NCBI GenBank assembly: GCA_041580775.1
Contig: JBFGDF010000001.1
Span: 22,219 to 86,218, forward strand
Source of the DNA: Gemmatimonadales bacterium
GTDB lineage: Bacteria; Gemmatimonadota; Gemmatimonadetes; Gemmatimonadales; GWC2-71-9
Length of the DNA: 64,000 nt
Reading direction: 5' to 3'
Shown: positions 1-64,000 of the stretch, piece after piece
How positions within the stretch are numbered: position 1 is the first letter of the stretch
How the letters are laid out: the number at the start of each line of letters is the position of its first letter
The notes under the pieces: model-generated
The model's input: only the letters and a program-made list of their open reading frames with translations
Told to the model about the DNA's origin: nothing
The model's database searches: none
Translations under genes and position numbers: made by a program

Positions 1-1023
1 ACCGGGATCGTGTCGCGCCGCCCGCTGCATGAGGAAACCGAGGCGCAGCGCGCGGAGGATCGACCCGGACATGCCATCCGTGCCGAGACCCACCGCGCAG
101 CCCGCCTCCGCGGCCCCAGCCACGTCGAGCACGCCCACTCCGTTGTTGGCATTCGATTCCGGATTGTGGATGATCACGGCGTCGTGCGCCGCGATGGTCT
201 GGTAGTCCGCTGGCTCGAGGTGAATCCCGTGGGCCAGGAGGCTGCGGGCGTCGAGCAGGCCGTGGGCCTGCAGGCGCTGCACCGGGCCCGCCCCAAACTG
301 CTCCCGCGAGTACCGCACGTCGAGCGGATCTTCGGCGACGTGGATGTGGCAGCCGCCCTCGGCAGGCCGCCGCCGCGCTACCTCGGCCAGCGTCTCGTCG
401 CGCAGCGTGAAACTCGCGTGCAGGCCCAGGGTCCCCCGGATGCGCCGGTGCCCGCGGGTGGCGTCGAGAAACCGCAAGTTCTCCGCGAGGCCCGCCGCGG
501 CCCCGGCGGGTCCGTTCCGGTCGGTCACTTCGTAGCAAAGCACCGCCGACAGCCCGCAGGCGTCCACCGCCTCGGCGAGGCGGTCGAGACTGCCCGCAAT
601 GGCGTTCGGCGATGCGTGGTGATCGAACACCGTCGTGCACCCTGCCCGGATGCAATCGGCCAGCGCGAGCTCGGCGGAGATGCGGATCGCCTCGGCATCC
701 AGCGCCCGATCCAGCCGCCACCACAAGCGGTCCAACACCTGGCCGAAATCGGCGAGGGACGCCCGGGGGTCGAGGCCGCGGGCGAGCGCCGAGTAGAAGT
801 GATGGTGAAGGTTCACGAGGCCCGGCAGGATGAGGCCGCCGCGGGCGTCGAGTACGCGGGCCCCGGGGTACCCGCGGCGCAGGTCCGCCTGCGAGCCGAC
901 CGCCACGATGCGCTCGCCCTCCCACGCCACCGCGCCATTACCGATCACGACCGGCCGGTCGTCGTCCTGGCCGAGTGCTCCGCCGAACACGGTGCCGTTG
1001 GCGACGAGCACCGTCGCGCTCAC
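1..1023 (-). CDS. ssnA: SsnA-like aminohydrolase (amidohydrolase superfamily); 3' end runs off the window
   Basis: Not in the ORF track because it is open at the window edge. My translation of the minus strand from GTG at 1023 gives VSATVLVANGTVFGG...LILPGLVNLHHHFYSALARG...LWWRLDRALD...FDHHASP...EVTDRNG...HIHVAEDP...GTDG. The HxH metal site and the LWWRLDRALD/DHHASP/TDRN blocks match E. coli SsnA as I remember it. GTGA start/stop overlap with the upstream ORF. Confidence 0.8.
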   Translation of the reverse strand, partial: MSATVLVANGTVFGGALGQDDDRPVVIGNGAVAWEGERIVAVGSQADLRRGYPGARVLDARGGLILPGLVNLHHHFYSALARGLDPRASLADFGQVLDRLWWRLDRALDAEAIRISAELALADCIRAGCTTVFDHHASPNAIAGSLDRLAEAVDACGLSAVLCYEVTDRNGPAGAAAGLAENLRFLDATRGHRRIRGTLGLHASFTLRDETLAEVARRRPAEGGCHIHVAEDPLDVRYSREQFGAGPVQRLQAHGLLDARSLLAHGIHLEPADYQTIAAHDAVIIHNPESNANNGVGVLDVAGAAEAGCAVGLGTDGMSGSILRALRLGFLMQRAARHDPG

Positions 1024-3128
1024 GATATCCCCGCCGGATTGACGACGTTCGGCACCCGTGACGCGAAGATGCTCTCCCACGCCGTGCGCATCCGCCACAG
1101 CAGCGCCGTGTCGACAGCCGCGTCCGGATCGGCCTCGCCCGACAGGACGTCGAGTCCGGGCCATGCCACGTCCAGCCGCAGCCCCGGTCCGACGATCGTG
1201 GCGTGTCCGGTCTCCGGGCTCAGGTCGGCCCGCCACACCGCGCCGTCCACTCGGGCATGGAGCACGCCGTCCTCGCGGCAGAACCCGTCGAGGTCCGCGC
1301 ACCGCTCGAAGTCCGCCCGCGACCCGAACACCCGCTCCTTCACAATGAAGGGGGCTCCCCGTTCCGGGCAGTACACCTCGCAGTTCGAGCACGCGTTGCA
1401 TGCTCCTTCATAGACCGCCAGCTGGTGGGCGTCGCGGATCGCGAACCCCGCCCCGGGCTCGCGCCGAAGGCCCGCCGGCCCCGCGCGCACCCGCTCTGTG
1501 GGGACCTCCACGGGACTGACCTGGTAGGCGAACATCGCGTCGTTGGGGCACGCGGGAATGCACAGATCGCAGTTGATGCAGTCGTAGCGCGCGAGCGTAC
1601 GCTCGAGCCGCCGAGGGCCTTTGGCGTTGGCGCGGGCGTGGTACCGTGGATCATCGGACAGGGCGTCGACGATCGCCCGCCCGTTGCGCCGCCCTGCAAC
1701 CGCCACCACCGCGGACACGAGCCGCTCGGGATCGAGGCCGTGAGTCGTGGCGAGCGCCCGGAGCACGCTCGGCAGCTCGTCCGGCCGCTCCCGGGCGACC
1801 GAAGCGATCGCGCCGTGCGCACTCCCCCACACGGCCTTCCCTGCCTCGCCCTGCCCGAGTGCCTCCTCGGCGGCGGCCTCCCCGTGCCCGCCGGCCGCCA
1901 GCACGTAGGCCTCGCGGGTGGTCACACCGAGCTGCGTCATGGCGCGCCCGAGGGTCCGCAGGTACGCCGGCAGGCGGCCGTAGCCGCCCTGGCGGAGCAG
2001 ATCCGTGCACGTCGTCACGGGCACCATGCCACAGGCCACCGCGGCGGGGAAGTTGGTCGCGTCGATTCCGGCCGAGAAGGAGACGGGAAACGCGAACCCT
2101 GCGTCCTCCCGCACACGCTGCATCAGCGTCATCGCGATCACATGCAGCGGCGGTCCCGACAGGTACATGTACGGATCGGTCTGCGTGGGGAAGATGTCGG
2201 GTGCGTTTTCCACCACCAGCGTGTTGGTGAACTTGGCGCCGATCGTGGAGCCGCACCGCGCGGCGACCGCGCGAAGCCGGTGAAGGATGGCGAGCGCATC
2301 ATCGTACTGTAGGTCCTTGTCGAAGGCCTCGCGCCGCAGGGCGAACTGTCGGTACCCCAGGCGCTCGTGCAGCAGGTGCTCGACCTGCTCGAATCCCAGC
2401 AGCGTCGGATTCAGCTTGACGATCGTGCTGAGCCCGCGTTCCTCGAGCAGATAAGAGGCGATCGCCTCGATCTGCTCCGCGGGACAGCCGTGGAACGTCG
2501 AGAGCGTGACCGCATCGGCGACCGGCGCCGGCGGAACCAGGTCGCGGTAGGGCGTGAGCTCGCCGTCCAGCTGCGAGCGCAGCTCGTCGTACAGCCGCTC
2601 GGGTGCGCGCAGCGTATCGAGAAACCGGGTGACCTGGGCCGACCGTATGCCCTCCAGGTCGTAGCCCACGCTGATGTCGAATACCGTGTCGAATTGGGCC
2701 GACGCGGCGTCGTGCAGTACCCCGAAGGCCCGGGTGGTCCGGAGAATGGCGATGAGGTAGGCGGCCTTGGCGTACTCTCGCGCCGACTCCTCGACGCGGA
2801 GCTCCTGCGACCACTCCACGTTGAGCCCGACGTTGGGGGCGTGGATGCACGGGCGGGGGATCTCGAGCCGGTCGTCGACCTGCACCGTCTTGAGCTCGAG
2901 GATCCGCGCGCCCGCGAGCCACGCCAGCACCAGGTTCTGCGCCAGCTGGGTGTGAGGGCCGGCCGCCGGGCCAACCGGCGTGGCCGCCCGCCGGCCCGCA
3001 TGCACCACCCCGAGATCGGGCCCCGCTTCGGGGTGAAACCACTTGCGGACGGGCAGGTCGAAGATGGCCTCGCTCGCCTCGAGCTCGGATCGCATCCGGC
3101 GCACCAGGTCCGCGAACGGAATCGGCAC
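1020..3128 (-). CDS. YgfK-like Fe-S oxidoreductase (N-terminal TIM-barrel-like region plus two 4Fe-4S motifs; apparently lacks the central GltD-like flavin/NAD(P) module)
   Basis: 702-aa ORF with a GTG start. The N-terminus MPIPFADLV...TPVGPAAGPHTQLAQNLV...ELKTVQ resembles the E. coli YgfK N-terminus from memory. C-terminal ferredoxin motifs are CINCDLCIPACP and CNACSNCEVYCP. Confidence 0.6.
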   Translation of the reverse strand: MPIPFADLVRRMRSELEASEAIFDLPVRKWFHPEAGPDLGVVHAGRRAATPVGPAAGPHTQLAQNLVLAWLAGARILELKTVQVDDRLEIPRPCIHAPNVGLNVEWSQELRVEESAREYAKAAYLIAILRTTRAFGVLHDAASAQFDTVFDISVGYDLEGIRSAQVTRFLDTLRAPERLYDELRSQLDGELTPYRDLVPPAPVADAVTLSTFHGCPAEQIEAIASYLLEERGLSTIVKLNPTLLGFEQVEHLLHERLGYRQFALRREAFDKDLQYDDALAILHRLRAVAARCGSTIGAKFTNTLVVENAPDIFPTQTDPYMYLSGPPLHVIAMTLMQRVREDAGFAFPVSFSAGIDATNFPAAVACGMVPVTTCTDLLRQGGYGRLPAYLRTLGRAMTQLGVTTREAYVLAAGGHGEAAAEEALGQGEAGKAVWGSAHGAIASVARERPDELPSVLRALATTHGLDPERLVSAVVAVAGRRNGRAIVDALSDDPRYHARANAKGPRRLERTLARYDCINCDLCIPACPNDAMFAYQVSPVEVPTERVRAGPAGLRREPGAGFAIRDAHQLAVYEGACNACSNCEVYCPERGAPFIVKERVFGSRADFERCADLDGFCREDGVLHARVDGAVWRADLSPETGHATIVGPGLRLDVAWPGLDVLSGEADPDAAVDTALLWRMRTAWESIFASRVPNVVNPAGIS

Positions 3129-3179
3129 CAGCTCGGCTATGGTGTCACCTCTCCAGCCCGGCGTCCGCGGAATGAAGCG

Positions 3180-5840
<2,661 letters not shown>

Positions 5841-5927
5841 CCGAATCCCTGCGCGGGGGTACGCTGCAACATACTAGGGCGCGCCGGGAGACCGCGCCAT
5901 CCGGGTCGCGGGACGCAGCGCACCCGC

Positions 5928-6500
5928 CTACCCGTTGTAGATCTCGCCTCCCCGCTCCCGGTACAACGCGAGCACCGCCGCCGCTTCCGCTCCCAGCACG
6001 CCGCGCACGGACTCGACCCCGCGATCGCGGAGATACTGGTAGGACTCGGGAAACACGGGGCCCTCGTCGAACCCGACCCGGCGCGCCTCGGCGCGACCGG
6101 CGCCGGCGACGATGCGCCGGACTCCGGACCACAGGGCGCCGCCCAGACACATGGCGCAGGGGTCACACGAGGTCACGAGCTCGTGGGCCGGCCCGTCGAA
6201 AAGCGCGAGCGAGTAGTGGCCCAGCCGGCGCTCGGCCAGCATGAGCGCCACCATCTCGGCGTGCAACATCGAGTTCCGGTCGCGGGTGACCAGGTTCACG
6301 CCGACGGCCACCAGCCGGCCCGTGTCCCGCTCGAACACCGCGGCCCCGAACGGACCACCGGTGGCGTGCTCGACGTTGGCTCGTGCCAGCTGGATCGCGA
6401 GCCGCATCCGGTCCTCGACATCCCCGTAGGCGCGGTCCCACGCCACAGCCGACGCCACCCAATCCGGAAGGTGAATCCGGATCTCGTGGGGGGGCGGCAT
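5928..6500 (-). CDS. CDA-fold zinc deaminase (guanine/nucleoside deaminase-like)
   Basis: HAEMVAL and PCAMCLGA zinc motifs. The ORF-track ORF extends to 6824, but its first 108 residues are Arg-rich junk. I place the start at ATG 6500 (MPPPHEIRIHLPDW). Confidence 0.7.
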   Translation of the reverse strand: MPPPHEIRIHLPDWVASAVAWDRAYGDVEDRMRLAIQLARANVEHATGGPFGAAVFERDTGRLVAVGVNLVTRDRNSMLHAEMVALMLAERRLGHYSLALFDGPAHELVTSCDPCAMCLGGALWSGVRRIVAGAGRAEARRVGFDEGPVFPESYQYLRDRGVESVRGVLGAEAAAVLALYRERGGEIYNG

Positions 6501-6774
6501 CTTCACGCGACGACCAGCGGCCGTCGGGCCTGTAGGCTGCGCATGTCGGAAGGCCACTCCAAGGGCTCGACCGTAAGATGGAGCGAAGCGCACCCCGGGA
6601 CCAGCGCGCGGGCCCTGATTGTCGACCGCGGCCCGCTTACGCGCAAGAGCGCGCGTGCCCCATCGTCGGGTGGAGGGCGCTGGGTGCTGCCACAGCGTCA
6701 CACTCGCCAGACGGGGCAACGCGGCCCCTCGATGACGTCGAACCAGCGGTCGAACGGCGCCATGGGCTGGGCCG

Positions 6775-7398
6775 TCAGAAGCTGATCTTCTCCGTGCATC
6801 GAATCGAGGCGGGGTCTTCCCCATCCCACACGCATCTGTCGACGCCGCTGTACGCGGCTCGCTTGCCGTCCGTCCGCACCAGACGCCCCTGGGCCGCGAG
6901 CCCGAAGGCGTTCACGTGCCGGCTGGGATCCAGGAACGCCAGCAGGTCGTTGTCCGTGTAGGTGAGATTCCCCGTTCCCTCAGCGACTTTTCGCTCCAGC
7001 AGCGCGTCGCAGCCGAGCCCCGCCGCGACCCAGCCTGCGGGGTCTCGGTAGACGGCGATGTGCACCCCCCGACCCTGGACGAGTTCGATGACACGCCCGG
7101 CGACCGGGTCGTCAGTGTTGTTCAGGAGGTCCTGCACGTCCAGGAACGAGTAGAAGGTGGGCGTTGCATTGCAGCCGAACTGCCCGTCCGTTGCGGCCTG
7201 GATCGAGAACAGGCTTCGGTCCCAGTCCACGATGAAGTACCCGAACACATCCTGGAACCGCACGATGCGCGGGTGCGCGTTGTCCGGGTTGTTCGTGAAG
7301 TTGAGGCTGACGCCTTCTGCCGCCGTGGGGGGGACGGTCCCGCGGTCGCACGCGACGAGCAGTAGGAGCGGGACGAGGGTGAGGGGGGACGTTCGCAT
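6775..7398 (-). CDS. Lipoprotein of unknown function
   Basis: 207-aa ORF with a signal peptide and lipobox (MRTSPLTLVPLLLLVAC). GGAGG lies 4 nt upstream of the ATG. No family recognised. Confidence 0.6.
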   Translation of the reverse strand: MRTSPLTLVPLLLLVACDRGTVPPTAAEGVSLNFTNNPDNAHPRIVRFQDVFGYFIVDWDRSLFSIQAATDGQFGCNATPTFYSFLDVQDLLNNTDDPVAGRVIELVQGRGVHIAVYRDPAGWVAAGLGCDALLERKVAEGTGNLTYTDNDLLAFLDPSRHVNAFGLAAQGRLVRTDGKRAAYSGVDRCVWDGEDPASIRCTEKISF

Positions 7399-7536
7399 GG
7401 CAGCCTCCGACGTGAGGGGTGGGCTCGCACCGGCGGCGCGGGATCCCGCGATCCGCCAGGGCGCGATCCTACGGAGGCCGCGTCAAGCAGCCGTCAAGTC
7501 ACGGGCGGAGGCTCGGATAGGCAGGCGCGCTTTGCG

Positions 7537-9078
7537 TCACTGGGCGCGCCGCGGGTAGTCCTGTGCACCCTCGAGCGACCAGCGGAGGAAGGCGCGCAGA
7601 TCGTCGTTTGTGCGGGCCAGATCAGCCTTGCGCAGATACATCATGTGCCCGCTCTCGTACCACGCGAACCGGAATCGATCGCGGAATTCTCCGCCCGGCT
7701 GGAGATGCGAGATGGTGTACACGGCGCCGTAGTAGTCCGTCGCCGCGTCGTAGTAGCCGCCCTGGATCAGCACCTTGAGATAGGGGTTGTTCCGCATCGC
7801 CTGGCGCAGCATGTCGCCCACACTCACCGATGCCTCGCGGTTCCAGGGCCGAACGTCACCCCACACGTTGTACGCGAGATCGGGGTTGTAGCGCAGCTCC
7901 TCACGCAGGTAGCGGTTCACCGCGTTGCTGAACGCGCCATTCCAATCCGCGATGGCCGGATCGTACTCGGGGTTCTCCCCGGCGGCGTCCCGATCGATGC
8001 CGAGATAGCGGCTGTCCAGCCGGCCCACCGTGAGGCGCCGGTCGCGCAGCAGCTCCTTCCAGAAACGGCGCGGCTCCAGCCGGAGATTCGCCGCCAGCAC
8101 GTACGCCGGCGTCACGCCGGTGTAGCGGGCCACCCGGCCGGCCACGGCGGTCCGCTCGGCGTCACTCAGCCGATCGCCCCGCACGAGCGCCTGGAGGTAG
8201 TCGCCGAGCGCGAAGGTCTCGACCTCGGCCAGGACGTCCGTCAACGCACGTGCCTGGAGCTCGGGCCCCAACTGGCGGTGATACCACGCCGTCGCGGCGG
8301 CCTGCGGCAGGAACGTGGCGTGCGACACGTCGGGCCCGGACTCCACGTCGAGACCGGTCATGGACACCAGAATGATGCCGTTGAGGTAGATCTGGTGTCG
8401 GCTCTGCAGGTAGCCGGCGAGCCCCGATGCGCGGGTCGTGCCGTAGCTCTCGCCGATCAGGAACTTGGGCGACATCCAGCGGTTCTTCCGCACGATGTAC
8501 AGCCGGATGAATTCGGCCACCGACTGGATGTCGGCCATTTTGCCGTGGTACGCGTGGAGGTCCTCGCCTTCCACCATCCGGCTGAAGCCGGTGGCGATGG
8601 GATCGATGTAGACGATGTCGGCGGCGTCGAGAATCGAGTGCGGGTTGTCTTCCAGCCCGCCGGGCGGGCGCAGCGCGAACCCTTCGTCGTCGTACACGAC
8701 GCGGCGCGGCCCCGTGTACCCCAGGTGCATCCAGACCGACGCCGTGCCGGGTCCGCCGTTGAACGAGAAGATCAGAGGTCGCGTGCTCGGGTCCGAGACC
8801 CCGGCTCGCGTGTAGGCCACGTAAAACATCTTCGCCCGGACCCTCCCGTCCTCCCGGATCGGCAGCCACCCGGCTTCGGCGGTGTAGTTCACCATCTGCC
8901 CGTTGATGCGCTTGGCATGCTGCGTGACGACCGGCTCCGCGGGCAGGAGCTCCGCCTCGGCACCCGCTTTGCCGGCTGCCTCCTGGCCCGCACCGCGCGG
9001 TGCCTGCGCGGCGGACGGCGCGACGGCAAAGCCAACCATCAGCATCGACAGGACAGACAACAGACCTCGGACGCGCAT
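7537..9078 (-). CDS. Secreted serine carboxypeptidase (peptidase S10-like)
   Basis: FSFNGGPGTASVWMHLG and GESYGTTRA blocks. Signal peptide from the internal start MRVRGLLSVLSMLMVGFAVAPSAAQA (ATG 9078). AGGAGGAA lies 4 nt upstream. Confidence 0.7.
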   Translation of the reverse strand: MRVRGLLSVLSMLMVGFAVAPSAAQAPRGAGQEAAGKAGAEAELLPAEPVVTQHAKRINGQMVNYTAEAGWLPIREDGRVRAKMFYVAYTRAGVSDPSTRPLIFSFNGGPGTASVWMHLGYTGPRRVVYDDEGFALRPPGGLEDNPHSILDAADIVYIDPIATGFSRMVEGEDLHAYHGKMADIQSVAEFIRLYIVRKNRWMSPKFLIGESYGTTRASGLAGYLQSRHQIYLNGIILVSMTGLDVESGPDVSHATFLPQAAATAWYHRQLGPELQARALTDVLAEVETFALGDYLQALVRGDRLSDAERTAVAGRVARYTGVTPAYVLAANLRLEPRRFWKELLRDRRLTVGRLDSRYLGIDRDAAGENPEYDPAIADWNGAFSNAVNRYLREELRYNPDLAYNVWGDVRPWNREASVSVGDMLRQAMRNNPYLKVLIQGGYYDAATDYYGAVYTISHLQPGGEFRDRFRFAWYESGHMMYLRKADLARTNDDLRAFLRWSLEGAQDYPRRAQ

Positions 9079-9180
9079 CGGATTCCTCCTGAGTGACGGC
9101 AGATACGCTAGCGCCGGAGCGGCATGGTTGCAATCGGTGCGCGGCAGCCCGTTCATTGGGGGAACCCCAAGGAGGGAGCC

Positions 9181-9855
9181 ATGTCTCAGTCATCGCCGGC
9201 GCGCCGCCCGTCCGGACCCCGGGAGCCGGTCCGCGCCCTGGTCTTCGCCGCATCGCTCCGTAAGGACTCGCTCAACGCCAAACTCGCCGAGCTGGCCGCC
9301 GCTGTGGTGGAGGCGCACGGCGGCAGCGTGGACCGCGCGACGATGCGTGAGTTCGACGGGCCGTCCTACGACGCGGACGCGCAACAGGCCAGCGGGTTCC
9401 CGCCGGGTGCCGAGGCGTTTCGCCGGCGCGTCGAAGCGAGCGACTGCCTCGTCATCGCCTCGCCCGAATACAACTTCTCCATGCCGGGCGCCCTCAAGAA
9501 CGCCATCGATTGGGTCTCGCGCTTCCGCCCACAGCCGTTCAACGAGCGCCACGCGCTGCTGCTCTCGGTCTCCCCTTCGATGGTCGGCGGCAATCGGGGG
9601 TTGTGGGCCCTGCGGGTGCCGCTCGAGCACCTGGGCACGCGCGTGTACCCGGACATGTTCTCGCTGGCGCAGGCACACCAGGCGTTTGACGCGAACGGCC
9701 GCATCGCCAATGCGCAGCTGCAGGAGCGCTTCGAGCGTACGGTGGCCGGATTCCTCGACCTCGTCGAGGCCGCCAAGCACTACCCCTGCGCCAAGAAAGC
9801 GTGGATCGAGTTCCTGGGGGAGCACCCCGATCCGGCAACCGATCGCGTCGAGTGA
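9181..9855 (+). CDS. NAD(P)H-dependent FMN reductase family protein
   Basis: LVFAASLRKDSLNAKLA...IASPEYNFSMPGALKNAIDWVSR. RBS GGAGGGAG at 9171-9178 points to ATG 9181 rather than the ORF-track start at 9124. Confidence 0.75.
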   Translation: MSQSSPARRPSGPREPVRALVFAASLRKDSLNAKLAELAAAVVEAHGGSVDRATMREFDGPSYDADAQQASGFPPGAEAFRRRVEASDCLVIASPEYNFSMPGALKNAIDWVSRFRPQPFNERHALLLSVSPSMVGGNRGLWALRVPLEHLGTRVYPDMFSLAQAHQAFDANGRIANAQLQERFERTVAGFLDLVEAAKHYPCAKKAWIEFLGEHPDPATDRVE

Positions 9856-11006
9856 TTCCCGTCGCCGTGCTGGTCGTCGCAGCGGTACTCCTAATGATGC
9901 TGGCGGTCCCTGTCGCGATCGACGCATTCGCCAACCGGCGGGGACGGGCGGAGTTGGCGTCCGTGTCGCCCGCCGCGCGCACACTGCACGCGCGCCTCTG
10001 GATTGCCGACCTCCACGCCGATTCACTGCTCTGGCATCGCAACCTGCTCGTGGAGCACCGGCGCGGGCATGTCGATCTGCCACGCCTCTTTCGGGGGAAC
10101 GTCGCCCTCCAGGTCTTCACGGTCGTGTCGAAGGTCCCGTTCGGCCTCAACTTCGAGAGCAACGCGGCAACGACCGACATGATCACGCCGCTCACCGTGC
10201 TGCAGCGACGGCCGGTGGCGACATGGTTCAGCCTGTACGCTCGAGCGCAGCACGAGGCGCGCCGACTGCACGCGTTCGCCGCTGCCTCGGATGGCCGGTT
10301 GGCGGTGGTGACGACTGCGCGAGACGTCGAGGCGCTGGCCGCGCGACGCGCGCGCGGCGAGCGCCTGGTGGGCGGCCTCCTCGGCATCGAAGGTGCGCAG
10401 GTGCTCGAGGGGAAGATGGCGAATCTCGACACCCTGTTTGCCGCGGGCTTTCGACTGCTGGCGCTGACGCACTTCTTCGACACGGACGTTGCCGGGTCGG
10501 CCCACGGGGTGCGCAAGGGCGGGCTCACGCCGCTGGGCCGGCAAGTCGTGCCGCGTATGGAGCAGCTGGGGATGATCGTCGACCTCGCGCACGCGTCGTC
10601 CGCCACGATCGACGACGTGACCGCACTCGCCAGCAGGCCCGTGCTGGTCTCTCACACGGGCGTCGTCGGCACCCGTCCGACCCCCCGCAACCTCACCGAT
10701 GCGCAGCTCGACCGGGTCGCGGCCACCGGCGGGCTGATCGGCATCACATTCTTCCCTCACGCCGTGGGCGGGAGGGACGTGGACGCCATCGTGCGGGCCA
10801 TCCGTCATACCGTGGACCGGGTCGGCGTCACCCACGTGGCACTCGGCTCCGATTTCGACGGCGCCGTACGCACGCCGTTCGACGCTGCCGGCCTTCCGGT
10901 GCTGACGGACGCATTGCTGGCCGGCGGGTTCGGCGACGAGGAAATCGCGGCCATCATGGGCGAGAACGTGCGGCGCTTCCTGCTGGCGACCCTGCCGCGC
11001 GATTAG
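9852..11006 (+). CDS. Membrane dipeptidase (peptidase M19)
   Basis: DLHADSLLW, LTHFFDTD, DLAHAS, VSHTG and GSDFDG blocks. N-terminal TM segment. GTG 9852 overlaps the upstream stop (GTGA). The alternative start at 9801 is less likely. Confidence 0.75.
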   Translation: MIPVAVLVVAAVLLMMLAVPVAIDAFANRRGRAELASVSPAARTLHARLWIADLHADSLLWHRNLLVEHRRGHVDLPRLFRGNVALQVFTVVSKVPFGLNFESNAATTDMITPLTVLQRRPVATWFSLYARAQHEARRLHAFAAASDGRLAVVTTARDVEALAARRARGERLVGGLLGIEGAQVLEGKMANLDTLFAAGFRLLALTHFFDTDVAGSAHGVRKGGLTPLGRQVVPRMEQLGMIVDLAHASSATIDDVTALASRPVLVSHTGVVGTRPTPRNLTDAQLDRVAATGGLIGITFFPHAVGGRDVDAIVRAIRHTVDRVGVTHVALGSDFDGAVRTPFDAAGLPVLTDALLAGGFGDEEIAAIMGENVRRFLLATLPRD

Positions 11007-11041
11007 GGGGAACTGAGTTCGGGCGGACGTCGGCCAGTGAT

Positions 11042-11115
11042 GGGGCGGGACTGGCGCAGCGCGACTCCCCGGAGTGGTGGCGGTCGTGGAGTCGAGCCCG
11101 AGCCGGTCCCGCCCC
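11042..11115. terminator. Nested inverted repeats between convergent genes (possible bidirectional terminator)
   Basis: GGGGCGGGAC (11042-11051) pairs with GTCCCGCCCC (11106-11115) and can extend to 13 bp with one G-U. Inner pair CGACTCC (11062-11068) / GGAGTCG (11088-11094). No T-tract. Confidence 0.3.
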
Positions 11116-11145
11116 ACCACGACGCCAATCCCCCGTGGACCTTCG

Positions 11146-12228
11146 CTAGATCACGAGCTGGAGTCTCCGCACCACCGGCTCCTCCGCGGCCTCCGGCTCC
11201 CCGCGCTCGGCCTGGCGCATCAGCCGCCAGATCTCGCGGCCCAGCACGTCCGCATCCGTGGACATGAACTGCTCGCCGCCGAACGCCCGGATCTGCCGGG
11301 TCTGCGTCTCCAGAATCTCCGCATCCTGACGGAAGATCTTGAGCGCGATCGGTTGGAGCACCGGTTTCACCAGCCAGCCGGGGATTCGCACCCGGAGACT
11401 GATCACGGCATAGAGGCGGGTGACAAAATCGGTGACGGGCGTGCACAGCGACGTCACCAGCACGTGGTTCTCGGGACCCAACCGGTACTCGACCTGCGCG
11501 ATGGACGGGAGGATGAAACGGTCGACGTGTTCCACGGTGCCGCCACTGGGCGACAGCACCCGACCGGCCAGCCCCGGCGGGCGCGGCTCCCCCAGGTACT
11601 CCGCCTCCACCCGATCGGCCCACCGCCGCACTTCGACGTCGATGGGGTTGGGCTCACCCTTGCCGCGGAAGAGACCCTTGTGCAGGAACGCCGTATGCGG
11701 GACGTCGAGCGCGTTTTCGATCGTCGCGTGCACCGAGGCCTCGACCTCAAAGGTGCGGACGACCGTGGTATACGTCGGGTCGGACGCGAGGGGGAGCGGG
11801 AACGGTTCAGTGGTCGGCTCCACGGCGGGCCGGGGATACACCCAGACGAAGCCTCCGCGCTCGCGCACCGGGTACGCCTCGACCCGACGGCCCTTGGCCT
11901 CGCCCGTGTCCCGCAGGCCGGGCACCAGCCGGCAGGCGCCGGTCACATCGAACTGCCAGCCGTGGTAACAGCACTCCAAGTGCCCGGACGCGACCACGCG
12001 ACCCAACGACAGCTGGACGTTGCGGTGGGGGCAGCGGTCCAGCAGCGCGCCCACGCCGCCGCCAGCATCGCGAAACAGGACGAGCGGCACGCCGAGCACC
12101 ACGCGCCGCAGCGGCGTGGCGCGCAACTCCGTGGACCGGCACGCCACATACCAATAGTCCGGCAGCTGCGCCACCGACACGTGCCCGCGGGCGGTCGGCG
12201 GCGCGAGATGCGGCTCCAGCTCAGCCAT
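11146..12228 (-). CDS. Rieske [2Fe-2S] non-heme iron oxygenase (PaO/KshA-like)
   Basis: Rieske motif CPHRNVQLS...CCYHGWQF and mononuclear-iron motif DVPHTAFLH. Real start is ATG 12228 (MAELEPHL). The 916-aa ORF-track extension upstream is antisense read-through of the kinase gene. Confidence 0.8.
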   Translation of the reverse strand: MAELEPHLAPPTARGHVSVAQLPDYWYVACRSTELRATPLRRVVLGVPLVLFRDAGGGVGALLDRCPHRNVQLSLGRVVASGHLECCYHGWQFDVTGACRLVPGLRDTGEAKGRRVEAYPVRERGGFVWVYPRPAVEPTTEPFPLPLASDPTYTTVVRTFEVEASVHATIENALDVPHTAFLHKGLFRGKGEPNPIDVEVRRWADRVEAEYLGEPRPPGLAGRVLSPSGGTVEHVDRFILPSIAQVEYRLGPENHVLVTSLCTPVTDFVTRLYAVISLRVRIPGWLVKPVLQPIALKIFRQDAEILETQTRQIRAFGGEQFMSTDADVLGREIWRLMRQAERGEPEAAEEPVVRRLQLVI

Positions 12229-12428
12229 CGACGGCCCGCAGCCTCGGGAGCACCGCCGCCGAGGCGCCGAGCAGGGCGAGTCGGGTGCACATGAGGTCCT
12301 CCCGTGCGTGAGGAGCACGCCACCGGCGCCGGTGCGGGGACGGATCACCCTTGCGGCTACCGCGACGAATTCACTGGATTGGGCGAAGGTAAAGGCGGGG
12401 ACGAGGGCCCGCCAGCGACCATACGTCG

Positions 12429-15053
12429 TCAGCGCCACTCCGCGAGCCAGATATCTCCGCCCTCGGGCGCCCAGCGGTCGAACAGGATCCAGCGCCCATC
12501 GGGTGACCAGACGGGGTAGTCGATGCGCACCTCCGGATCGTCGAAGCTGAAGACGGGATAGGGTGCGCCGCCGTCGAGCGGCGAGATCCAGATCCGCTGG
12601 TGGCCCAAGACGTCGGCGATGTGCGTGCCCGACGGGTTGAACGACATATGCCCCCCACCCTCGACCGTCGTGGGCTCGACGATCCCGTCGGCCACCCCCA
12701 CACGCATCGGGGCCGGTCCATCCGGTCCCGCCGGCCGGAAGTAGATCGTGCGCCCGTCCGCCGCCCACGGGACGAAGTGGCTCGGGCCCACCCCCGCAGT
12801 CGTTAGCGCGCGCTGCTCGGCCCCGTCCGCCCGCATGACCCACAGTTCCATGCGCCCCTGCCGATCCGACTGGAACGCAATGCGCTGGCCATCGGGCGAG
12901 AACGACGGATTGATGTCGAGCCACGGGCTGGTGGTGAGCTGCGTCAACTGGCCCGTCGCGACGTCGGCGAGCCAGATGTCGCTGTTCCCGCTCCGCGCGG
13001 AAAAGAAGACCACGCGCGTCCCGTCGGGGGACCAGCGCGGCTGATAGTCGCCGCCGGGGCCGCGCGTGAGCTGCCGATCGACGTGGCCCGCCACGTCGTG
13101 AATCCAGATGTTCATGTCCCCGGAGCGGTCGGAGTTGAAGGCGATGGACCGCCCGTCGGGCGACCACGAGCCGCGACTGTCCTCCCGGGTCGTCACCACC
13201 ACCGGCTCGGGATTCCCGCGGGGGCGTCCCGTGACCGGATCGACCGGCAGCCGCCACAGGTCGGCGTTGATTCTGAGCACCGTGAACGCGAGGCGGCCAC
13301 CCGCCGGCGACGCGGCGAGTTGCACGTCCTGACCGGCGCCGGTCGTGATCTGCACGGGGAGTCCGGCGGGTTCCCCGCGCGCGCCCACCGGCAGCCGCCA
13401 CACGTTGAGGCCGCCGCTCCGATACGAGGAGAAGTCGATGGCGGTGCCGTCGGCGGTCCAGACGGGGTTCACGTCGAGGAACGGATCGTCGGTGACCCGG
13501 CGCGTTTCCCCGCCGACGGCGTCGACGACGCCGATGTCGAACTTCGTCCGTTCGATGTGCTGATACGCCAGCAGTCGCCCGCCAGGCGACCAGCTCGGGT
13601 CGACGTGGGTCACCGCCTCGGAGCTGTCCGTCGTCACCTGCCGCGCGTTGCGTCCCCGCGCGTCCGCCACCCAGATGCGCCGCGTGCCCGCGAACGACGC
13701 GTCGAAGGCGATCCGGCCGTCGGCCGCGACGGCCGGATTGTACGCGTCCGTGATCAACCGCTCCTCGGTGCGGGCCGTGAGTGCCAGCCGCCAGATGTCC
13801 CCACCGCTGAAGACGGCGAACACGTCGCCCGGCTCGAGGCGGGTTCTCGCGCGCTGCGCCCGGACGAACAGGATCGCCTGCCCGTCGGGCGTCCACGCGG
13901 GCTGGATATGGTCGAACTCCCCGCGCGTGAGCGGCTCCTCTCGTCCGTCCGCGAGGCTCGTCAGCACGAGTTGGCGGAGCCCGTTCACGTCCCGGCTGAA
14001 CACCAATCGCTCACCATCGGGCGCGAGACTGGGATACTCCTCCACTTCCGGGGAGAACGTGACCTGGCGCAGGGTGGTCACCATGGTCCCGCCCGAACTC
14101 GGACCACCGGCGCGCCCGAGCAGCACGACGGCGACCGCGACCGCGACCGCGAGGACGACGGCCGCGCCGACCCAGCGGACCCGCGATCCCGCAAGCCGGT
14201 CCTGCCGGGGCGCGGCGGGCATCCCCGGCTCGATCGCCCGGATCAGCTCCACCGCCGTGGTGTACCGATCGGCCGGGTTCTTGGCCAGCAGGCGATCGAG
14301 CGCTCCCGCGATCTCGCGCGGCACCCGGGGCCGGAGCTGCGTCACGTCGCGCGGCGTCGCCGAGAGATGTTGATGGACGAGACTCTCGACCGTGGGCCCG
14401 CTGAACGGCGGCTCTCCGGTCAGCATCTCGTAGAGCAGGCAGCCGAGCGCGTACAGATCGCTGCGGCCGTCGAGATCCTGGCCGCCGGCGGCCTGCTCGG
14501 GGCTCATGTAGAGCGGAGTGCCCAGCGCGAGTCCGGTCTGCGTGAGGGTCTCGCCCCCGGCCGCACTGACGGCCTTCGCAATGCCGAAGTCGGCGACCAC
14601 CGCGTGCCCGCTCTCCAGCAGGACGTTCTCGGGCTTGATGTCACGGTGGATCACACCCCGCGAGTGGGCGTAACCGAGTGCGTCCGCGACCTCGCGCGTG
14701 ATCTGAACGGCCTCCGCGACGGGCAGCTGCTTCTCCCGATCGAGGCGGTCGCGCAACGTCTCGCCTTCGGCGTAGGGCATGACGTAGAAGAGGAACTCGC
14801 CGGCCTGCCCGCTGTCGTACAGCGGCAGGATGTGTGGATGCCGGAGGTTGGCCGTGGTCTCGATCTCGCGGAGGAACCGCTCGGGACCGAGGGCATGGGT
14901 CAACTCGGGACGCAGCACTTTGAGTGCGACGCGCCGCTTGTGCCGCAGGTCCTCGGCCAGATAGACCGTCGCCATGCCCCCGGCGCCGAGCCCGCGCTCG
15001 ATGCGGTAGCGGTCGGCGAGGGCGGAGGCGAGCGGCGCGGGTACGTCGGTCAT
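12429..15053 (-). CDS. Hanks-type Ser/Thr protein kinase with TM segment and C-terminal TolB-like (PD40) beta-propeller repeats
   Basis: GAGGMATVYLAED, VALKVL, HRDIKPEN, DFGIA and SPEQ. TM segment VGAAVVLAVAVAVAVVLL. Many SPDG/WSPDG repeat units follow. I prefer ATG 15053 (MTDVPAPL) over GTG 15059. Confidence 0.85.
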   Translation of the reverse strand: MTDVPAPLASALADRYRIERGLGAGGMATVYLAEDLRHKRRVALKVLRPELTHALGPERFLREIETTANLRHPHILPLYDSGQAGEFLFYVMPYAEGETLRDRLDREKQLPVAEAVQITREVADALGYAHSRGVIHRDIKPENVLLESGHAVVADFGIAKAVSAAGGETLTQTGLALGTPLYMSPEQAAGGQDLDGRSDLYALGCLLYEMLTGEPPFSGPTVESLVHQHLSATPRDVTQLRPRVPREIAGALDRLLAKNPADRYTTAVELIRAIEPGMPAAPRQDRLAGSRVRWVGAAVVLAVAVAVAVVLLGRAGGPSSGGTMVTTLRQVTFSPEVEEYPSLAPDGERLVFSRDVNGLRQLVLTSLADGREEPLTRGEFDHIQPAWTPDGQAILFVRAQRARTRLEPGDVFAVFSGGDIWRLALTARTEERLITDAYNPAVAADGRIAFDASFAGTRRIWVADARGRNARQVTTDSSEAVTHVDPSWSPGGRLLAYQHIERTKFDIGVVDAVGGETRRVTDDPFLDVNPVWTADGTAIDFSSYRSGGLNVWRLPVGARGEPAGLPVQITTGAGQDVQLAASPAGGRLAFTVLRINADLWRLPVDPVTGRPRGNPEPVVVTTREDSRGSWSPDGRSIAFNSDRSGDMNIWIHDVAGHVDRQLTRGPGGDYQPRWSPDGTRVVFFSARSGNSDIWLADVATGQLTQLTTSPWLDINPSFSPDGQRIAFQSDRQGRMELWVMRADGAEQRALTTAGVGPSHFVPWAADGRTIYFRPAGPDGPAPMRVGVADGIVEPTTVEGGGHMSFNPSGTHIADVLGHQRIWISPLDGGAPYPVFSFDDPEVRIDYPVWSPDGRWILFDRWAPEGGDIWLAEWR

Positions 15054-15061
15054 GGGCACCT

Positions 15062-15067
15062 AAGATA
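15062..15067 (-). promoter_or_regulatory. -10-like TATCTT box 8 nt upstream of the kinase ATG (leaderless-type promoter)
   Basis: The minus strand reads TATCTT-aggtgccc-ATG, with no Shine-Dalgarno in between. Same geometry as at 17833 and 22102. Confidence 0.4.
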
Positions 15068-15162
15068 GGCAGGCCCGCACCGGGCGGCGAGCCGCTGCGA
15101 CGGGCTTGCTCCGCCACCCGGTGATTTCCTACCTTGGGGCGTCCGCCTCTCCGAGGACCGGC

Positions 15163-16200
15163 GTGCGCATCTCGATCGTCTTCGACACCCCGTGGACCGA
15201 CTGGACGCCGGACGATCATCGTCGCCAGATGGAGCGGGAGCTCGCGGGCAAGGAAGCCCACGAGCCCGAGATGGAGTACCAGGTGGCGGGCGCCCTCCTC
15301 GAGAACGGGCACGAGGTCCAGTTGGTGGGCATTCACGCCGACCCGCGCGTCCTGCCGGATCACTGTGACGCGTGGAAGCCGGACGTGGTGGTCAACTGCG
15401 CCGAGTCGTTTCTCGGCGACGGTGCGCTGGATCACGTGTGCGCCACGCTGCTGGAAGTGGGCAAGTACCGCTACACCGGCTCGTCGCCGCTGGCCCTGCA
15501 AGTGACCCGGGACAAGGCGATGAGCAAGAAGATCCTCGCCTACCACGGCATCAAGGTCCCGGCCTTCGTGATGTATCGGACGCGTGAGCGCGTCACCGAG
15601 CCGCCACCCCTCGCGTTCCCATTGTTCGTGAAGCCGCTCGCGTCCGACGCCTCGGCGGGTATCGCGCAAGCGTCAGTGGTGAACGACGTGCCGGCGCTGG
15701 CGGAACGGGTGGCCTTCGTGCACGAGCGCTTCCGCCAGCCGGCAATCGCCGAGCAGTTCATCCAGGGCCGCGAGCTGTATGCGGGCATTCTCGGCAACGA
15801 CGAACGGCTCGCGGTGCTGCCGCTGACGGAGCTGGTGTTCGACAAGGAGAAGAACGAGCCGGAGGAGCGGATCGCGACACAGGCCGCCAAGTGGACCGAG
15901 TCGTACCGCAAGCGGCGGGGCATCCGCACGGTGCTCGCGCGGCCCGTGTCGGCGGTCGCCCGGGAGCGGATCGAGGCGACCTGCCGTGCGGCGGGGCACG
16001 CGCTCTGGCTCCGGGACTACGCGCGGATCGACATCCGGCTCACCGACGACGACGAGGTGTGGGTGCTCGAGGCGAACGCGAACCCGTTCATCAGCAAGGG
16101 CCACGAGATGGCCAACGCGGCGGCCAAAGCGGGGCTTCCCTACCCGCGATTCGTCGAGCGGATCGTCGAGGAGGCCGTCGCCCGGCACGAGCGGGCGTAG
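15163..16200 (+). CDS. ATP-grasp enzyme, D-alanine--D-alanine ligase family
   Basis: VRISIVFD... N-terminal Rossmann-like part, then RDKAMSKKILAYHGIKVP, PLFVKPLASDASAGI and EANANPF. GAGGA lies 5 nt upstream of GTG 15163. Confidence 0.7.
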   Translation: MRISIVFDTPWTDWTPDDHRRQMERELAGKEAHEPEMEYQVAGALLENGHEVQLVGIHADPRVLPDHCDAWKPDVVVNCAESFLGDGALDHVCATLLEVGKYRYTGSSPLALQVTRDKAMSKKILAYHGIKVPAFVMYRTRERVTEPPPLAFPLFVKPLASDASAGIAQASVVNDVPALAERVAFVHERFRQPAIAEQFIQGRELYAGILGNDERLAVLPLTELVFDKEKNEPEERIATQAAKWTESYRKRRGIRTVLARPVSAVARERIEATCRAAGHALWLRDYARIDIRLTDDDEVWVLEANANPFISKGHEMANAAAKAGLPYPRFVERIVEEAVARHERA

Positions 16201-16213
16201 GGCGGCGAACCGC

Positions 16214-17824
16214 CTATCCCCGGAGCAGCCCCGGTGGCGCCGCATGGGGCAGCGCCGGCCGCGCGGAGGCCACCAGCTCACGGGCGACGATCGCCAGCCG
16301 ATCGATGAGCCGCTCCAACTCCGCGATGCGGCGCTTGGTGGCGTAGTGATACGAGGTCCGCGCCACAGCGAACGTGACGCCCAGCCAGAGCGGGAGAATC
16401 ACCGGGATGGCCACCTCGGCCACACCCAGCGCACCGACGAGGATGCCGATGATCGGGCCCGCGCCGCCGCCACCCATCCCCCCCCCGATCCCCCCATAGA
16501 TGCCGCCGATCAGGTTGCCGAGGTTCTCCTGCACGGCGATACGCGTGCGTCCGCCGCGCACCGACACGATCACTTCCAGCGTGCGCCCACCGCCGCTCCG
16601 GGGCGTCGCGGTCCAGGTGAACGACCGGCCGAGCTGGCTCACCTGCCCCACGTTGCGGAGCTCGCGCCGGATCTCGTCCACCAGCACGGGGAAGTCCAGC
16701 TCCTCGACCTCGCCGTCCACGATGCGTTCGTACGCGAGCCGGGTGGGGCCGCCGAGCCAGCGGTTCCGCCGCGGCGGGTCCGGGGGCGGCGCCGGGGACG
16801 TGTGACGCGCGTCCATGGATTGCGCCGCCGAGTGGACGAGGTCCACGGGAATCCCCACTTCCGCCGCGAGCGCCTCGACCCCGCCGATCGTGAGCGCGCC
16901 GCTGGCGGTGGGGTTCGTGGCCTCGAGCTCGGCCGCGCGTCGCACGATCTCCCGTACCTCCTGCTCGGCGAACCGGCGGCGCGGGGTGGCGACACCCCGC
17001 AACTCATCGAGCAGGGCCCCCGGCGTGGGGGTGCGCTGGTCGTGGCGGATCGCGAGGCCGCGCACCAGTGCCCCCTCGATGGTCGGGCCGGCCTGCGCGA
17101 GCCGCGCGCGGTGGGCAGGCGTCGCCTCCAGAAGGCGGCCGACCCGCACCGCCTCCTCAGTGGGCCAGCGTCCGGGCGCTTCCCCTACGAGCATCTCGTA
17201 GACCAGAACCGCCAGGCTGTAGACGTCCGTTCGCTCATCGAGATCCATGAGGCCCGCCGCCTGCTCGGGGCTCATGTAGCCCGGCGTGCCCAACGGGAAT
17301 CCCGTGCGGGTGAGGTTGGCCCCACCGGCCGTGCTGATGGCCTTGGCAATGCCGAAGTCCGCCACCACGGGATGCCCCTGCGAGAAGAGGATGTTCTCGG
17401 GCTTGATGTCGCGATGGAAGAAGCCCATGCGGTGGGCGTAGGTCAGCGCGTCGGCCACCGGCCCGGCCACCGCCAGCGCCTCGTCGGGCTCCAGCCGGCG
17501 CCCACCCTCGAGCCGCTGGCGCAACGAGCCGCCCTCGATGAACGGCATCACGTAGTAGAGGAAGCCGCGCGCCTCACCCGAGACGTACAGCGCGAGGATG
17601 TGCGGGTGGTTGAGCCGGGCCGCGATCTGGATCTCTTTGAGGAACCGCTCGGCGCCGAGCGAGGCGGCCAGGTCGGGCCGGAGCACCTTCATCGCCACCT
17701 CGCGCTGATGCTTGGCATCCCACGCGAGGTAGACTGTCGCCATGCCGCCGCGACCGAGCACCCGCTTCAGGGTGTCGCGATCGGCGACGGCGGCAACGAG
17801 GTCGGGCGGAAGGTCGGACGCCAT
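16214..17824 (-). CDS. Hanks-type Ser/Thr protein kinase with a C-terminal Gly-rich membrane segment
   Basis: GRGGMATVYLAWD, VAMKVL, HRDIKPEN, DFGIA and SPEQ. C-terminal GGIYGGIGGGMGGGGAGPIIGILVGALGVAEVAIPVILPLWL. Real start is ATG 17824 (MASDLPP). Confidence 0.85.
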   Translation of the reverse strand: MASDLPPDLVAAVADRDTLKRVLGRGGMATVYLAWDAKHQREVAMKVLRPDLAASLGAERFLKEIQIAARLNHPHILALYVSGEARGFLYYVMPFIEGGSLRQRLEGGRRLEPDEALAVAGPVADALTYAHRMGFFHRDIKPENILFSQGHPVVADFGIAKAISTAGGANLTRTGFPLGTPGYMSPEQAAGLMDLDERTDVYSLAVLVYEMLVGEAPGRWPTEEAVRVGRLLEATPAHRARLAQAGPTIEGALVRGLAIRHDQRTPTPGALLDELRGVATPRRRFAEQEVREIVRRAAELEATNPTASGALTIGGVEALAAEVGIPVDLVHSAAQSMDARHTSPAPPPDPPRRNRWLGGPTRLAYERIVDGEVEELDFPVLVDEIRRELRNVGQVSQLGRSFTWTATPRSGGGRTLEVIVSVRGGRTRIAVQENLGNLIGGIYGGIGGGMGGGGAGPIIGILVGALGVAEVAIPVILPLWLGVTFAVARTSYHYATKRRIAELERLIDRLAIVARELVASARPALPHAAPPGLLRG

Positions 17825-17861
17825 GGGGCGGGAATATAGGGCGGAACGACGGAACGACGGA
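17825..17861 (-). promoter_or_regulatory. Leaderless-type promoter: TCCGTC (17861-17856) - 17 nt - TATATT (17838-17833) - 8 nt - ATG
   Basis: The minus strand reads TCCGTC-N17-CCCTATATTCCCGCCCC-ATG. The same architecture, with a 16/18-identical core block, recurs at 22094-22130. Confidence 0.5.
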
Positions 17862-17874
17862 ATGGCGGAACGGA
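17843..17874. repeat. Four tandem 8-mers GGAACGAC GGAACGAC GGAATGGC GGAACGGA
   Basis: Read directly from the sequence. Forms a TTCCG-periodic C/T-rich tract on the minus (coding) strand upstream of the kinase -10 box. Confidence 0.9.
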
Positions 17875-17876
17875 AA

Positions 17877-17908
17877 GGTTGGGCGGTTGGGCGGTTGGGC
17901 GGTTGGGC
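17877..17908. repeat. Four perfect tandem copies of GGTTGGGC (G-arm)
   Basis: Read directly from the sequence. Fits the G3-N5-G3-N5-G3-N5-G3 quadruplex pattern and is nearly complementary to the array at 17923-17957. Confidence 0.95.
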
Positions 17909-17922
17909 GGTGCGCTGATTCT

Positions 17923-17957
17923 CCACCCGCCCATCCGCCCATCCGCCCATCCGCCCG
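17923..17957. repeat. CCACCCGC followed by three perfect CCATCCGC copies (C-arm), abutting the stop codon at 17958
   Basis: Read directly from the sequence. The reverse complement GCGGATGG differs from GGTTGGGC-type pairing by one position per unit. Confidence 0.95.
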
Positions 17958-18947
17958 TTAGAACCGCCCTTCCCGCACCTGGCCCTTCCCGAGCCCGCGG
18001 CGGAGGTCGATCACCGTCTGAGGCGTGAGGCTCTCGTTCTCCGGCAGCGGGACGTCGCCCTTCGCCTTCCCCATGGCCACGACGCTCTTCAGGCGCTGGA
18101 GCACGCCCGCGCCCTCGACGGCGGTTTCCCCCTCAGCGTAGTACTCGAACCAGGGGATGTCGGCCCGTGCGTAGTCGCGCGCGGTGAGGGGCGCGGTAGG
18201 GGGCTCCTCTCCGGTGATCGCGCGCCACACCAGCGAGTTGGCCAGGTGGACGAAGCAGCGGTGCCCGTGGTCGAGGTCCCAGACGTCGAGCGGCCGATGA
18301 TCGCGATAGATCTCCTGCCGCATCCGTCCTCCGGGCGCAAGCCCCATGTCGAAGGACTTCGCGAACAGAGCACGGCCCAGCGAGGCACCGGTGACGGACG
18401 CCCCCTCGATCGGCGGCCGGTAATGCTGCCGCTTGATGGGGTACACGTGGAGCTGGAGCCCGCCGTGCTCGGCGGCGCCGGTGATCTGCTCTTCCGCGGA
18501 GTAGCCGGCACCGAGCGGCATGGCCACGAACTGCCGGATTATGCCCTTCTCCACGCAGAAGCCGTCCAGCCAAGGCTGCCCGGGTGTCACCGCGTAGTCC
18601 TGCGGCCCCCGGTGCAGGCCCGGTCGGTAGGCTTCCCCGGTGACGGCGTTGATCTTGCCAGCGGCGATCTTCACGGCGCACGGGTACCCGCCATGGAAGT
18701 TGATCCACAGGGCTTCCGACTGGTACATCGGCAGCAGCACGCCGCCGTGCTCGAGCCAGCGCGCCGGCACCCGCTCGGCGAAATCGTCCACGTGACGGAG
18801 TGGGAATCGGCCCAGGCCCGCCGGCAGCGGGTACTCGCGATCGTCGTCGGGGATGCGCAGCGTGCGCTGGAACTCGATGCGCAGCTCGGCGTCCGCGTGG
18901 ACGTCCGGGAACCGGACGAGCAATTGGTCCTTCTGCAGTTCGATCAT
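17958..18947 (-). CDS. Hypothetical cytoplasmic protein, 329 aa, family not recognised
   Basis: Clean 329-aa ORF with no TM segment or signal peptide. Distinctive blocks are RTLRIPDDDREYPLPAGLGRFPL, MYQSEALWINF, KIAAGKINAVTGE and GIIRQFVAMPLGAGYSAEEQITG. Lies 15 nt downstream of the XRE gene. Confidence 0.7.
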   Translation of the reverse strand: MIELQKDQLLVRFPDVHADAELRIEFQRTLRIPDDDREYPLPAGLGRFPLRHVDDFAERVPARWLEHGGVLLPMYQSEALWINFHGGYPCAVKIAAGKINAVTGEAYRPGLHRGPQDYAVTPGQPWLDGFCVEKGIIRQFVAMPLGAGYSAEEQITGAAEHGGLQLHVYPIKRQHYRPPIEGASVTGASLGRALFAKSFDMGLAPGGRMRQEIYRDHRPLDVWDLDHGHRCFVHLANSLVWRAITGEEPPTAPLTARDYARADIPWFEYYAEGETAVEGAGVLQRLKSVVAMGKAKGDVPLPENESLTPQTVIDLRRGLGKGQVREGRF

Positions 18948-18962
18948 GGGCGCCTCCTCGGC

Positions 18963-19319
18963 TTACCACTTGCCGTCGCGCACGTCGCGCACCAAGCGCA
19001 GGACGGCGCGGTCGGGCATGTCCTTGAGCTCCCGGATCAGCGTGGCGAACAGCTCGGGCCGCTTGCGGATGGCCGCCTGCAGATCCGAGGAGACCTTGCC
19101 CGCAAGGGCGAGGAGCACGTCGGGATCCTCGCCGAGCTCGCCGGCCAAGGCCACGATCTTGGCCTCCGAGGGCGGCGGCGTCTCGTCCCGTTCGACCTTG
19201 CTCAGGAACGAGGGCTCGACGCCGATCCGCTGGGCGACCTGCCGGAGGGAGTAGCGGTCGTTGTGCGCGCGCAGTGCCTCGCGGCGGGTCCGGACGTAGT
19301 CACCAAAGCCGGTGGTCAC
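18963..19319 (-). CDS. XRE-family helix-turn-helix transcriptional regulator
   Basis: 118 aa with a GTG start. HTH region YSLRQVAQRIGVEPSFLSKVERDE. Confidence 0.75.
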   Translation of the reverse strand: MTTGFGDYVRTRREALRAHNDRYSLRQVAQRIGVEPSFLSKVERDETPPPSEAKIVALAGELGEDPDVLLALAGKVSSDLQAAIRKRPELFATLIRELKDMPDRAVLRLVRDVRDGKW

Positions 19320-19325
19320 ATGTGT

Positions 19326-19354
19326 AGTATGTACTACTTAGTACACGCTGTCAA
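19326..19354 (-). promoter_or_regulatory. Promoter with embedded palindromic operator for the XRE operon
   Basis: The minus strand reads TTGACA (19354-19349), a 17-nt spacer, CATACT (19331-19326), then GTG about 7 nt downstream. The spacer contains the perfect palindrome GTACTA-AG-TAGTAC (19331-19344). AT-rich island in GC-rich DNA. Confidence 0.55.
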
Positions 19355-19437
19355 GGGTTGGGGGGCGGACGGGCGGATGGCAGTCCCGTGCGTCGGTGTC
19401 GCTCTACCACCCTCCGCTCACCCGCTCACCCGCCCTT
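19355..19437. repeat. G-arm / loop / C-arm repeat hairpin element abutting the stop codon at 19438
   Basis: G-arm GGGTTGGGGGGCGGACGGGCGGATGG (19355-19380). C-arm CCACCCTCCGCTCACCCGCTCACCCGCCC (19407-19435), which contains two tandem CTCACCCG copies. Same layout and shared GGTTGGG / CCATCCGCCC cores as 17877-17957. Confidence 0.7.
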
Positions 19438-20670
19438 TCACCCGAAGAACAGATACGCGATGAAGATCCCGGCCACGACCGCGGTGAAATCGGCGATCAG
19501 CCCGCACGTCACCGCGTGTCGGGTCTTCCGCACACCCACCGACCCGAAGTAGAGCGCGATGATGTAGAACGTGGTGTCGGTGGACCCCTGGAACGTGCTC
19601 GCCAGCCGACCGACGAACGAGTCCGCCCCGTACGTCTGCATGGCATCCACCATCATCCCCCGCGCCCCGCTCCCGCTCAGCGGCTTCATCAGCGCCGTGG
19701 GCAGCGCCGGGATGAAGTCCGTGTTGAGGCCGACCGCACCGAACGCCTTGCCGATCCCCGCCACCAGGAGCTCCATCGTCCCGGACGCGCGAAACACGCC
19801 GATGGCCACGAGGATGGCCACGAGGTAGGGGATGATCTTGACCGCGACCGCGAACCCGTCCTTGGCGCCTTCGATGAACGCCTCGTACACGTTCACCCGC
19901 CGGACCATGGCCAGCGCGATGAATGCGGCGATGACGCCGAACAGCGTCACGTTGGCCACCACGTTCGAGACCGTCTCCACCTGCGCCTGTGGCAGCCGCG
20001 AGAAATAGCCGAGTGTGGCGGCGACCAGCCCGGTGAGTCCGAGCAGATAGGCCAGGACCACCTTGTCGAACAGATTGATCCGCTGCACGACGGCCACGGC
20101 GACCAGCCCCGCCACCGTGGAGAAGAACGTCGTCAGCAGGATGGGCAGGAAGATGTCGGACGGGTTGGCGGCGCCCAGCTGTGCGCGGTAGACCATGATG
20201 CTGATGGGAATCACCGTGAGACCCGACGTATTCAGCACCAGGAACATGATCTGGGCGTTGGACGCCGTGTCCTCGCTGGGATTCAGTTCCTGCAGCTCCT
20301 GCATGGCCTTGAGGCCCAGCGGCGTCGCGGCGTTATCGAGGCCCAGCATGTTCGCCGCGAAATTCATGATGATCGAGCCGTGCACCGGATGATCCCGCGG
20401 GACTTCCGGAAACAACCGTCGGAAGAACGGGCGCACGACCGTCGCGAGCGCGTTGATCGCCCCGCCCTTCTCGCCAACCTTCATCAGGCCCAGCCACAGC
20501 GTGAGCACGCCGGTGAGGCCGAGCGCGATCTCGAACCCCACCTTGGCCATCTCGAACGTGCTGTTGACCATGGCCGTGAAGACCTGGGTATCGCCGAAGA
20601 AGACCAGCTTGACGAGGCCCACGACCAGCGCAACGAGGAAGAAGGCGATCCAGATGTAGTTGAGGACCAT
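19438..20670 (-). CDS. Fused SpmA/SpmB-like nucleoside-recognition (Gate) domain membrane protein
   Basis: The real start MVLNYIWIAFFLVALVVGLVKL (ATG 20670) matches typical SpmA N-termini. Polytopic membrane protein of 410 aa. NAATPLGLKAMQELQELNP block. Confidence 0.7.
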   Translation of the reverse strand: MVLNYIWIAFFLVALVVGLVKLVFFGDTQVFTAMVNSTFEMAKVGFEIALGLTGVLTLWLGLMKVGEKGGAINALATVVRPFFRRLFPEVPRDHPVHGSIIMNFAANMLGLDNAATPLGLKAMQELQELNPSEDTASNAQIMFLVLNTSGLTVIPISIMVYRAQLGAANPSDIFLPILLTTFFSTVAGLVAVAVVQRINLFDKVVLAYLLGLTGLVAATLGYFSRLPQAQVETVSNVVANVTLFGVIAAFIALAMVRRVNVYEAFIEGAKDGFAVAVKIIPYLVAILVAIGVFRASGTMELLVAGIGKAFGAVGLNTDFIPALPTALMKPLSGSGARGMMVDAMQTYGADSFVGRLASTFQGSTDTTFYIIALYFGSVGVRKTRHAVTCGLIADFTAVVAGIFIAYLFFG

Positions 20671-20675
20671 GGAAC

Positions 20676-21386
20676 TCAGCTCGCGAGGGTGGGATCGGCG
20701 TGCGTGAGCAACTCCACCAGCACGGGCACGTGCGCGCGCACCAAGGCATCCGTGGACGCGAGGGGAAACTCGTAGGTGACGACCGCGAGGCCCTGCTCTC
20801 CGCCCCACGTGCCAAACGAGCCGGGCGTGGGGTAACCGATGTCCCGCACGAGCGGCAGGCCGGTGCGCGCCGCCAACCACTGCCCCAGCGCACTCGCATT
20901 GGCGTCATCGATGCAGGCGAGCGGTGCGTGTAGCGCGATCACGGTTTCGGGCCGTAACTCGGCAACCAGTCGCATCAGCGCCTGCGTCTCGGGCTCCGAC
21001 CCGGCATGCGCGCCCGGGCTCAGCCGCACGTCCTGCGGGTCGTCCAGCGTGGAGCGATGCGCCACCGGCTTTGACTGCCAGTCACGGGTGGGGAAGTTGC
21101 GGTTGAGCTCCACCCCGCGCGCGTTTCCCCGCGTGCCGCGGATCAGGCCGTCGGGATTGGCTGCGAGCACGACTGCGGCGTGAGGCGATGGCGCGGGCAG
21201 CTGACGGAGGGCGCGGGAGAGCGCGAACGTCGTTTCCGCTTCTTCCCCGTGAATCCCGGCAAAGAGCAACAGCGTGCACGGCCCCGCGGGACGCCACACC
21301 TCCAGCGGCACGCCCAAGTGGGACCGGCCGTATGTGTGCGGTTCCCAGAGGATCGTGCCCCAGTCCTGCCGCGGTCGGAGGCTCAT
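20676..21386 (-). CDS. MpaA-like M14 zinc carboxypeptidase (murein peptide amidase family)
   Basis: FAGIHGEEAETT and LAANPDGLIRGTRGNARGVELNRNF blocks. ATG 21386 overlaps the upstream stop (ATGA). Confidence 0.7.
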   Translation of the reverse strand: MSLRPRQDWGTILWEPHTYGRSHLGVPLEVWRPAGPCTLLLFAGIHGEEAETTFALSRALRQLPAPSPHAAVVLAANPDGLIRGTRGNARGVELNRNFPTRDWQSKPVAHRSTLDDPQDVRLSPGAHAGSEPETQALMRLVAELRPETVIALHAPLACIDDANASALGQWLAARTGLPLVRDIGYPTPGSFGTWGGEQGLAVVTYEFPLASTDALVRAHVPVLVELLTHADPTLAS

Positions 21387-22093
21387 GCGGTCGCCTGGTT
21401 CGTGTTGGTGACGAAACGAACGACGATCTCGTCGAGATGGGCCAGCACCACGCTCTTGAGGGCGAGGTCGGCGCCGCGGACCGTGTCGCGCAGCACGTCC
21501 GTGGTGAGGTGCCGCCCGTACGCGGCGGCGGTCGGCCCGTGGCTCAGGTGCCATCGCTCGGGCGCGACCCCGCCGCGATCGCGGTCGTACGGTCGGAAGA
21601 AGCCGTGCGCCGCGCCGGCGGCGATCCGCATGTCGAGCCATGCGTGCAGCGGGCCGAACATCCCGCCGGGATTCACCTCGGCGGGAATGAGCTCGATGTC
21701 GTAGCCCGCGGGCTGGGCAGCCCGGTCGAAGACGTCCAGATCCGTCCCCCAGTGATGGCGCGACGCGCCCGGCAGCGCCGACCAGCGCAGGATCGCAAAC
21801 ACCAGGTCCTTGGCGCTCAGGGTCGCGATGTCGAGGGGCGCCGCGTCACTGTCGAGCACGGCGCGCTGCCCGGTCGCCTTGCGGTTCCAGATGGACAGTT
21901 GCTGCGCGAAGCTGCGGAACCCACTCAGGATCTGGAGATCGAATCCGGCCGCGTGCGCGTCCCGCTGCAAGCGGCGGAATGGCTCGACCACGTCCTGATG
22001 CACCGGGACGCCCAGTGACGCGGCGACGATTGGTGCACAGAGATGCTGCTCCGTCTGACCGGTCAGCACGGCGGGCGGCGGGCGGGGCGGCAT
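21383..22093 (-). CDS. M15-family D-Ala-D-Ala / LD-carboxypeptidase (VanY/LdcB-like)
   Basis: SGFRSFAQQ, SRHHWGTDLD and ERWHLSH blocks, the usual M15B metal ligands. Confidence 0.7.
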   Translation of the reverse strand: MPPRPPPAVLTGQTEQHLCAPIVAASLGVPVHQDVVEPFRRLQRDAHAAGFDLQILSGFRSFAQQLSIWNRKATGQRAVLDSDAAPLDIATLSAKDLVFAILRWSALPGASRHHWGTDLDVFDRAAQPAGYDIELIPAEVNPGGMFGPLHAWLDMRIAAGAAHGFFRPYDRDRGGVAPERWHLSHGPTAAAYGRHLTTDVLRDTVRGADLALKSVVLAHLDEIVVRFVTNTNQATA

Positions 22094-22130
22094 GGTGCGG
22101 GAATATAGGGTGGAAGGACGGACGGACGGA
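22094..22130 (-). promoter_or_regulatory. Leaderless-type promoter: TCCGTC (22130-22125) - 17 nt - TATATT (22107-22102) - 8 nt - ATG
   Basis: The minus strand reads TCCGTC-N17-CCCTATATTCCCGCACC-ATG, a near copy of the kinase promoter at 17825-17861. Confidence 0.5.
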
Positions 22131-22159
22131 AAGACGGACGGACAGACGCAGGGACGGTC
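22116..22159. repeat. GGAC-type tetranucleotide tract (about 11 units: GGAC, GGAA, AGAC, GGTC variants)
   Basis: Read directly from the sequence. C/T-rich on the coding strand, between the RES toxin stop (22173) and the -10 box. Confidence 0.85.
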
Positions 22160-22172
22160 GGTGGGATCGTCA

Positions 22173-22670
22173 TCAAGCAGGGGGAATGGTCTCTCGGCCG
22201 GAGCCGACGGCGAGATCGATCCCCGCCGCCAGGCCGTCCTGATAGACCATCAGGTTGATCGCGCCGGCGAGGGCGGCCGACGGGGCGAGCAGGCCGACGG
22301 CCCCGGCCCGCCGCGCGGCGTCGCTCAGCGTGCGACACAGCTCGATCGCGGCGTCGGTGTCGCGGGTCAAGTCGTCGAGGCGAACGCGAAACCGCTTCCG
22401 CTCCGCCCGGTCGGTGAGATCGAGCACCGGCTCGACGCGGTGCACGTCGATGCTCACGAGCTCGCGCGGGGCGAGCCGGATCCCGGGTGCCCACCCCGCC
22501 ACCAGTTTCCGGTATTCCGCGATCGCGCCCTCGCGGGTCGTCGAGGTATAGAGGCAGCCGTACCGGCCGGCGCGGTTCCACCGGCCGCGCGCTCTGACGA
22601 TGTAGGCGAAGTTGAGGGGAAACCCGCCGGCCGGCACGTGACGCCACACGCGACCGGCCCAGCTGATCAC
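22173..22670 (-). CDS. RES-domain toxin
   Basis: GRWNRAGRYGCLYTS...REGAIAEY...LLAPSAA supplies the R-E-S signature. GTG 22670 overlaps the antitoxin stop (GTGA). The longer ORF-track version (to 22979) is antisense of the antitoxin. Confidence 0.8.
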   Translation of the reverse strand: MISWAGRVWRHVPAGGFPLNFAYIVRARGRWNRAGRYGCLYTSTTREGAIAEYRKLVAGWAPGIRLAPRELVSIDVHRVEPVLDLTDRAERKRFRVRLDDLTRDTDAAIELCRTLSDAARRAGAVGLLAPSAALAGAINLMVYQDGLAAGIDLAVGSGRETIPPA

Positions 22671-23086
22671 GTGTAGGCGCCCGACTCGAGGGTCGCGAGC
22701 ACCTCGATGACCGCCGCGATGTGGCCGCGTGTGATCTCGCCCAGGGGCGAGCGGCCACGGAGGGCCGCCGATGGGGCGTGCGCCCACTCGAGCGCGGCGG
22801 TCCAGTCGGGAAACACCGTCTCGAGCAGATGCCGTGTCTCGCCCAGTTCCTCCAGGCGCCGGCGGTGCGCCGGTGACGGCGCCACCGCTCCGTCGGCCCA
22901 GCGGGCGACCGTGCGGGCCGACGCGCCGACCGCCGTGGCCACTTCCGCCAGGCTCAGCCCGAGGCGGGCGCGGGCCCACGCCACCGCGGCCGCGGCCTGG
23001 CGGGCCTTGAGGGCGGTATGCGCTCCTTCGGCCCTGCTGGGAACCGCGTCAATTCCTACCGCGTTCATTGGCAACGACTTAGCCAC
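22667..23086 (-). CDS. Xre-type antitoxin with C-terminal DUF2384-like toxin-binding domain
   Basis: HTH LSLAEVATAVGASARTVARWADG. C-terminal RGRSPLGEITRGHIAAVIEVLATLESGAY. GAGGAG (23092-23097) lies 5 nt upstream of GTG 23086. Confidence 0.8.
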   Translation of the reverse strand: MAKSLPMNAVGIDAVPSRAEGAHTALKARQAAAAVAWARARLGLSLAEVATAVGASARTVARWADGAVAPSPAHRRRLEELGETRHLLETVFPDWTAALEWAHAPSAALRGRSPLGEITRGHIAAVIEVLATLESGAYT

Positions 23087-23103
23087 CGGTACTCCTCACA
23101 GAT

Positions 23104-23140
23104 AATGACATATTCTATGTCATTATATATGACATTGCAA
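23104..23140 (-). promoter_or_regulatory. Toxin-antitoxin promoter TTGCAA-17 nt-TAGAAT with three ATGTCAT/ATGACAT operator half-sites
   Basis: -35 at 23135-23140 and -10 at 23112-23117 on the minus strand. Plus-strand motifs AATGACAT (23104-23111), ATGTCATT (23117-23124) and ATGACATT (23129-23136). The most AT-rich spot in the window. Confidence 0.6.
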
Positions 23141-23348
23141 GGAGGCGCTTGGAGCGTGTCGCATCACCGGCGGGTGTCGCCGCGCCGGGCCGGCGCTTCG
23201 GACGTTGCACTGAGCAGGCACCCCGCCGAGGTGCGAACCCGGCTCGCGGAGCCGATCGCAATCCCGAGCCCGACGGTCGTCTTCTTTTTCACGGGTTACT
23301 CACGGGCGAGCCACATCGTGACCACCAACCCACATCGCGGAGGGCGCC

Positions 23349-23525
23349 ATGGCCTCGCCGAACCAGCACGTCTCCCTGAAGCTCTCACCCGAGCAGCGAG
23401 CGGCCATCAAGAAGCTCACCGGCCGGGACGCCGATGCGCTGGAACTGTCCGTGCAGGAGCTGGAAGAACGGATCGCGCCGTCGCGTGCGCGGTTCGGCAT
23501 CGATACGGTGCCGCTGCCCGAATAG
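23349..23525 (+). CDS. Unlisted small ORF (58 aa), helical leader-like peptide
   Basis: MASPNQHVSLKLSPEQRAAIKKLTGRDADALELSVQELEERIAPSRARFGIDTVPLPE. GGAGGG lies 4 nt upstream of the ATG. About 84% G/C at third codon positions by my count. Below the ORF-track length cutoff. Confidence 0.55.
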   Translation: MASPNQHVSLKLSPEQRAAIKKLTGRDADALELSVQELEERIAPSRARFGIDTVPLPE

Positions 23526-23531
23526 GCGGAG

Positions 23532-24605
23532 TCAGTCGCTCGCACGCCGTCGCGCCCGCCCCTCGGCCAGGATCCGCTCCACGCGGCGCCCGGCCGCGGC
23601 GGCGGGCGCCTCGCCGTGCGCGCGGGCTTCGGTGAAGATCTCGTCGAGGGTGTGTTCGATGGCGCGCACCCGTGCGAGCACGGCTTGCTCGTCCCCGCCG
23701 GCAGACAGCGCCGGCAGGGCCGCCGCGCCCCCCGCGTTGATCACGTAATCCGGTGCGTAGAGGATGTCGCGCGCGTGCAGCCGATCTCCATCCGCCGGTT
23801 CCGCAAGCTGGTTGTTCGCCGAGCCGGCCACGATGCGGCAGCGGAGTTGGGGCACGGTGGTGCTGTTGAGCGTGGCACCCACCGCGCAGGGGGCGTACAC
23901 ATCGCACGACTGGGTGTAGACGGCGTCCGGCGCCACCACCGTCGCGCCGAGCTCGGCCGCGAGCGGCCGCGCGCGCGCCTCGTCGACATCCGAGAGCACC
24001 ACCGTCGCACCTGCCGCCGCGAGCCGCCGCGCCAACGGAACGCCCACGTCGCCCACACCCTGGACGAGCACGGTACGGCCGGAAAACGCGTCGCTCCCGA
24101 ACACCTGCCGCAGCGCCGCGCGCATCCCGGAGTGCACGCCCAGCGCCGTGTACGGTCCGGGATCGAGCGGCTGGTCGCGCCGGTGATCCCAGCCGTGCGC
24201 ATGCTCGGTCACGTCGTTCACCGTGCGCATGTCCGCGGGCGTCGTGCCGAGGTCGGGGCCGCAGGCATACGCGCCCGCGAACGTGGCGACGATGCGCCCG
24301 ACGCGGTGCAGCACCGCGCGGCGGGCGGCGCCCATGAGCGGCTGCGGCACCGCGAGCACGCTCTTGCCGCCGCCACGCGCGATCCCCAGCGCCGCCCACT
24401 TGTGGGTCATCCCCTCAGCCAGGCGCATCGCGTCGCGAAGGCCGTCGGCCGGCGTCGAATAGGTGTGCATCCGGAGCCCACCGAGCGCCGGCCCCAGGGT
24501 CGTATCGTGGATCGCGATGAAGATCCAGGTGTCGGTCGCGCGGTCCAGCGTCGCGACGACGAACTCGCCATCCCAGCGCGCGATCAAGTCCTGCAGGGTT
24601 TCCAT
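23532..24605 (-). CDS. Leucine/phenylalanine/valine dehydrogenase family (Glu/Leu/Phe/Val DH)
   Basis: GPALGGLRMH, KWAALGIARGGGKSVL and Rossmann VLVQGVGDVG blocks. GGAG lies 5 nt upstream of the ATG. Confidence 0.8.
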   Translation of the reverse strand: METLQDLIARWDGEFVVATLDRATDTWIFIAIHDTTLGPALGGLRMHTYSTPADGLRDAMRLAEGMTHKWAALGIARGGGKSVLAVPQPLMGAARRAVLHRVGRIVATFAGAYACGPDLGTTPADMRTVNDVTEHAHGWDHRRDQPLDPGPYTALGVHSGMRAALRQVFGSDAFSGRTVLVQGVGDVGVPLARRLAAAGATVVLSDVDEARARPLAAELGATVVAPDAVYTQSCDVYAPCAVGATLNSTTVPQLRCRIVAGSANNQLAEPADGDRLHARDILYAPDYVINAGGAAALPALSAGGDEQAVLARVRAIEHTLDEIFTEARAHGEAPAAAAGRRVERILAEGRARRRASD

Positions 24606-24673
24606 GGACGCTCCAAGACACGTCCCCCAACGTAGCGGACGGCGGGAGCGAGGGGAACGACGGGCGGCCCGTG

Positions 24674-25552
24674 TTACCGCGCGCGCCGCACGGCCCGCCC
24701 GACCACGATCGTGATGTTGTCGCTGCCCCCGCCATCGAGCGCGTCCTGGAGCAGGTCCTCGCAGACCTGCTTCGCCGAGGTCATGGTCCGCAGGCGTTCG
24801 GCGATGCGGGCGTCGGGCACGTGCTTGGTGAGCCCGTCGCTACAGAGCAGGGTGACGCTGCTCCACGGCTGGTGGAGCCGCGTGACCACGGGCGCGGCCT
24901 CGGGACCGCCGATCGCACTCGACAGGATGTGCGCCAGGCGGGACTGCTGCGCGTCGCTGCGGGCGAGCGCCCCGGCATCGATCAGGTCCTGGGCGAAGGT
25001 CTGGTCGCGCGACAGCTGGATCAGCGTGTCGTCACGCAGCACGTAGCACCGGCTGTCGCCCACCTGCAGCAGATAGGCGTGGGGCCACACGGTGAGCCAG
25101 AGCGTGAGCGTGGTGGCCATGTAGCCCGGCTCCGGGGTCGCGGAGCCTTGTTCCAGCAGGCCCGCGTGCACGAGGAGCGCGGCTTCCTCGAGCGACTGCG
25201 CGAGCCGCTGCTCGTCGAACGCATCCGCCTGCTCCACACACCGTACGCTCTGCGTCACGTAGCGGGTGATCTCCTCCACCGCCCGGCGACTCGCTTCCTC
25301 GCCCAGATCGCCGCTCACACCGTCGGCCACCATGGCCAGAAAGGCCAGGCGCTCCCGCTGTGCGAGGTCCGCGGCGTTCGGCAGGCTGGTGCGGTAGAGA
25401 TCGACCTGCCGGCGCAGGGCGCAGATGAGAAAGTGGTCCTGATTGGACGCACGGCGGTGGCCCTGGTGGGTCAGGCCGTGAACGTCGAGCTCGGCGTCAC
25501 TGGGCTTGCCGCCGGTCTGGAGGGCGGCACCCAGCTGCTCCATGGACACCAT
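24674..25552 (-). CDS. PP2C-family Ser/Thr protein phosphatase
   Basis: HQGHRRASNQDHF, MVADGVSG, LLCSDGL and GGSDNITIVV blocks. Start is ATG 25552 (MVSMEQ) with GAGGA 5 nt upstream. Confidence 0.8.
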   Translation of the reverse strand: MVSMEQLGAALQTGGKPSDAELDVHGLTHQGHRRASNQDHFLICALRRQVDLYRTSLPNAADLAQRERLAFLAMVADGVSGDLGEEASRRAVEEITRYVTQSVRCVEQADAFDEQRLAQSLEEAALLVHAGLLEQGSATPEPGYMATTLTLWLTVWPHAYLLQVGDSRCYVLRDDTLIQLSRDQTFAQDLIDAGALARSDAQQSRLAHILSSAIGGPEAAPVVTRLHQPWSSVTLLCSDGLTKHVPDARIAERLRTMTSAKQVCEDLLQDALDGGGSDNITIVVGRAVRRAR

Positions 25553-25810
25553 GCGAATCCTCGCGGCGGTCCCGCTCCGCCAGCTCGCGACGACGTGCGT
25601 GGCTGCCGGCGAGCGCGGCGGCACGCAGTCCTGCCCATCAGACGCCGCAGGAAGTATGTCGCCGGCCGGGGAGGTTTGGGAGGGGGGAGGGGAATCCGCC
25701 GTCCCCACGCTCCCCTGGTTCCCCTCAGTTCCGTCGCAGACCATCACGTCGTTCCCTTGCCACGACCGCGCCCCGGCGACAGTCTCGTGTATCTCCCACG
25801 GGGGGCTGCC

Positions 25811-26764
25811 ATGGCTGACCTCGCCGTCCGTGCCGACTGCGTCAACCACCCGGACCGTCTTGCGGTGGCAGCCTGCGATCGGTGCAGGAAGCCTGTCTGC
25901 CCAGACTGCCGGGAGGACGGAGTCGCCGTAGACGCCGAGTTCTGCTCCACCGCCTGCCGCAGTGAAGCGGAGGCGAGCACCGTGCAGCGCCTGCTGGCGG
26001 GACTCGATCAGCCGTTCCTCACCGGCTGGGATCTCTGGCGGCGCGCCTTGCCCGCCCTCACACGGTCCCTCCTGCCCGTCGCTGCCTTCATTGTGGGGAT
26101 CCTCCTGCTCGACACCGTGTTCGGCACGCCGACGGAGCCTGTCGGCGAGACCACCGGGACGGTGAGCCTGCCGACCACCATCGCGTCCCTCACCGGGTTT
26201 GTCTTCGGTCTCGCCGTGGTCGCCACGGTCCTCTCGAAAGAACACACCGGGGTGATCCGCGGAAACGTCTACACGTGGGTCCTCCGGCGCATCGCCTCGT
26301 GGGTCTTATCGTGGCTTCTGGTGCTGATGGCGGTCTTCCTCGGGACGATCGCGCTCATCGTCCCCGGGATCATCGCGGGGCTGCGGCTCTTCTGGGCGGA
26401 CGAGTTCGCCCTCGCGCATCGCTGTGATCCCGTCACGTCGCTCAAGGAGAGTTGGGCGCTGACCAGGGATCAGGCAACCGCCGTGTTCTCGTTTCAACTG
26501 CTCGCGGGTGTCGCCGCTTGGGGCACCATCCTCGCCGGCGTGGCGCTCGCGACCGCCCTCCAGTGGCTCTTCTTGCAGTTGGGCGACGTGGGCGTCGCGC
26601 TCAGCCTGTTGGCCCTCCTCCTCCTGGCCTTCCTGGGATACGGCCTCATCCACGCCCCTGAAGTGGCCAAGTTCTACGGGATGCGGGCCGCGATGCTCGC
26701 CGGGGTGGAACCCGGCGCCCCGATCCGGCTCGGGCTCGCGGGGCGCCGCCCGATGGGGAGTTGA
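25811..26764 (+). CDS. Membrane protein with N-terminal B-box-type zinc finger
   Basis: CVNHPDRLAVAACDRCRKPVCPDC, followed by about six hydrophobic segments. Start is ATG 25811. The 5' part of the 697-aa ORF-track entry is antisense of the PP2C gene. Confidence 0.65.
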   Translation: MADLAVRADCVNHPDRLAVAACDRCRKPVCPDCREDGVAVDAEFCSTACRSEAEASTVQRLLAGLDQPFLTGWDLWRRALPALTRSLLPVAAFIVGILLLDTVFGTPTEPVGETTGTVSLPTTIASLTGFVFGLAVVATVLSKEHTGVIRGNVYTWVLRRIASWVLSWLLVLMAVFLGTIALIVPGIIAGLRLFWADEFALAHRCDPVTSLKESWALTRDQATAVFSFQLLAGVAAWGTILAGVALATALQWLFLQLGDVGVALSLLALLLLAFLGYGLIHAPEVAKFYGMRAAMLAGVEPGAPIRLGLAGRRPMGS

Positions 26765-26822
26765 CGCGACGCGCCGGGCGGCGGGAGCGACGGCTGCGTG
26801 GCTCCCGCCGCGCCCGTGGAGG

Positions 26823-27284
26823 TTATCGCACGGGTCCTGGCGCCCGCCGCAGTCCGCGCAACTGCTGCTGCTGCTCGGCGGACAGCACGTTCTTGATGCG
26901 GAGCAGAGCCGCAAGGTGGGTGCGCTTGATCTGCCGCTCGACCTCGAGCACGCGATCCACCTGCGCCAGCACCGCGGCCTCCTGCGCAGCGGGCTGACCC
27001 AGCAGCTCAGCAAGCTTCTGGTGCTCCTCCTGCATCTTCCACTGGAAGTCCACCACCTGGGCCTGTAACGCTTTGACGGCGTCGGTGATCGTCGTGCGCT
27101 GCTCGGCGGTCAGGCCGATGGCGCGTTGGTGCTGCATCACTAATTCCGGCGGAAATAGCGCGTCTTCCATTGGATCGGGACGCTGCGGCTGTGGCGCGTG
27201 CGCCGGCTGGCCCGGCGTCTGGGCCATGAGCGGGCCGGGCCCCAGCAGGCCGAGCAGCAGCACGAGGGGAAGTCGTGACCTCAT
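26823..27284 (-). CDS. Periplasmic Spy/CpxP-family (LTXXQ) protein
   Basis: Signal peptide MRSRLPLVLLLGLLGPGPLMAQ. LTAEQ and LSAEQ motifs. ATGA overlap with the anti-sigma stop. Confidence 0.7.
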   Translation of the reverse strand: MRSRLPLVLLLGLLGPGPLMAQTPGQPAHAPQPQRPDPMEDALFPPELVMQHQRAIGLTAEQRTTITDAVKALQAQVVDFQWKMQEEHQKLAELLGQPAAQEAAVLAQVDRVLEVERQIKRTHLAALLRIKNVLSAEQQQQLRGLRRAPGPVR

Positions 27285-27664
27285 GAGGGTGTCCTCCGGA
27301 CGGTGTCGTCGGTGAGTCCAGGCGCGTCGGTGACCGTGTCACCGGCGCCCGCGGTGAAGCTGGGCACGTCCCGCATTAGCGCGAGGCCGGGCGTCTCGAG
27401 CAGAACATCGGTGGGCGCCGTCCAGGTGACGGCGGCCAGGTCAATGGGGTACGGCACGGCGGCGCGTGGACGCAGCGTCCACCAGGCGAGCCCAGCCCCG
27501 GCAAGGAGTACCACCGCCGCCGCGGCGGCGAGCGGGCGCACGGCGACACGCCGTCTCCCGGCGACGGGCGGGACGGCGAACGGCGGTGTGGTAGCGGCCT
27601 CTTCGGCAGCGAGCGCGGCGAACCGTGCCCGCAGCACCGCGTCAGCGGGATCGCGCTCAGGCAT
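27281..27664 (-). CDS. Single-pass anti-sigma factor (putative)
   Basis: 127 aa from ATG 27664 with one TM segment (PLAAAAAVVLLAGAGLAWWTL). 8-nt overlap with the ECF sigma gene. Assigned by position only. Confidence 0.5.
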   Translation of the reverse strand: MPERDPADAVLRARFAALAAEEAATTPPFAVPPVAGRRRVAVRPLAAAAAVVLLAGAGLAWWTLRPRAAVPYPIDLAAVTWTAPTDVLLETPGLALMRDVPSFTAGAGDTVTDAPGLTDDTVRRTPS

Positions 27665-28178
27665 TGGTCCCCTCCCCCAGCAGGGCGCGCAGGCGCGTCT
27701 TGCCGCGCTCGTAATGGGTCCGTGCCGTCCCCACCGATACCCGGAGAACGGCGGCGGCCTCGGCGATCGTGAGGTCCTGATAGAACACGAGGTGGAGCAC
27801 CTCCCGCTGCCGGGCGGGCAGCTGGCGCAGCGCCGCGACGAGGCGCGCCGACGCTTCTGCTCGCGCCATCGCGGTAGCGGGATCCAGGCCGGGCGCGTGC
27901 GCGCCCCCCCGCCCATCGAGGCTCGCGAGCGGCAGCAACCGGCGGACCGTCCGGCGACGCCGCTCCTCGGCCGCGGTCCGCCGGATCACGCCGAACAGCC
28001 ACGTGCGGAACGCCGAACGCCCTGCATAGCGGGCGCGGCCGTCGATGATCTTCAGGTACGCCGTCTGCAACACGTCCTCCGCCATCGTGCGGTCCCACCG
28101 GCAGCAGGCGAGCGCCCAGCCGAAGGCCGCGCGATGGTGCTGCGTGAGTTCCGCTTCCAGGTCGCTCCGGGTCATCAC
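27657..28178 (-). CDS. ECF (group IV) sigma-70 factor
   Basis: Region 2 is EDVLQTAYLKI...FRTWLFGVIRRTA. Region 4 is LPARQREVLHLVFYQDLTIAEAAAVLRVSVGTARTHYERGK. Confidence 0.85.
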   Translation of the reverse strand: MMTRSDLEAELTQHHRAAFGWALACCRWDRTMAEDVLQTAYLKIIDGRARYAGRSAFRTWLFGVIRRTAAEERRRRTVRRLLPLASLDGRGGAHAPGLDPATAMARAEASARLVAALRQLPARQREVLHLVFYQDLTIAEAAAVLRVSVGTARTHYERGKTRLRALLGEGTNA

Positions 28179-28235
28179 ACCAGTGCCGGCTCAGACCATG
28201 AGTGGCGCGAACGGGATCATCATATGACAATGGCG

Positions 28236-28241
28236 TATACT
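28236..28241 (+). promoter_or_regulatory. -10-like TATACT box 7 nt upstream of ATG 28249 (leaderless-type)
   Basis: The plus strand reads TATACT-aggggcg-ATG, with no separate Shine-Dalgarno at normal spacing. Confidence 0.35.
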
Positions 28242-28248
28242 AGGGGCG

Positions 28249-28581
28249 ATGGGCATCCTGCTGCTGCTGCTCGGGCTCCTGGCCGCAGGCTCCGGGGTCG
28301 TGAAACTCACATCGCGGGCCCGGCACCATCATGGGGTGTCGCCGCTTGCGTGGATCGAGGGCGGGGTCGGGACGATCGTGGTGCTGGCCTCCGGGGTGGG
28401 GCTCGGGCGGCTGCGGCCACTCGCCTGGACCGTCGTGGGGATCACGGCGCTCGTGGTCGTGGTGTCGTCCGCCGCGTACGTTCGGCGGGGACGGCAGGCG
28501 CGGGAGCGGCGGAGAACGTCGGAAGAAGATCGCCTGCGGCGGTACCTCGGGGGCAAATGGGAACGGTCCCCGCCCCGCTAG
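28249..28581 (+). CDS. Small membrane protein (110 aa, three hydrophobic segments, basic tail)
   Basis: MGILLLLLGLLAAGSGVV..., WIEGGVGTIVVLASGVGL..., WTVVGITALVVVVSSAAYV, then an RRGRQARERRR tail. Confidence 0.55.
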   Translation: MGILLLLLGLLAAGSGVVKLTSRARHHHGVSPLAWIEGGVGTIVVLASGVGLGRLRPLAWTVVGITALVVVVSSAAYVRRGRQARERRRTSEEDRLRRYLGGKWERSPPR

Positions 28582-29129
28582 ATGTCGAGGGGCGATCCGA
28601 AGGTGTCGTCGAACTGCCGGTCTCGGGCTCGCTCCTGCGCCTGCTGCTGGCGCAGGATGTACATGCCAAACGAGCTCGCCTGCCCCACGTTGAATCCATA
28701 GGCCGCGACCTCAAACTGGTCCCCGACGTCGAGCCGGGTTCGACCCCTGTGCACATCCGGCTGCTCGATTCCGTCCCGCCAGTCCCCCCAATGCACCAGC
28801 TCGTGAAGCACAATGGCCTCCAGCGCCAGCTGATTCCGCCGGATGCGCGGAGCCCGCTCGTACGCTCGAGCGAGTGAACGGGAGATCATCACCGCCGTTG
28901 GGGCCTGGGGAACAAATAGCCCGAGCTTCTTCAAGCGCACGATACGAACGAACGGACCTTCCCCCCAAGTCAGGACCCGGGTCGCCTCGTGTGGCGTGAA
29001 CTGGCCGTAACGCAGGAACGCGCGCCAGATCTGTCCTCCATCACGACGAGGGATCGTGTCCCGCGCCTGACGCAGCCAGTGAGCGGTCTGCGGGTAGACC
29101 TGCGCCTGTAACGGATACATGCGGGCCAT
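28578..29129 (-). CDS. Small HExxH zincin-like protein, no signal peptide
   Basis: The only recognisable motif is AIVLHELVHWGDW. Start is ATG 29129 (MARMYPLQ) with GGAG 6 nt upstream. Confidence 0.55.
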   Translation of the reverse strand: MARMYPLQAQVYPQTAHWLRQARDTIPRRDGGQIWRAFLRYGQFTPHEATRVLTWGEGPFVRIVRLKKLGLFVPQAPTAVMISRSLARAYERAPRIRRNQLALEAIVLHELVHWGDWRDGIEQPDVHRGRTRLDVGDQFEVAAYGFNVGQASSFGMYILRQQQAQERARDRQFDDTFGSPLDI

Positions 29130-29737
29130 GGGTCGCTCCGGTTTCAGCAGTTGCGCGCACGGTGCACGAACGACTACCGCATCTGCTGCAAACATGGCCC
29201 GGGGTCACGGGGCTGCAAGTCGACGACGGATGTGGTCGTCGTCAGCCGCACCGCGCGGAATCGTGCCTGGCCTACGCGTTCGGCACGCCTCGCCGAAGCC
29301 CGCTGGTCCCAACGGCCAGTGTGACGCCGAACACCAAAACGGCCAGCGGCTGCACGCCCCATCGCCGCGCAATGTGCCACGCCTGTTTGCCAACTGCCGT
29401 GCCGTGCATGCGGCACTCCATCCTCCCCGGCCCCGGTGTTGTACGGTGGCTCACACTGGCAAGTAACGCTCGCCGCTCGCGCAACAACGAGGCCGTCTCG
29501 GGCGCGTGACGGAAGCGCTTGCCGACGCGACGGTTGGCTCGCTCCGCTCGCTGGGCCGGGAGGGACGATCCGACCCTGCGTGGCCGAAACGACTAGGACG
29601 GCACGCCTCTTGTTCCTTATTCGTACGGTACCGCCGCGCAGGGTTGCAGCGGCGAACAGCGACGATACGGGCGCTCCCCTTTTCGGGTAGCCGCCCCGCG
29701 ACGGTAGACGCGGGACCCTGGGGTCCAGGAGTGACAC

Positions 29738-31102
29738 GTGCCCCGACTCTGTGTGGTGAGACTCTCCGAGGCGTTCGAGCGCTTCTGGCACGACGTGGCG
29801 GCCGACCTTGCCGTCACGCTGCGAGGCGCCCGGGCCAACGGCGCCGTCACGCCCGAGCGCGACACGATCGCCATCGTGCTGGCGGCCGGCGGTGCGGAGC
29901 GCGATGCGTTACGGTGGCTCCAGAATCACGACGTCCCGGCGACGATCCCGACACTCGTGGTGGGCGCGGATCCGTGCCGTCGGCTTGCGATGCAGATGGT
30001 GCGGTATGGCGCCGGCGACTACTTCGCCCTGCCCGAAGACGTCGAGGTCCTGCGGAGCGCGCTCGCCACGGCGCTGACCCGGAGTCGGGAACGGGGGGAC
30101 GAGTCCGTCGTCGGCGACGGACCGGACGCATTCGGCGCGATTGTCGGTGGGAGTCCACTGATGCGAACCGAGATCGAACGGGCAGCCACGCTGGCCCGTC
30201 ACCGCAACGCATCGGCCCTGATCCTGGGCGATACCGGGACGGGGAAGGAACTGCTCGCCCGGGCGATCCATGCGGCCAGCCCCCGCGCCGCAGCGCCGTT
30301 CGTGGCCGTGAACTGCTCGGCACTCCCGGAACACTTGGTCGAATCCGAGCTGTTCGGCCACGAGCGTGGCGCGTTCACCGACGCCCACGCCGCCAAACCC
30401 GGTCTGTTCGAGGTGGCAAACGCCGGCTCGCTGTTTCTCGACGAGATCGGTGACATTCCGCTGCTGCTGCAGGCCAAACTGCTGCGCGCGCTGGATGACA
30501 AGGAGATTCGTCGAGTCGGCGGCACGAAGTCGCGGGCCGTGGACGTGCGCATCCTCGCGGCCACCAACGAGGATCTGGACCGCTGCGTGCGCGAGGGGAC
30601 GTTCCGAGAAGACCTCTACTTCCGACTGAGCACGGTCGTCTTCCGGCTGCCGCCGCTCCGGGATCGGGGGGACGACGTGCTCCTCATTACGTCCGCCTTG
30701 CTGGAACGCCTCGCGTCCGAGCACGAGGTCCCCGTCCCACCGCTGACGGACGAGGTGCGGCACCGGCTGCTCACGCACCCCTGGCCGGGGAACGTGCGTG
30801 AACTCAAGAATGCCATCGAACGCGCGCTGTTGCTGTCGCCCCCGGGGCGCCTGAATGCCGCGGAAATCCTGCCCGAGACGGCGCCTCCGCTCCAGAACGG
30901 TGGACCCATCCCCTTCCCCGCCCCACTCGCCGATATCACGTGCGCCGCCGCGCGCGCGACGGTGGAGTGGTGCCATGGGAACCGCGCCGAGTCGGCCCGC
31001 CGCCTGGGCATTTCGCCTCGCCGGCTCCGGCGGCTCCTCGCGGGCGCCGACGGTGAAGGCATCGAGGACGATCAGCCCGAGCCCGAGACCGTTTCGGCCT
31101 GA
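29738..31102 (+). CDS. Sigma-54-type AAA+ transcriptional activator (NtrC family) with degenerate receiver-like N-domain and C-terminal Fis-type HTH
   Basis: Walker A GDTGTGKE, ESELFGHERGAFTDA, Walker B LFLDEIGD, and C-terminal NRAESARRLGISPRRLRRLL. AGGAG lies 6 nt upstream of GTG 29738. Palindrome GGACCC-TG-GGGTCC at 29713-29726. Confidence 0.85.
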   Translation: MPRLCVVRLSEAFERFWHDVAADLAVTLRGARANGAVTPERDTIAIVLAAGGAERDALRWLQNHDVPATIPTLVVGADPCRRLAMQMVRYGAGDYFALPEDVEVLRSALATALTRSRERGDESVVGDGPDAFGAIVGGSPLMRTEIERAATLARHRNASALILGDTGTGKELLARAIHAASPRAAAPFVAVNCSALPEHLVESELFGHERGAFTDAHAAKPGLFEVANAGSLFLDEIGDIPLLLQAKLLRALDDKEIRRVGGTKSRAVDVRILAATNEDLDRCVREGTFREDLYFRLSTVVFRLPPLRDRGDDVLLITSALLERLASEHEVPVPPLTDEVRHRLLTHPWPGNVRELKNAIERALLLSPPGRLNAAEILPETAPPLQNGGPIPFPAPLADITCAAARATVEWCHGNRAESARRLGISPRRLRRLLAGADGEGIEDDQPEPETVSA

Positions 31103-31368
31103 TCCTCCCCAGCGGCAGTCCCAACCGAGCGCGACGCGTGGTCGATTCGACCACGCCCATGGTCAACATGACCCTGCGGCCCCCGCCGTCCTGCGCCCGC
31201 CCGTCGCCGTAACTCCAAGTCCCCAAAACACCTGCCTCGACCGAGCCGGCGCGGAACGCTTCGTGCCACCTCGCTGCATCACACAATTGCGGCGTGGCGT
31301 GGGTCACCAACCTCGCGGATCGACGCGGGAAGCCGCAGCCACCGGACAGAAAGGGAAACGACACACGT

Positions 31369-32070
31369 ATGTCTCGACACTGGATGCTCGGATCGGTGGC
31401 TGTTGCCGCGGTGCTCCTGGCCTGTGCGGACTCGGCGGCCCCGTCGGCCGACGGGCTGCCGTCACTCGGCCGCGCGCCGCAGCAGGTGCGCTGGGCGGAT
31501 GGCCCACCGGCGCTGCGGGCGCTGGGGCTCACCCCCACGACCCTGATCGGTGGTGACCCCGTGGTGGAAGGACTCTCTTTCTCCGCCACCAGCCTGGAGC
31601 TCGACGCCTACACCGTCTCGTTCTGGGCGGTCGCGGGTCAGGACCGCGGCGTCCAGATCAACTGGCTGGATGACGGGACGTGGCAGCCGTACCTGATCTT
31701 CGACGTGCCCGAGGACGCTCTCAAGGCCATGCCCGACGGGCGACCGATGGTACCCGGCGATTCGGTGCTGATCACCGTCACGATCGATACGCTGGACATG
31801 GTGGCGCACTTCGAGCCCACCGGGCTCGCCTTCAAGTCCAACGAACCCGCGCGGCTGCAGATGTGGTACGCGGGGGCGCGGGGCGACTTGAACGGCGACA
31901 GCGGTGCGGACGCGACCGACTCGGCCATCGAGCTCACGGCCCTCGGCCTCTGGTATCAGGAAACGACCGCAGACCCGTGGAACCGACTCGACGCGGTCGC
32001 ACAGTCCGTGAGCGACGACTGGTTCCGCGCCGCGCTCGAGCACTTCTCCGGCTACGCCATTGCGTGGTGA
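31369..32070 (+). CDS. Lipoprotein, paralog A of a three-member tandem family (unknown function)
   Basis: Signal peptide with lipobox MSRHWMLGSVAVAAVLLAC. Shared blocks AYTVSFWAV, PDGRPMVPGDSVLITVTID and a C-terminal EHFSGYAIAW. Asp-rich GDLNGDSGADATD loop. Confidence 0.75.
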   Translation: MSRHWMLGSVAVAAVLLACADSAAPSADGLPSLGRAPQQVRWADGPPALRALGLTPTTLIGGDPVVEGLSFSATSLELDAYTVSFWAVAGQDRGVQINWLDDGTWQPYLIFDVPEDALKAMPDGRPMVPGDSVLITVTIDTLDMVAHFEPTGLAFKSNEPARLQMWYAGARGDLNGDSGADATDSAIELTALGLWYQETTADPWNRLDAVAQSVSDDWFRAALEHFSGYAIAW

Positions 32071-32086
32071 AGGAACGGGGACTGCC

Positions 32087-32701
32087 ATGACACGGCGCGC
32101 ATTCCGACGCATCGGGCTGGCACTGATCGCGGGCGTAGGGGGCTGCGCAGACCTCGGCGTGCCTCCCGACGGGACCTCGAGTGGCGAGATCGCCCTTTTC
32201 GGGGGACGCCACGCACCCGTGGTCGTCGCCCTGGCGGACAGCGCCCCGCGCCTCGAGGCCTACGCCGCAGCGTTCTGGGCGGTACAGGGTCGCCGCACGA
32301 CGTTCCGGCTGCACTACCTCGCGCCGGACCCGGAGCGGAGCGGCGGAGAGTTGCAGAAGTACCTCGTGCTCACGATCCCGGCCTTCACGCAGATCGTCCA
32401 CCCTGACGGCACGCCGCTCGTCGCGGGCGACTCGCTCCTGATCACCGTGACGGTGGACGGACTGGACCTCGCCGTGGAGCTCGGGCCGGACGGCGCCATG
32501 TTCGCCGGCGACCCCCTGCAGCTCGCGCTGTGGCTGGTCTACGCGGACCTGAATCCTCAACTCGGCGCGAGCGACCTTCGGATTTGGTATCGGCCGCCCG
32601 GCCCGGACGCGTGGACACCGCAACCGACCAGAGTGATCGCGGGCGGCAAAGCGCTGATCGGCGACCTGCGGCACTTCTCGAATTATGCCGTCGCCTACTG
32701 A
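32087..32701 (+). CDS. Lipoprotein, paralog B (divergent, lacks the Asp-rich loop)
   Basis: MTRRAFRRIGLALIAGVGGC lipobox. AYAAAFWAV, PDGTPLVAGDSLLITVTVD and a C-terminal RHFSNYAVAY. Confidence 0.7.
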   Translation: MTRRAFRRIGLALIAGVGGCADLGVPPDGTSSGEIALFGGRHAPVVVALADSAPRLEAYAAAFWAVQGRRTTFRLHYLAPDPERSGGELQKYLVLTIPAFTQIVHPDGTPLVAGDSLLITVTVDGLDLAVELGPDGAMFAGDPLQLALWLVYADLNPQLGASDLRIWYRPPGPDAWTPQPTRVIAGGKALIGDLRHFSNYAVAY

Positions 32702-32735
32702 TGCCTGGAACCGACGACGAACTGAGGGCCATTCG

Positions 32736-33467
32736 ATGCCACGACGCCCATTCCTGACCTCGATTCTGGTCGGCGCCGCGCTCCTGAGCTGCGGCGAGAG
32801 CGCCGGACCCCGGCTGGACGGACCGTCGCTGAGCCGGCACCCGCGGTACCTGGCCTGGGGCGGAGACGCGCCCCTCGTGATTCGCGCGATCGGCACGAGC
32901 GTGGCCACCCGCGGGACGGGCACCGGCACGGGCAGCGGCGAGCTGCCGCACGGATTCTCGGCCTCCCTGCAATTGAGCGCGTACCAGGTCGGCTTCTGGG
33001 CCGTGAAAGGCGAAGCACGGGGTGTGCAGATCGACTATGAGACGTGCGTTGCTTGGGAGGGGGAGCTCTGCACCGCCCGGACCTGGCATCCCTATCTGCT
33101 GCTTGACGTGCCGGCCAGCGCGCTGGCGCAGTGGCCAAACGGCAGCGCGATCGCCACCGGGGACTCCGTCTTCATCGAGCTGACCGTCGATCCGCAGAGC
33201 ATGGTCGTCGAGCTCGAGCCGTCCGGTCTGCGGTTCGGCGCGGGCGGGGCCGCACTCCAGATGTACTACACCGGCGCTCACGGGGATTACGACGGCGATG
33301 GTGACGCCGACACCGTCGATGGCGACATCGAGCGGCAGTGGATGGGGATGTTCTACCAGGCCGCGCCGACGGAGCCATGGGTGGCCATGGGCAGCCAGCA
33401 CTCGGTCTCCGGCCGCTGGTTCACGGCCTGGCTCGAGCACTTTTCGGGCTACGCCATCGCGTGGTAG
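32736..33467 (+). CDS. Lipoprotein, paralog C
   Basis: MPRRPFLTSILVGAALLSC lipobox. AYQVGFWAV, PNGSAIATGDSVFIELTVD, GDYDGDGDADTVDGD and a C-terminal EHFSGYAIAW identical to paralog A. Confidence 0.75.
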   Translation: MPRRPFLTSILVGAALLSCGESAGPRLDGPSLSRHPRYLAWGGDAPLVIRAIGTSVATRGTGTGTGSGELPHGFSASLQLSAYQVGFWAVKGEARGVQIDYETCVAWEGELCTARTWHPYLLLDVPASALAQWPNGSAIATGDSVFIELTVDPQSMVVELEPSGLRFGAGGAALQMYYTGAHGDYDGDGDADTVDGDIERQWMGMFYQAAPTEPWVAMGSQHSVSGRWFTAWLEHFSGYAIAW

Positions 33468-33560
33468 CACGGCCGATCATGCCGACGCGACCCCTGCGCC
33501 CGACGCGGTTTCAGAACTTCGCGATCGCCTGTCGTCGCGGTCACTGCTGAGGATGGACGC

Positions 33561-35561
33561 ATGACCACAGCTACGCTCTCCCCCGTGGACCATGAGGCGG
33601 CGTTCCGGCTCGCCGAGGCCGGTCGGCACGCGGAGCTGCTGACCTTCCTCCAGAGCTGGCCGGTGGAGACCGTGGAGGCGTCGCCGGCCCTCGCGCTGCT
33701 GTGCGGCACGGCGCACGCGCGTCTCGGGCGGCATGCCCTTGGGTTGCGCTGGGTGGAAACGGCCCTCAGCGGGGCGCGCCGTGAGGGCGACGGTGCGATC
33801 GAACGCCGTGCGCTGAACGCGCGGGGCGCCATCTCCCTGGTGACCGGTCGGGTGGACGAGGGTGCCGACTATTTCACGCAAGGCCTGCTCGCCGCCAGCC
33901 GGGACAACGACCTGGCCGGGATTGGCCGGTGTGCCAGCAATATCGGCGTGATCAACAACCTGCAGGGCCGGCAGGCCGAGGCAATCTCTTCGTACGCCAT
34001 GGCGGTGGCCGCGTACGCGAGCGCTGGGATGCACGGGGGCGTGGCCGAGTGTCACCACAACCTCAGCATCACCTATCGGGAACAGGACCATCTGGACCGG
34101 GCATTGGCCGAGGCACTGCGGGCGGCCGACGCCGCCGAGGCCTCGGGGGACGCCGGACTGCAGGCCCTCACGCTGCGCGGTCGCGCCGAGGTACGCGTGG
34201 CTCGGCAGGAATGGACGGCGGCGCGCCGGGAGATCCAGCTCGCGCTGGAGCGGCAACGGGCCCTCGGCGACCGGCTCCAGGAAGCCGAGAGCCTGCGCAT
34301 CCTGGCCGCCGTGCTGGCGGCCGAGGGGCAGCTCGCCGACGCGGAAGCCACCCTGCGGGACGTAATCGCGCGCGCCGAGGAGATGGAGCGCCCCCAACTC
34401 GTGGCGGAAGCAACGCGTGACCTAGCGCTGTTGCTGCACAAGCAGGGTCGGGACCGGGAGGCACGAGACGCCGCTCGCAAGGCCAAGCGGATCTTCGCGC
34501 AATTGGGCGCCGTCTACGAGCTGCGGAAGCTGGCGGAGCACGAGTGGGAGGACGAGTTCGCCGCGGAGCTGCGTCAGGTGCTTGCGCCGCTTCACGCCGC
34601 CCAGCGGATGGCGGACAGCGGACATTACGCCGAACTGGTGCGGTACCTGAGCGTGCGTCCGTACGACGAGCTCGAGCGCTCCCCGACCCTGTCGCTCCTG
34701 CGGGCCGTGGGACACGCGCGGCTGGGCCAGACGGACGCCGCGCGGCAGTGGGCACTGATCGCGCTGACGCGCGCTCGGGCGCGTGGCGACCGGGCGGTCG
34801 AGGTGCGGGCGCTGAACGTGAGCGGTGCCATCGCGCTGGAGATGGGCGGTGTCGACGAGGCCGTCCACTTCTTCGATCGGGCCCGGGAAGAAGCGATGCT
34901 GGAGAACGACCTTTCGACCGTGGGGCGCGCGTCGAACAACCTGGGTGTGATCGCCAACATGCAGGGCGACTACGGGCGGGCGGTCGGCGCATATACGATG
35001 GCCATCGCCGCGTATCAGCACGCACACGCCGAGCGCGGGGTCGCCGAGTCGCAGCACAATCTGGGGATTACGTTCCGCGATCAGGGGAAGCTCACCAACG
35101 CGCTGCAGGCCGCGGACGAGGCGATTCGCGGTGCCACCCGGGCGGGCGATGCCAGTCTGAAGGCGCAGGCGCTGGCCGGCCGCGCCGAGATCCGGGTCGT
35201 GCAGGGCGATGCGCGCGTGGCGCGCCGCGAGGCGGAGCGGGCGGCCGAGGCGCATCGGACGCTGAACGATCCAGTCCGCGAAGCGGAGGACAAGCGGATC
35301 CTCGCCAATGCCATGGCCGCCAGCGGGCAAATCGACGAGGCCATGGCGCTGCTGCGCGAGGTGACCGAACGGGCGCGCGTGTACACCCGGCCGCTGCTGG
35401 TGGCCACCGCCCAACGCGACCTGGCTCTCCTGCTGGCCCGCACGGGGGCGCGCGGCGAGGCGCGGGACGTCGCAGAGCAGGCGCGAGCGACGCTGCTCGA
35501 GCTGGGCGCCGCGGTCGAGGCCCGCAAGCTCGAGCACTTCCTCGGCGGCTCGGCCGCGTGA
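33561..35561 (+). CDS. TPR-like all-helical protein made of two colinear ~333-aa halves
   Basis: 666 aa. The two halves align by eye, for example NIGVINNLQGRQAEAISSYAMAVAAY...ECHHNLSITYREQ against NLGVIANMQGDYGRAVGAYTMAIAAY...ESQHNLGITFRDQ. GAGGA lies 7 nt upstream of the ATG. Confidence 0.75.
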   Translation: MTTATLSPVDHEAAFRLAEAGRHAELLTFLQSWPVETVEASPALALLCGTAHARLGRHALGLRWVETALSGARREGDGAIERRALNARGAISLVTGRVDEGADYFTQGLLAASRDNDLAGIGRCASNIGVINNLQGRQAEAISSYAMAVAAYASAGMHGGVAECHHNLSITYREQDHLDRALAEALRAADAAEASGDAGLQALTLRGRAEVRVARQEWTAARREIQLALERQRALGDRLQEAESLRILAAVLAAEGQLADAEATLRDVIARAEEMERPQLVAEATRDLALLLHKQGRDREARDAARKAKRIFAQLGAVYELRKLAEHEWEDEFAAELRQVLAPLHAAQRMADSGHYAELVRYLSVRPYDELERSPTLSLLRAVGHARLGQTDAARQWALIALTRARARGDRAVEVRALNVSGAIALEMGGVDEAVHFFDRAREEAMLENDLSTVGRASNNLGVIANMQGDYGRAVGAYTMAIAAYQHAHAERGVAESQHNLGITFRDQGKLTNALQAADEAIRGATRAGDASLKAQALAGRAEIRVVQGDARVARREAERAAEAHRTLNDPVREAEDKRILANAMAASGQIDEAMALLREVTERARVYTRPLLVATAQRDLALLLARTGARGEARDVAEQARATLLELGAAVEARKLEHFLGGSAA

Positions 35562-35577
35562 TCCGCGGGTGAAGGCT

Positions 35578-35610
35578 CCCCACGCCCCGGGCCGTCGCCG
35601 GGGCGCGGGG
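35578..35610. terminator. GC-rich hairpin between convergent genes
   Basis: CCCCACGCCCCGG (35578-35590), 7-nt loop, CCGGGGCGCGGGG (35598-35610). 13 bp with one mismatch and no T-tract. Confidence 0.35.
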
Positions 35611-35650
35611 CGCCGCGCCGCAACCGTCCTTCCCGCGTGAAGTCCGGGGC

Positions 35651-36757
35651 CTACGCCCGCAGCGCCGCCAGCAGATTCTGGCGCCACGCCGTGCGCCCGG
35701 GCGGGGTGCCCGGCCAGCGCCACCGCAGGTACTGGCGGGGGGGCGCCATCACCTCGCGCACCAGCCGGCTCAGCCGCGCCTTATCCGCAAGCAAGTACCG
35801 CCGCCAGGCGAGGGAGCGGGTCACCGTCACGTGCTGAGGGCCGGTGGTACCGTGCCGCGCCGCGCGGACGAGCCAGTCCCGGAGCCGAAGCTCGCGCAGC
35901 GCGGCGCGGTCACGTCGGTCGCTGGGGCCGAGACGGACACCGCGCAGGGGATAGCGGCGCAGATCGTCCACCAGTACGCGGCCGACGACGCGGAGCGCTC
36001 GCTCCACCCCGAGCACGCGGGCGAGATATGACAGCTCCTGCCCCGCTTCGCGCGGGATCGCGTCCCACAGCAGCGCGAAGTCGAGCAGGCCGCGCACGTG
36101 CAGCATGTCGTGACGCACGAGGTGATGCAGCACGACCGCAGCGTGGTACTCGTCCGGCAACACCGGCAGGCCCTGCTCCGTCCGGACCCGCGCCCACACC
36201 GGCGGCGGCAAGGCCACCTCCTCGTCCGGCAGCAGGGTCCCGAGCGATTCGAGTCCCCAGTGCAAGTCGAGCAGCAGCTCGGTATGGTCGTTCGCGACAC
36301 TCGTGTCGGTGCGCGCCAGGGTGACCCCCGGCCGACCCGTCGCGGGCCCCCAACGCCGGGCGTCGCCGAGCTCTCCGTAGCCGACGGCGTGCAGGGCGGT
36401 GAGCGCGCGGGTGCGGTCGGCGCGATCGATCAGCAGGTCGATGTCGGCGAGGTGGCGCTCGTCAATGCGGTAAAACCGTCCGATCAGGGCGATCCCCTTG
36501 AAGAAGCAGTGCCGCACGTCCGCCTCGGTCAGCGCGCGGGACACCTGGCGCGCCTCCTTGCGGAGGCTCGCCCCCTGCTGGAGCCAGGGACTCGGCGGCA
36601 GCTCGCCGTCGTCGTGGAGGTGCCGCTCGATCCAGCGACGCACGCCGAACCGGCCGGCCAACTCCAGCGCGGGATCCGGGCCTCGCAGTTTGAGCCGCTG
36701 GGCCACTTCGCCAAGGACGTCGTGCAACCGCTCGTACACGGCAGTCGGGGATGGCAT
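35651..36757 (-). CDS. Uncharacterised nucleotidyltransferase-family protein (NTP_transf_5-like)
   Basis: 368 aa from ATG 36757. The FFKGIALIGRFY...RHLADIDLLIDRAD...LLDLHWGL pattern is as I remember for PF14907-type proteins. Confidence 0.55.
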   Translation of the reverse strand: MPSPTAVYERLHDVLGEVAQRLKLRGPDPALELAGRFGVRRWIERHLHDDGELPPSPWLQQGASLRKEARQVSRALTEADVRHCFFKGIALIGRFYRIDERHLADIDLLIDRADRTRALTALHAVGYGELGDARRWGPATGRPGVTLARTDTSVANDHTELLLDLHWGLESLGTLLPDEEVALPPPVWARVRTEQGLPVLPDEYHAAVVLHHLVRHDMLHVRGLLDFALLWDAIPREAGQELSYLARVLGVERALRVVGRVLVDDLRRYPLRGVRLGPSDRRDRAALRELRLRDWLVRAARHGTTGPQHVTVTRSLAWRRYLLADKARLSRLVREVMAPPRQYLRWRWPGTPPGRTAWRQNLLAALRA

Positions 36758-36832
36758 CCATCTCACGCGGGTGGGGGTGAATCGAGTCGCGCACAACATG
36801 CACACTCGGCGCGTGAGGCTGTGTGACGGAGG

Positions 36833-37141
36833 TCACGATGGGGGCGACGGGTCTTCGGGCACGATCGTCGTCACCCGCTGCTGCTCGTCCGCGAGCACCA
36901 TGATTCCCGTGCCTTCCGGCCGCACCACCAGGGCCACCCGCGCGGTCCCATCGGGCGCCGACAGCTGGATCTGGGGCATCTCACTCCAGGCGAGTCCCAC
37001 GATCACGCGCGTCGTGCCGGCGGCATCGAGCAGCGAGAGCGAGGGCAACCCCGACGTGCCCTCGCAGGTCAGCACGGCCCGACGCCGACCCTGCTGGTCC
37101 GTCAGCTCCAGGCGCTCGGTGCGCACGATCTTCTCTTCCAT
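36833..37141 (-). CDS. Small protein (102 aa) built from four hxhxDxxGxxRhxh beta-hairpin-like repeats
   Basis: RLELTDQQGRRRAVLT / LSLLDAAGTTRVIVGL / IQLSAPDGTARVALVV / IMVLADEQQRVTTIV. AAGGAGA lies 6 nt upstream of the ATG. High GC3. Confidence 0.65.
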   Translation of the reverse strand: MEEKIVRTERLELTDQQGRRRAVLTCEGTSGLPSLSLLDAAGTTRVIVGLAWSEMPQIQLSAPDGTARVALVVRPEGTGIMVLADEQQRVTTIVPEDPSPPS

Positions 37142-37156
37142 GCTCGGTCTCCTTCA

Positions 37157-37227
37157 CGACGGGAGTGACGGAGGCGCACGGGGTACGATGTGGACGTGAG
37201 TCCGTGTGTCCCTGCCAACTCCCGTCG
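37157..37227 (-). other. Intercistronic structured element (10-bp perfect inverted repeat enclosing further pairings)
   Basis: CGACGGGAGT (37157-37166) pairs with ACTCCCGTCG (37218-37227). Lies between the SH3b gene stop (37247) and the 102-aa gene start (37141). Confidence 0.35.
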
Positions 37228-37246
37228 AACGACTTGATGCTGCGCC

Positions 37247-38656
37247 TCAGTCAGTCGACGGCGCTCCGAATCTGCGGTAGGGATGTTGCCGCAGATGAAC
37301 GCAAATCTCGCGGACCGTCCCGTCCGGATTCAGGACCCTGAACCCATGCGGTGGCAACTCCTCCAGGCGTGCCCGGCCCGCATGCTGAATCCACTTCGCC
37401 TGGTAGGATTCCACCATGCTGTCGCCCCACGTTTGGTTCAACCTGAAGTCCACCGGCCTCCCGCCGCCCTCGAGGTACTCGTGCAGCGTGTTGGCCTGGG
37501 CCTCCGTCAGCGGCTCGGTGCGCAGGCCACTCGGGGGATTGGCGGGGAGCGGGCTTGCCGAGGCCGCACCGGGCGGGCGGGGGCCCGGACCGATACCGGG
37601 CAACGTCGCTCCGCTGCGCGCTGTCGGGAGCATCCGGACGGTTACGGGTCGCTCGCCACTACCCACGATTCGCCTCACGTGATCAGCCAACGTGCGTGCA
37701 CGCACGCGTAAGGCCGCCAGCAAGGCCCGCACGTGAGCGAGTACCCGGCCATACGCGGCGCCAATCGTGGTGACGCTACGGCCCGCGGCACGCGCCGCGG
37801 CGCTGGCACCGGGCCTCCCGGCCGCGCGAGCCGCGCGACCGACGCCCCGCTGGAGGAGTTCCTGGATGATCAGGAGTAGAATCTCCTCGATCAGCTGGTC
37901 GCGGGACACATACGTCCAATGATCGCGCACGGCCTCCGTGAAGTCCGCACGGAAGTCGGGGTCGCGCTCGAGTTCGAGGTACTCAGGAGTCGCAGGCACG
38001 GCCGACCGCCACCGACCGGTACCACGCTGGGTGATGTAGCCGGCGGCCCGCGCCTGGTCGAATTGCTCGATGAACTCCCGGTCCCTGCCGGAGATTGGGT
38101 CTGGTGCGTCGCCACCGAACACCCCTCGCGCGCCCGGTGCCGTTTCGAGTCGCGGGAAATCGTCGGGGTTGTAACGCTGGGCCAGAAACATGAGGGTGGC
38201 GTGGAGTCGCCCCAAGGCGCGGGCGGCCCTTCGCAGTTCCATGGACAGGCGGTGCCGCTCCATCCCGTCGGCTGTGAAGTGGCCGGCCCGATCCTGTGGA
38301 TAGCGCGGATGGGCCTCGCCCCACATGCTCCTCGCACCCAGCGGCGGACCGACTCGGCCCCCAGGCTGCGGACGGAACATCAGAAACGGCGGTGGGCCAA
38401 GGGGCGGCAGGTCTCGATCCGACCCCGCGTCGACATCGGGAGCCGAGCCGTAGATGACCTCGGTGTTCGGGATCGCGACGACGCCCTCGGGCTGAAGATA
38501 GTCTCCTTGGACCCACCCCCCGGCCCGGAGCTTCCTCCACCCCCCTTGGGACTCGGCGACTTCGACTCGCACCCCCCGATCGAGGTTGCGCAGCCACCTG
38601 AATTGCCGGCCGGGTCCGGAGCGGACGGAGACGGCACGCTTGACGATGTAGGCCAT
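37247..38656 (-). CDS. Protein with N-terminal bacterial SH3 domain and an unrecognised ~400-aa remainder
   Basis: Start is ATG 38656 (MAYIVKRAVSVRSGPGRQFRWLRNLDRGVRVEVAESQGGWRKL, an SH3b-like pattern). GGGGAGG lies 7 nt upstream. No signal peptide. Confidence 0.65.
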   Translation of the reverse strand: MAYIVKRAVSVRSGPGRQFRWLRNLDRGVRVEVAESQGGWRKLRAGGWVQGDYLQPEGVVAIPNTEVIYGSAPDVDAGSDRDLPPLGPPPFLMFRPQPGGRVGPPLGARSMWGEAHPRYPQDRAGHFTADGMERHRLSMELRRAARALGRLHATLMFLAQRYNPDDFPRLETAPGARGVFGGDAPDPISGRDREFIEQFDQARAAGYITQRGTGRWRSAVPATPEYLELERDPDFRADFTEAVRDHWTYVSRDQLIEEILLLIIQELLQRGVGRAARAAGRPGASAAARAAGRSVTTIGAAYGRVLAHVRALLAALRVRARTLADHVRRIVGSGERPVTVRMLPTARSGATLPGIGPGPRPPGAASASPLPANPPSGLRTEPLTEAQANTLHEYLEGGGRPVDFRLNQTWGDSMVESYQAKWIQHAGRARLEELPPHGFRVLNPDGTVREICVHLRQHPYRRFGAPSTD

Positions 38657-38999
38657 GGTTGGGCCTCCCCGTGGACCCCGGCAGAGAGCCGTAGGCTTCC
38701 TAGGGCCCTGGAGTACGGAGCGGGCATGCGCGAAGATCGCGGAACGGGCGCGTTCGGCGCGCCGCCGACATTCTCGGTGGTGGTGCCGAGAGCCGAATGC
38801 GGTCTCGCTGGCAGGCCAGGTCGCGAAACAACGGCGGATGGGCGTGCCTCGGCGAGACAGCCGGCAGCTCTCAAGGCGACAGGCGAACATGGCCCCAGCG
38901 GGTGGCGCCCGCAAGCCCAAGAGCGCAGGGGGGCGAACCGGTGCCTCTGCGGCCCTCGGGGGTTGGCCAATGCCATCGCGATGTACTACATCAGACCAT

Positions 39000-39194
39000 A
39001 TGTCCGAGGACGGGCCCGTCCGGCTGTGCCCCTACGTGGTGGGCTACGAAACGGAGCCCGCGGGGAGCGACGTGGCCGACCCGCGGATCCGCTGCGGGCA
39101 GCCGGCAACCGTCCGACTCGACGACGGCGCGTGGCTGTGCGCGGCGCACGCCCGTTTGGTGCGGGCCGAGCGGGACGGACCGAGCGGTAGCTGA
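39000..39194 (+). CDS. Small Cys/His-containing protein (64 aa), hypothetical
   Basis: MSEDGPVRLCPYVV...RIRCGQP...WLCAAHARLV. About 90% GC3 from ATG 39000, whereas the codons upstream in the same frame are AT-ending. No Shine-Dalgarno. Confidence 0.45.
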   Translation: MSEDGPVRLCPYVVGYETEPAGSDVADPRIRCGQPATVRLDDGAWLCAAHARLVRAERDGPSGS

Positions 39195-39281
39195 GGGGCG
39201 CGCGGAGCCGCCGCGGCCACCGATCGATCGATCCGTCGACCCCCTCTTGCCGTCACTCGGCGCGGCCACGACGTTCCGGGC

Positions 39282-39449
39282 ATGGAATTCCTCACCTTTC
39301 TTCTGATTCTCTGGGCCGGCTGGCTCGTGTGGCGGCGGCCTGAGCGCGAGCGGCTCGCGTTCGGCCTGCTCGTGGCAAGCAGCCTGCTGATGGCGCTGCT
39401 GTTCCTGATCGGCACCCACACGTCGTTCGTGCCGGGCGTGAACCTGTGA
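39282..39449 (+). CDS. Unlisted small two-TM membrane protein (55 aa)
   Basis: MEFLTFLLILWAGWLVWRRPERERLAFGLLVASSLLMALLFLIGTHTSFVPGVNL. About 89% GC3. Its stop overlaps the GTG of the next gene (GTGA at 39446-39449). Confidence 0.6.
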   Translation: MEFLTFLLILWAGWLVWRRPERERLAFGLLVASSLLMALLFLIGTHTSFVPGVNL

Positions 39450-40921
39450 CGGCTCTGGCGCCGGACCGGTTGCGCACCGTCCTCGCGTGGGTCGTGATCG
39501 CGCTGATCGCGATCCCGGTGGGTGGGGCGGTGGTGCTGTGGGTCGCGCACGGCGACACCCCCTGCATCCTCTGCTGGTCGCAGCGGACCTCGATGATCCT
39601 GATCGCGCTGGTCGGGCTCTTCGTGCTGCGCTACGGCCCGCGTCCCCGCTATCTCGGCACGGCCGTCCTGCTCGGGACCTGGGGCGTGTTCATGGCCTTG
39701 CGGCACTCAGCCCTCCACCTGGCGCGCGACGTCGGCCAGGGCTTCGCGGCCCCCATCTTCGGTGTCCACACCTATGTGTGGTCGTGGTTCATCCACTGGA
39801 TCGTCCTCGCCGTGATCGGCGTGCTGATGCTGCTCATGCGGGGAGGATTCGGGGAGTGGGGAACGAGGGACACCGGTCGCACGGGCCGGTTCGCATTTGC
39901 GCTGTTCGTGATCGTGGTCGGCGCGAACGCGCTCCAGGCGATCGTCACGACGGGACCACCTCCCTTCATCGGCCAGGCCGATCCAGTCCGGTTCACGCTC
40001 AATCCCCGCCACTGGGTGTGGATGATGGAGGAATTGGAGGGCCGCGTCTCGCTGCGCGGATCGTGGACCATCCCGCGGCCGGACCCCGAGGCCGCCGACC
40101 CCGATCCCACGCACGGGCCACTGGCGGCGCTGCCAGCGCTCCCCGTGCTGGGCTGGGAGCGGATCGGCCCGCCGCTGCACGGGCGGCTCACCGACCTGGC
40201 CCGCGACTCGGCATCGGGCCGGTTTCTCGCCGTCACGGATCGCTACGGCACGTACGTGCTGGACAGCACCTTGTCGCGGGTCGAGCACCGCGTCGTCCTC
40301 GACCCCGGATACAGCATCGATCTGTCACCGCTCGCCGGGGCCGCCTTCCTGACCGGCGACACGCTCGCCCTCCTGGCAACCAACAAGAGCTACGTGCTCC
40401 TGCGGCCCGACCCCCAGGCGGATCCCGACCGCGAGTGGCGTCACTTCCTGGAGACGGACGGCGGCATTACCGAGCTGCGTCGCTCCCGGTTTGCGACGGT
40501 GCGCGCCCGCCAGATGTACGTACTGTCCTTGGCGTTCGACCCTGACACGGACGAGCTGATCACGGTGGCGGTGCCGAGCCCTCGGCACCGACGGCTGGTG
40601 GTGTCCCGGGTTGCGCGGGGGGACTTGGTGTTGGCCTCCGAGTTCGAGCCGCGCCTCGGCGCGGGTCTCACTCCGCTCGGTCCGGAGCGGTCGGCGGCGG
40701 AGTACGTGGTGACCGGCGCCGTGGTGGCCGACGGTCTGCTCTACGCGATGAGCGCGGCCTATTCCACGCTGCTGATGATCGATCTTCAGGACAAGGTCAC
40801 GCGCGGTGCGTATACCGTGCCCGGCATTGCGGATCCGGTCGGGCTCGCGGCCCGCGGTGCCCAGCTCCTCGTGGCGCAGGCCGATGGACGGGTCGCGGTG
40901 GTGGAGCGGCCCATGCCGTAG
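39446..40921 (+). CDS. DsbB-family-like membrane domain (single CxxC) fused to a ~300-aa C-terminal, probably periplasmic, domain
   Basis: The TPCILCWSQRTSMILIAL motif matches the DsbB/BdbC PCxLCxxQR signature. Five hydrophobic segments. These are the only two Cys in 491 aa. The C-terminal region has strand-rich repeats. Confidence 0.65.
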   Translation: MTALAPDRLRTVLAWVVIALIAIPVGGAVVLWVAHGDTPCILCWSQRTSMILIALVGLFVLRYGPRPRYLGTAVLLGTWGVFMALRHSALHLARDVGQGFAAPIFGVHTYVWSWFIHWIVLAVIGVLMLLMRGGFGEWGTRDTGRTGRFAFALFVIVVGANALQAIVTTGPPPFIGQADPVRFTLNPRHWVWMMEELEGRVSLRGSWTIPRPDPEAADPDPTHGPLAALPALPVLGWERIGPPLHGRLTDLARDSASGRFLAVTDRYGTYVLDSTLSRVEHRVVLDPGYSIDLSPLAGAAFLTGDTLALLATNKSYVLLRPDPQADPDREWRHFLETDGGITELRRSRFATVRARQMYVLSLAFDPDTDELITVAVPSPRHRRLVVSRVARGDLVLASEFEPRLGAGLTPLGPERSAAEYVVTGAVVADGLLYAMSAAYSTLLMIDLQDKVTRGAYTVPGIADPVGLAARGAQLLVAQADGRVAVVERPMP

Positions 40922-40967
40922 CCGCGCAGCGAGGCCGGGACCTGCGGGGCGCCCCCCCGCGGCGCCG

Positions 40968-43109
40968 CTAGGGCTGCTGCCCCGCCTCGCCCAACTGGCT
41001 CCAGAGATAGGCGTACGTGAGTGCCAGCATCCGGGCCCGCTGCTGGGGAGTCACCCCGGCACCGTGGCCACCCTCCGTGTTCTCGTAGTAGAGCACGTCG
41101 TGTCCCTGCGCCAGCATCCGCGCCGCCATCTTCCGCGCGTGCCCCGGATGCACCCGGTCGTCGCGCGTCGTCGTGGTAAATAGGGGCCGCGGGTAGTCCC
41201 GGTCCGCGCGCACGTTCTGGTACGGCGAGTAGCGAGAGATATAGGCCCACTCCTCCGGGATGTCGGGATTGCCGTACTCCGCCATCCAGCTCGCGCCCGC
41301 CAGCAGCTTGTTGTACCGCCGCATGTCCAGCAGCGGCACGTTCACGACGACCGCGCCGAACAGCTCCGGCCGTTGTGTCATCGCGACACCCGTGAGCAGC
41401 CCGCCGTTGCTCCCGCCCTGAATGCCCAGGTACGCCGGCTGCGTGATTCCTCGAGCCACCAGGTCTTCCGCCACGGCCAGGAAATCGTCGTACGCCCGCT
41501 GCCGGTGCTCCTTGAGTGCCGCCCGATGCCATGCCGGGCCGAACTCGCCCCCGCCCCGGATGTTCGCCACGGCGTACACCCCACCCTGCTCGAGCCACGC
41601 CTTGCCCACGACGGAGCTGTAGGACGAGGTACGACTGATCTCGAACCCGCCGTAACCGTACAGCAGCGTCCGGTTCCGACCGTTGAGTGCGACATCCCGC
41701 CGGCGTACGACCCAGTACGGCACCGCCGTCCCATCTGCCGATTCCGCCTCATACTGCTCGATGATCAGTCGCTCGGCGTCGAACTGGGCCGGCAGGCGGC
41801 GCACCTCGTCCACGCGCCCGTCGTCACGATGGACGTACAGGGTCGTGGGCTGCACGAAACTCGAGTAGGTGAAGAAGAACCGATTGGAACGCAGATCGAC
41901 GTCCACCGTATTCACCGACCCGAAGTCCGGCGCCTGCACCCGCTCGCCGACCCAGCGGGTCCCGTCGAACCGGTATTTCCAGAGCTGGCCCCGTACGTTG
42001 TCGAGCACGCTGACCAGCAGGTAGTCCCGCGTGGGGCTGGCGCCTTGCACCGTGGAGCGCGGACCTGGCTCCACGACCACGCGGAAGTCGCGGCTCCCCC
42101 CCAGGAAGGCCTCGAGGTTCATGGCAATCACAGAGCCGGTGGCGTACGTGCGCCCACCCACGGTCCAGGGGTCGCGGACGTACACGGTCAACTGGTCGCC
42201 CACGAAGCCCGGGTCGGCGTCCAGCGGGATGTCGAGCCGCACGAGCGAGTCGCCGCGCAGCAAGTGCAGCGTGCCCTCAAAGAAGCTCGGCCGATGATAG
42301 AGCACCGGCTGCGTGCCCCACGCGGCTTCGAAGGACGCTGCGAAGACGGCCACGTCCGTCGGCTTCCCCTCGAACAGCGTCACCGCTGAGTCGAGCGGCG
42401 TGCCGCGGCGCCACAGCTTGGCGGTCCGGGCGTAGCCGGAGGCCGTGAGCGATCCGGTGCCCCAGTTGGTCGCGACCAGGAGCGTGCTGTCGTCCACCCA
42501 GCCCATCGAGCTCTTGGCTTCCGGGAGGAAGAACCCGTCCTGCACGAAACGGGCGTTCGGAAGGTCGAACTCCCGCCGCTCCACCGCATCCGATCCCCCG
42601 CGCGAGAGACTCGCGACACAGTGGCGGTACGCCGGCGCCAGACACGTCATGCCGCGGTACGCCCACGGGACCCCCTCCCGCTCGGCCAGGGCGTCGATGT
42701 CCAGCACGGTCTCCCACGCGGGCGTGCCCGACAGGTAGGACGCGAGCGTCGCGCGGCGGTAGATGCCGCGCGCGTGCGCCTCGTCGGTCCAGAAGTTGTA
42801 AACCGTCTCGCCCCGCGTGTTCGGATATGGGATGCGGTCCTCCGTGGTGAGGATCCGGAGGATGTCCTGCTCAAGGGTCGCAAACCCGGAATACGCCTGC
42901 AACTCGGCCACCGACTTCGCGTTCTGTTCCTCCACCCAGGCCAGCGCGCGCGCGCCTTCCACCTCCTCGAGCCAGAGGAACGGATCGTCCTGGACCGTCG
43001 CAGCCCCTGCGGGCGCTTGGGCCGCAAGACCGGGCACCGTCAGCAGGGCCAGGGCCACGAGCGACAGGTACGACGTGGGCAGGATACGGGGGCGATGGGT
43101 GTGGATCAT
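40968..43109 (-). CDS. Prolyl oligopeptidase (peptidase S9A), secreted
   Basis: N-terminal propeller, then the catalytic part with GGSNGGLL, RDDRVHP and EGGHGAG. Signal peptide from ATG 43109. GAGGAAGGA RBS. Confidence 0.85.
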   Translation of the reverse strand: MIHTHRPRILPTSYLSLVALALLTVPGLAAQAPAGAATVQDDPFLWLEEVEGARALAWVEEQNAKSVAELQAYSGFATLEQDILRILTTEDRIPYPNTRGETVYNFWTDEAHARGIYRRATLASYLSGTPAWETVLDIDALAEREGVPWAYRGMTCLAPAYRHCVASLSRGGSDAVERREFDLPNARFVQDGFFLPEAKSSMGWVDDSTLLVATNWGTGSLTASGYARTAKLWRRGTPLDSAVTLFEGKPTDVAVFAASFEAAWGTQPVLYHRPSFFEGTLHLLRGDSLVRLDIPLDADPGFVGDQLTVYVRDPWTVGGRTYATGSVIAMNLEAFLGGSRDFRVVVEPGPRSTVQGASPTRDYLLVSVLDNVRGQLWKYRFDGTRWVGERVQAPDFGSVNTVDVDLRSNRFFFTYSSFVQPTTLYVHRDDGRVDEVRRLPAQFDAERLIIEQYEAESADGTAVPYWVVRRRDVALNGRNRTLLYGYGGFEISRTSSYSSVVGKAWLEQGGVYAVANIRGGGEFGPAWHRAALKEHRQRAYDDFLAVAEDLVARGITQPAYLGIQGGSNGGLLTGVAMTQRPELFGAVVVNVPLLDMRRYNKLLAGASWMAEYGNPDIPEEWAYISRYSPYQNVRADRDYPRPLFTTTTRDDRVHPGHARKMAARMLAQGHDVLYYENTEGGHGAGVTPQQRARMLALTYAYLWSQLGEAGQQP

Positions 43110-43247
43110 GGGGTCCTTCCTCGGAATCCGAGCAACGTGGGTCCTGGTACGCGACAGGGGAAGTCGCTGGGGCGCTCGGCGGTGCCCGCGTAGGCGGCGG
43201 TCAACGCCGACCACGGACCGTGGCCCGCCCCACGGACTGCCTTTCGA

Positions 43248-46200
43248 TCAAGACAACTCCGCCAGCGCCTCTCGTACGCGACGCACCCACACGCACGCCG
43301 GTTCGGCGTGCTGGAAGACCTCCATGGCTTGCCGCAGCAGGCGCACGGCGTCCTCGCGCTTCCCCGTACGGCTGTAGACGAGCGCAAGCTCATACAGCCC
43401 GCGCGGGTGGTAGGGGCGTCGCCGCAGATACTCCGTGAGGCGCCGCTGTGCGTCGCCGTATTGCCCCAGCGCGCGCTCACAGCGCGCGAGATCGATGTCG
43501 GTGGCGGTGAGGGTCGGATTCAGCGCACGGGCCTGCTCGTAGTGCGAGACGGCGCGTTCGCAGCTGCCGCGGAGTTCCCACACCAGGCCCTGGGCTCGCT
43601 CCCGGTCCCCCCGGAGCACGCCGAGCCCGAAACGGGCGATGAGCGTATCCAGCTGCGGGAGCGCCGCTTCGAGACTGTCCGCGTGCTCCAACTCCTCGGC
43701 TATGCCGAGGCGACCGATCGCCAGAAGCGCGTCGAGGGCGCCACTGACTTGCCGCCCCAGGGCCGCCAGGGAATCGCGTGCCACCTCCACGCGCCCGGCG
43801 CGGACGTATTGGGCGAGCCCTTCCAGCTTGAGCTGCAGCAGCGCGAGCGGCACCGTGGCGTAGGCCCCTTCCGCCCAGCCACGCTCCATGTAGCGGACCG
43901 CCAGCGACACCTCACCCCGTCGGTCGTGGAACCCTCGGAGCGCGTCGAACACCCTGGTGCGCTCGCTCGGCGTCTCGGCGACGGCGAGCGCATCATCGAA
44001 CCGCGCGCGGGCGTCGTCGAACCGCCCGATGTCAGTCAGGACCCAGGCCGCACCGAGGATCGGATCGACGTCTTCTGCATCGAGGAGCGACGCCCGCTCG
44101 TACTGCTCCAGTGCCCGCGCATGGTCGCCGATCCGGGCATAGAGCTGGCCGAGGTCGGTGAACGCACGCGCGTCCTCCGGAAACCGATCGGCATACCGGC
44201 GGAAGTAGCCGAGGGTGCGCTCGTCGTCGCCCCGCTGCATGGCGAGGGACCCGAGAGTCCGTAGCAGCTCGTGGCGCGTGGTGTCGAGCGCATACATGCG
44301 TTCGACTTCGGCGCCGGCGCTGTCGAACTGCCCGGCTGCCGCCCACAGTTGCGCCAACATGGAGCGCGCCTGGAGGTCAAAGGGATAGAGCTCCGTGTGC
44401 ATCCGAGCGACCGCGAGCGCCCGCTGTGGATCTTGCTGCGCGATCCGGTAGTGGTATGTCCGGATGATGAGCTGGTAGATCTCCGGCAGCTTGTACGCCA
44501 GGCGGCGCGCGCGCTCGAGCGCCGCCGGCGCAACGTCCGCCTGATTCGAGAGGATGCGCGCCTGCCACAGCGCAACGTAGGCGAGCGCGAAGAGTGAGTC
44601 CTCGGCAACGGCCGCCGCGAACGGGACTGCCGCTGCCGCAGTCTCCAGACGCAACAGCCGCACCGCCCCGTCCACATAGTGGCGATACGCGGGCAGGGAG
44701 GCAGTCAGCGTCTCCGCAACCGGGAGGTCACGGCTGCCCTCGATCTGGGCCTCTGGTACTTCGAGGTCCGCCTTGAGCGCCATCGTGATCTGATCCACGA
44801 GAGCGAAGACGTCGGAGCCCGCAAAGCGCCGCTTCGCCACCACCTGACCGCTGCGCGTCTCGTAGAGCTGCGTCGACACCGTGAGCTCGCGGCCAGCCCG
44901 ATCGACCGTGCCAGCAAGCAGCCACCCCAGGTGCGCATCCTGGGCGATCTGCCGCTTGAGCGCGAGCGGGACGTTCCGCCCGTCCGGGAACCCCTCGCGT
45001 TGGAGCCATTCCCTAAAGGACAGGGGATCCTGCACATAGAAGAACAAGTCCTGCAGGAGGTCATGCTGAACCGCCCAGGGGATCCCATACTGCAGCCACG
45101 TGAGCGCCGTATCCGCAGTGGGGTTGTCGAAGAAGAACACCGCGAGGTTCTTGCGGTAGCCTTCCTTCGGCACCTGACGCGTGATGAGGTTCCCCTCCTC
45201 GTCCCGAAGTGTCACGGCGGTCGTGGCGGCGCCGAGGTCCTTCCCGCCGAACACGAGAAACAGCACCGCGATCGCGATCAGCGCGTTGGCCGGAATGCCG
45301 ACCTTCTCGATCACCGACCAGCCGTCGGCGCGGCGACGGGACGCGAGGAGCGTCACCGTGGGCAGGAACAGGAGCAACGTGAGCCCCACGAGACCTGTGA
45401 GATGCGGCGACAAGGGAAGGCGCGTGACCCACCACTTGAGGACGGCCAGTGCAAGCACACCAAGGAGCGCGTACGCCGCAACCACGCGCACGGCGCGCCG
45501 GCTCAGGACCTCGCTCCACCACGCGCCGGATCCGACGGTTCGCTGGGGGCCACTCACGGCGGCGGCATCGAGCGCCTGGGCAAACGCCGACGCGGTCGCG
45601 TACCGGTCGCCCGGCACCTTGGCCAGCAGCCGCTCTACGACCGTCGCTAGGGGGCGCGGCACGTCCGCACCGGTCGTCGCGAGCGGCGGCGCGCGATCCA
45701 CCACCTGCCGAGCCAGCGTGCGCTGAGGGGTATCGCCGCCAAACGGCGGGCTGCCGGCGAGCATCTCATACACCACACACCCCAATGCGTACAGATCGCT
45801 CCGGCCGTCGACATCGGACTGGCCGCTGGCCTGCTCGGGACTCATGTAGGCGGGCGTGCCGACGGCGAGACCCACGGCGGTGAACGGCTGGCCGGCCGAC
45901 GCGGCCTGCGTCGCACGAGCGATGCCGAAGTCGGCCACGAGGGCCGTGCCACCAGCGAGCAGGATGTTCTCGGGCTTGATATCGCGATGCACAACGTCGC
46001 GCGCGTGGGCAAACTCCAGCGCCGTGGCGACCTGCCGCGCGATGCGCACGGCATCGGCGACGGGAATCCGCGCGTCCCGGTCCAACCGGGCGCGGAGGCT
46101 CTCGCCCTCCACGTACGGCATCACGTAGTACAGCAGGCCATCGGCTTCGCCAGAGTCATACAGCGCGACGATGTGCGGATGCTGCAGGTTGGCCGTGAGT

Positions 46201-46394
46201 CGGATCTCGCGCAGGAACCGGTCCGCCCCAAGCGCCTGGCCCAACTCGGGTTTGAGGACCTTGATCGCGACCTGGCGATCGTGTTTCAGGTCCTGTGCGA
46301 GGTAGACCGTGGCCATGCCGCCGCGGCCCAACTCGCGCCCGATCGCGTAGCGGTCAGCCAACGCCTCGGCGAGGCGATTCACCAGCGTCTCCAT
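43248..46394 (-). CDS. Hanks-type Ser/Thr protein kinase with TM segments and a long C-terminal TPR region
   Basis: GRGGMATVYLAQD, VAIKVL, HRDIKPEN, DFGIA and SPEQ. Hydrophobic segments lie around residues 300-390. The C-terminal half is TPR-like. Confidence 0.85.
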   Translation of the reverse strand: METLVNRLAEALADRYAIGRELGRGGMATVYLAQDLKHDRQVAIKVLKPELGQALGADRFLREIRLTANLQHPHIVALYDSGEADGLLYYVMPYVEGESLRARLDRDARIPVADAVRIARQVATALEFAHARDVVHRDIKPENILLAGGTALVADFGIARATQAASAGQPFTAVGLAVGTPAYMSPEQASGQSDVDGRSDLYALGCVVYEMLAGSPPFGGDTPQRTLARQVVDRAPPLATTGADVPRPLATVVERLLAKVPGDRYATASAFAQALDAAAVSGPQRTVGSGAWWSEVLSRRAVRVVAAYALLGVLALAVLKWWVTRLPLSPHLTGLVGLTLLLFLPTVTLLASRRRADGWSVIEKVGIPANALIAIAVLFLVFGGKDLGAATTAVTLRDEEGNLITRQVPKEGYRKNLAVFFFDNPTADTALTWLQYGIPWAVQHDLLQDLFFYVQDPLSFREWLQREGFPDGRNVPLALKRQIAQDAHLGWLLAGTVDRAGRELTVSTQLYETRSGQVVAKRRFAGSDVFALVDQITMALKADLEVPEAQIEGSRDLPVAETLTASLPAYRHYVDGAVRLLRLETAAAAVPFAAAVAEDSLFALAYVALWQARILSNQADVAPAALERARRLAYKLPEIYQLIIRTYHYRIAQQDPQRALAVARMHTELYPFDLQARSMLAQLWAAAGQFDSAGAEVERMYALDTTRHELLRTLGSLAMQRGDDERTLGYFRRYADRFPEDARAFTDLGQLYARIGDHARALEQYERASLLDAEDVDPILGAAWVLTDIGRFDDARARFDDALAVAETPSERTRVFDALRGFHDRRGEVSLAVRYMERGWAEGAYATVPLALLQLKLEGLAQYVRAGRVEVARDSLAALGRQVSGALDALLAIGRLGIAEELEHADSLEAALPQLDTLIARFGLGVLRGDRERAQGLVWELRGSCERAVSHYEQARALNPTLTATDIDLARCERALGQYGDAQRRLTEYLRRRPYHPRGLYELALVYSRTGKREDAVRLLRQAMEVFQHAEPACVWVRRVREALAELS

Positions 46395-46917
46395 GCTCCC
46401 TCACCCGCGCTGATCCCATTTGTACCATAGGACGCCGGGCGCATCGCGGCTAGTTCCGTGGCGGAATGGTGACGGGGACGGACAAGCATGCCGGTGGGGC
46501 GCTGGGGCGCTAGGTGGACGAGACCCCTCACCGACGGGCGTCGAGCGGCTCCAGCGCACGGGTCGGCGCGGCGTGAGCCATACTCGGCTTTGGCAGCGCC
46601 GCGTGGCACTAGCAACCCTCGCCAAGGCTTCCGCTTCGCTCATTGCCCCACCGACCGCGCCGGAGGGCGGCCCAGGCCGCGTCCTGCGGTACCCATCCCC
46701 CCCCGCGGCAGTCGTGGAGTGGTTCACGCACGTTACCCTTGCACATCGCTGCGAACCGTGCGGTGACCCCCCTCCCCCGACCTGGACACCACGCGAGTCC
46801 CCCCCGATACTTCCATCTCAGCAGTGACCGTCTAATCCCGACAACTTGCTTCGTGTTTGTCGCCCCGCGGTGGCGTAACACCGCCCACATGCTCCTCATG
46901 CTCCTTCCGGAGTGACC

Positions 46918-49014
46918 ATGACCCTGCCTCGTCGTAACGGCCCGCGCACCGAAGAGTGGCAGCACAAACTTTTCATCGCCGTCTCCGGCCTGCTGTTGTT
47001 CGAGACGCTCACGGGCCTCTCCATCTTCCTGCTCCCGTTCTCCGTGTCCAACCAGGTCATGGTGCTGCTGCACACCGCCGTGGGCATCGTGTTCCTGGGC
47101 CCGTTCGCCTGGTATCAGCTGCGCCATTGGCTGCTCTACCGCCCGCTCCGCATGTCGCACGTGAAGCTCACGGGTTACTTCGCCATGGTCGCGACGATCG
47201 TCGCCATCGTGTCCGGCGTGGTACTCACCGTGCAGGCGCTCTGGGCGACGCGGATCAGCTACGCCTGGGACCTGGTCCACATCGTGGCGACGTTCGCCCT
47301 GATCGCGTCGGTGGTGCCCCATGTGGTGGTGCTGATCGTCCGGGCGACCCGCGCGACAGATGCGGCGAACGGCGAGCCCGTCCTTGCGGCCGCCCGGCGC
47401 GGGGGCGTGGGGTCGCTCGTAGTCATGGCCGCGCTGTTCGTCGCGGTGGCGCTGGTGGCGTACTGGTACGAGCCGCCACGGCTGCAGAACGCGCTGCCGG
47501 ACGACTACAGCTACCTCTACGGCGCGGACCGGCCGTTCGCCCCGAGTCTGGCGCGCACGAACACCGGCACCGCGTTCGATGCGCGCTCGATGAGCGGCTC
47601 GGAATCATGCGGCACCTCGCGCTGCCACGAACAGATCTACGACGAGTGGCAGGTGAGCGCGCACCGCTACTCGGCCATGGACGCGGCGTTCCAGTCGGTG
47701 CAGGAGGTGATGGCCAAACAGAACGGCGCCGAGTCCACCAGGTACTGTGGCGGCTGCCACGACCCCATCTCACTGTTCTCCGGCACGAAGAACGTCTTCA
47801 CGGAAGACCTCACGAACCTGGTGGGCTACCAGGAAGGGGTGTCCTGCATCGTCTGTCACGCCATCGAGGAAACCGACGTCAAGGGGAATGCCAACTACGT
47901 CATCCGGCAGCCTGAACGCTACATGTTCGAGCTGGATGAGGGCTCCACGGCGCGGTTTTTCCGGGACTTCCTGCTTCGGGCCTACCCGCGGCATCACGTC
48001 AAGTCGCTGCAGCACAAGCTGTTCAAGAGCGCCGAGTTCTGCGCCGCATGCCACAAGCAGTTCATCGACGAGGAGATCAATCAGGTGGGCTGGGTGCAGC
48101 TCCAGAACCAGTACGACAACTGGCGCAAGAGCCGCTGGAACGAGCCGGGCGATCCCACCAAGACGATCGAGTGCCGCGAGTGCCACATGCCCCTGGATGA
48201 CTCGCACGACCCGGGCAGCGGCGACGACCTGGACTACAACCGCCGGCCGCGCGACGGCAAACACCGCAGCCATCGGTTCCTTGCGGCGAACCAGTTCATG
48301 CCGCTCGCGCTCAAGCTCGAGGGTGCCGAAGAGCACGCCAGGCTGACGGAGCAGTGGCTTCGAGGAGAGATCGAGATCCCCGAGATCGCTGACAAGTGGC
48401 GTACCGGCCCCGCCGTGCCCGTGGAGCTGGTGGTCCCGGACACCGTGTATCCGGGCCAGGACGTGAAGATCCAGGCCGTCGTGACCAACAACAAGGTCGG
48501 CCACGACTTCCCCACCGGCCCGCTCGATATCATCCAGGCCTGGGTGGAGATCGAGGTACAGGACCAAGCCGGCAACCTGGTGTACGCCTCGGGCCGCACG
48601 GACCGGAGGCACTTCATCGAGCCTGGCTCGTTCATCTTCAAGGCGGAGCCGGTGGATCAGGCCGGCAATCTGATCGACCGACACAACCTCTGGGAGATGG
48701 TCGGCGTGCGCTACCGCCGCTCCATGTTCCCCGGCGCCTCCGATCGGGCGGAGTTCGGCTTCTCGTGTCCGGCCACCTCGCTCCTGGGGCAGAGCGCGGG
48801 CGGCGAGCGCGCGCCACTCGATACCACCGTCGCGTTCCGCGTGCCCCGTGGCCAGAGTGCCACGCTCCACGTGTCGGCCAAACTGAAGTACCGCAAGGTG
48901 GACCAGTTCCTCCTGAACTTCCTGTTCGGCGAGGAATCCGGCCTGACCTCGCCGGTGACCGTGATGTCGGAGGACCAGAAGACGATCGTGGTGCGGCCGC
49001 GCCGCGCGTCCTAG
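46918..49014 (+). CDS. Membrane-anchored multiheme c-type cytochrome (five-TM His-containing N-domain plus 4 CxxCH and 1 CxxxxCH)
   Basis: Heme motifs CGTSRCH, CGGCH, CIVCH, CAACH and CRECH. N-terminal TM helices carry His residues (LLHTAVG, LVHIVATF, VPHVV). GGAG lies 5 nt upstream of ATG 46918. Confidence 0.8.
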   Translation: MTLPRRNGPRTEEWQHKLFIAVSGLLLFETLTGLSIFLLPFSVSNQVMVLLHTAVGIVFLGPFAWYQLRHWLLYRPLRMSHVKLTGYFAMVATIVAIVSGVVLTVQALWATRISYAWDLVHIVATFALIASVVPHVVVLIVRATRATDAANGEPVLAAARRGGVGSLVVMAALFVAVALVAYWYEPPRLQNALPDDYSYLYGADRPFAPSLARTNTGTAFDARSMSGSESCGTSRCHEQIYDEWQVSAHRYSAMDAAFQSVQEVMAKQNGAESTRYCGGCHDPISLFSGTKNVFTEDLTNLVGYQEGVSCIVCHAIEETDVKGNANYVIRQPERYMFELDEGSTARFFRDFLLRAYPRHHVKSLQHKLFKSAEFCAACHKQFIDEEINQVGWVQLQNQYDNWRKSRWNEPGDPTKTIECRECHMPLDDSHDPGSGDDLDYNRRPRDGKHRSHRFLAANQFMPLALKLEGAEEHARLTEQWLRGEIEIPEIADKWRTGPAVPVELVVPDTVYPGQDVKIQAVVTNNKVGHDFPTGPLDIIQAWVEIEVQDQAGNLVYASGRTDRRHFIEPGSFIFKAEPVDQAGNLIDRHNLWEMVGVRYRRSMFPGASDRAEFGFSCPATSLLGQSAGGERAPLDTTVAFRVPRGQSATLHVSAKLKYRKVDQFLLNFLFGEESGLTSPVTVMSEDQKTIVVRPRRAS

Positions 49015-49015
49015 C

Positions 49016-50824
49016 GTGGCCGGCCTCCCCCGGCGCCGTCGCCTGCTCTTCCGGACCGCGGGCTTCGGCGCGCTGTTCGTGGTCGCTGCCGGTGTGGCCG
49101 TGTGGCTCGCCACGCGGCCCAAACCCACCTACCGGCCGGGCGAAGCGGTTCAGGGGCTGACGGCCGACCTCGCCCGCGACCTCCCGCCGGACTACCCGCG
49201 CGTCACGTTCAGCGACGTCACGGCGCAGGCGGGCATCACGTTCCGGCACTTCACCGGCCACCGCTCGTCGCAGCTCCCGGAAGACATGGGCTCCGGCGCC
49301 GCCTGGGGCGATTACGACGGCGACGGCTGGTTGGACCTGTACGTGGTGAACGCGGTGGGCCCGCTCACGGCCGCGACGCCGGACGAGGTGGCGCGGTCGC
49401 CGGCCCACGCGGCGCTGTACCGCAACCTGGGCGACGGCACGTTCCGCGACGTGAGCGCCGAGGCCGGCGTCCAGTTCCGCGGCTGGGGCATGGGTGCCAC
49501 CTGGGCCGACGTCGACAACGACGGCCGGCTCGACCTGTTCGTCACGGCCTACGGCGATAACGTGCTGTACCGTAACAACGGGGACGGCACGTTTACCGAC
49601 CGCACCCGGGCGGCAGGCCTCGGCGGCCGGCCCGGGTTCTGGGCGGGCGCCGCCTGGGGCGACTATGACCGGGACGGCTTCCTGGACCTCTACGTCACGG
49701 GCTACGTGCAGTACCGCCAGCTCGCCGACCAGGGAGCCACGCGGCAGTACGACGTCGAGCAGCCCGCCGGCATCAACCCGTCGTCGTTCGAGCCGGAGTC
49801 CAATCTCCTGTTCCGCAACCAGGGGAACGGCACGTTCACCGAGGTGGCCGTCCGCGCGGGGGTCGCGAACCCCACCGGACGGAGCCTCGGCGCCGTGTGG
49901 GCGGACTTCGACGACGACGGCTGGCCCGATCTCTACGTCGCCAACGACGTGTCCGACAATGTGATGTTCCGCAACCTGGGCGACGGGACCTTCGCGGACG
50001 TGAGCCACGCCGCACGCGTCGCCGACTACCGGGGCGCCATGGGCCTCGCCGTGGGCGACTGGGACGGGGATCAGGATCTGGATCTCTTCGTCACGCACTG
50101 GATCGCCCAGGAGAACGCGTTGTACAGCAACCTCCGCGCGGAGCTCGAGGCCCGCGGCGCGTACTTGCGTCAGCCGATCCAGTTCACCGACGAGGCCGAC
50201 CGCTACGGGCTGGGACAGATCGCGCTCGATTTCGTGGGCTGGGGCACGTCGTTTGTCGACTACGACAACGACGGCCGGCCGGACCTGTTCGTCGTGAACG
50301 GCAGCACCCTGGAAGAGAAACGGGATCGGCGACTCCTCGTTCCGATGCGCAGCCTGCTGTTCTGGAATCGCGGCGCGGGGGACGGGTTCTACGACGTGTC
50401 GCCCGTGAGTGGAGCGTACTTCAAGGAAACGCACGTCGGCCGCGGGGCGGCCTTCGGGGACTACGACAACGACGGCGACGTGGACGTTTTCATCGTGAAC
50501 AACGGCGGGCCGGGCCTCCTGCTCAGGAACGACGGCGGCAACCGCCAGCGCTGGCTCGGGGTCGCGCTCGAGGGCACGAAGAGCAACCGGTTTGGCGTGG
50601 GCGCGCGGGTGCGGCTCGTAGCGGGCGGCACCGTACAGGTCCGCGAGGTCGGCGCACAGACGTCCTACTTGTCGCAAAACAGCCTGATCGAACATTTCGG
50701 ACTTGGCGCTGCCAACGGCGTGGATACGCTGGAGATCCGCTGGCCCAGCGGCACTCGGCAGATTGTGTCGGCGCCCGCGCCAAGTCGGGTGCTGCACGTC
50801 GTGGAGCAGGCGGCCCGGCGATGA
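49016..50824 (+). CDS. CRTAC1-family protein (FG-GAP/VCBS repeats plus C-terminal ASPIC/UnbV domain)
   Basis: Repeated GDYDGDGWLDLYV / DVDNDGRLDLFV / GDYDRDGFLDLYV units. C-terminal NRFGVGARVRL...QTSYLSQNSLIEHFGLG...IRWPSG. Confidence 0.8.
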   Translation: MAGLPRRRRLLFRTAGFGALFVVAAGVAVWLATRPKPTYRPGEAVQGLTADLARDLPPDYPRVTFSDVTAQAGITFRHFTGHRSSQLPEDMGSGAAWGDYDGDGWLDLYVVNAVGPLTAATPDEVARSPAHAALYRNLGDGTFRDVSAEAGVQFRGWGMGATWADVDNDGRLDLFVTAYGDNVLYRNNGDGTFTDRTRAAGLGGRPGFWAGAAWGDYDRDGFLDLYVTGYVQYRQLADQGATRQYDVEQPAGINPSSFEPESNLLFRNQGNGTFTEVAVRAGVANPTGRSLGAVWADFDDDGWPDLYVANDVSDNVMFRNLGDGTFADVSHAARVADYRGAMGLAVGDWDGDQDLDLFVTHWIAQENALYSNLRAELEARGAYLRQPIQFTDEADRYGLGQIALDFVGWGTSFVDYDNDGRPDLFVVNGSTLEEKRDRRLLVPMRSLLFWNRGAGDGFYDVSPVSGAYFKETHVGRGAAFGDYDNDGDVDVFIVNNGGPGLLLRNDGGNRQRWLGVALEGTKSNRFGVGARVRLVAGGTVQVREVGAQTSYLSQNSLIEHFGLGAANGVDTLEIRWPSGTRQIVSAPAPSRVLHVVEQAARR

Positions 50825-51678
50825 GGTGGATCGCGGGGTGCCTGGTCGTCGTGGTCCTGCTGTTCGCCGTGGTCACCCTGCTGAAGCGAGGGCCCAGGGG
50901 CGCCCTCGATGACACGGAAACGTCGCGGATCTCGACCGAGGATCGTGAACGGGTACAGCAGTTCTGGGAGACGTACCGCCAGGCCACCGACCATCGCATC
51001 GCCGGGCGCTTGGCCGACGCCCGGGAAGCGTACACCCGGGCCCTGGCACTCAATCCGGGACACCAGGATGCGCTCTATTACCTCGGCAACATGGCGTTCG
51101 AGCTAGGGGATCTGCCTGGTGCCGAGCGCGCGTGGCGGCGGTTGGTGGAGGTGGACCCCAGCAACGCCCGCGGGCACTCGCAGCTGGGCGTGCTGTACTC
51201 GTGCGTGGGCGCGCCGGCGTTGCTGGACCTGGCGAGCGCCGACGCGGAGTTTCGACGCGCCCTGGAGATCAACCGCGAGGAGACGGGCCCGTTGCTGCAT
51301 CTGGGCGAAGTGGCATTGCTGCGCGGCGATCTGGAGGAAGCACGCACGTGGTTCGAAAAGGTCACCGGGTCAAACTACACCAGCGTCGAGGCACACTTCT
51401 ACCGGGGCTACGTGGCCTGGAAGGCCGGGGCGTCGCGCCGGGCCACGGAGCTCCTGGCGGCCGCGGTGGGGTTTGCGCGCCCCGCGGCACCCGCCGAAGG
51501 GGTGGCGGGGGAAGGCGATACCCGAGCCGGTAGGCGCCCGATGGTGGCCGAACCGGCGGCGGGCTGCCGGCCTATGCGCGTGCGCGTCGAGGATCTGCGC
51601 GCGCTGGACGACACGGACCTGTCCCGAGGGATGGACTCGGTTTATCGAGCGCTGGACGGGCTGCTCGCCGGACGGTAA
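50821..51678 (+). CDS. Membrane-anchored TPR protein
   Basis: ATG 50821 overlaps the upstream stop (ATGA). N-terminal TM segment IAGCLVVVVLLFAVVTLL. TPR-like AREAYTRALALNPGHQDALYYLGNMAFELGD. Confidence 0.7.
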   Translation: MRWIAGCLVVVVLLFAVVTLLKRGPRGALDDTETSRISTEDRERVQQFWETYRQATDHRIAGRLADAREAYTRALALNPGHQDALYYLGNMAFELGDLPGAERAWRRLVEVDPSNARGHSQLGVLYSCVGAPALLDLASADAEFRRALEINREETGPLLHLGEVALLRGDLEEARTWFEKVTGSNYTSVEAHFYRGYVAWKAGASRRATELLAAAVGFARPAAPAEGVAGEGDTRAGRRPMVAEPAAGCRPMRVRVEDLRALDDTDLSRGMDSVYRALDGLLAGR

Positions 51679-51705
51679 CCCGGCGAGTCGCCGCCCGCAG
51701 TTCCC

Positions 51706-52386
51706 TCAGTCGTCGAGCAGCTCCAACGACGCCTGGATGTTGCCCTCGATGACGGACCGGTTGGCCTCGTCTCGCGGGTCGAGCGTGGCAGTCGGGCCGA
51801 CGAACCAGCCGGTCGGGTCGATCACCAGCTCCACCAGCAGCGGCCGTGGCTCACCATCCACGAACGTCCGGGGTGAGGCAAACGGCAGCTCGAGATCGAC
51901 ATCCAGGGGCGCGGTGAAGGTGAACGGGGCGCCGTCCACGGTGCCCTGGATCAGCACACTGGCGTCGGCGAGGGCCGGATACGCCACGATCAGCGGCTCT
52001 TCGGCCGGATTGCCGACTTCGAGCTTGTCGATCGACACTTCCAGCTCTTTATACGTCCCCGCTGGCACGTCCGTGTCGAACACGAGGATCGGGTCGCCCG
52101 TCAGATCGAGCGGGACCACCTCCGATTGCTCGTGGATCCAGTCCACGGTCTCGTCGAGCCCGGCAGTCTCCAGCTTGAGGCCGCCGAGCACGAACGACAC
52201 GCTCTGGATCTCGACCGTCGCGGCGCTTCCCTGCACCGGGGCCAGGGTCCCGGCGGGCGCCGCGCCCGTCGGAATCACCCGGACGGTGACCTGGACCTGA
52301 CGGTCCCCGAGCGGGGCGAGTGAATCGGAGCAGGCGGCCAGCACGCCGGCCGCGGCGAGTAGCGGTGTGAGTCTCAACAACGTCAT
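51706..52386 (-). CDS. Lipoprotein, DUF4382-like
   Basis: MTLLRLTPLLAAAGVLAAC lipobox. The VEIQSVSFVLGGLKLE...DVPAGTYKELEVSIDKLEV pattern resembles DUF4382 from memory. GGAAGG lies 8 nt upstream of ATG 52386. Confidence 0.6.
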   Translation of the reverse strand: MTLLRLTPLLAAAGVLAACSDSLAPLGDRQVQVTVRVIPTGAAPAGTLAPVQGSAATVEIQSVSFVLGGLKLETAGLDETVDWIHEQSEVVPLDLTGDPILVFDTDVPAGTYKELEVSIDKLEVGNPAEEPLIVAYPALADASVLIQGTVDGAPFTFTAPLDVDLELPFASPRTFVDGEPRPLLVELVIDPTGWFVGPTATLDPRDEANRSVIEGNIQASLELLDD

Positions 52387-52525
52387 GTCACGCACCTTCC
52401 GTCTCGAGATCGTGGATCGAAGCTAATCGATGGGAGCGGCAAGTGGCATTCCACGCGCTGTGAAGGCAGGAACCGGTTGACCGGCAGGGAGTTGCAGCGG
52501 GGCTGCGCTCCTCCCGACCTGACTC

Positions 52526-52561
52526 AAAAGGGGACGCCCTGCCTCAGAACGAGGCAGGGCG
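52526..52561 (-). terminator. Intrinsic terminator-like hairpin downstream of the 52589 gene
   Basis: Perfect 11-bp stem CGCCCTGCCTC / GAGGCAGGGCG (52535-52561) with a 5-nt loop. On the minus strand it is followed by tccccTTTT. Confidence 0.55.
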
Positions 52562-52588
52562 CCGGTGCGTCCGGATCCGATTCGGCTA

Positions 52589-53008
52589 CTAGCGCTGCAT
52601 CCGGATGATCAAGGTCGCGGCCTCACTGCTCCCGTCGCCATCGAAGTCGTAGGCGCTGGACCGGTCGGTGAGTGTCAGCACATCACCAGACCGCTGCGCC
52701 TGGAACGGCGTTCCGGAGAGTGTGAGCGTCGTGGCGTCCCCGCTGAGGGTGCCGGAATCCGAGCTGGTCCCGCCCTGCGGATTGGTGTACAGGGTGGAGG
52801 CCGTCCCGTCCGCCACCACGGTCAACGTGAAGCTGGCCCCGAGACTGATGACATCCACCTGTTGGGTGGTATCCGCCGCATTGATGTAGCGATACTGTGT
52901 GGCACTCCAGTCGCCGACTAGATCCTGCACCGTGATGCCGGTGGAGTCGCCGCACGCCAGGGTGACGGCCCCAGCGAGCGCGAGCGAGAACAGACCTGCG
53001 TACCGCAT
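52589..53008 (-). CDS. Small lipoprotein, unknown function
   Basis: MRYAGLFSLALAGAVTLAC lipobox. GGAGGAA lies 6 nt upstream of ATG 53008. Thr/Ser/Gly-rich beta-type sequence. Confidence 0.65.
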   Translation of the reverse strand: MRYAGLFSLALAGAVTLACGDSTGITVQDLVGDWSATQYRYINAADTTQQVDVISLGASFTLTVVADGTASTLYTNPQGGTSSDSGTLSGDATTLTLSGTPFQAQRSGDVLTLTDRSSAYDFDGDGSSEAATLIIRMQR

Positions 53009-53098
53009 CTTGCATTCCTCCAGATGCCGAGTGGTGGCCATGTGCTTGCCGACCAAGATACGCGGCCATCAGGGAGGAAACGTGCCGCCGGTCACACC

Positions 53099-55582
53099 TC
53101 AGGGCGCCGCCAAACGGTCGAGCAGAAACCGGACGGCCAGGTCCGTCACGTTCCACAGCTGAATGTCGGAACTCGTCCCGTAGCGCACGGGGCGCAGCGT
53201 GTCGCCTTCGATCCGGTAGCTCCACAGCTCGTTGTGCTTGAGGCCCGAGGCCTCGACGGCCGCGCGCGCGCCATCGAGGGAGCGGCGCAAGCCGTTCACG
53301 TACGCGCGCATCGCGTCACCGTCAGACCGCAGTCTGCCGAACGCGTCGTACGCGGCGTGGATCTGTCTGGCGAGCCCCAGGAACAGCAGGTTCACTTCGC
53401 GACCCCAGACTACGCGCGGCGAGTGGTACAGATCGTCCCGGAAGGCCTGCTGGACCTCGGGGCTCGCATAGACGTCGTTGGCGACCAGGGGCCCCAGGCC
53501 GTCCACGAAGAGGCCCACCGGATAGGGTCGGGCCACCACGTCGAGCAGCGACCCAACGGCACCCGGAGTGGCGGCGCCGCGCAGGATCTGCTCCGTGTAG
53601 TCCCCCAGGAACAGGTCCGTCGCGGGGTCGGTGTTGGCGACCGCGATCGGCCGGCCCACGCTGTCGAGCGCCACCGCAAGGAAGCGCAGGGCCCGCGCAG
53701 CACTGGGGTGATGCAGGTACTGCCGCCAGTAGGATCGTTCCGGCTCGCTCATCGCCTCAAGCGCTGCGGTCACCTGCGCGCGGATCTCGTCCGGCGTGCG
53801 CTCGACCTCGAAGTGCCGCCGCGCCGCGTGCCACGTGGCAAGCGTCGACTGCCACCGGGCGGCGTCGTGCAGCAGCGCCGTGAGCGCCACCGCATCGCCG
53901 GGCACGCGGGACACGGCGGCTTCCGCGGAGAACCCGAGGGCGTCTATCGCCCAGAGAATGGTCTCCGCCGCCTCCAGCGCCTTGGGCACCCACACGACGT
54001 TCACATCCATCGCGAACCTGCCGCCGCCGTACCCCACGCGGCTGTCCCGCCAGCTGCCCGGCAGCCAGCCGCGGTCATCCCGGTACTGAAAGCCCACCAG
54101 ATTCGTGGCCACCGGCTCCTGGGCATACGGCCATGCGAGCCGCGCCACGAACGCGAGGTTCCGGACCAGCGCGTCCAGCCGCGTGACGCCGCTCCCGGCG
54201 GCGGCGGTCAGGAAGCGTCGCTTTCGCTCGGCCGGCACGTCGGTCCGCGCCAGATAGCGGCCGGCGAGCACCGGCAGCTGGAAGTCGTCGTCGATCATGC
54301 GGTAGTTCTCGCGCACCCGCGACAGCGTCCCGAGCAGCGCACGGGCGTCAGCCAGGTGCTGGGCGGCAGCCGCCGGGTCCGTCCGGGTCGCGTCCGCCCA
54401 CTCCCGGATCAGGGCGCTGTATTCCGCGGCGTTCTCGCGGATCGCCTGCCCGCCGAGTGCTTCCTCGTGACTCGCTTCGCCGGCCGGTGAGAGCTTGCGC
54501 AGCACGCTCGCGATCACGTGCTCCTGGAGCTCCACCGACGAGATGGGCTCCAGCATGAGCGCCGTCATCATCATGTCGCGACCGAAGTACGTCGCGTAGT
54601 TGGGCAGGGCGGCCATGAGCTTCTCTTGGTAGCTCAACAGCTCGAGCCCACGGATCTCCCGCTCGAACCGGCGGAAGGACAGGACACGCGCGTCCCGTGC
54701 CAGCCCCTCGGGCGTCAGCGCCCGCCGCAAGCTGTCGGCCAGGCGGCGCTGGCGCTGGTAGAACGCCTCGAATGCGTCGTTGAAGATCTGGCTCCGTTCG
54801 AGCGGCGTGAGCGCCGGGGCGTCGGTGGTGCCAGTCACCTCGAACCGGGTGCCGCCGGCGCCGCGCGCCCGAATCCGGATCACGTCGCCCGCCACATCGG
54901 CCATGCTGGTCCTGGCGTCGCCGGACAGCACGAAGGTCATGCGGTTCCGGCCGTCCAGGCTGATGTGCTCCACGACGACGGTCCACAGCGTGTCGCCCTG
55001 TGTGAGGGTGAGCCGCGGGTAGAGCCGTCCCCGCAGATCGGTCACGCTGCGGGCACCGAGCAGTGACAGATGGCGCCGCCGCTCCGCGGTGGGCAGCCGC
55101 TCCACACTGGCGATCAAGTCCGTCAGCTCCTCCAGCGCAAAGCGGCCGTCGCCATAGGGTTTCCGGTGCCAGCCCCAGTGCTGGACATCACGCTCCTGCC
55201 GCATCGTGCCGAGCACGAACCAGCCGATCTCGAGAGCCCCCGCCGCCGACGCGAGCCGATGCCGCACCGCCCGGCGTGGTCCGTCGTCAAACACCTCGAC
55301 ACCCGACCCACCCCACGTGAGCGGCGCCGGCCGGCCCAGCGTATCGCGCACCGTGAAGGCCGCGCTGACATTGGACGCGTCGGCCCACACGTGGACCACC
55401 CGTCCGCTCCGGGTATCGAGGTAGATCTGGAAGGCGTTGCGCCGCGAGTCACGGAAGAAGCGGGTCGCATAGCCTTCGTAGGCCACCGAATCGTCCAGAC
55501 CCGCTTCCGGGAATTCGAGCACCGGCGCTTGCACCCCCTGCGCGAGCGCCTGGACCACGAAGAGCGATGCGAGCACGTGCAT
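53099..55582 (-). CDS. Secreted (alpha/alpha)6-barrel glycoside-hydrolase-like protein (GDE_C / amylo-alpha-1,6-glucosidase-like), function uncertain
   Basis: 827 aa from ATG 55582 with signal peptide MHVLASLFVVQALAQG. NYATYFGRDMMMTALML and GYGGGRFAMDVNVVWVP blocks are reminiscent of the GDE_C family. Confidence 0.5.
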   Translation of the reverse strand: MHVLASLFVVQALAQGVQAPVLEFPEAGLDDSVAYEGYATRFFRDSRRNAFQIYLDTRSGRVVHVWADASNVSAAFTVRDTLGRPAPLTWGGSGVEVFDDGPRRAVRHRLASAAGALEIGWFVLGTMRQERDVQHWGWHRKPYGDGRFALEELTDLIASVERLPTAERRRHLSLLGARSVTDLRGRLYPRLTLTQGDTLWTVVVEHISLDGRNRMTFVLSGDARTSMADVAGDVIRIRARGAGGTRFEVTGTTDAPALTPLERSQIFNDAFEAFYQRQRRLADSLRRALTPEGLARDARVLSFRRFEREIRGLELLSYQEKLMAALPNYATYFGRDMMMTALMLEPISSVELQEHVIASVLRKLSPAGEASHEEALGGQAIRENAAEYSALIREWADATRTDPAAAAQHLADARALLGTLSRVRENYRMIDDDFQLPVLAGRYLARTDVPAERKRRFLTAAAGSGVTRLDALVRNLAFVARLAWPYAQEPVATNLVGFQYRDDRGWLPGSWRDSRVGYGGGRFAMDVNVVWVPKALEAAETILWAIDALGFSAEAAVSRVPGDAVALTALLHDAARWQSTLATWHAARRHFEVERTPDEIRAQVTAALEAMSEPERSYWRQYLHHPSAARALRFLAVALDSVGRPIAVANTDPATDLFLGDYTEQILRGAATPGAVGSLLDVVARPYPVGLFVDGLGPLVANDVYASPEVQQAFRDDLYHSPRVVWGREVNLLFLGLARQIHAAYDAFGRLRSDGDAMRAYVNGLRRSLDGARAAVEASGLKHNELWSYRIEGDTLRPVRYGTSSDIQLWNVTDLAVRFLLDRLAAP

Positions 55583-55744
55583 GGGAAGAACCGCCGTGAT
55601 GCTGGTGAGGGTCGACCGGTCGAGATCCCAAATGTATCCGGCATGAGCCGTGCCCGCGACACACTCGGCCGTGTCACCGCGTGTTGTCCGCGGGCGGCCA
55701 CGCGGGTACGTTTTCCGCGTATCCCGCTTCGAGGTCATGGCCGC

Positions 55745-57388
55745 ATGTCGCCCCACCGCTCGTGGATCCTTCCGTTCACCGTCGCCCTCCTCGTCCTTCC
55801 CGCGCCGGTTGGTGCGCAGGACTCGGCTCACGCCGCGGTGGACAGCTGGAAGCGCGGTGCGGTGTGTTACGAGGTCTTCGTCCGCTCGTTCTTCGACAGC
55901 GACGGAGACGGGATCGGCGACCTGAACGGGCTCACGGCCAAGCTCGACTACATCAACGACGGCGATCCTGGCACGGCCAGCGACCTAGGGGCCCGGTGCG
56001 TCTGGCTCATGCCGGTGGCGGAGTCGCCGAGCTATCACGGTTACGACGTAACGGACTACTACCGCATCGAGCGCGACTACGGCACCAACGACGACTTCAA
56101 GCGCTTCGTGGCCGAGGCGCACCGGCGCGGCATCCGGGTGCTGGTGGACCTCGTGCTGAACCATGCGTCGAGCGAACACCCGTACTTCCAGGAGGCGCTG
56201 CGGGATTCCGCCTCGCCATATCGGAGCTGGTTCCTCTGGTCGCCGACGCACCCGGGGGTCAAGAACCCCTGGGGCGGCGACAACTGGCACCGCTCCCCCG
56301 TGCGGGACGAGTACTACTACGGGTTCTTCTGGGGCGGCATGCCGGACCTGAATTACGAGACCCCCGCGGTCCTGGAGGAGGCGAAGAAGGTCGCCACCTT
56401 CTGGCTGACCGAGCTGGGCGTGGACGGATTCCGGCTCGATGCTGTGAAGCACCTGGTGGAGCTGGAGCAGGGCCGGATCGTCGAGCACGTCCCGGCGACC
56501 CACGCCGCCCTGCGAGCGTTCGCCGCGCACGTCCGGCGCGTGGCCCCCGCGGCATTCACCATCGGCGAGGTGTGGGACAGCATCGGCGCGATGCTGCGGT
56601 ACTATCCGGATCAGCTGGACGCCTATTTTGCCTTCGAGGCGTCGGACGCGATCGTGGAGTCCGTCCGCTTGGGGTCGGCGCAGTCCCTGCTGGGTCCGTT
56701 TCTGCGGCTCCAACGCGAGCTGCCCGCCGAGCGCTGGGCACCGTTCCTCAAGAACCACGACCAGACCAGAACGCTCACCGCGCTCGGCGGCGATGTCGGG
56801 AAGGCCAGGGTGGCGGCCACATTGCTGCTCACGCTGCCCGGGCTGCCGTTCGTCTACTACGGCGAGGAGATCGGCATGACCGGCGACAAGCCCGACCCCC
56901 GGCTGCGGACGCCGATGCAGTGGGCCCCCGAGCGGGGCGCCGGCTTTACCGAAGGCCAGGCGTGGGAGCCGCTCCAGCCGGACTCGCTCACCACGAACGT
57001 CGCGCTGCAACACGCCGACCCGGCCTCGTTGCTCAACCGGTATCGCCGACTCATCCACCTGCGGGGCACCAACGCGGCCCTGGCCGGCGGCGAGCTGATC
57101 CCGCTCCGCGCGAGCAACGATGCCGTCGCCGCCTACCTGCGGCGCGACGGCGAGGGCGCGGTGCTGGTGGTCGCCAACCTCGGGACCGCCCCCATCGTGA
57201 ACGCGCACCTCACGTCATCGGACGGCGTCCTGCCGGCGGGACGGTACCGGGCGACCAGCCTGCTTGACGGGCCGGCCGGGACACCGCTCCAGGTCGGACG
57301 GGGCGGCCGGATTCACGCCTACGTGCCGGTCGTGTCCCTGCGCCCACTCGAGAGTCAGGTGTTCGAATTGACCGTGGAGGGACGGTGA
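55745..57388 (+). CDS. Secreted GH13 alpha-amylase-family enzyme
   Basis: Signal peptide MSPHRSWILPFTVALLVLPAPVGAQ. YEVFVRSFFDSDGDGIGDL, HGYDVTDY, VLVDLVLNHAS, GFRLDAVKH and FLKNHD blocks. Confidence 0.85.
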   Translation: MSPHRSWILPFTVALLVLPAPVGAQDSAHAAVDSWKRGAVCYEVFVRSFFDSDGDGIGDLNGLTAKLDYINDGDPGTASDLGARCVWLMPVAESPSYHGYDVTDYYRIERDYGTNDDFKRFVAEAHRRGIRVLVDLVLNHASSEHPYFQEALRDSASPYRSWFLWSPTHPGVKNPWGGDNWHRSPVRDEYYYGFFWGGMPDLNYETPAVLEEAKKVATFWLTELGVDGFRLDAVKHLVELEQGRIVEHVPATHAALRAFAAHVRRVAPAAFTIGEVWDSIGAMLRYYPDQLDAYFAFEASDAIVESVRLGSAQSLLGPFLRLQRELPAERWAPFLKNHDQTRTLTALGGDVGKARVAATLLLTLPGLPFVYYGEEIGMTGDKPDPRLRTPMQWAPERGAGFTEGQAWEPLQPDSLTTNVALQHADPASLLNRYRRLIHLRGTNAALAGGELIPLRASNDAVAAYLRRDGEGAVLVVANLGTAPIVNAHLTSSDGVLPAGRYRATSLLDGPAGTPLQVGRGGRIHAYVPVVSLRPLESQVFELTVEGR

Positions 57389-57389
57389 G

Positions 57390-59420
57390 ATGATCCCGAC
57401 CCTCCCCACGTCCGCCTCCACCCCAACCCACCGACGGACTACGACTATGCCTCGCATCACCGCTGAGCTGCGGGTTTCCAGCCTGCTCGCCCTCATCCTG
57501 CTCCCCGCCTGCGCCGGCCCTGGCGACGCGCCCGAATCGGTCACCTGGCCCCGCATCACCAGCCGTGTCCCGGTCGATGCCGCGCTCGAACGCCGCGTGG
57601 ACTCGATCCTGGCGCGCCTCACGCTGGAACAGAAGGTCGGGCAGATGGTCCAGGGCGAGATCCAGAGCGTCACGCCGGCGGACCTCCGGCAGTACCATCT
57701 GGGTTCGGTGCTGAACGGGGGCGGGTCGTTCCCCAACAAGGTCAAGCGCTCGCGTGTGGCGGACTGGGTGGCGTTGGCCGACGCGTACTACGATGCCTCG
57801 ATGGACACGGCCCAGGGCGGCGCGGGGATCCCGGTGATCTGGGGCATCGACGCCGTCCACGGACACAACAACGTCATCGGCGCCACGCTGTTCCCCCAGA
57901 ACATCGCCCTGGGGGCCACCCGCAACCCGGACCTGATCCAGCGGATCGGCGAAATCACGGCGCTGGAGGTCCTGGCCACGGGCATCGATTGGACGTTCGC
58001 CCCTACGCTCGCCGTGGTGCGGGACGACCGCTGGGGCCGCACCTACGAGGGCTACTCGGAAGACCCCGAGATCGTGCGGGAGTATGCGGGCCGCATGATC
58101 ACGGGGCTCCAGGGGCGAGCGGGCACGCCGGACTTCCTGAGCGCGTCGCACGTCGTGGCGACGGCCAAGCACTACCTGGGTGACGGTGGCACCGATCGCG
58201 GCGACGATCAGGGAGACAACCTCTCCACCGAACAGCAGCTCCTGGACATCCACGCGCAGGGTTACCTCACGGCGCTGGAAGCCGGCGCCCAGACCGTCAT
58301 GGCGTCGTTCAACAGCTGGCGCGGCGAGAAAGTGCATGGCAGTCGCTACCTGCTCACCGAGGTCCTCAAAGAACGGCTGGGATTCGACGGCTTCGTGATC
58401 GGAGACTGGAACGGCCACGCGCAGGTGCCGGGGTGCAGCAATCAATCGTGTCCCCTGGCCATCAATGCCGGTGTGGACATGATCATGGTGCCGGAGGATT
58501 GGCAGGCCTTGCGCACGAATACCCTGGCGCAGGTCCGGTCAGGCGAGATCACCGAATCGCGGGTCGACGAGGCGGTGCGGCGCATCCTGCGCGTCAAGCT
58601 GCGAACCGGGCTGTTCGCCAGGGGGCGTCCGTCGTCCCGCCCGCATGCGGGCGATACATCGCTGATCGGGGCGCCACGCCACCGGGAGGTGGCGCGTCAG
58701 GCGGTGCGCGAGTCCATGGTCCTGCTCAAGAACCGGGGCGGGCTGCTGCCGCTGCGCCGCGACCAGCACGTGCTGGTCGCCGGGGACGGCGCGGACAACG
58801 TCAGCAAGCAGTCCGGGGGATGGTCGATCACCTGGCAGGGCACCGAGAACACCAACGCCGATTTCCCCGGCGCGACCTCGATCTGGGCCGGCGTCCGGAC
58901 GACCGTGACCGCCGGTGGCGGCCGAGCGACGCTCAGCGCGGACGGCTCGTTCAGCCGACGGCCGGACGTCGCCATCGTGGTCTTCGGTGAAGACCCCTAC
59001 GCGGAGATGGAAGGCGATCTCGAATCGCTGAGCTACTCGGCGAAGTATCCGGAGGGCCTCGCGCTGCTGCGGCGGCTCAAGGCGCAGAACATCCCCGTCG
59101 TGGCGGTGTTCCTGAGCGGACGGCCGCTGTGGGTCAATCCCGAATTGAACGCCTCCACGGCCTTCGTGGCCGCGTGGCTGCCCGGTACCGAGGGCGGCGG
59201 CGTGGCGGACGTTCTATTCCGCACCGCCGACGGTGCGGTGAACGCCGACTTCAGGGGCACGTTGTCCTACAGCTGGCCGGCCGCGCCGTCTCAGACGCCG
59301 CTCAATCGCGGCGACGCCGATTATCGGCCGCTGTTTCCCTACGGGTTTGGCCTGACGTACGCGACCGCCGACACGCTGAGCGATGCGTTGCCTGAGACCG
59401 ACACGGCCGCGGCGCGCTGA
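57390..59420 (+). CDS. GH3 beta-glucosidase / glucan exo-hydrolase (BglX-like), exported lipoprotein-type signal
   Basis: GIDAVHGHNNV, FAPTLAVVRDDRWGRTYEGYSEDP, KHYLGDGGT and GFVIGDWNGH blocks. GGAGGGA lies 7 nt upstream of ATG 57390. Alternative start is ATG 57447 (MPRITAELRVSSLLALILLPAC). Confidence 0.8.
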   Translation: MIPTLPTSASTPTHRRTTTMPRITAELRVSSLLALILLPACAGPGDAPESVTWPRITSRVPVDAALERRVDSILARLTLEQKVGQMVQGEIQSVTPADLRQYHLGSVLNGGGSFPNKVKRSRVADWVALADAYYDASMDTAQGGAGIPVIWGIDAVHGHNNVIGATLFPQNIALGATRNPDLIQRIGEITALEVLATGIDWTFAPTLAVVRDDRWGRTYEGYSEDPEIVREYAGRMITGLQGRAGTPDFLSASHVVATAKHYLGDGGTDRGDDQGDNLSTEQQLLDIHAQGYLTALEAGAQTVMASFNSWRGEKVHGSRYLLTEVLKERLGFDGFVIGDWNGHAQVPGCSNQSCPLAINAGVDMIMVPEDWQALRTNTLAQVRSGEITESRVDEAVRRILRVKLRTGLFARGRPSSRPHAGDTSLIGAPRHREVARQAVRESMVLLKNRGGLLPLRRDQHVLVAGDGADNVSKQSGGWSITWQGTENTNADFPGATSIWAGVRTTVTAGGGRATLSADGSFSRRPDVAIVVFGEDPYAEMEGDLESLSYSAKYPEGLALLRRLKAQNIPVVAVFLSGRPLWVNPELNASTAFVAAWLPGTEGGGVADVLFRTADGAVNADFRGTLSYSWPAAPSQTPLNRGDADYRPLFPYGFGLTYATADTLSDALPETDTAAAR

Positions 59421-59426
59421 CGGACC

Positions 59427-61037
59427 GTGGCGATCGGAGCGCCACCCCCATGGTGGCAGGCCGCTGTCATCTATGAGATCTACGTCCGGAGCTTCCAGGA
59501 CACGACCGGGAACGGCGTCGGCGATCTCCAGGGCATCATCGACCGGTTGCCGTACGTCGCCGGGACGCTCGGCATCGATGCCGTCTGGCTGACGCCGTTC
59601 TACCCGTCCCCGATGGCCGACTTCGGGTACGACGTGTCGGACTATCGTGACGTGCATCCCCTGTTCGGGGATCTCCCGACGTTCGACCGCCTGGTCGCAC
59701 GGGCCCACGCCCTCGGGCTCAAGGTGCTCGTCGATTTCGTGCCGAGCCATTCGTCCGATCAGCATCCCTGGTTCGAGGAATCGCGCAGCGCTCGCGACCA
59801 TCCGCGCCGCGACTGGTACGTGTGGCGCGATCCCGGGCCGGACGGCGCGGCGCCCAACAACTGGCTCAGCGTGTTCGGCGGATCGGCGTGGGAGCTGGAC
59901 GGGCGGACGGGGCAGTACTACCGCCATTCGTTTCTGAAGGCGCAGCCCGATCTCAACTGGAGGCATCCTGGCCTCCGCGCCGCGATGCTGGACACGATGC
60001 GCTTCTGGCTGGAGCGCGGTGTGGACGGATTCCGGCTGGACGCGGTGCAGTTCCTGCTCAAGGATCCCGCCGAGCGGGACAATCCCCTCAACGACGAGCG
60101 TGCGCCGCCCGCGCACAAGCCGCTGGGCGCGTTCGACTCACAGGTCCACCTGTACGACGTGGCGCACCCCGACATTCACGACATCTTCCGGGACATGCGG
60201 GCTTTGGTGGAGGCCTACGAGCCGCCGCGGATGACGTTGGGCGAAGTGCACGTCTACGACCCAGTGGAGCTGGGGAAGTATTACGGCGCGCGCCTCGATG
60301 GACTGCACATGCCGACCAACTTCGGGCTGTTCAAGGTGCCGTGGACGGCGGCCGGCGTGCGGCGCATCGTGGACGGCATCGAGCGCAGCCTCCCGACCGG
60401 TGCGTGGCCCAACTACAGCCTGGGGAATCATGACGATCCGCGTCTCGCCACCCGCCTCGGCGAGCACGGGAGCCGCCAGGCAGCGGTGCTGCTGCTCACG
60501 TTGCGGGGGACGCCGATCCTCTACTACGGCGACGAGATCGGGATGCGCGAGGCGAGCGTGCCGCTGGACCAACGGCAGGATCCGTGGGGCATCACCGAAC
60601 CGGAGCTGGGCCGCGACGGGTGCCGTACGCCGATGCAGTGGTCGGCGGAGCCCTCCGCCGGGTTCACGCCGACGACCCACCCCTGGCTGCCCGTGAGCGA
60701 CGACTACGCCGAGCGGAACGTGGAGGCGCAGCGGCGCGATCCCGATTCGCTGCTCAACCTGTATCGCCGGTTGCTGGCCTTGCGGCGGCGCTCGGCGGCG
60801 CTCCAGACGGGGACGTATCGCCCGGTGGATCCGGTCCCCGACGATTGCCTCGTGTTCCAGCGATCCCGCGGCGCCGAGCGGGCGCTCGTGGCGGTGAACT
60901 TCGCGGCCGAACCGCGGGCGGTCGAGGTCGGAGGATCCACCGGCCGGATCGCGGTGTCCACCCACCGGGCGCGTGAGGGACGTGAGATCAGGGATGGGAT
61001 CCGCCTCCAGCCGCACGAAGCGCTGGTGATCGCCTGA
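59427..61037 (+). CDS. GH13 alpha-glucosidase / oligo-1,6-glucosidase-type enzyme (cytoplasmic)
   Basis: WWQAAVIYEIYVRSFQDTTGNGVGDLQG, DFGYDVSDY, VLVDFVPSHSS, GFRLDAVQF and GNHD blocks. GTG start. Confidence 0.85.
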   Translation: MAIGAPPPWWQAAVIYEIYVRSFQDTTGNGVGDLQGIIDRLPYVAGTLGIDAVWLTPFYPSPMADFGYDVSDYRDVHPLFGDLPTFDRLVARAHALGLKVLVDFVPSHSSDQHPWFEESRSARDHPRRDWYVWRDPGPDGAAPNNWLSVFGGSAWELDGRTGQYYRHSFLKAQPDLNWRHPGLRAAMLDTMRFWLERGVDGFRLDAVQFLLKDPAERDNPLNDERAPPAHKPLGAFDSQVHLYDVAHPDIHDIFRDMRALVEAYEPPRMTLGEVHVYDPVELGKYYGARLDGLHMPTNFGLFKVPWTAAGVRRIVDGIERSLPTGAWPNYSLGNHDDPRLATRLGEHGSRQAAVLLLTLRGTPILYYGDEIGMREASVPLDQRQDPWGITEPELGRDGCRTPMQWSAEPSAGFTPTTHPWLPVSDDYAERNVEAQRRDPDSLLNLYRRLLALRRRSAALQTGTYRPVDPVPDDCLVFQRSRGAERALVAVNFAAEPRAVEVGGSTGRIAVSTHRAREGREIRDGIRLQPHEALVIA

Positions 61038-61124
61038 TACCCACCCATCGCGAGCGCGTGCGGCGATATCGTGGATGGAGCGCGAGCAACACGGCCAGCC
61101 ATGACTCGCCGCACGTAGGGCACG

Positions 61125-62105
61125 ATGCCGGCTAACCTCACGCCCGCCTATCGCGAAGCCGAAGCGCGGTACCGGAGCGCCGTGACCCGCGAGGAGAAGA
61201 TCGCGGGCCTCGAGGAGATGCTCCGGGTCATTCCCCGGCACAAGGGCACGGAGAAGCTCCAGGCCGACCTGCGCACCCGTCTCTCGAAGCTGAAGCGCGA
61301 GCCAAAGAAGAAGGGCCCTAAGGGGCACAGTCACAAGATTCCCCGGGAGGGCGCCGGCCAGATCGTCCTGGTCGGCCCGCCGAACGCCGGGAAGTCCAGC
61401 CTCGTGACCGCGCTCACGCACGCCACCCCCACGGTCGCGGACTACCCGCTCACGACGCGGGACGCCACCCCCGGCATGATGCCCTACGAAGACATCGCCT
61501 TGCAGCTCGTGGATCTGCCCCCGCTCTGCGAGGAGCATGTGGAGCCGTGGGTCTACGATCTGGTGCGCGGGTGTGACCTCGTGTGGCTCGTGCTCTCGAT
61601 CGCGCATCCGCTCGTCGGGCTCGAGCTGGCCACCGCGCTTCTCACGGCAAAGGCCGTGGGGCTCTTTCCGGCAGGGAGCGCGGCGCCGGACGACGGACGT
61701 GCGGGATGGCGCTACCGGCCGGCCTTGCTGGTCGTCACCGGGATGGACCGCCCCGGTGCCGACGCGGACCTCGAAGCACTCCGGGAGCTACAGGACATCC
61801 CGTGGCCGACCGTGCCCGTTTCCTGCGTGACCCGCCGCGGACTCGACGAGCTGGGGCAGCGGAGCTTCGCCGCGCTGCGAATCATTCGGGTCTACACCAA
61901 GGAGCCCAGAGAGGACCCGGACCGCGAGCGCCCGTTCACGCTGCCGCAGGGGTCCACCGTCGGCGACCTCGCGCGGACGATTCACCAGGACGTGGCCGCC
62001 AGCATGAAGTTCGCCCGAGTCTGGGGCCCGAGTGCGTATGACGGGCAGTCGGTCCACGCGGCGCACGTGCTGGAGGAAGGGGACGTCGTGGAGATTCACT
62101 TCTGA
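61125..62105 (+). CDS. DRG/Rbg-like Obg-family GTPase with C-terminal TGS domain
   Basis: N-terminal helical region ending LQADLRTRLSKLKRE. G1 motif GPPNAGKS. TGS domain RVYTKEPREDPDRERPFTLPQGSTVGDLARTIHQDV...KFARVWGPSAYDGQSV...EGDVVEI. Confidence 0.75.
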   Translation: MPANLTPAYREAEARYRSAVTREEKIAGLEEMLRVIPRHKGTEKLQADLRTRLSKLKREPKKKGPKGHSHKIPREGAGQIVLVGPPNAGKSSLVTALTHATPTVADYPLTTRDATPGMMPYEDIALQLVDLPPLCEEHVEPWVYDLVRGCDLVWLVLSIAHPLVGLELATALLTAKAVGLFPAGSAAPDDGRAGWRYRPALLVVTGMDRPGADADLEALRELQDIPWPTVPVSCVTRRGLDELGQRSFAALRIIRVYTKEPREDPDRERPFTLPQGSTVGDLARTIHQDVAASMKFARVWGPSAYDGQSVHAAHVLEEGDVVEIHF

Positions 62106-62132
62106 AGGCGGGGTCGAAGGCCGCGCCGCCCG

Positions 62133-63020
62133 TCAGTTCCCTCTCACACCGATTCCCACGAGATCCCCGGCCGACAGGTCGGGCATGGCCCCCGTCCGAC
62201 TCGCGACGAGCGCCGCGTACCGGTTCGCGGTAGCCAGCGTCTCCGCCGGCGTGGCACCGCGCACCAACTGGTGCGCCAGCGCCGCCGTGAACGCGTCACC
62301 CGCGCCCACCGCGTCCCCCGCCGACGTGTCGATCTCCACACCAGGCGCGGAGACCGTGCCCTGCCGCGTGGTGAGCGAGGCACCGTCCTTCCCCCGCGTG
62401 ACGCACACGGCGGTGACGCCCACCTCACCCAACAGCCAGGGCAGCAGGGTCGGCCGCCCGAGTAGCGCCGCAAGTCGATCGACCTCCGTCTCGTTCAGCT
62501 TGATGACGTCGGCGAGGCGGCAGGTGGCGTCCAGGACATCGCGATCGACGAAGGGAGGCCGGAGGTTCCCGTCGAACACGACGAGCGCGCGGCTCTTCGC
62601 ATCGCCGAGCAGTTGCTGGATGGTCGCCCGGCTCGCATCGCTCCGCTGTGCCAGCGAGCCCACGCACACCGCGTCGGCGGCCTGCACGAACGTCCGGGCC
62701 GCATCGTCCGGCGCGAGGTAATCCCAGGCCACCGGTTCGGGGATCGTGTAGCGCGGCTCGCCAGCGGCGAGCGTCACGTGCACCGTGCCGGTGGGGTGCG
62801 TGGCGTCGCGTTGCACCAGGCCGGTTTCCACCCCGCGGTCCCGGAGAAACCTGACCAGCTCGTCACCGAGCGTATCGGTGCCGACGCGCGTGACGATGGC
62901 GCCGCGGTCGCCGAGGCGGGCGGCGTGGAACGCCACGTTGCACGGCGCTCCGCCCGGGAGGCGCCGATCGGGGAACACGTCCCACAGCGCCTCACCGATG
63001 GCGACGATCGTCTTCCGCAT
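62133..63020 (-). CDS. PfkB-family carbohydrate kinase (fructokinase-like)
   Basis: IGEALWDVFP...PGGAPCNVA at the N-terminus and DAVGAGDAFTAAL near the C-terminus. Confidence 0.8.
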   Translation of the reverse strand: MRKTIVAIGEALWDVFPDRRLPGGAPCNVAFHAARLGDRGAIVTRVGTDTLGDELVRFLRDRGVETGLVQRDATHPTGTVHVTLAAGEPRYTIPEPVAWDYLAPDDAARTFVQAADAVCVGSLAQRSDASRATIQQLLGDAKSRALVVFDGNLRPPFVDRDVLDATCRLADVIKLNETEVDRLAALLGRPTLLPWLLGEVGVTAVCVTRGKDGASLTTRQGTVSAPGVEIDTSAGDAVGAGDAFTAALAHQLVRGATPAETLATANRYAALVASRTGAMPDLSAGDLVGIGVRGN

Positions 63021-63041
63021 CCGCAGGGTGGACCCGCATCC

Positions 63042-64000
63042 TCACCACCACGCGATGACGAACAGCGCAATCACGACCAGCATGGCGACCGACTGGTACC
63101 GGTAGTTCTTGTACCAGGGCAGCAGCGCCAGGGCCGGCGTCTCTTCCGCCAGGAGGGCCGGGGACCACGTCAGCGTCCGCACGACCTCCGCAGGGGGCTT
63201 GGCCGTGGCGAGGCTCACCACCGCCATCGCCAGGAGCGAAATCGCCAACAGGATCGGCGCCAGATACAGAAAGTGGATCACCGGCGTGCCGGCCTGTGCC
63301 ATCTGCAGCTGTTCCGGCGACAGCGCGTGGGTCTGGACGATGATCGAGCGCGAGAGCGCGAGTCCGAAGATGACGGCCGCCGCGAGATGGCCAGCCACGA
63401 GGGCGGCGAGCGCGCCGTTCCCGTTGGCGCGTTTCCAGAACACGCCCCCAAAGAAGCACGCCACGATGGGCGGCGCCAAGTAGGCCAGCATCTGCTGCAG
63501 GTACGTCCAGATGTTCGGGAACTTGACGATCTGCGGCGCCCACAGGATGGCCAGTCCCATGAACACGAAGGTCACGACGCGGCCGGCGATGACGAGGGCC
63601 CGATTGGACGCCCGGGGCTTGAGTTTCTTGATGAAGTCCATCGTGACGAGGGTGGAGGCGGAATTCAGCGTCGAGTCCACGCTCGACATGATCGCCGCCA
63701 CCAACGCGGTCATGATGAGCCCCCGGACACCCACGGGCAGCAGGTCGAACATCAGCGTCGGGAAGATCAGATCCGTGTTCTCGGCCAGGCGCGGGTACTC
63801 GGCGGCCGGATAGAGCAGCCGCCCGAAGATGCCCGGCAGCACCATGATGAAGATGACGGGGAGTTTGAGCAGGCCCGCGAACAGCGCGCCCCAGCGGCCA
63901 TGATTCAAATCCTTTGCGGCGAGCGTGCGCTGCACCATGAACTGATTGGTCCCCCAGAAGTAGAACCCCAGGAGGAAGACCCCGGTGACCAGCCCCGGCC
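63042..64000 (-). CDS. Sodium:solute symporter (SSS/SGLT family), 5' end outside the window
   Basis: FMVQRTLAAKDLNHGRWGALFAGLLKLPVIFIMVLPG and further TM segments. The reading frame stays open up to the window end. Confidence 0.8.
   Translation of the reverse strand, partial: PGLVTGVFLLGFYFWGTNQFMVQRTLAAKDLNHGRWGALFAGLLKLPVIFIMVLPGIFGRLLYPAAEYPRLAENTDLIFPTLMFDLLPVGVRGLIMTALVAAIMSSVDSTLNSASTLVTMDFIKKLKPRASNRALVIAGRVVTFVFMGLAILWAPQIVKFPNIWTYLQQMLAYLAPPIVACFFGGVFWKRANGNGALAALVAGHLAAAVIFGLALSRSIIVQTHALSPEQLQMAQAGTPVIHFLYLAPILLAISLLAMAVVSLATAKPPAEVVRTLTWSPALLAEETPALALLPWYKNYRYQSVAMLVVIALFVIAWW

Follow-up and report, generated by a model that had tools for sequence, protein, structure and literature searches.

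A 64,000-nucleotide stretch of a Gemmatimonadales contig, hereafter the window, carries three consecutive lipoprotein genes, A, B and C, whose products close on almost the same residues. What does this ending do, and what kind of protein is built around it? The answer developed here, which we hold to be fairly probable as a whole, is that the genes encode ZU5/GAIN-type lipoproteins of the self-cleaving kind, that they belong to a sigma-54-driven operon with a downstream TPR gene, and that the products work in a signaling module. Self-cleaving domains of the ZU5/GAIN type keep two large parts of a protein joined by non-covalent contacts until these are parted by force or degradation, as in adhesion GPCRs, NLRP1 and CARD8 and, since 2026, the bacterial MAIN domains. 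In the present lipoproteins the module appears at its minimum, consisting of a domain, a seven-residue strand and a stop codon, with membrane attachment at the opposite end. If these domains cleave, the logic of releasing an ectodomain fails and they would provide a simple system for the role of the cleaved strand itself; if they do not, an HFS turn can be retained for other reasons. In both cases, a large Gemmatimonadota family that has lacked annotation gains a fold, a chemistry that can be tested and a regulatory setting. The family spans the whole phylum, with at least 1250 sequence clusters, and sits in cassettes that combine it with a cytoplasmic TPR protein and with one of three signaling outputs.

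Three tandem paralogs and their export

A sequence-only reading had described the genes as a triplicate tandem of paralogs, and its account agrees with ours: the open reading frames, the starts and the gaps (16 nt between A and B, 34 nt between B and C) are as it claimed, and the apparent paralogy survives formal alignment. A and C share 45% identity over their full length (BLASTP E 2e-50), A and B share 36% (E 6e-26), and a MAFFT alignment of all three has 43 invariant columns, including F85, W86, A87, G130-D131-S132 and H225-F226-S227. The colinear blocks that the reading had quoted (AY..FWAV.G, PDG.P...GDSVLITVTVD and HFSGYAIAW) are all found in the paralogs. A Shine-Dalgarno-like purine-rich stretch lies at the start of each gene. 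The EHFSGYAIAW terminus is identical in A and C and is spelled with synonymously different codons (TTC/TTT, TCC/TCG, ATT/ATC), so the identity of the peptide has been kept by selection and does not stem from recent gene conversion. A profile search in which A itself scores 275 bits found no further copy of the family elsewhere in the 64-kb window, and B-type orthologs (P0009, P0013) occupy the same middle position on related contigs.

Table 1. Features of the locus, in window coordinates. A slash within a peptide marks the predicted cut.
Feature	Position	Strand	Description
Sigma-54 enhancer-binding protein	29738-31102	+	454 aa; Pfam PF00158 E 4e-65, AAA_lid_14, weak HTH_8
Two adjacent TGGTC-N5-GACCA palindromes	31139-31174	.	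Candidate activator sites (UAS), function inferred
Sigma-54-type -24/-12 element CGGAACGCTTCGTGCC (GG-N10-GC)	31252-31267	+	Precedes the gene A start by about 100 nt
Paralog A	31369-32070	+	233-aa lipoprotein, lipobox Cys19; open reading frame as implied by the sequence-only reading
Predicted dockerin/EF-hand-type Ca2+ loop of A, DLNGDSGADATD	31885-31920	+	Residues 173-184; Asp/Asn at loop positions 1, 3, 5, 9 and 12
Predicted self-cleavage site of A, H225-F226-/-S227	32041-32067	+	Post-cleavage strand SGYAIAW at 32047-32067
Paralog B	32087-32701	+	204-aa lipoprotein, lipobox Cys20
Ending of B, RHF/SNYAVAY	32678-32698 (tail)	+	Predicted cut before S198
Paralog C	32736-33467	+	243-aa lipoprotein, lipobox Cys19
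Predicted Ca2+ loop of C, DYDGDGDADTVD	33285-33320	+	Residues 184-195
Ending of C, EHF/SGYAIAW	33444-33464 (tail)	+	Predicted cut before S237
Cytoplasmic TPR protein	33561-35561	+	666 aa; Pfam TPR_12 E 3e-34, TPR_MalT

All three products would be exported as Sec/lipobox lipoproteins. Their signal peptides are short and basic/hydrophobic and end in LLAC, VGGC and LLSC at residues 16-20, which, as far as sequence can tell, bears out the earlier designation of A, B and C as lipoproteins. The lipobox cysteine is at least 90% conserved among relatives, and a permissive lipobox pattern (a pattern match alone) occurs within the first 60 residues in 233 of 289 relatives. Export by the Tat pathway would have the lipoproteins fold, and perhaps cleave, in the cytoplasm, with the TPR protein as their dedicated chaperone or proofreader. 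Indeed, RR-x-F occurs in the n-regions of B (TRRAFR) and C (PRRPFL), an RR-x-hydrophobic motif recurs in 89 of 233 relatives, and the TPR partner is cytoplasmic. However, the twin arginine is absent from A and from about 60% of relatives, the signal peptides have a Sec/SPII-like length of 18-22 aa, and fusions of TPR to HD-GYP-type domains, together with links to GGDEF genes, favor signaling over a chaperone role. Tat export was set aside on account of the short signal peptides and of twin arginines in only about 40% of relatives, and we give it hardly any credence.

Fold of the family and its dockerin-type loop

The sequence-only reading regarded the family as novel. That part of the claim stands in the sense that no curated model fits: A, B and C match nothing in Pfam or NCBIfam, and a Pfam search of 39 and 150 relatives, run at E<=10, returned Dockerin_1 and FG-GAP loop matches only, with no ZU5, GPS or Nup98. 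The fold, on the other hand, does not appear to be an orphan. A whole-library profile search gathered 1253 cluster representatives at E<=1e-3, and the family profile aligns with that of a shorter sister subfamily over 96 columns (hhalign probability 99.2%, E 1.6e-19), the two otherwise sharing about 30% identity. Four of ten members of the sister subfamily have Pfam ZU5 (PF00791) matches of 12-17 bits in matching profile regions, below the gathering threshold of 21 bits, and these fall on the blocks GGxL..VPPGAL and FxPxGLxF..P..L; for A, B, C and 150 relatives there is no ZU5 match even at E<=10. Against PDB sequences, the sister-subfamily profile matched nothing and the window-family profile matched only dockerin loops and, weakly, 2qsv_A.

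Structure models point to the same superfamily. The AlphaFold model of A (pLDDT 83.9, core >90) consists of a flexible N-terminal linker followed by a ZU5-like beta sandwich at residues ~78-233, and the model of the sister subfamily has a core pLDDT >93. In Foldseek, the sister model matches the ZU5 domains of ankyrin, UNC5b and ZO-1 (E 3e-5 to 5e-4, prob 1.0, TMt up to 0.57) and next the GAIN domains of BAI3, CD97, GPR56 and latrophilin (prob 0.89-1.0). The model of A found no significant PDB match (best E 0.34; the best match by TM is the NLRP1 FIIND), and the fold of A is therefore assigned by transitive homology via the sister subfamily. Judged by these profiles and models, the family appears to belong, as a diverged branch, to the autoproteolytic ZU5/Nup98-C/GAIN-B superfamily (ECOD H-group), and the beta sandwich that had been guessed at is what both models display. 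It would be a known kind of fold in an unusual form, namely a minimal ZU5/GAIN-type domain that ends right after the predicted cut site. Eukaryotic ZU5 domains (PF00791; PIDD, UNC5, ankyrin, ZO-1 and the FIIND of NLRP1/CARD8), the closest structural match of the sister subfamily, are cytoplasmic and followed by UPA/death-fold modules, whereas the domains of this family are exported, lipidated and terminal and carry an inserted Ca2+ loop.

In the model of A, this loop is inserted between sandwich strands 6 and 7 and is followed by a helix at residues 182-191; B has a deletion at the loop position. The family profile matches PDB dockerin repeats (2y3n_B at E 0.004, plus about 12 other dockerins), and Pfam Dockerin_1 matches 15 of 39 and 49 of 150 members. 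The likeness is to the type I dockerin F-hand (Pfam PF00404), a 12-residue D-x-[DN]-x-D-G-x-x-D-x-x-D loop with a helix, which is seen in A, C and most relatives; the dockerin loop pattern D-x-[DN]-x-D-G-x-x-[DN]-x-x-D plus helix is likewise present in A and C and absent from B. Alignment and dockerin matches thus support the suggestion of an Asp-rich, calcium-type loop in A and C that was lost in B, and A and C would each hold one predicted dockerin-type Ca2+ loop next to the part of the sandwich that contains the last beta strand, B none. Unlike a dockerin, in which two tandem F-hands form a duplicated, independent module of ~60-70 aa that binds cohesin, each protein has a single repeat embedded in the beta sandwich. 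We know of no cohesin partner for the dockerin-type loop of this family.

The C-terminal HFS turn as a predicted self-cleavage site

Among 277 relatives, the position two before the predicted cut is His in 77% and Gly in 17%, the position before it is Phe in 99%, and the position after it is Ser (87%), Thr (9%) or Cys (3%), the single exception to these three residues in 277 being an Ala. The predicted post-cut fragment is exactly seven residues long in 266 relatives (96%). In 276 the last residue is aromatic, and hardly any protein runs beyond it. In the model of A, F226 and S227 make up the turn that links strand 218-225 to strand 228-232, and the scissile pair occupies the turn of the last hairpin in the sister model as well. 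The conserved ending is better explained, on the strength of alignments and models, as the H-F-/-S/T/C self-cleavage motif of ZU5, GAIN and MAIN domains, with cleavage itself predicted, than as the sorting or assembly signal that the sequence-only reading had in mind, since conservation peaks at the Phe and the Ser, Thr or Cys in the hairpin turn.

An aromatic C-terminus could nonetheless be a sorting, assembly or quality-control signal, such as a BAM beta-signal, an export tag of surface lipoproteins or a tag recognized by a PDZ or TPR protein, and both the near-constant aromatic last residue and a TPR protein always encoded next door, with a fold that often binds C-terminal peptides, would suit such a role. 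Yet the proteins are soluble beta sandwiches and not barrels, the last seven residues form an integral, confidently modeled strand (pLDDT >90), conservation is strongest at the HF-S turn and not at the terminus, and the TPR partner lacks a signal peptide and so cannot meet a folded, exported lipoprotein. A signal of this sort seems highly improbable, and an OMP beta-signal was rejected on account of the soluble sandwiches and of a strand integral to the fold. Donor-strand polymerization between the paralogs was dropped, as a cleaved strand cannot join two bodies.

In the self-cleaving reading, which we prefer, the F226 carbonyl, in a strained turn, would come under attack from the S227 side chain (in B that of S198, in C that of S237), aided by H225. 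An N-to-O acyl shift followed by hydrolysis would then yield a lipid-anchored body ending ...EHF and a seven-residue peptide (SGYAIAW or SNYAVAY) that initially remains in place as the last beta strand. The cut site is of the HFS type in PIDD (PMC3210808) and SF/S in FIIND (PMC3482391). In the GAIN/GPS of adhesion GPCRs, H-hydrophobic-/-S/T likewise lies in a beta turn and the ~7 residues after the cut form the last, buried strand, bound non-covalently, an arrangement predicted for the family too; the family differs from GAIN by having no GAIN_A helical subdomain, Cys-rich GPS signature or 7TM receptor.

The bacterial comparison is with the MAIN (Microbial Autoproteolysis INducing) domains, for instance that of B. 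subtilis YfkN, in which HFS is cut between F and S, as shown by Edman sequencing, an S-to-A change abolishing cutting and an S-to-T change keeping it (Brogan & Rudner 2026, bioRxiv 10.64898/2026.05.12.724683). DPAM labels most MAIN domains ZU5 or GPS, and Table S3 of the same study includes single-domain 'ZU5' proteins from Gemmatimonas and Gemmatirosa (WP_041265287, WP_025410180) (bioRxiv 10.64898/2026.05.12.724683). Like the beta sandwich predicted for the family, MAIN domains are extracytoplasmic and of the ZU5/GAIN-B type. Both have H-F-S/T at the turn that leads into the final strand, with x-[YF]-A-[IV] behind it, as is apparent from the endings ...SHF/SLFAIK (SaMAIN), ...PHF/THYAFV (SpMAIN) and ...EHF/SGYAIAW (the family). 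An hhalign comparison with SaMAIN and SpMAIN, two seeds only, rebuilt from truncated synthetic genes (Table S8) and the database fragments P0295 and P0300, was in register at HFS and not significant (P 0.003-0.006, probability 6-11%). MAIN proteins average 158 kDa and run from a signal peptide through adhesion or enzyme domains and the MAIN domain to a C-terminal wall anchor, cleavage freeing the ectodomain (bioRxiv 10.64898/2026.05.12.724683). In contrast, the family proteins measure 22-26 kDa (204-243 aa for the window paralogs), are lipid-anchored N-terminally and end at the post-cleavage strand; they have neither C-terminal surface anchor nor passengers, and the family domain always comes last. 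With a terminal domain and an N-terminal anchor, only the heptapeptide could be freed, and because nothing follows the last strand, the MAIN/GAIN rationale of releasing an ectodomain from an anchored stalk cannot apply. The family is also set apart from MAIN by its confinement to Gemmatimonadota and its ties to TPR, sigma-54 and c-di-GMP genes.

A ZU5-like fold need not cut itself. Several ZU5 domains, among them those of ankyrin and UNC5b, do not self-cleave, and the HFS turn and terminal strand of the family could be structural, the proteins being Ca2+-dependent binding or adhesion lipoproteins that are the output of the neighboring sigma-54, TPR and c-di-GMP regulators. Such non-cleaving domains are common, with ankyrin, UNC5b and ZO-1 the best structural matches; a His-less GF[ST] clade among the relatives would fit this account, freeing just seven residues has no obvious use, and a dockerin-like loop suggests protein-protein docking. 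Nevertheless, non-cleaving ZU5 domains do not retain the H-F-S motif, and here the Phe and the Ser, Thr or Cys persist across two subfamilies, the latter three interchanging as expected of a nucleophile. A lipoprotein gene nested among signaling genes, with overlapping stop and start and in three output contexts, would also be unusual for a mere target gene. We consider the absence of self-cleavage somewhat unlikely and continue to favor a self-cleaving domain. The glycine that stands in place of the His base in 17% of relatives counts against cleavage.

Sigma-54 elements, the TPR partner and a possible signaling role

The sequence-only reading did not mention the sigma-54 promoter and activator upstream of these genes or the almost obligatory TPR gene downstream. 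The enhancer-binding protein has an N-terminal ~130 aa without a Pfam receiver match, an AAA+ sigma-54 interaction domain and a weak Fis-type HTH, and NCBIfam matches of the NtrC/FlbD/AtoC type begin at residue ~57-72. At about 44 related loci the same activator gene immediately precedes family genes. Of the two palindromes, one (31139-31153) is perfect and lies within a 10+10 nt inverted repeat at 31136-31156, and the other (31160-31174) has one mismatch; they lie ~80-115 nt upstream of the -24/-12 element, and both are kept in a relative of 86% identity (L001), where substitutions fall at the palindrome centers only. The -24/-12 element of the window matches moderately, at 8 of 12 scored positions. 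Near-identical elements (CGGAACGCTTCCTGCA, TGGAACGCTTCCTGCT, CGGAACGGTTCCTGCT and GGGCACGCCCCCTGCG among others) precede family genes by 65-115 nt in unrelated loci. A score of >=9 is reached by 17 of 104 upstream regions (2.8 expected) and one of >=10 by 5 (0.4 expected), a 6- to 12-fold enrichment across loci. The interval from 31000 to 35700 yielded neither a sigma-70-like promoter nor an intrinsic terminator. A spaced -24/-12 element, upstream palindromes and an adjacent activator gene together have the appearance of a sigma-54 operon, most likely one comprising A, B, C and the downstream TPR gene, and the adjacent enhancer-binding protein, on the two palindromes, would activate its promoter.

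The TPR protein comprises two ~330-aa TPR_12/MalT-like units; it has no signal peptide or N-terminal hydrophobic segment, and its open reading frame cannot be extended upstream. Genomes were scanned with a 17-sequence subset of the alignment. Of 78 loci retrieved from genomes, by far the most have a same-strand TPR gene after the family gene, and in the distant subfamily, too, a TPR gene comes next, with stop and start overlapping. The lipoprotein-TPR pair recurs over about 80 Gemmatimonadota loci, beside three types of output: the sigma-54 activator, a GGDEF protein, or a TPR fused to an HD-GYP-type domain. Because the pairing is conserved with three cytoplasmic outputs, the lipoproteins probably act in a signaling module and not as ordinary structural envelope proteins. 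Literature searches on the lipoprotein/TPR/sigma-54 cassette found nothing. A TPR-docking domain shared by the activator and the GGDEF protein was looked for and rejected, as their N-termini show no similarity.

The released seven-residue piece, or the cutting itself, may serve this signaling. In the fullest form of the idea, a speculative chain that we think unlikely to hold from end to end, the lipoproteins would be self-processing precursors of a heptapeptide messenger. The ZU5-like domain would cut at HF/S after export, and Ca2+ loss, envelope damage or force would free the last strand (SGYAIAW or SNYAVAY). The peptide would be imported, perhaps through binding proteins of the OppA type, whose genes lie nearby in several clades. 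The cytoplasmic TPR partner would then bind it and in turn switch the sigma-54 activator, the GGDEF cyclases or the fused HD-GYP-type domain. In adhesion GPCRs, the exposed strand (the 'Stachel' tethered agonist) is a signaling peptide; the family strand, by contrast, would be a free peptide after the cut, tethered to nothing. Such a chain, if true, would amount to a free bacterial counterpart of the Stachel and to signaling across the inner membrane without a transmembrane receptor.

Another possible parallel is offered by the RRNPP/Rap-Phr systems, in which a small propeptide is cut by proteases and the secreted short peptide is re-imported and bound by a cytoplasmic TPR receptor. By analogy, the gene for an exported precursor here adjoins one whose product is a TPR protein of the cytoplasm, and a short peptide from the C-terminus is the candidate signal. 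The family departs from these systems in that its precursor is a folded, predicted self-cleaving lipoprotein, its host is diderm and its heptapeptide is strongly conserved instead of diversified. The 64-kb window holds no SBP_bac_5 gene; among related loci, OppA-family (SBP_bac_5) genes lie within 5 kb of the family in 16, from several clades.

Tandem lipoprotein paralogs and their fold

The three paralogous genes A, B and C lie on the forward strand just where the sequence-only reading had placed them, with gaps of 16 nt (A-B) and 34 nt (B-C). A purine-rich ribosome-binding stretch precedes each gene, and each product begins with a short basic/hydrophobic signal peptide closed by the lipobox that reading had proposed. 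Their paralogy survives formal alignment, with 45% identity between A and C over the full length (E 2e-50), 36% between A and B (E 6e-26) and 43 columns invariant across all three; no further family copy was found in the 64-kb window. The identical A/C ending, EHFSGYAIAW, is exact, and its codons differ synonymously at three places, which argues that the identity was kept by selection and not by recent gene conversion. The signal peptides of B (TRRAFR, 32087-32140) and C (PRRPFL, 32736-32790) have twin-arginine-like n-regions, and that of A does not. Since RR occurs in only ~40% of relatives and the signal peptides are short, Tat export of B and C appears unlikely.

Features of the lipoprotein locus and its neighbours (window coordinates)
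Feature	Position	Strand	Remarks
524-aa ORF	27303-28877	+	no family match
Tox-MPTase3 (metallopeptidase toxin 3) ORF	28578-29195	-	205 aa, Pfam E 3e-19
Sigma-54 enhancer-binding protein	29738-31102		upstream of A
Perfect palindrome TGGTCGATTCGACCA	31139-31153
Second copy of TGGTC-N5-GACC	31160-31174
GG-N10-GC element CGGAACGCTTCGTGCC	31252-31267		about 80 nt past second palindrome
Paralog A	31369-32070	+	233 aa, lipobox LLAC
Paralog B	32087-32701	+	204 aa, lipobox VGGC
Paralog C	32736-33467	+	243 aa, lipobox LLSC
TPR protein	33561-35561		666 aa, downstream of C; two TPR_12/MalT-like units, no signal peptide
Nucleotidyltransferase (NTP_transf_5), uncharacterised	35651-36805	-
DsbB-like protein	39446-40921	+	unusually long (491 aa), match at N-terminus only
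S9 prolyl oligopeptidase	40968-43214	-

Neither Pfam nor NCBIfam has a model for this family. A word-indexed search of 5.8 billion proteins returned 39 relatives, all unnamed or 'hypothetical', and the few organism labels among them are each Gemmatimonadota; an exhaustive search with the family profile through 1.84 billion cluster representatives gave 1253 matches at E<=1e-3, of which 398 reach E<=1e-30. The 78 loci from a one-genome-per-species scan fall in Gemmatimonadota MAGs, except one in a bin labelled 'Bacillati bacterium ANGP1'. That 5.5-kb contig (L033, VBAL01000038.1) comes from a soil study that also yielded several Gemmatimonadetes bins, so the label is probably a binning error. 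The A-B-C order is kept in the closest relatives (86% and 77% identity), and the triplication thus predates the split of those lineages; a copy-number survey of relatives found one to five family copies per cluster elsewhere. The five-copy locus L007 (5117-9562; 215-249 aa) has a divergent single-domain response regulator before the tandem genes, three candidate -24/-12 elements upstream of individual genes and no TPR gene within the 9.8 kb covered. In some relatives (P0050, P0055, P0092, P0094, P0105 and P0192; 400-440 aa), an extra ~200-aa domain without family match, conserved as ...TLSWSHTVG...NRLLVVGVS...RVELW..., sits on the anchored side, after the lipobox region and ahead of the ZU5-like domain.

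The AlphaFold model of A, built on a 39-sequence alignment, bears out the earlier suggestion of a beta-sandwich: the core (residues 78-233, pLDDT >90) is an all-beta sandwich with one helix, which follows the Asp-rich loop. A Foldseek search of the PDB with this model gave nothing significant, the best TM-score going to the NLRP1 FIIND (ZU5-UPA). A second homology search, with 150 diverse family members as input, led to a sister subfamily of lipoproteins of 170-230 aa that all end in HFSxYAVAW. Its profile aligns with that of the family over 96 columns, beginning at the GDS block and running through to the C-terminus (hhalign E 1.6e-19, probability 99.2%), and scores 35, 26 and 17 bits on A, C and B. 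Sub-threshold Pfam ZU5 matches occur in 4 of 10 sister members, at the expected profile regions (GGTLxVGxHTLxVPPGAL and FQPEGLVFxxPxxL blocks). The model of one sister protein, P0216 (core pLDDT >93), matches the ZU5 domains of ankyrin, ZO-1 and UNC5b (E 3e-5 to 5e-4, probability 1.0) and then the GAIN domains of BAI3, CD97, GPR56 and latrophilin (probability 0.89-1.0). Strand order is collinear between the two models, A adding a short strand and a loop-plus-helix insert between strands 6 and 7. On this transitive evidence from profiles and predicted models, the family is assigned to a known self-cleaving superfamily as an unannotated, phylum-wide branch. The proposal of a novel, unrecognised family thus holds as far as database models go, and gives way to probable membership of a known superfamily in light of the sister-profile and ZU5 matches.

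The calcium-site-like loop described earlier is present in A (DLNGDSGADATD) and C (DYDGDGDADTVD), with Asp/Asn at positions 1, 3, 5, 9 and 12 followed by a helix; its reported loss from B is a deletion in the alignment, and B orthologs likewise lack it. Searched against the PDB, the family profile hits about a dozen dockerin chains at the loop (best E 0.004), and 15 of 39 members, or 49 of 150 in a larger set, match Pfam Dockerin_1. Judged by sequence, the loop is a putative single F-hand of type I dockerins; having one repeat only, it would be a dockerin-like Ca2+ site and not a dockerin. The sister subfamily has two invariant Cys in its place.

The C-terminal motif and predicted self-cleavage

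Superfamily members cut themselves at H-hydrophobic-↓-S/T(/C), in the turn that leads into the last strand (the arrow marks the cut): HF↓S in PIDD and Nup98, and HL↓T in GAIN domains. The site in NLRP1/CARD8 is SF↓S (PMC3210808). Bacterial 'MAIN' domains, the subject of a preprint of May 2026, carry an HFS motif, and Edman degradation mapped their cut between F and S; cleavage is lost on S-to-A and kept on S-to-T substitution, and the products remain associated (bioRxiv 10.64898/2026.05.12.724683). Two rebuilt MAIN sequences end in ...SHF↓SLFAIK and ...PHF↓THYAFV, compared with ...EHF↓SGYAIAW in A and C.

A clear motif is present in 277 of 289 relatives from both subfamilies. Among these 277, the residue two before the predicted cut is His in 77% and Gly in 17%, the one before it is Phe in 99%, and the one after it is Ser (87%), Thr (9%), Cys (3%) or, once, Ala; in 266 the protein ends exactly seven residues past the cut. 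In the A and P0216 models alike, the last hairpin makes its turn with two residues, the F-S pair. Ser, Thr and Cys replace one another beside a nearly constant Phe in a turn under strain, as expected of a nucleophile. Together with the lack, to our knowledge, of an HFS-type motif in non-cleaving ZU5 domains, this tips the balance towards self-cleavage, and we predict, with somewhat better than even confidence, that the family cleaves itself at HF↓S. Two caveats count against this prediction: the His-less clade (17%), and the weak hhalign match of the family to the two rebuilt MAIN seeds (P 0.003-0.006). The C-terminus had also been likened to a sorting or assembly signal; the motif statistics and the hairpin-turn position favour autoproteolysis instead, and it is most likely an HF↓S site followed by the post-cleavage strand. 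A GGDEF-linked clade (L019-L053, e.g. L047 4983-5669; P0020, P0022, P0057, P0129) has no stop seven residues after HF[CS] and continues into a second strand-like segment, e.g. HFCEYAIAALLELAVSW, giving a 15-residue C-terminal fragment; its Ser nucleophile is often replaced by Cys.

Of the systems described so far, MAIN domains, ZU5 domains and the GAIN/GPS module with its Stachel strand come closest. They have the motif and its position in common with the family and, on transitive evidence, probably the fold. The family nevertheless falls below the Pfam ZU5 threshold and, unlike MAIN proteins, is small, lipid-anchored at its N-terminus, usually free of a passenger domain and without anything after the last strand. 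Ectodomain release is the accepted purpose of cleavage; with an N-terminal anchor and a terminal last strand, it cannot be the purpose here. A supplementary table of the MAIN paper contains single-domain 'ZU5' proteins from Gemmatimonas and Gemmatirosa, which the paper does not discuss and which may belong to the family (bioRxiv 10.64898/2026.05.12.724683).

Proposed sigma-54 control and the signalling-gene cassette

The 266-nt spacer before gene A contains two palindromes and a GG-N10-GC element, all kept in the 86%-identity relative, where the palindromes change at their centres only. Close matches to this -24/-12 element occur 65-115 nt ahead of family genes at unrelated loci. Among 104 upstream windows, scores >=9 occur in 17 (2.8 expected) and >=10 in 5 (0.4 expected), compared with 6 and 0 on the reverse strand. 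No sigma-70-type promoter or terminator was found between 31000 and 35700. The simplest reading is that A, B, C and the TPR gene form one sigma-54-dependent operon, switched on by the neighbouring activator. The N-terminal ~130 aa of this activator (29738-30130) have no Pfam receiver match, alignment to NCBIfam response-regulator models begins no earlier than residue ~57-72, and the phospho-acceptor Asp position, judged by eye, reads Ala (IVLAAGG); it may be a pseudo-receiver, controlled by protein binding rather than phosphorylation. In L019-L053, a conserved GGGCC[AT]GTTTCGGGCT element about 140-165 nt upstream of the family gene has GG-N10-GC spacing and a poor -12 box, and recurs in at least 14 loci without a sigma-54 activator nearby; it may be a weak sigma-54 promoter or may reflect mere shared ancestry.

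A six-frame census of the fetched loci used profiles for five gene types: family gene (F), TPR protein (T), sigma-54 activator (E), GGDEF (G) and HD_5 (H). In the great majority of loci, a family gene or run is directly followed by a TPR gene on the same strand. Three layouts recur: E-F(n)-T (about 44 loci, the window among them), F-T-GGDEF-GGDEF (about 25) and F(n) followed by a TPR::HD_5 (HD-GYP-type) fusion (about 20). Some cassettes are repeated, as in E T FFF T FFF T and E F T F T F T, and within a single genome every cassette carries a tail variant of its own (in L013, the first triplet has SGFA[IV]AY and the second SGYAVAW). The sister subfamily occupies the same cassettes; in one of these, the sister gene fits tightly between a response regulator gene and a TPR::HD fusion gene, and stop and start codons overlap. 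At 16 loci from several clades, a gene for an OppA/DppA-family solute-binding protein (SBP_bac_5) occurs no more than 5 kb from the cassette, at differing relative positions (e.g. L004 9844-11520 (-), L006 1533-3086 (-), L054-56, L066-L085); the window has none.

Such tight nesting among signalling genes in three output contexts makes a mere regulated target unlikely, and the lipoprotein seems to belong to the signalling module itself. The cut-off heptapeptide is an obvious candidate messenger from the exported lipoprotein to the cytoplasmic TPR protein, a role we nonetheless consider improbable. The tail shows strong conservation and not diversification; its release, uptake and binding are all hypothetical. 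No description of a lipoprotein-TPR-sigma-54/c-di-GMP cassette was found in the literature. What the analysis adds is this conserved cassette and its probable sigma-54 control, the superfamily itself being already known; the family is not categorically new, but a minimal and unusually connected form of a module that attracts wide interest at present.

The Tox-MPTase3 ORF just upstream of the activator is a neighbour kept in the related loci L001 and L002. It overlaps the 3' end of the 524-aa ORF, and possibly only one of these ORFs is a real gene. On the other side, the order NTP_transf_5, DsbB-like protein and S9 prolyl oligopeptidase is also kept in L001 and L002.

Follow-up and report, generated by a model that had tools for sequence, protein, structure and literature searches.

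The stretch between positions 39000 and 40921 of the window (the whole 64,000-nucleotide piece of DNA analyzed here) very probably contains, on the strength of sequence comparisons, the dba-dsbI operon of a Gemmatimonadota bacterium, which codes for a DsbI-family inner-membrane protein and its two-TM accessory protein Dba. The DsbI-Dba architecture is already known, and the window locus is a further member in a soil bacterium. Known from Campylobacter and Helicobacter since 2005, the DsbI family and its small accessory partner Dba are documented in the literature (PMC4460558, PMC3167755); the family is defined by a DsbB-like domain with one Cys pair, five TM helices, and a periplasmic β-propeller (PMC4460558, after Raczko 2005). 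The window protein shares with this family a DsbB-type N-terminal domain, a CXXC motif accompanied by an Arg, the absence of a second Cys pair, five predicted TM helices, a predicted C-terminal propeller, and homology along its full length.

The dba-dsbI gene pair and its neighborhood

The dsbI gene starts with GTG, lies on the + strand at 39446..40921, and encodes a 491-aa protein. Residues 11-470 match the NCBIfam DsbI model NF050065 (E=5.4e-77; 259.3 bits, below the equivalog cutoff of 800), and BLASTP aligns residues 12-488 with a Campylobacter-type DsbI (P0151) at 30% identity (E=2e-72); the identity to the H. pylori DsbI (P0150) is 31% (E=1.9e-60). P0151 reaches 832 bits on NF050065, above the cutoff, and given that the H. 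pylori DsbI itself reaches only 436.6 bits, this Campylobacter-tuned cutoff does not delimit the family.

An unlisted 55-aa ORF with two TM segments had been proposed to be coupled to this gene through a GTGA overlap, and such an ORF is indeed present on the + strand at 39282..39449, with two hydrophobic segments, a GC3 of 0.88, and a full-length match (1-55 of 55) to the Dba model NF050061 (E=2.2e-13; 49.9 bits, below the equivalog cutoff of 90 of this likewise Campylobacter-tuned model). We accordingly name it dba, a designation which its position and alignment also favor: its product shares 35% identity with the 55-aa protein encoded 5' of the Campylobacter-type dsbI and 41% with the 54-aa H. 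pylori counterpart, and the only gap in the three-way alignment, one residue long, falls in the H. pylori sequence, with MEFL, P20, E21, E23, A26, L30, and N54 invariant. Since both model scores fall below their equivalog cutoffs (259 vs 800; 49.9 vs 90), functional orthology is not guaranteed. As a side observation, JGI annotates many Dba homologs as 'heme A synthase'.

We fetched 80 comparison loci from different assemblies of Gemmatimonadota and Acidobacteriota, with a collinear full-length DsbI match in each. The dba-dsbI pair is kept in 75 of the 80, the 55-aa ORF lying directly 5' of dsbI in 74-75 related loci, and Dba has 55 residues in every Gemmatimonadota and Acidobacteriota locus examined (54 in H. 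pylori). At the window junction (CTGTGAC) the TGA stop of dba overlaps the GTG start of dsbI by 4 nt (39446..39449, + strand); the related loci show a 4-nt overlap in 43 cases, a 1-nt TGATG overlap in 15, and, chiefly among Acidobacteriota, spacings of 2-32 nt. With the dba stop overlapping the dsbI start, ribosomes ending dba would most likely re-initiate on dsbI, and the two genes are thus predicted to be translationally coupled, as demonstrated genetically in C. jejuni (PMC3167755). Scans of 38600-41100 for sigma-70 promoters and intrinsic terminators found none, though such scans say little for this phylum.

A second mini-ORF had been noted upstream, and it fared differently from the 55-aa ORF: it exists, but not as a conserved unit of the locus. 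This 64-aa ORF (39000..39194, + strand; GC3 0.89) bears C10, C32, C47, and H50, matches no Pfam or NCBIfam model, and has only three homologs among 5.8 billion protein clusters; its core CPYVVGY..EPAGSDVADPRIRCG.PAT is conserved. Relative to a 68%-identical homolog it displays 18 codon differences that are synonymous only, and it is probably a real gene, a lineage-restricted orphan. It could conceivably encode a third component of the system, such as a cytoplasmic regulator or a metal-binding partner: it has the orientation of dba, lies 87 nt upstream of that gene, shows a coding-like GC3, and is kept beside dba-dsbI in the closest relative. However, it is missing 5' of dba in 79 of the 80 related loci; of its three known homologs the 68%-identical one adjoins a Ser/Thr kinase gene in an unrelated neighborhood rather than dba-dsbI; and, having neither a signal peptide nor a TM segment, its product would reside across the membrane from the redox site. 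A role of this kind is hence quite unlikely, and by sequence comparison the 64-aa ORF is outside the conserved dba-dsbI module.

The DsbB-like domain, its cysteines, and the propeller

The N-terminal region of DsbI (residues 1-170; 39446..39955) was originally predicted to be of the DsbB type, and both profile comparisons agree. Residues 13-92 match the Pfam DsbB model (PF02600; E=7.4e-10; 39.8 bits, the cutoff being 22.1); this covers profile positions 4 to 84 out of 148 and thus no more than the N-terminal half of DsbB. A profile of the family's N-terminal domain aligns with residues 14-94 of E. coli DsbB (E=1e-7) and places C40, C43, R47, and H87 of the window protein on its C41, C44, R48, and H91. 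In E. coli DsbB, R48 and H91 function in quinone binding. The conserved Arg is also mentioned in the DsbI literature (PMC4460558). No Pfam match to the VKOR family is detected in the window DsbI at E<=1; Gemmatimonadetes are reported to carry separate VKOR homologs (PMC4555120).

The motif PCILCWSQR (39560-39586), within which the redox motif C40-I-L-C43 and R47 span 39563..39586, holds the sole two cysteines of the protein, just as first noticed, and the in-frame extension 5' of the start, which is bounded by a stop codon whose last base is 39343, adds none. Exactly two cysteines are present in 40 of 40 aligned close relatives. Among 27 divergent family representatives, C40 is invariant, C43 is found in 24, and R47 in at least 90%, C40 and C43 being the only conserved Cys columns; three representatives retain the first Cys alone (CxxS or CxxG). 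The periplasmic pair of E. coli DsbB had been said to be missing, and it is: the second periplasmic loop (86-108), of about 20 residues, has no cysteine, and DsbB residues 95-137, with C104 and C130, are without a counterpart.

An assembly error, a frameshift, or a misassigned start codon as the source of the fusion or of the lacking cysteines has a next to negligible probability, with nothing seen in its favor. The order orf64-dba-dsbI is identical in a second, independent NCBI assembly; the full-length protein is present in hundreds of independent assemblies; and the 80 collinear loci, the two-Cys pattern of the close relatives, the Cys-free upstream extension, and the uniform GC3 along dsbI (0.89) all argue against it. 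The fusion is thus genuine, as had been supposed.

A strict hydropathy threshold by itself yields only three TM segments, while the AlphaFold2 model has five helices in this domain (6-35, 41-63, 67-92, 109-130, and 144-169; pLDDT mostly 80-95). The model used here was run on a divergent alignment; with close relatives alone as input, the pLDDT of the membrane domain was 40-60. Arg is enriched in loops 62-69 and 131-148, which fits an N-in topology with the C-terminal domain in the periplasm. The earlier suggestion that a fifth TM segment exports a Cys-free, strand-rich domain is consistent with these helices and Arg-rich loops, and the periplasmic location of that domain is a prediction from this topology.

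The C-terminal domain (residues ~225-491; 40118..40918, + strand) is modeled with high confidence (pLDDT ~90-97) as a Cys-free, all-β unit of 21 strands, arranged as five blades of four with a closing strand. In a Foldseek comparison with the PDB, all its top matches are β-propellers, so that the 'possible propeller' of the original prediction gains clear support from the model. Geometrically, the domain is closest to glutaminyl cyclases with five blades (3nol, 3mbr, and 2iwa), at TM-scores per target of 0.67-0.74 and an rmsd of 4.0-5.0 Å. Homology to these enzymes was considered and rejected in light of the 10-14% identity and the lack of a Pfam match in the domain; the resemblance is one of fold only. 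The sequence of the propeller is conserved across the related loci, and in the 27 divergent full-length representatives K314, T351, D393, and E399 are invariant, with R353 also conserved. In the second periplasmic loop H87, D95, and H108 are conserved, and W112 is likewise among the invariant polar residues. Model confidence is low at the periplasmic motifs with the strongest conservation, D95-V-G-Q-G-F and T169-G-P-P-P-F-I-G-Q..D-P-V-R-F, the poorly modeled conserved loops being 96-107 and 175-207.

This combination had at first been regarded as not belonging to any described Dsb architecture. Pfam, whose match ends halfway through the DsbB domain and leaves the C-terminal domain blank, might give that impression, as might a profile search against PDB sequences for a solved structure of a DsbI relative, which gave marginal matches only (DsbB 6wvf, E=0.6), and the database entries, most of which name these relatives just 'DsbB' or 'hypothetical'. 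However, a DsbB-like domain with a single Cys pair and a propeller is precisely the architecture given in the DsbI literature; dedicated NCBIfam models exist for both DsbI and Dba, and both are matched; and the homology to the Helicobacter and Campylobacter-type DsbI is direct and full-length. The claim of novelty therefore does not hold, and we regard an undescribed architecture as extremely improbable.

Redox chemistry and the candidate partner

In E. coli DsbB, the mobile pair C104/C130 takes electrons from DsbA. As this shuttle pair is absent from the window DsbI, an electron donor would have to reach the CXXC directly. The conservation of the equivalents of C41, C44, R48, and H91 makes quinone coupling likely, and the CXXC may be oxidized by membrane quinone, as in DsbB. 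We propose that the propeller could act as a docking platform that chooses and orients one dedicated partner from the periplasm; the H. pylori partner might be the dimeric DsbG-like oxidase HP0231/DsbK, not a monomeric DsbA. In H. pylori lacking DsbI, part of HP0231 becomes reduced, with most of it still oxidized and motility unaffected (PMC4597128). Dba would stabilize DsbI or aid its membrane assembly, DsbI being degraded without it (PMC3167755), and re-initiation driven by the overlap would make the two proteins together, as in C. jejuni.

Genomic context names no partner, as the scanned ORFs contain no thioredoxin-fold match and dba is the only conserved neighbor. The Pfam scan covered 40 of the 41 GC3-filtered window ORFs and the upstream 469-aa gene, and in these it detected no match to the DsbA/C/G, thioredoxin-fold, or VKOR families. 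When the ORFs of the 80 loci and the window were clustered, recurrence was limited to dsbI, the shadow ORFs antisense to it, and dba. The next cluster, in which single linkage had lumped Ser/Thr kinases together with S9 peptidases from variable positions, was discarded.

The Pfam DsbB match and the conserved CXXC, Arg, and His might also be taken to indicate an ordinary DsbB that reoxidizes a DsbA, the extra domain being incidental. This is very improbable: counterparts of C104/C130 are absent and the second periplasmic loop is short and Cys-free; the propeller has residues invariant across the 27 divergent representatives and is conserved in the related loci; and the C. jejuni protein reportedly neither works nor interacts with DsbA1 or DsbA2 (PMC7089426; PMC12428200). 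The window DsbI is thus not expected to serve a DsbA.

A different reading places DsbI in a reductive or oxidative-stress defense pathway, with the CXXC and the propeller reducing or repairing oxidized periplasmic targets. Among the dsb mutants of C. jejuni, the one in dsbI is the most sensitive to peroxide, and the authors assign DsbI to a separate reductive, stress-defense pathway (PMC7089426; PMC12428200, in a figure legend). The CxxS and CxxG variants of three divergent representatives point the same way, in that a simple dithiol oxidase would not tolerate the loss of the second Cys, and so does the conservation of polar residues in loop 2 (H87, D95, H108) and the propeller (K314, T351, R353, D393, E399). 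However, the conserved C-x-x-C...R and His, typical of DsbB, point to coupling with quinone, and in DsbB this coupling runs in the oxidizing direction; a more reduced HP0231 in H. pylori lacking DsbI is what is expected from the loss of an oxidase; and the 40 window ORFs and the 469-aa gene include no cytoplasmic electron-input module of the DsbD/CcdA type, either fused or nearby. We consider the reductive role unlikely on balance, though with an appreciable chance of being right.

We also raise, as a speculative and rather doubtful proposal, that DsbI-Dba is a widespread quinone-linked periplasmic enzyme and not a relay in the DsbA/DsbB style, which would fit both the peroxide sensitivity in C. 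jejuni and the single-Cys (CxxS/CxxG) members. The catalytic surface of such an enzyme could comprise the first Cys of the CXXC, H87/D95/H108/W112, the invariant GPPPF..G...P.RF linker, and K314/T351/R353/D393/E399 of the propeller, and its substrates might be oxidized (e.g., sulfenylated) proteins or a non-protein molecule.

Significance and comparison with known systems

Public records mostly label the DsbI-Dba pair 'DsbB' or 'hypothetical', and the present locus corrects an over-reading of it. The occurrence of the two-gene module extends beyond the Epsilonproteobacteria: Gemmatimonadota and Acidobacteriota have kept it, and proteins of the DsbI type are present as well in certain Gamma- and Betaproteobacteria (Ferrimonas, Sutterella). 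Aligned across phyla, the sequences single out a few invariant residues in the second periplasmic loop, the linker after TM5, and the propeller, which could serve as mutagenesis targets in Campylobacter and Helicobacter, where experiments are tractable. If the proposed enzymatic role were true, the invariant-length Dba together with DsbI in soil Gemmatimonadota and Acidobacteriota would mark an ancient envelope redox function.

Several known proteins invite comparison with the window pair. The plant and bacterial five-bladed glutaminyl cyclases resemble the C-terminal domain in their five-bladed propeller and similar size, with shared catalysis unsupported. The DsbI of uropathogenic E. coli and Salmonella is reportedly part of the DsbL/DsbI pair of Grimshaw's 2008 study. 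This enterobacterial DsbI is a conventional four-cysteine DsbB paralog without a propeller, whose partner is DsbL; it shares its name with the epsilonproteobacterial DsbI, and both are DsbB paralogs, but they constitute separate families. E. coli DsbB itself is homologous to the window DsbI in TM1 to TM3, with the equivalents of C41, C44, R48, and H91 kept, but the C104/C130 shuttle pair is absent from the window protein and its second periplasmic loop is short; DsbB is a stand-alone, four-TM protein of ~170-180 aa, whereas the window DsbI has 491 aa, a fifth TM segment, and a propeller of ~270 aa, and would depend on Dba.

The closest parallels are with the epsilonproteobacterial systems. Dba (NF050061) of these organisms resembles the window protein in its length of about 55 residues, its MEFL N-terminus, its two hydrophobic segments parted by (R/K)(R/K)PE(R/K)E, its position directly 5' of dsbI, and its tight coupling to that gene, which is predicted for the window, and differs in sequence, the identity being 35-41%. 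The epsilonproteobacterial dba and dsbI genes are 8-12 nt apart, as against the 4-nt overlap here, and the RNA stem-loop proposed to occlude the dsbI ribosome-binding site and start in C. jejuni has no sign at the window junction, where the 96-nt RNA is less stable than shuffled sequences (z=+1.33). The DsbI proteins of C. jejuni (Cj0017c) and H. pylori (HP0595) come from Campylobacterota and not Gemmatimonadota, yet they share with the window protein a DsbB-like domain of five TM helices whose first periplasmic loop bears the CXXC and the Arg, the lack of another Cys pair, a C-terminal propeller, predicted here to be periplasmic, and a 54/55-aa dba directly 5'; at 489-510 aa against 491 here, they are collinear with it, with ~30% identity across both domains.

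A DsbI-family protein with a single cysteine pair

The large ORF dsbI (39446..40921, plus strand) starts with GTG and codes for a 491-aa protein whose only cysteines, C40 and C43, lie within the motif P-C-I-L-C-W-S-Q-R (nt 39560-39586). An alternative start cannot add further cysteines, because the frame is open for only a short stretch upstream of the GTG, where the nearest stop ends at 39343, and this stretch is Cys-free. The G+C content of the gene by codon position (0.71/0.51/0.89) matches the pattern of the adjoining genes in a window with ~70% G+C throughout, and the entire stretch spanning dsbI and the two small upstream ORFs, dba (55 aa) and orf64 (64 aa), is present identically in assembly GCA_041633055.1. 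The sequence observations of the original prediction, namely the lone cysteine pair, the 55-aa ORF with two hydrophobic segments overlapping the dsbI start, and the Cys/His-containing 64-aa ORF, are accurate in all particulars.

As predicted, the N-terminal domain belongs to the DsbB family; the Pfam DsbB match (PF02600; E=7.4e-10) spans only aa 13-92, i.e., profile positions 4-84 of 148. More specifically, aa 11-470 match the NCBIfam model NF050065 ('disulfide bond formation protein DsbI'; E=5.4e-77) with 259 bits, below an equivalog cutoff of 800 that is tuned to Campylobacter: among the family representatives it is exceeded only by the Campylobacter-type DsbI (P0151; 832 bits), with H. pylori DsbI (P0150, whose cluster is labeled as Helicobacter pylori proteins) at 437 bits. 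The window protein shows 30% identity to P0151 across aa 12-488 (BLASTP E=2e-72) and 31% identity to P0150 (E=1.9e-60), and the homology therefore covers both domains. A 2015 review (PMC4460558) describes the N-terminal domain of C. jejuni DsbI (CjDsbI) as a five-helix TM domain in which the periplasmic loop joining helices 1 and 2 bears a CXXC and an Arg, both conserved. Hence, an architecture first thought to be undescribed among Dsb proteins is, from the NF050065 match and the literature (PMC4460558, PMC3167755), the textbook definition of the DsbI family.

Conserved residues, membrane domain and propeller

A profile of the DsbI-family N-terminal domain aligns with residues 14-94 of E. coli DsbB (E=1e-7), pairing C40, C43, R47, and H87 with C41, C44, R48, and H91. 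In E. coli DsbB, R48 and H91 are at the quinone site, and retention of their equivalents suggests that coupling to quinone is likely preserved in the window protein. In contrast, C104 and C130 of DsbB have no counterpart in this alignment, in line with the predicted loss of the second periplasmic pair, and the second periplasmic loop is ~20 residues long and Cys-free. This loop instead carries the strongly conserved motif R-H87-x3-H-x3-D95-x-G-Q-G99-F ... H108-T-x2-W112. Across an alignment of 27 divergent DsbI-family representatives (named sources: Helicobacter, Malaciobacter, Ferrimonas, and Sutterella), P39, C40, G64, D95, G99, H108, W112, G170, P173, K314, T351, D393, and E399 are invariant (27/27), and this cross-phylum conservation supplies a short list of residues for testing the DsbI mechanism. 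Divergent members P0198 (clustered with a protein from a Sutterella sp. MAG), P0215, and P0219 have PC-x-M-S/G-G in place of the CXXC (alignment columns 40-43), keeping the first Cys alone; they are full-length and still possess the propeller together with most of the other invariant residues. Such single-Cys versions do not sit easily with DsbI being a simple dithiol/disulfide oxidase.

An AlphaFold2 run on the close relatives' alignment modeled the C-terminal domain well and the membrane domain poorly, and a second run on the 27 divergent representatives gave a mean pLDDT of 85.4 and a pTM of 0.81. The latter model bears out the predicted fifth TM helix and strand-rich C-terminal domain, with five helices (6-35, 41-63, 67-92, 109-130, and 144-169) followed from about residue 225 by 21 strands, which form a five-bladed β-propeller of four-stranded blades plus a closing strand. 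Arg clusters in the loops 62-69 and 131-148 fit an N-in topology, in which the periplasmic parts would be the CXXC loop, the loop 86-108, and the propeller. In the PDB, Foldseek matches the C-terminal domain to β-propellers only. Five-bladed glutaminyl cyclases fit best geometrically, at a per-target TM-score of 0.67-0.74 and an rmsd of 4.0-5.0 Å; at 10-14% identity we take this as a fold resemblance rather than homology. A profile search of PDB sequences recovered only marginal matches and no solved structure of a relative. The only parts of the second model with pLDDT <50, aa 96-107 (39731-39766) and aa 175-207 (39968-40066), coincide with the family's most conserved periplasmic motifs, DVGQGF in the second loop and TGPPPFIGQxDPVRF after TM5; their ordering may require Dba, quinone, or a partner.

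Genomic context and the 64-aa ORF

Gemmatimonadota metagenome-assembled genomes supply the close homologs of the window DsbI, and Acidobacteriota the more distant ones, at 45-53% identity. Two dsbI copies on separate contigs are present in some MAGs of Gemmatimonadales and Terriglobia (L026 and L039 in JBFYZE01; L071 and L073 in CAVTZY01), and two copies are also reported in C. lari (PMC4460558). Clustering of ORFs from 80 related loci and the window yielded no conserved dsbI neighbor apart from dba. In the window, a gene with an SH3 domain diverges from the operon on the upstream side, and an S9 prolyl oligopeptidase gene converges on it from the other. No Pfam match to thioredoxin-fold, DsbA, or VKOR families was found in 40 of the 41 GC3-filtered window ORFs and the upstream 469-aa gene; VKOR homologs are reported elsewhere in Gemmatimonadetes genomes (PMC4555120).

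The original prediction paired the two mini-ORFs with dsbI, and only the 55-aa one recurs: orf64 (39000..39194, plus strand; C10, C32, C47, H50) is absent 5' of dba in 79 of the 80 loci. It is annotated as a gene by NCBI, has a coding-like GC3 (0.89), and is known from three Gemmatimonadota protein clusters, with only three homologs among 5.8 billion protein clusters. A 68%-identical homolog, encoded 3' of a Ser/Thr kinase gene away from dba-dsbI, differs at 18 codons by synonymous changes only and keeps the core CPYVVGY..EPAGSDVADPRIRCG.PAT, which suggests purifying selection; the strongly conserved core in full is CPYVVGY..EPAGSDVADPRIRCG.PAT...C..H. In one of the three clusters (L081:4001-4195), the gene lies directly 3' of one for a Ser/Thr kinase that carries Tricorn/PD40 domains. 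We regard orf64 as a small Cys3His protein restricted to its lineage and a mere neighbor of the operon.

Kinase genes recur around dba-dsbI in related loci at variable positions. The 64-kb window has three Ser/Thr kinase genes (12429-15059, 16214-17950, and 43248-46394, all minus strand), one with a PD40-propeller fusion, one without another Pfam domain (E<=1e-5), and one with a large TPR-array fusion, and a PP2C phosphatase gene (24674-26245, minus strand). About 6 kb 3' of dsbI, a 700-aa protein with four CxxCH heme-binding motifs and weak Pfam Cytochrome_C554 and MtrC-like matches (46912-49014, plus strand) is immediately followed by an FG-GAP/ASPIC (UnbV) repeat protein (49016-50824, plus strand); these may constitute an extracytoplasmic multiheme redox pair. 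A 701-aa ORF (1020-3128, minus strand) with 15 Cys, including two CxxC, and good coding statistics lacks a Pfam match at E<=1e-5 and lies directly 3' of a molybdopterin/[2Fe-2S] xanthine-dehydrogenase-family oxidoreductase gene (3180-5840). A 909-aa ORF without a Pfam match (53099-55831, minus strand) overlaps the 5' ~760 nt of an α-amylase ORF taken at its annotated length (55070-57388, plus strand); probably the start of one of these ORFs, and most likely of the amylase, is placed too far upstream.

Dba and the proposed mechanism

The 55-aa ORF (39282..39449, plus strand), whose TGA overlaps the dsbI GTG (..CTGTGAC..), is Dba: NCBIfam NF050061 matches it end-to-end (1-55/55, E=2.2e-13), with a score under the Campylobacter-tuned cutoff. 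A significant Dba match lies immediately 5' of dsbI in 75 of the 80 loci, the remaining five being cut by contig ends, and the ORF has exactly 55 codons in all 74 loci whose match begins at residue 1. Many 55-aa Dba homologs are called 'heme A synthase' by JGI, which looks like a propagated mis-annotation, and most other sources leave such homologs unnamed. The genes overlap by 4 nt (GTGA or ATGA) in 43 loci, by 1 nt (TGATG) in 15, and by 14 nt in one, with a gap of 2-32 nt in a further 15, mostly from Acidobacteriota. The literature describes Dba as a small accessory protein of the inner membrane, encoded in a dba-dsbI operon; abolishing or truncating its translation results in loss of DsbI synthesis, indicating translational coupling, and DsbI produced without Dba in E. 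coli is degraded (PMC4460558, PMC3167755). No unusual RNA structure was detected at the window junction (z=+1.33), and the 4-nt overlap makes termination-reinitiation a likelier mode of coupling here than unmasking of the RBS, which has been proposed for C. jejuni.

Building on the family membership, architecture, quinone-side residue conservation, and overlapping gene pair established here, we propose that quinone would oxidize the DsbI CXXC, that an electron donor would have to reach this CXXC directly, because DsbI has no shuttle pair, and that the propeller might select and position this donor. In orthologs, Dba is needed for the production and stability of DsbI (PMC3167755). H. pylori DsbI contributes partially to keeping the dimeric oxidase HP0231, a possible partner, oxidized (PMC4597128). 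The main rival is that DsbI might act in a reductive or stress-defense pathway; CjDsbI is reported to serve neither DsbA1 nor DsbA2, and cells that lose it become sensitive to peroxide (PMC7089426, PMC12428200).

The locus is a phylogenetically distant new member of the known DsbI-Dba system. Its Dba shows 35% identity to the Campylobacter-type protein and 41% to that of H. pylori, with a single one-residue gap in the H. pylori row, and all three share M-E-F-L, P20, E21, E23, A26, L30, and N54. Whereas the window genes overlap by 4 nt, the 55-aa Campylobacter-type gene ends 12 nt, and the 54-aa H. pylori gene 8 nt, upstream of dsbI.

Follow-up and report, generated by a model that had tools for sequence, protein, structure and literature searches.

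A conserved gene trio of several FCB-group phyla encodes a predicted membrane b-type/pentaheme c-type cytochrome with CRTAC1-type propeller and TPR partners

Introduction

The window analyzed here, a 64,000-nt stretch of DNA from a Gemmatimonadales bacterium (GCA_041580775.1 JBFGDF010000001.1:22219-86218), contains three adjacent genes, termed g1, g2, and g3, for a putative membrane cytochrome, a CRTAC1/ASPIC-type protein, and a TPR protein. A first-pass annotation had described g1 as a self-contained transmembrane electron conduit and had seen no recognizable reductase or oxidase catalytic subunit beside it, which raises the question of what such a conduit would serve and what the two partner proteins contribute. 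We propose, with a probability of roughly 60%, that the operon codes for a periplasm-facing, three-subunit complex of the inner membrane that joins the (mena)quinone pool to a periplasmic site.

Results

Gene arrangement and upstream region

ORF calls placed g1, g2, and g3 in tight packing on the same (+) strand at 46918-51678 (Table 1). The TAG stop codon of g1 (49012-49014) is followed after a 1-nt gap by the GTG start codon of g2 (49016), the ATG of g3 (50821-50823) overlaps the TGA of g2 (50822-50824) in an ATGA sequence, and g3 ends with TAA (51676-51678); the close spacing reported before was confirmed at the nucleotide level. A GGAG sequence is located 5 nt 5' of the g1 ATG (46918). The promoter-like site further upstream is weak (one site found in the consensus scan versus 0.3 expected), and no Rfam elements were found in 46300-47000. 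Downstream of g3, a convergent ORF ends at 51706.

Table 1. Features of the g1-g2-g3 locus in window coordinates. A1, alignment of 55 close homologs of g1; A2, alignment of 56 superfamily members (down to 25% identity); A3, TM-domain alignment of 26 divergent sequences (16-60% identity).
Feature	Position	Strand	Description	Basis
Promoter-like site TGGACA-17-GATACT	46783..46811	+	approximately 107 nt upstream of g1	consensus scan
g1	46918..49014	+	698 aa, fused membrane b-type (predicted)/pentaheme c-type cytochrome; alternative ORF start 46912	ORF
g1 TM domain, residues 1-185	46918..47472	+	five TM helices	AlphaFold model
His52	47071..47073	+	TM2, periplasmic side; candidate b-heme ligand, pairs with His121	invariant in A1, A2, A3
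His70	47125..47127	+	TM2, cytoplasmic end; candidate b-heme ligand, pairs with His135	invariant in A1 and A3, at least 90% in A2
His121	47278..47280	+	TM4, periplasmic side	invariant in A1, A2, A3
His135	47320..47322	+	TM4, cytoplasmic side; H-x13-H with His121	invariant in A1 and A3, at least 90% in A2
c-heme cap, g1 residues 222-495	47581..48402	+	alpha-helical, five c hemes	profile and Foldseek matches
Heme c site 1, CGTSRCH (CX4CH), residues 231-237	47608..47628	+
Heme c site 2, CGGCH, residues 277-281	47746..47760	+
Heme c site 3, CIVCH, residues 310-314	47845..47859	+
Heme c site 4, CAACH, residues 375-379	48040..48054	+
Heme c site 5, CRECH, residues 419-423	48172..48186	+
Ig-like beta-sandwich stem, g1 residues 500-692	48415..48993	+	invariant G528-H529-D-F-P-T-G	beta strands in model
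g2	49016..50824	+	602 aa, CRTAC1/ASPIC-type protein	ORF and Pfam
g3	50821..51678	+	285 aa, TPR protein with N-terminal signal anchor	ORF and Pfam TPR families

Conservation, linkage, and fusions of the three genes

More than 3,400 homologs of g1 were found at 64-88% identity, and an intact trio occurs in hundreds of species of uncultured bacteria. The earlier pairing of the cytochrome with a CRTAC1-like gene was borne out by co-occurrence, as g2 followed g1 in 62 of 62 informative loci; g3 came after g2 in 56 of 57. This linkage was seen in Gemmatimonadota, Rhodothermales, Cytophagia, Saprospiraceae, KSB1, Calditrichaceae, Marinimicrobia, Fidelibacterota, and Krumholzibacteriia; the trio is distributed over several phyla of the FCB group. 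It matched no characterized respiratory complex in Pfam, NCBIfam, PDB, or the literature; no paper on the g1-g2-g3 trio was found, and neither apbE nor a flavin partner was seen in the loci.

Fusions between the components are frequent. A g2-g3 fusion was present in about 25 of 65 loci, and at one locus (L009) a paralog in which cytochrome and TPR are fused is followed by ASPIC paralogs. Among the superfamily members (n = 56), TPR fusions occurred in about 14 and fusions to an FGE-like domain in four; in paralogs, TPR is attached to the C terminus of the cytochrome. Distant members adjoin genes for FG-GAP, LVIVD, or PD40 propellers in four of five sampled contexts. Synteny and fusions, the two lines of evidence here, suggest that the products of g1, g2, and g3 physically associate.

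The membrane domain of g1 and its candidate b-heme ligands

The AlphaFold model of the whole g1 product (pLDDT 89.6, pTM 0.86) contains five long helices (residues 11-38, 43-74, 81-109, 115-147, and 153-183), in agreement with the five-TM N-terminal domain assigned previously. Lys and Arg residues cluster at the N terminus and in loops 2-3 and 4-5, a distribution that places the N terminus inside and the heme c domain outside; according to the model, TM5 would lead the chain into the periplasm.

The only invariant TM-domain columns among the 26 divergent sequences are H52, H70, H121, H135, and Gly100. TM2 and TM4 carry two conserved His residues each at matching depths, giving one pair per membrane face. 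Conservation of such pairs in homologs of the N-terminal domain had been set beforehand as a test of the assignment, and the pairs were present in all three alignments. The possible b-heme ligands named earlier could be narrowed down to these four residues, whereas the His with which TM1 begins, His16, varies (H/R/Q/S among the 55 close homologs). Judged from this pattern, the TM domain is a probable di-heme-b bundle on TM2 and TM4.

Family searches gave the following picture. The H-x13-H helix (TM4) yielded weak matches to QcrB (helix B of cytochrome b), to subunit C of succinate dehydrogenase, and, in photosystem II, to the His-rich helices of CP47; the TM-only profile had no significant match to solved b cytochromes. 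The spacing between His52 and His70 is 18 residues versus 13-14 in classical cytochrome b. The FdnI/HydC-type membrane domain (PF01292) has His residues in TM1, TM2, and two in TM4; membership of g1 in this type was not supported, as there was no match up to E 10, 1KQF_C gave E 1.1, and the TM1 His is variable. DUF4405 (PF14358), which binds heme b via four central His residues (PMC11334425), was matched weakly over residues 88-137 (E 0.033, 15.2 bits, cutoff 26.7). A DUF4405 match (E ≤0.01) was obtained for 6 of the 56 superfamily members (best E 1.6e-5), and PF14358 annotation is precomputed for several g1 orthologs. This weak match is the only link at the sequence level between g1 itself and a proven heme-b family, and b-heme binding is treated here as predicted.

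The N-terminal domain might instead be a heme-free five-helix anchor, with another quinol dehydrogenase feeding the tethered c cytochrome, and it fits such a role that no b-cytochrome family, solved or curated, was matched significantly by g1 itself. A plain anchor, however, hardly explains why the sole invariant TM columns at 16-60% identity are four His and one Gly, a single helix would be enough for anchoring, and some orthologs and paralogs do reach DUF4405 significance; we consider a heme-free anchor extremely improbable.

The periplasmic pentaheme domain of g1

The five c-heme sites counted in the first-pass annotation were found invariant in the 55 close homologs and the 56 superfamily members, down to 25% identity, a degree of sequence conservation that is not due to chance. 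The longer CX4CH form at site 1 is confined to part of the superfamily: it represents a 2-residue indel variant, and other members have CXXCH there. The only invariant non-motif His residues of the c-heme domain in the 56 superfamily members are H249, H360, H452, and H529, and with four invariant distal His residues for five hemes, one of the hemes may be a special one. H449, H589, M265, M424, and M594 are invariant too in the subfamily to which g1 belongs (the 55 close homologs); any of these could complete the six-coordination of the fifth heme, and then no open site would exist. The segment between heme sites 4 and 5, GWVQLQNQYDNW, is invariant, and the only conserved Cys outside the heme motifs is the subfamily-specific C617 in the stem.

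The cap profile matched 5ZE8, the low-potential pentaheme cytochrome c552 of Thermochromatium tepidum, with E 3e-15, MccSep (9WT8/9WT9) with about 1e-4, and c554 (1BVB) with 1.4e-4; Foldseek comparison of the g1 model with 5ZE8 gave E 1.5e-11 and a TM score of 0.67 over 511 columns. MccSep/ExtKL, a multiheme selenoprotein of Geobacter sulfurreducens, is a soluble, tetrameric polysulfide reductase in which hemes 1, 3, 4, and 5 are bis-His coordinated and heme 2 is catalytic, with Cys239 as heme-2 ligand and Sec325 coming from the stem (bioRxiv 10.1101/2025.11.18.688581). The stem motif of g1 aligns with 'PHAMPTG' of 5ZE8, giving the common form (G/P)H-x-x-P-T-G, and with 'GHSIPDG-U325' of MccSep (GH-x-x-P-x-G); the first-heme regions of MccSep and g1 align as well, and NCBIfam NF040886 was matched weakly. 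The modeled structure puts the periplasmic part of g1 in the fold class of 5ZE8 and MccSep ('pentaheme cap plus Ig-like stem') and makes it more than a wire. The conduit described earlier stands insofar as a His-bearing TM domain is fused to a periplasmic pentaheme domain, but it is not an anonymous wire. The statement that no recognizable reductase or oxidase catalytic subunit is present was too strong, because the fold class includes a catalytic polysulfide reductase and g1 itself may carry an active-site heme. Motif order suggests that heme c site 2 of g1 corresponds to the catalytic heme 2 of MccSep, and the 4+1 heme pattern (four bis-His plus one special) of MccSep recurs in the invariant His residues of g1.

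It is conceivable that g1 alone is a membrane-tethered multiheme enzyme, a reductase or oxidase akin to MccSep/NrfA, whose heme 2 would convert a small inorganic compound of sulfur, nitrogen, or a metal, with the propeller and TPR proteins as non-redox scaffold or assembly partners. Such an enzyme would agree with the fold class common to catalytic MccSep (bioRxiv 10.1101/2025.11.18.688581), with five hemes facing only four invariant distal His residues, with the invariant GWVQLQNQYDNW lying in the region that corresponds to that of MccSep Cys239, and with a propeller without cofactor-type residues. The catalytic residues of MccSep are nevertheless absent from g1: the Sec325 position is taken by Pro535 (Thr in most of the superfamily), and no conserved Cys occurs near the Cys239 position, to which GWVQLQNQYDNW aligns with low confidence. 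These differences, together with the signal peptide of soluble MccSep versus the five TM helices with which g1 begins, led us to reject g1 as a member of the MccSep family proper. For 5ZE8, the closest structure, we know of no function or catalytic role, and the variation of partner domains across the superfamily suggests that the partner defines the chemistry. Catalysis by g1 alone is, in our view, unlikely.

An NrfA/HAO-type catalytic multiheme enzyme was rejected for g1 as well: no CXXCK motif is present in g1, and NrfA chains gave E 0.17-0.22. NrfB (TIGR03146) scored 19.4 bits (cutoff 166.6).

The propeller protein g2 and the TPR protein g3

The g2 product has an FG-GAP beta-propeller and a UnbV_ASPIC domain and is anchored at its N terminus by an Arg-rich TM segment. 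Its previous identification as an FG-GAP/ASPIC-UnbV protein was substantiated by Pfam (FG-GAP_3 in eight stretches, E 1.7e-53; UnbV_ASPIC, 2.7e-19) and by a match to human CRTAC1 (9ETN, E 1.3e-20). Across phyla, g2 shows 54-79% identity, and 128 of its 602 positions are at least 97% conserved in 65 orthologs, which is more than a passive scaffold needs and speaks against g1 acting on its own. The 65 orthologs contain no conserved Cys, and no redox-cofactor signature was found in g2; H361 is its only invariant His and Met342 its only invariant Met.

For g3, Pfam identified TPR repeats in a domain located in the periplasm. The TPR repeats and the signal anchor agree with the membrane-anchored TPR protein described earlier, but g3, a periplasmic protein often fused to the propeller or the cytochrome, is better seen as part of the complex. 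These fusions also bear on whether g3 could be an NrfG/CcmI-like apocytochrome chaperone for heme attachment at the CX4CH site, so that the linkage would reflect assembly and not a working complex. A non-standard CX4CH site does exist in g1, and g3 and related TPR regions weakly match PF23914 (TPR_CcmH_CycH; 27.4 bits for g3, cutoff 42). TPR association is, however, independent of the form of the site: TPR-fused cytochromes have CXXCH in P0200, P0220, P0224, P0261, P0262, and the L009 paralog (CIRCH), and CX4CH in P0154, P0178, and P0181. Covalent fusion of TPR to a mature cytochrome or propeller in many genomes fits a permanent subunit rather than a transient chaperone, and we regard the chaperone role as very improbable.

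Discussion

Proposed working of the three-subunit complex

As g1 has no cytoplasmic domain, quinol/quinone is the sole plausible partner from which it could take, or to which it could pass, electrons on the membrane side. In the proposed inner-membrane complex, one b heme near the periplasmic face would be held by His52/His121 (TM2/TM4) and a second near the cytoplasmic face by His70/His135. Electrons would cross the membrane via the two b hemes, pass four bis-His c hemes, and arrive at the fifth heme, probably heme 2, which is without an invariant distal His; the reaction could take place there, or electrons could leave there. Binding or presenting a periplasmic substrate would fall to the propeller and TPR proteins, unless they accept the electrons themselves, and they may thereby confer specificity on the module. 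The balance tips somewhat towards electron flow from quinol to the periplasm, with the module acting as a reductase or supplying electrons in the manner of MsrQ, DUF4405 proteins, CbcL, and systems of the CymA type.

Electrons might also flow inward: the propeller and TPR proteins would bind or oxidize a periplasmic donor, and the c hemes, followed by the two b hemes, would carry its electrons to menaquinone on the cytoplasmic side of the membrane, in a proton-motive redox loop like that of formate dehydrogenase-N. A redox loop with an N-side quinone site requires two membrane-spanning b hemes, and the His pairs at both faces would supply these. Propellers are common in periplasmic dehydrogenases feeding c cytochromes; beta-propeller scaffolds that donate to c cytochromes are found, e.g., in PQQ enzymes and cd1 nitrite reductase. 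Against inward flow stand the missing cofactor signature in g2, the unsupported FdnI-type membership, the usually low potential of bis-His c hemes, and the outward action of the proven DUF4405-/MsrQ-like relatives of this type of TM domain (PMC11334425), and we judge it distinctly unlikely.

Within the quinone-linked complex, bacterial CRTAC1-type propellers could be working partners of the membrane b/c cytochrome, either as substrate-binding or as previously unrecognized catalytic subunits, a tentative idea that we hold to be possible but doubtful. His361/Met342 of g2 would then possibly supply the sixth ligand of heme 2 or an active-site wall. If this partnership holds, the trio would represent a periplasmic oxidoreductase linked to quinone that is new and is widespread in the FCB group, and it would provide the first biochemical context for the CRTAC1/ASPIC family. 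FG-GAP, LVIVD, and PD40 propellers and FGE-like enzymes would then have a general 'electron socket' in the cytochrome superfamily.

Comparison with known systems

With 5ZE8, its best structural and best sequence-profile match (identity about 16%), g1 shares five collinear c-heme sites, the helical cap, and the Ig-like beta-sandwich. 5ZE8 itself is soluble and periplasmic, whereas g1 begins with a His-bearing membrane domain of 185 residues and five helices; the inserts that separate heme sites 3-4 and 4-5 are larger in g1, and its site 1 is CX4CH. MccSep and g1 are alike in the 'mushroom' of pentaheme cap and Ig-like stem; unlike MccSep, g1 is membrane-fused through five TM helices and has propeller and TPR partners.

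Vertebrate CRTAC1 is a secreted matrix glycoprotein, and we know of no redox partner for it. CRTAC1 (9ETN) and g2 have the FG-GAP propeller and UnbV_ASPIC in common, whereas g2 is membrane-anchored and operonic with a cytochrome; its strongly conserved region of about residues 300-470 does not align to 9ETN.

DUF4405/MsrQ-like cytochromes resemble g1 in four conserved His residues in the membrane core, with weak to moderate similarity over TM3-TM4. Together with PepSY-like cytochromes, they have been proposed to transfer electrons from the membrane to extracytosolic partners, and those DUF4405 proteins that have been described contain six TM helices and work with flavinylated proteins and ApbE (PMC11334425). 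In contrast, g1 has five helices and a fused c-type multiheme domain. PtdA (ptdABCDEFG) is encoded with a porin and tetra- and deca-heme proteins as a putative outer-membrane conduit (bioRxiv 10.1101/2023.11.21.568154), whereas no porin or further cytochromes lie beside the g1-g2-g3 trio.

The idea of a b/c fusion in the inner membrane has a precedent. In Geobacter sulfurreducens, the inner-membrane b/c cytochrome CbcL is a quinone-pool oxidoreductase with six TM helices whose nine c hemes are all bis-His; it passes electrons to soluble PpcA (PMC9129911). No sequence relationship between CbcL and g1 was detected; the two follow the same concept, in which one polypeptide combines a membrane domain for two b hemes (predicted in g1) with a multiheme-c domain in the periplasm. 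In CbcL, the nine hemes are held in a largely unstructured periplasmic domain, whereas g1, with its five helices, carries five hemes in a structured cap with a stem and has dedicated propeller and TPR partners.

Organization of the operon

The window has a G+C content of approximately 70%, and its nearest relatives are metagenome-assembled genomes (MAGs) of Gemmatimonadota. The genes for a membrane cytochrome (g1), a CRTAC1/ASPIC-type FG-GAP propeller (g2), and a TPR protein (g3) are compiled below with further features of the window and of homologous loci (L-handles). The tight packing of the three genes noted in the first-pass annotation was borne out by the ORF coordinates and codon positions: a single base separates the TAG stop of g1 (49012-49014) from the GTG start of g2, and the TGA of g2 is overlapped by the ATG of g3 (50821) in an ATGA. 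A convergent ORF ends 28 nt past the end of g3 (51678). Since the ATG at 46918 is preceded at 5 nt by GGAG and homologs start at the equivalent Met, g1 was numbered from this codon (698 amino acids). All five c-heme motifs, CGTSRCH, CGGCH, CIVCH, CAACH, and CRECH, were found where they had first been placed. Nothing credible was obtained when the region 5' of g1 was searched for a riboswitch or other RNA.

Coordinates of the operon genes and of additional features in the window and in homologous loci
Feature	Sequence	Positions	Strand	Basis	Content
g1	window	46912/46918-49014	+	ORF scan	Pfam Cytochrome_C554
g2	window	49016-50824	+	ORF scan	Pfam FG-GAP_3 (8 stretches) and UnbV_ASPIC
g3	window	50821-51678	+	ORF scan	Pfam TPR families
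491-aa ORF	window	39446-40921	+		N-terminal DsbB domain (PF02600, residues 13-92)
910-aa ORF	window	53099-55831	-		no Pfam match
449-aa ORF	L027	12122-13471			between g1 and g2; lipobox-like 'LGCSG' near N-terminus
Paralogous module	L009	1541-9814			directly upstream of the orthologous trio
FGE-fused cytochrome gene	L084	8001-10601			between OMP beta-barrel and PD40/Tricorn-type propeller genes

Distribution and linkage of the three genes

More than 3,400 g1 homologs with 64-88% identity were retrieved, all from metagenomes or MAGs; the close homologs listed all derive from uncultured organisms, with no named isolate among them. The gene is present in at least 583 GTDB species-level genomes from Gemmatimonadota, Rhodothermales, Cytophagia, Saprospiraceae, KSB1, Calditrichaceae, Marinimicrobia, Fidelibacterota, and Krumholzibacteriia. 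Identities across phyla amount to 64-85%, and to 64-70% between different FCB-group phyla (loci L001-L080, superfamily proteins P0001-P0329); judged from these sequences, such values point to very strong constraint or lateral spread.

Linkage was counted in 80 fetched loci, using only those with enough sequence. The co-occurrence of g1 with a CRTAC1-like gene was confirmed across genomes: 62 of 62 loci carry a g2 ortholog (54-79% identity) downstream of g1 in the same orientation, at a median distance of approximately 26 nt. In 56 of 57 loci g2 is followed by g3 (40-67% identity), the exception being L010 with g3 just upstream. The genes flanking the trio are not conserved between the loci examined, and the trio is thus an autonomous module. 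No conserved respiratory or porin neighbors were found among these loci, which leaves a reading as an outer-membrane electron conduit unsupported. A role in iron uptake or ferric reduction was also considered and rejected, as TonB receptor, FecR, and ECF sigma genes near the trio (L081) are only sporadic. Neither these genes nor the Rrf2 regulators found near the trio in about 10 loci were given weight, because their occurrence is patchy and both are commonplace in FCB genomes; the Rrf2 neighbors are likewise too weak a hint to point to a substrate.

In L041, L055, L067, L068, and L077, an Rrf2-family regulator gene lies divergently on the opposite strand, 87-305 nt upstream of g1. The Rrf2 neighbors are generic and do not reach the equivalog level of IscR, NsrR, or RirA; trios adjoining them occur in Bacteroidota, Gemmatimonadota, and Rhodothermales MAGs, and Fe-S, redox state, or NO may be the signal sensed. 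Other upstream neighbors of g1 are lineage-specific: a gene of radical-SAM-like type (weak RaSEA-type match) is located 149-434 nt upstream on the same strand in the Saprospiraceae/Bacteroidota loci L059, L060, L062, L066, and L069, and a Zn-dependent alcohol dehydrogenase gene 58-163 nt upstream in L015, L018, L023, L027, L029, and L035 of a Gemmatimonadota lineage. The 449-aa ORF of L027 belongs to one Gemmatimonadota lineage, and the same g1-g2 gap of approximately 1.4 kb is found in L023 and L035. Within the window, the 910-aa ORF has a 63%-identical homolog adjoining the trio in L004; the 491-aa ORF is an unusual DsbB fusion, of which the approximately 390 residues following the DsbB domain have no Pfam match.

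The membrane domain of g1

A first structure prediction, based only on an alignment of 55 close homologs (67-88% identity), was poor in the heme part (pLDDT 55) and was superseded by an AlphaFold model built on a divergent alignment of 56 superfamily members with identities as low as 25% (mean pLDDT 89.6, pTM 0.86). This model contains five long helices (residues 11-38, 43-74, 81-109, 115-147, and 153-183). The N-terminus, loop 2-3, and loop 4-5 are enriched in Lys and Arg, which places the N-terminus inside and the heme-c domain outside. Of the intrahelical His residues initially regarded as possible b-heme ligands, H52, H70, H121, and H135 are invariant in the 55 close homologs; H16, which might be proposed from sequence inspection, varies (H/R/Q/S). 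In 26 divergent membrane domains (16-60% identity) the only invariant columns were these four His and Gly100. On the periplasmic side, H52 is located close to the end of TM2 and H121 close to that of TM4; H70 and H135 occupy the corresponding places on the cytoplasmic side. Such an arrangement is compatible with a membrane-spanning stack of two b hemes, each with bis-His ligation. The invariant His argue against a membrane domain that serves as a plain anchor, a reading that is very unlikely.

DUF4405, which binds heme b via four central His as determined experimentally and is kin to MsrQ-like and PepSY-like cytochromes (PMC11334425), matched g1 weakly (E 0.033). It reached E values of at most 0.01 in six of the 56 superfamily members (best, 1.6e-5), and is a precomputed annotation for several g1 orthologs. 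Searching the PDB with a profile of the membrane domain alone yielded no significant solved b cytochrome; only weak H-x13-H helix resemblances to CP47, QcrB helix B, and SdhC were obtained, which do not suffice to assign g1 to any b-cytochrome family of known structure. Matches to cytochrome b561 (4O6Y, E 0.0076), Dcytb (5ZLE, 0.22), and FdnI (1.1) were too weak for use, and g1 gave no FdnI/HydC (PF01292) signal. Given the conserved four-His pattern, yet weak direct family evidence, we infer from the sequences, with good support, that g1 binds b heme.

The periplasmic pentaheme domain

By far the best PDB match of the g1 model was 5ZE8, the low-potential pentaheme cytochrome c552 of Thermochromatium tepidum (E 1.5e-11, target-normalized TM 0.67, 511 columns). 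In agreement, the profile of the divergent alignment matched 5ZE8 (E 3e-15), the Geobacter sulfurreducens polysulfide reductase MccSep (ExtKL; 9WT8/9WT9, E about 1e-4), and cytochrome c554 (1BVB, E 1.4e-4). MccSep is a periplasmic pentaheme 'mushroom' whose heme-bearing cap is alpha-helical and whose stem is Ig-like; polysulfide is reduced at heme 2, which has Cys239 as a ligand and to which the stem contributes Sec325, and hemes 1, 3, 4, and 5 are bis-His ligated (bioRxiv 10.1101/2025.11.18.688581). The g1 stem sequence G528-H529-D-F-P-T-G aligns with 'GHSIPDG-U325' of MccSep, but the position of Sec325 is occupied by Pro535, and there is no conserved Cys near the position of Cys239. Thus, g1 has the MccSep fold and is not an MccSep-type enzyme.

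The only non-motif His residues invariant across the superfamily are H249, H360, H452, and H529, i.e., four for five hemes, which corresponds to the 4+1 pattern of MccSep. Based on this likeness, the ligation of one c heme of g1 may be unusual; the order of the motifs suggests that this would be heme 2. H449, H589, M265, M424, and M594, also invariant in the subfamily of the window's own g1, could occupy the vacant position. That the cytochrome by itself is the enzyme appears unlikely, if worth bearing in mind. The CX4CH at heme site 1 is a two-residue indel variant occurring in part of the superfamily.

The wider cytochrome superfamily

In an exhaustive search, the g1 superfamily numbered 3,323 representative clusters at a cutoff of E ≤1e-3; a cutoff of E ≤1e-30 left 488. 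The membrane His and the five heme sites are kept in the sampled members with rare exceptions such as P0269, in which Arg replaces the two cytoplasmic-side His. Three architectures were distinguished: the core alone (approximately 650-700 aa), the core with a C-terminal TPR domain (about 14 of 56), and the core with a C-terminal FGE-sulfatase-like domain (4 of 56; P0215, P0238, P0258, and P0269, domain E values down to 1.8e-49).

In L009 the paralogous module encodes a fusion of TM, pentaheme, Ig, and TPR parts (971 aa; CIRCH at the first site), then an ASPIC paralog and a TPR-FG-GAP-ASPIC protein of 1,205 aa. The latter ends in a C-terminal region of approximately 430 aa with no assigned type. 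Paralog sets of this sort are also present in L010, L032, and L064. Among distant members, P0157 and P0166 neighbor FG-GAP proteins of 840-1,100 aa, P0186 a 2,493-aa LVIVD/Big/TSP3 protein, and the FGE-fused P0215 genes for a PD40-type propeller and an OMP beta-barrel. The gene arrangement of L084 recurs in L085; the context of P0200 was uninformative on propeller neighbors. These propeller-type neighbors indicate that partnership between the cytochrome core and a beta-propeller runs through the superfamily as a whole.

Properties of g2 and g3

To our knowledge, no biochemical role has been established for the CRTAC1/ASPIC family, from bacteria to humans. Human CRTAC1 (9ETN, E 1.3e-20) is a homolog of g2, whose orthologs start with an Arg-rich stretch followed by a TM anchor. 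Of 602 positions, 128 are ≥97% conserved in the orthologs; none of the conserved residues is a Cys, and H361 is the sole invariant His. A CRTAC1-family gene located between genes for hydrazine-synthase-like heme proteins has been described in non-anammox bacteria (PMC12758564).

In about 25 of 65 loci g2 and g3 form a single ORF, as in L009 (12120-14705), and unfused g3 proteins have a basic n-region at their start, followed by a hydrophobic stretch; both features place the TPR domain in the periplasm. A function of g3 as a maturation factor specific for CX4CH is highly improbable, since the TPR association is independent of whether the motif is CX4CH or CXXCH.

Proposed mechanism

The proposal starts from what was observed for the trio: its domains and their topology, the invariant residues, the fold class, and the synteny and fusions of the genes. 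The three proteins would form a physical complex, in which the membrane domain of g1 would carry two b hemes and be coupled to quinone, as g1 has no cytoplasmic domain and no other feed would be possible. The fifth c heme would be special, and the propeller/TPR pair may confer specificity, present the substrate, or accept electrons.

FGE-type oxidases depend on a reductant. Outward electron flow from quinol to the periplasm is slightly favored, because the FGE-like fused partners are enzymes of a kind that would need reductant, the hemes are mostly bis-His, and functional relatives of the membrane-domain type act outward (PMC11334425; for the Geobacter b/c cytochrome CbcL, PMC9129911). Inward flow, with the module acting as a redox loop, appears less likely.

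Significance and comparison with known systems

The trio is widespread, highly conserved, represented by thousands of metagenomic proteins, and intact in the loci examined; a full-text literature search found no publication on it. It ties an electron-transfer engine to a CRTAC1-type propeller. If its parts work together, it would offer a testable route to CRTAC1/ASPIC function, and thereby a handle on that family, and would mean that bacteria abundant in sediment, soil, and marine settings possess a further, new type of quinone-linked enzyme in the periplasm for respiration or redox metabolism.

When the trio was compared with characterized respiratory systems, the defining catalytic features of MccSep, NrfA, and CbcL were all absent. 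By fold, g1 is closest to 5ZE8, which itself has no assigned function. MccSep belongs to the same fold class, but its catalytic residues are missing in g1. We know of exactly one function assigned to the pentaheme 'mushroom' fold so far. CbcL is similar to g1 in concept, but its domains are unrelated; the DUF4405/MsrQ-like cytochromes are closest to the membrane part, with weak homology, and CRTAC1 is the closest known relative of g2. New in the trio is the joining of a putative membrane di-heme-b module to the recently recognized pentaheme fold. As far as its sequences tell, it may be classified as a membrane-anchored multiheme quinone-linked oxidoreductase type with an unprecedented, strictly conserved CRTAC1-type partner.
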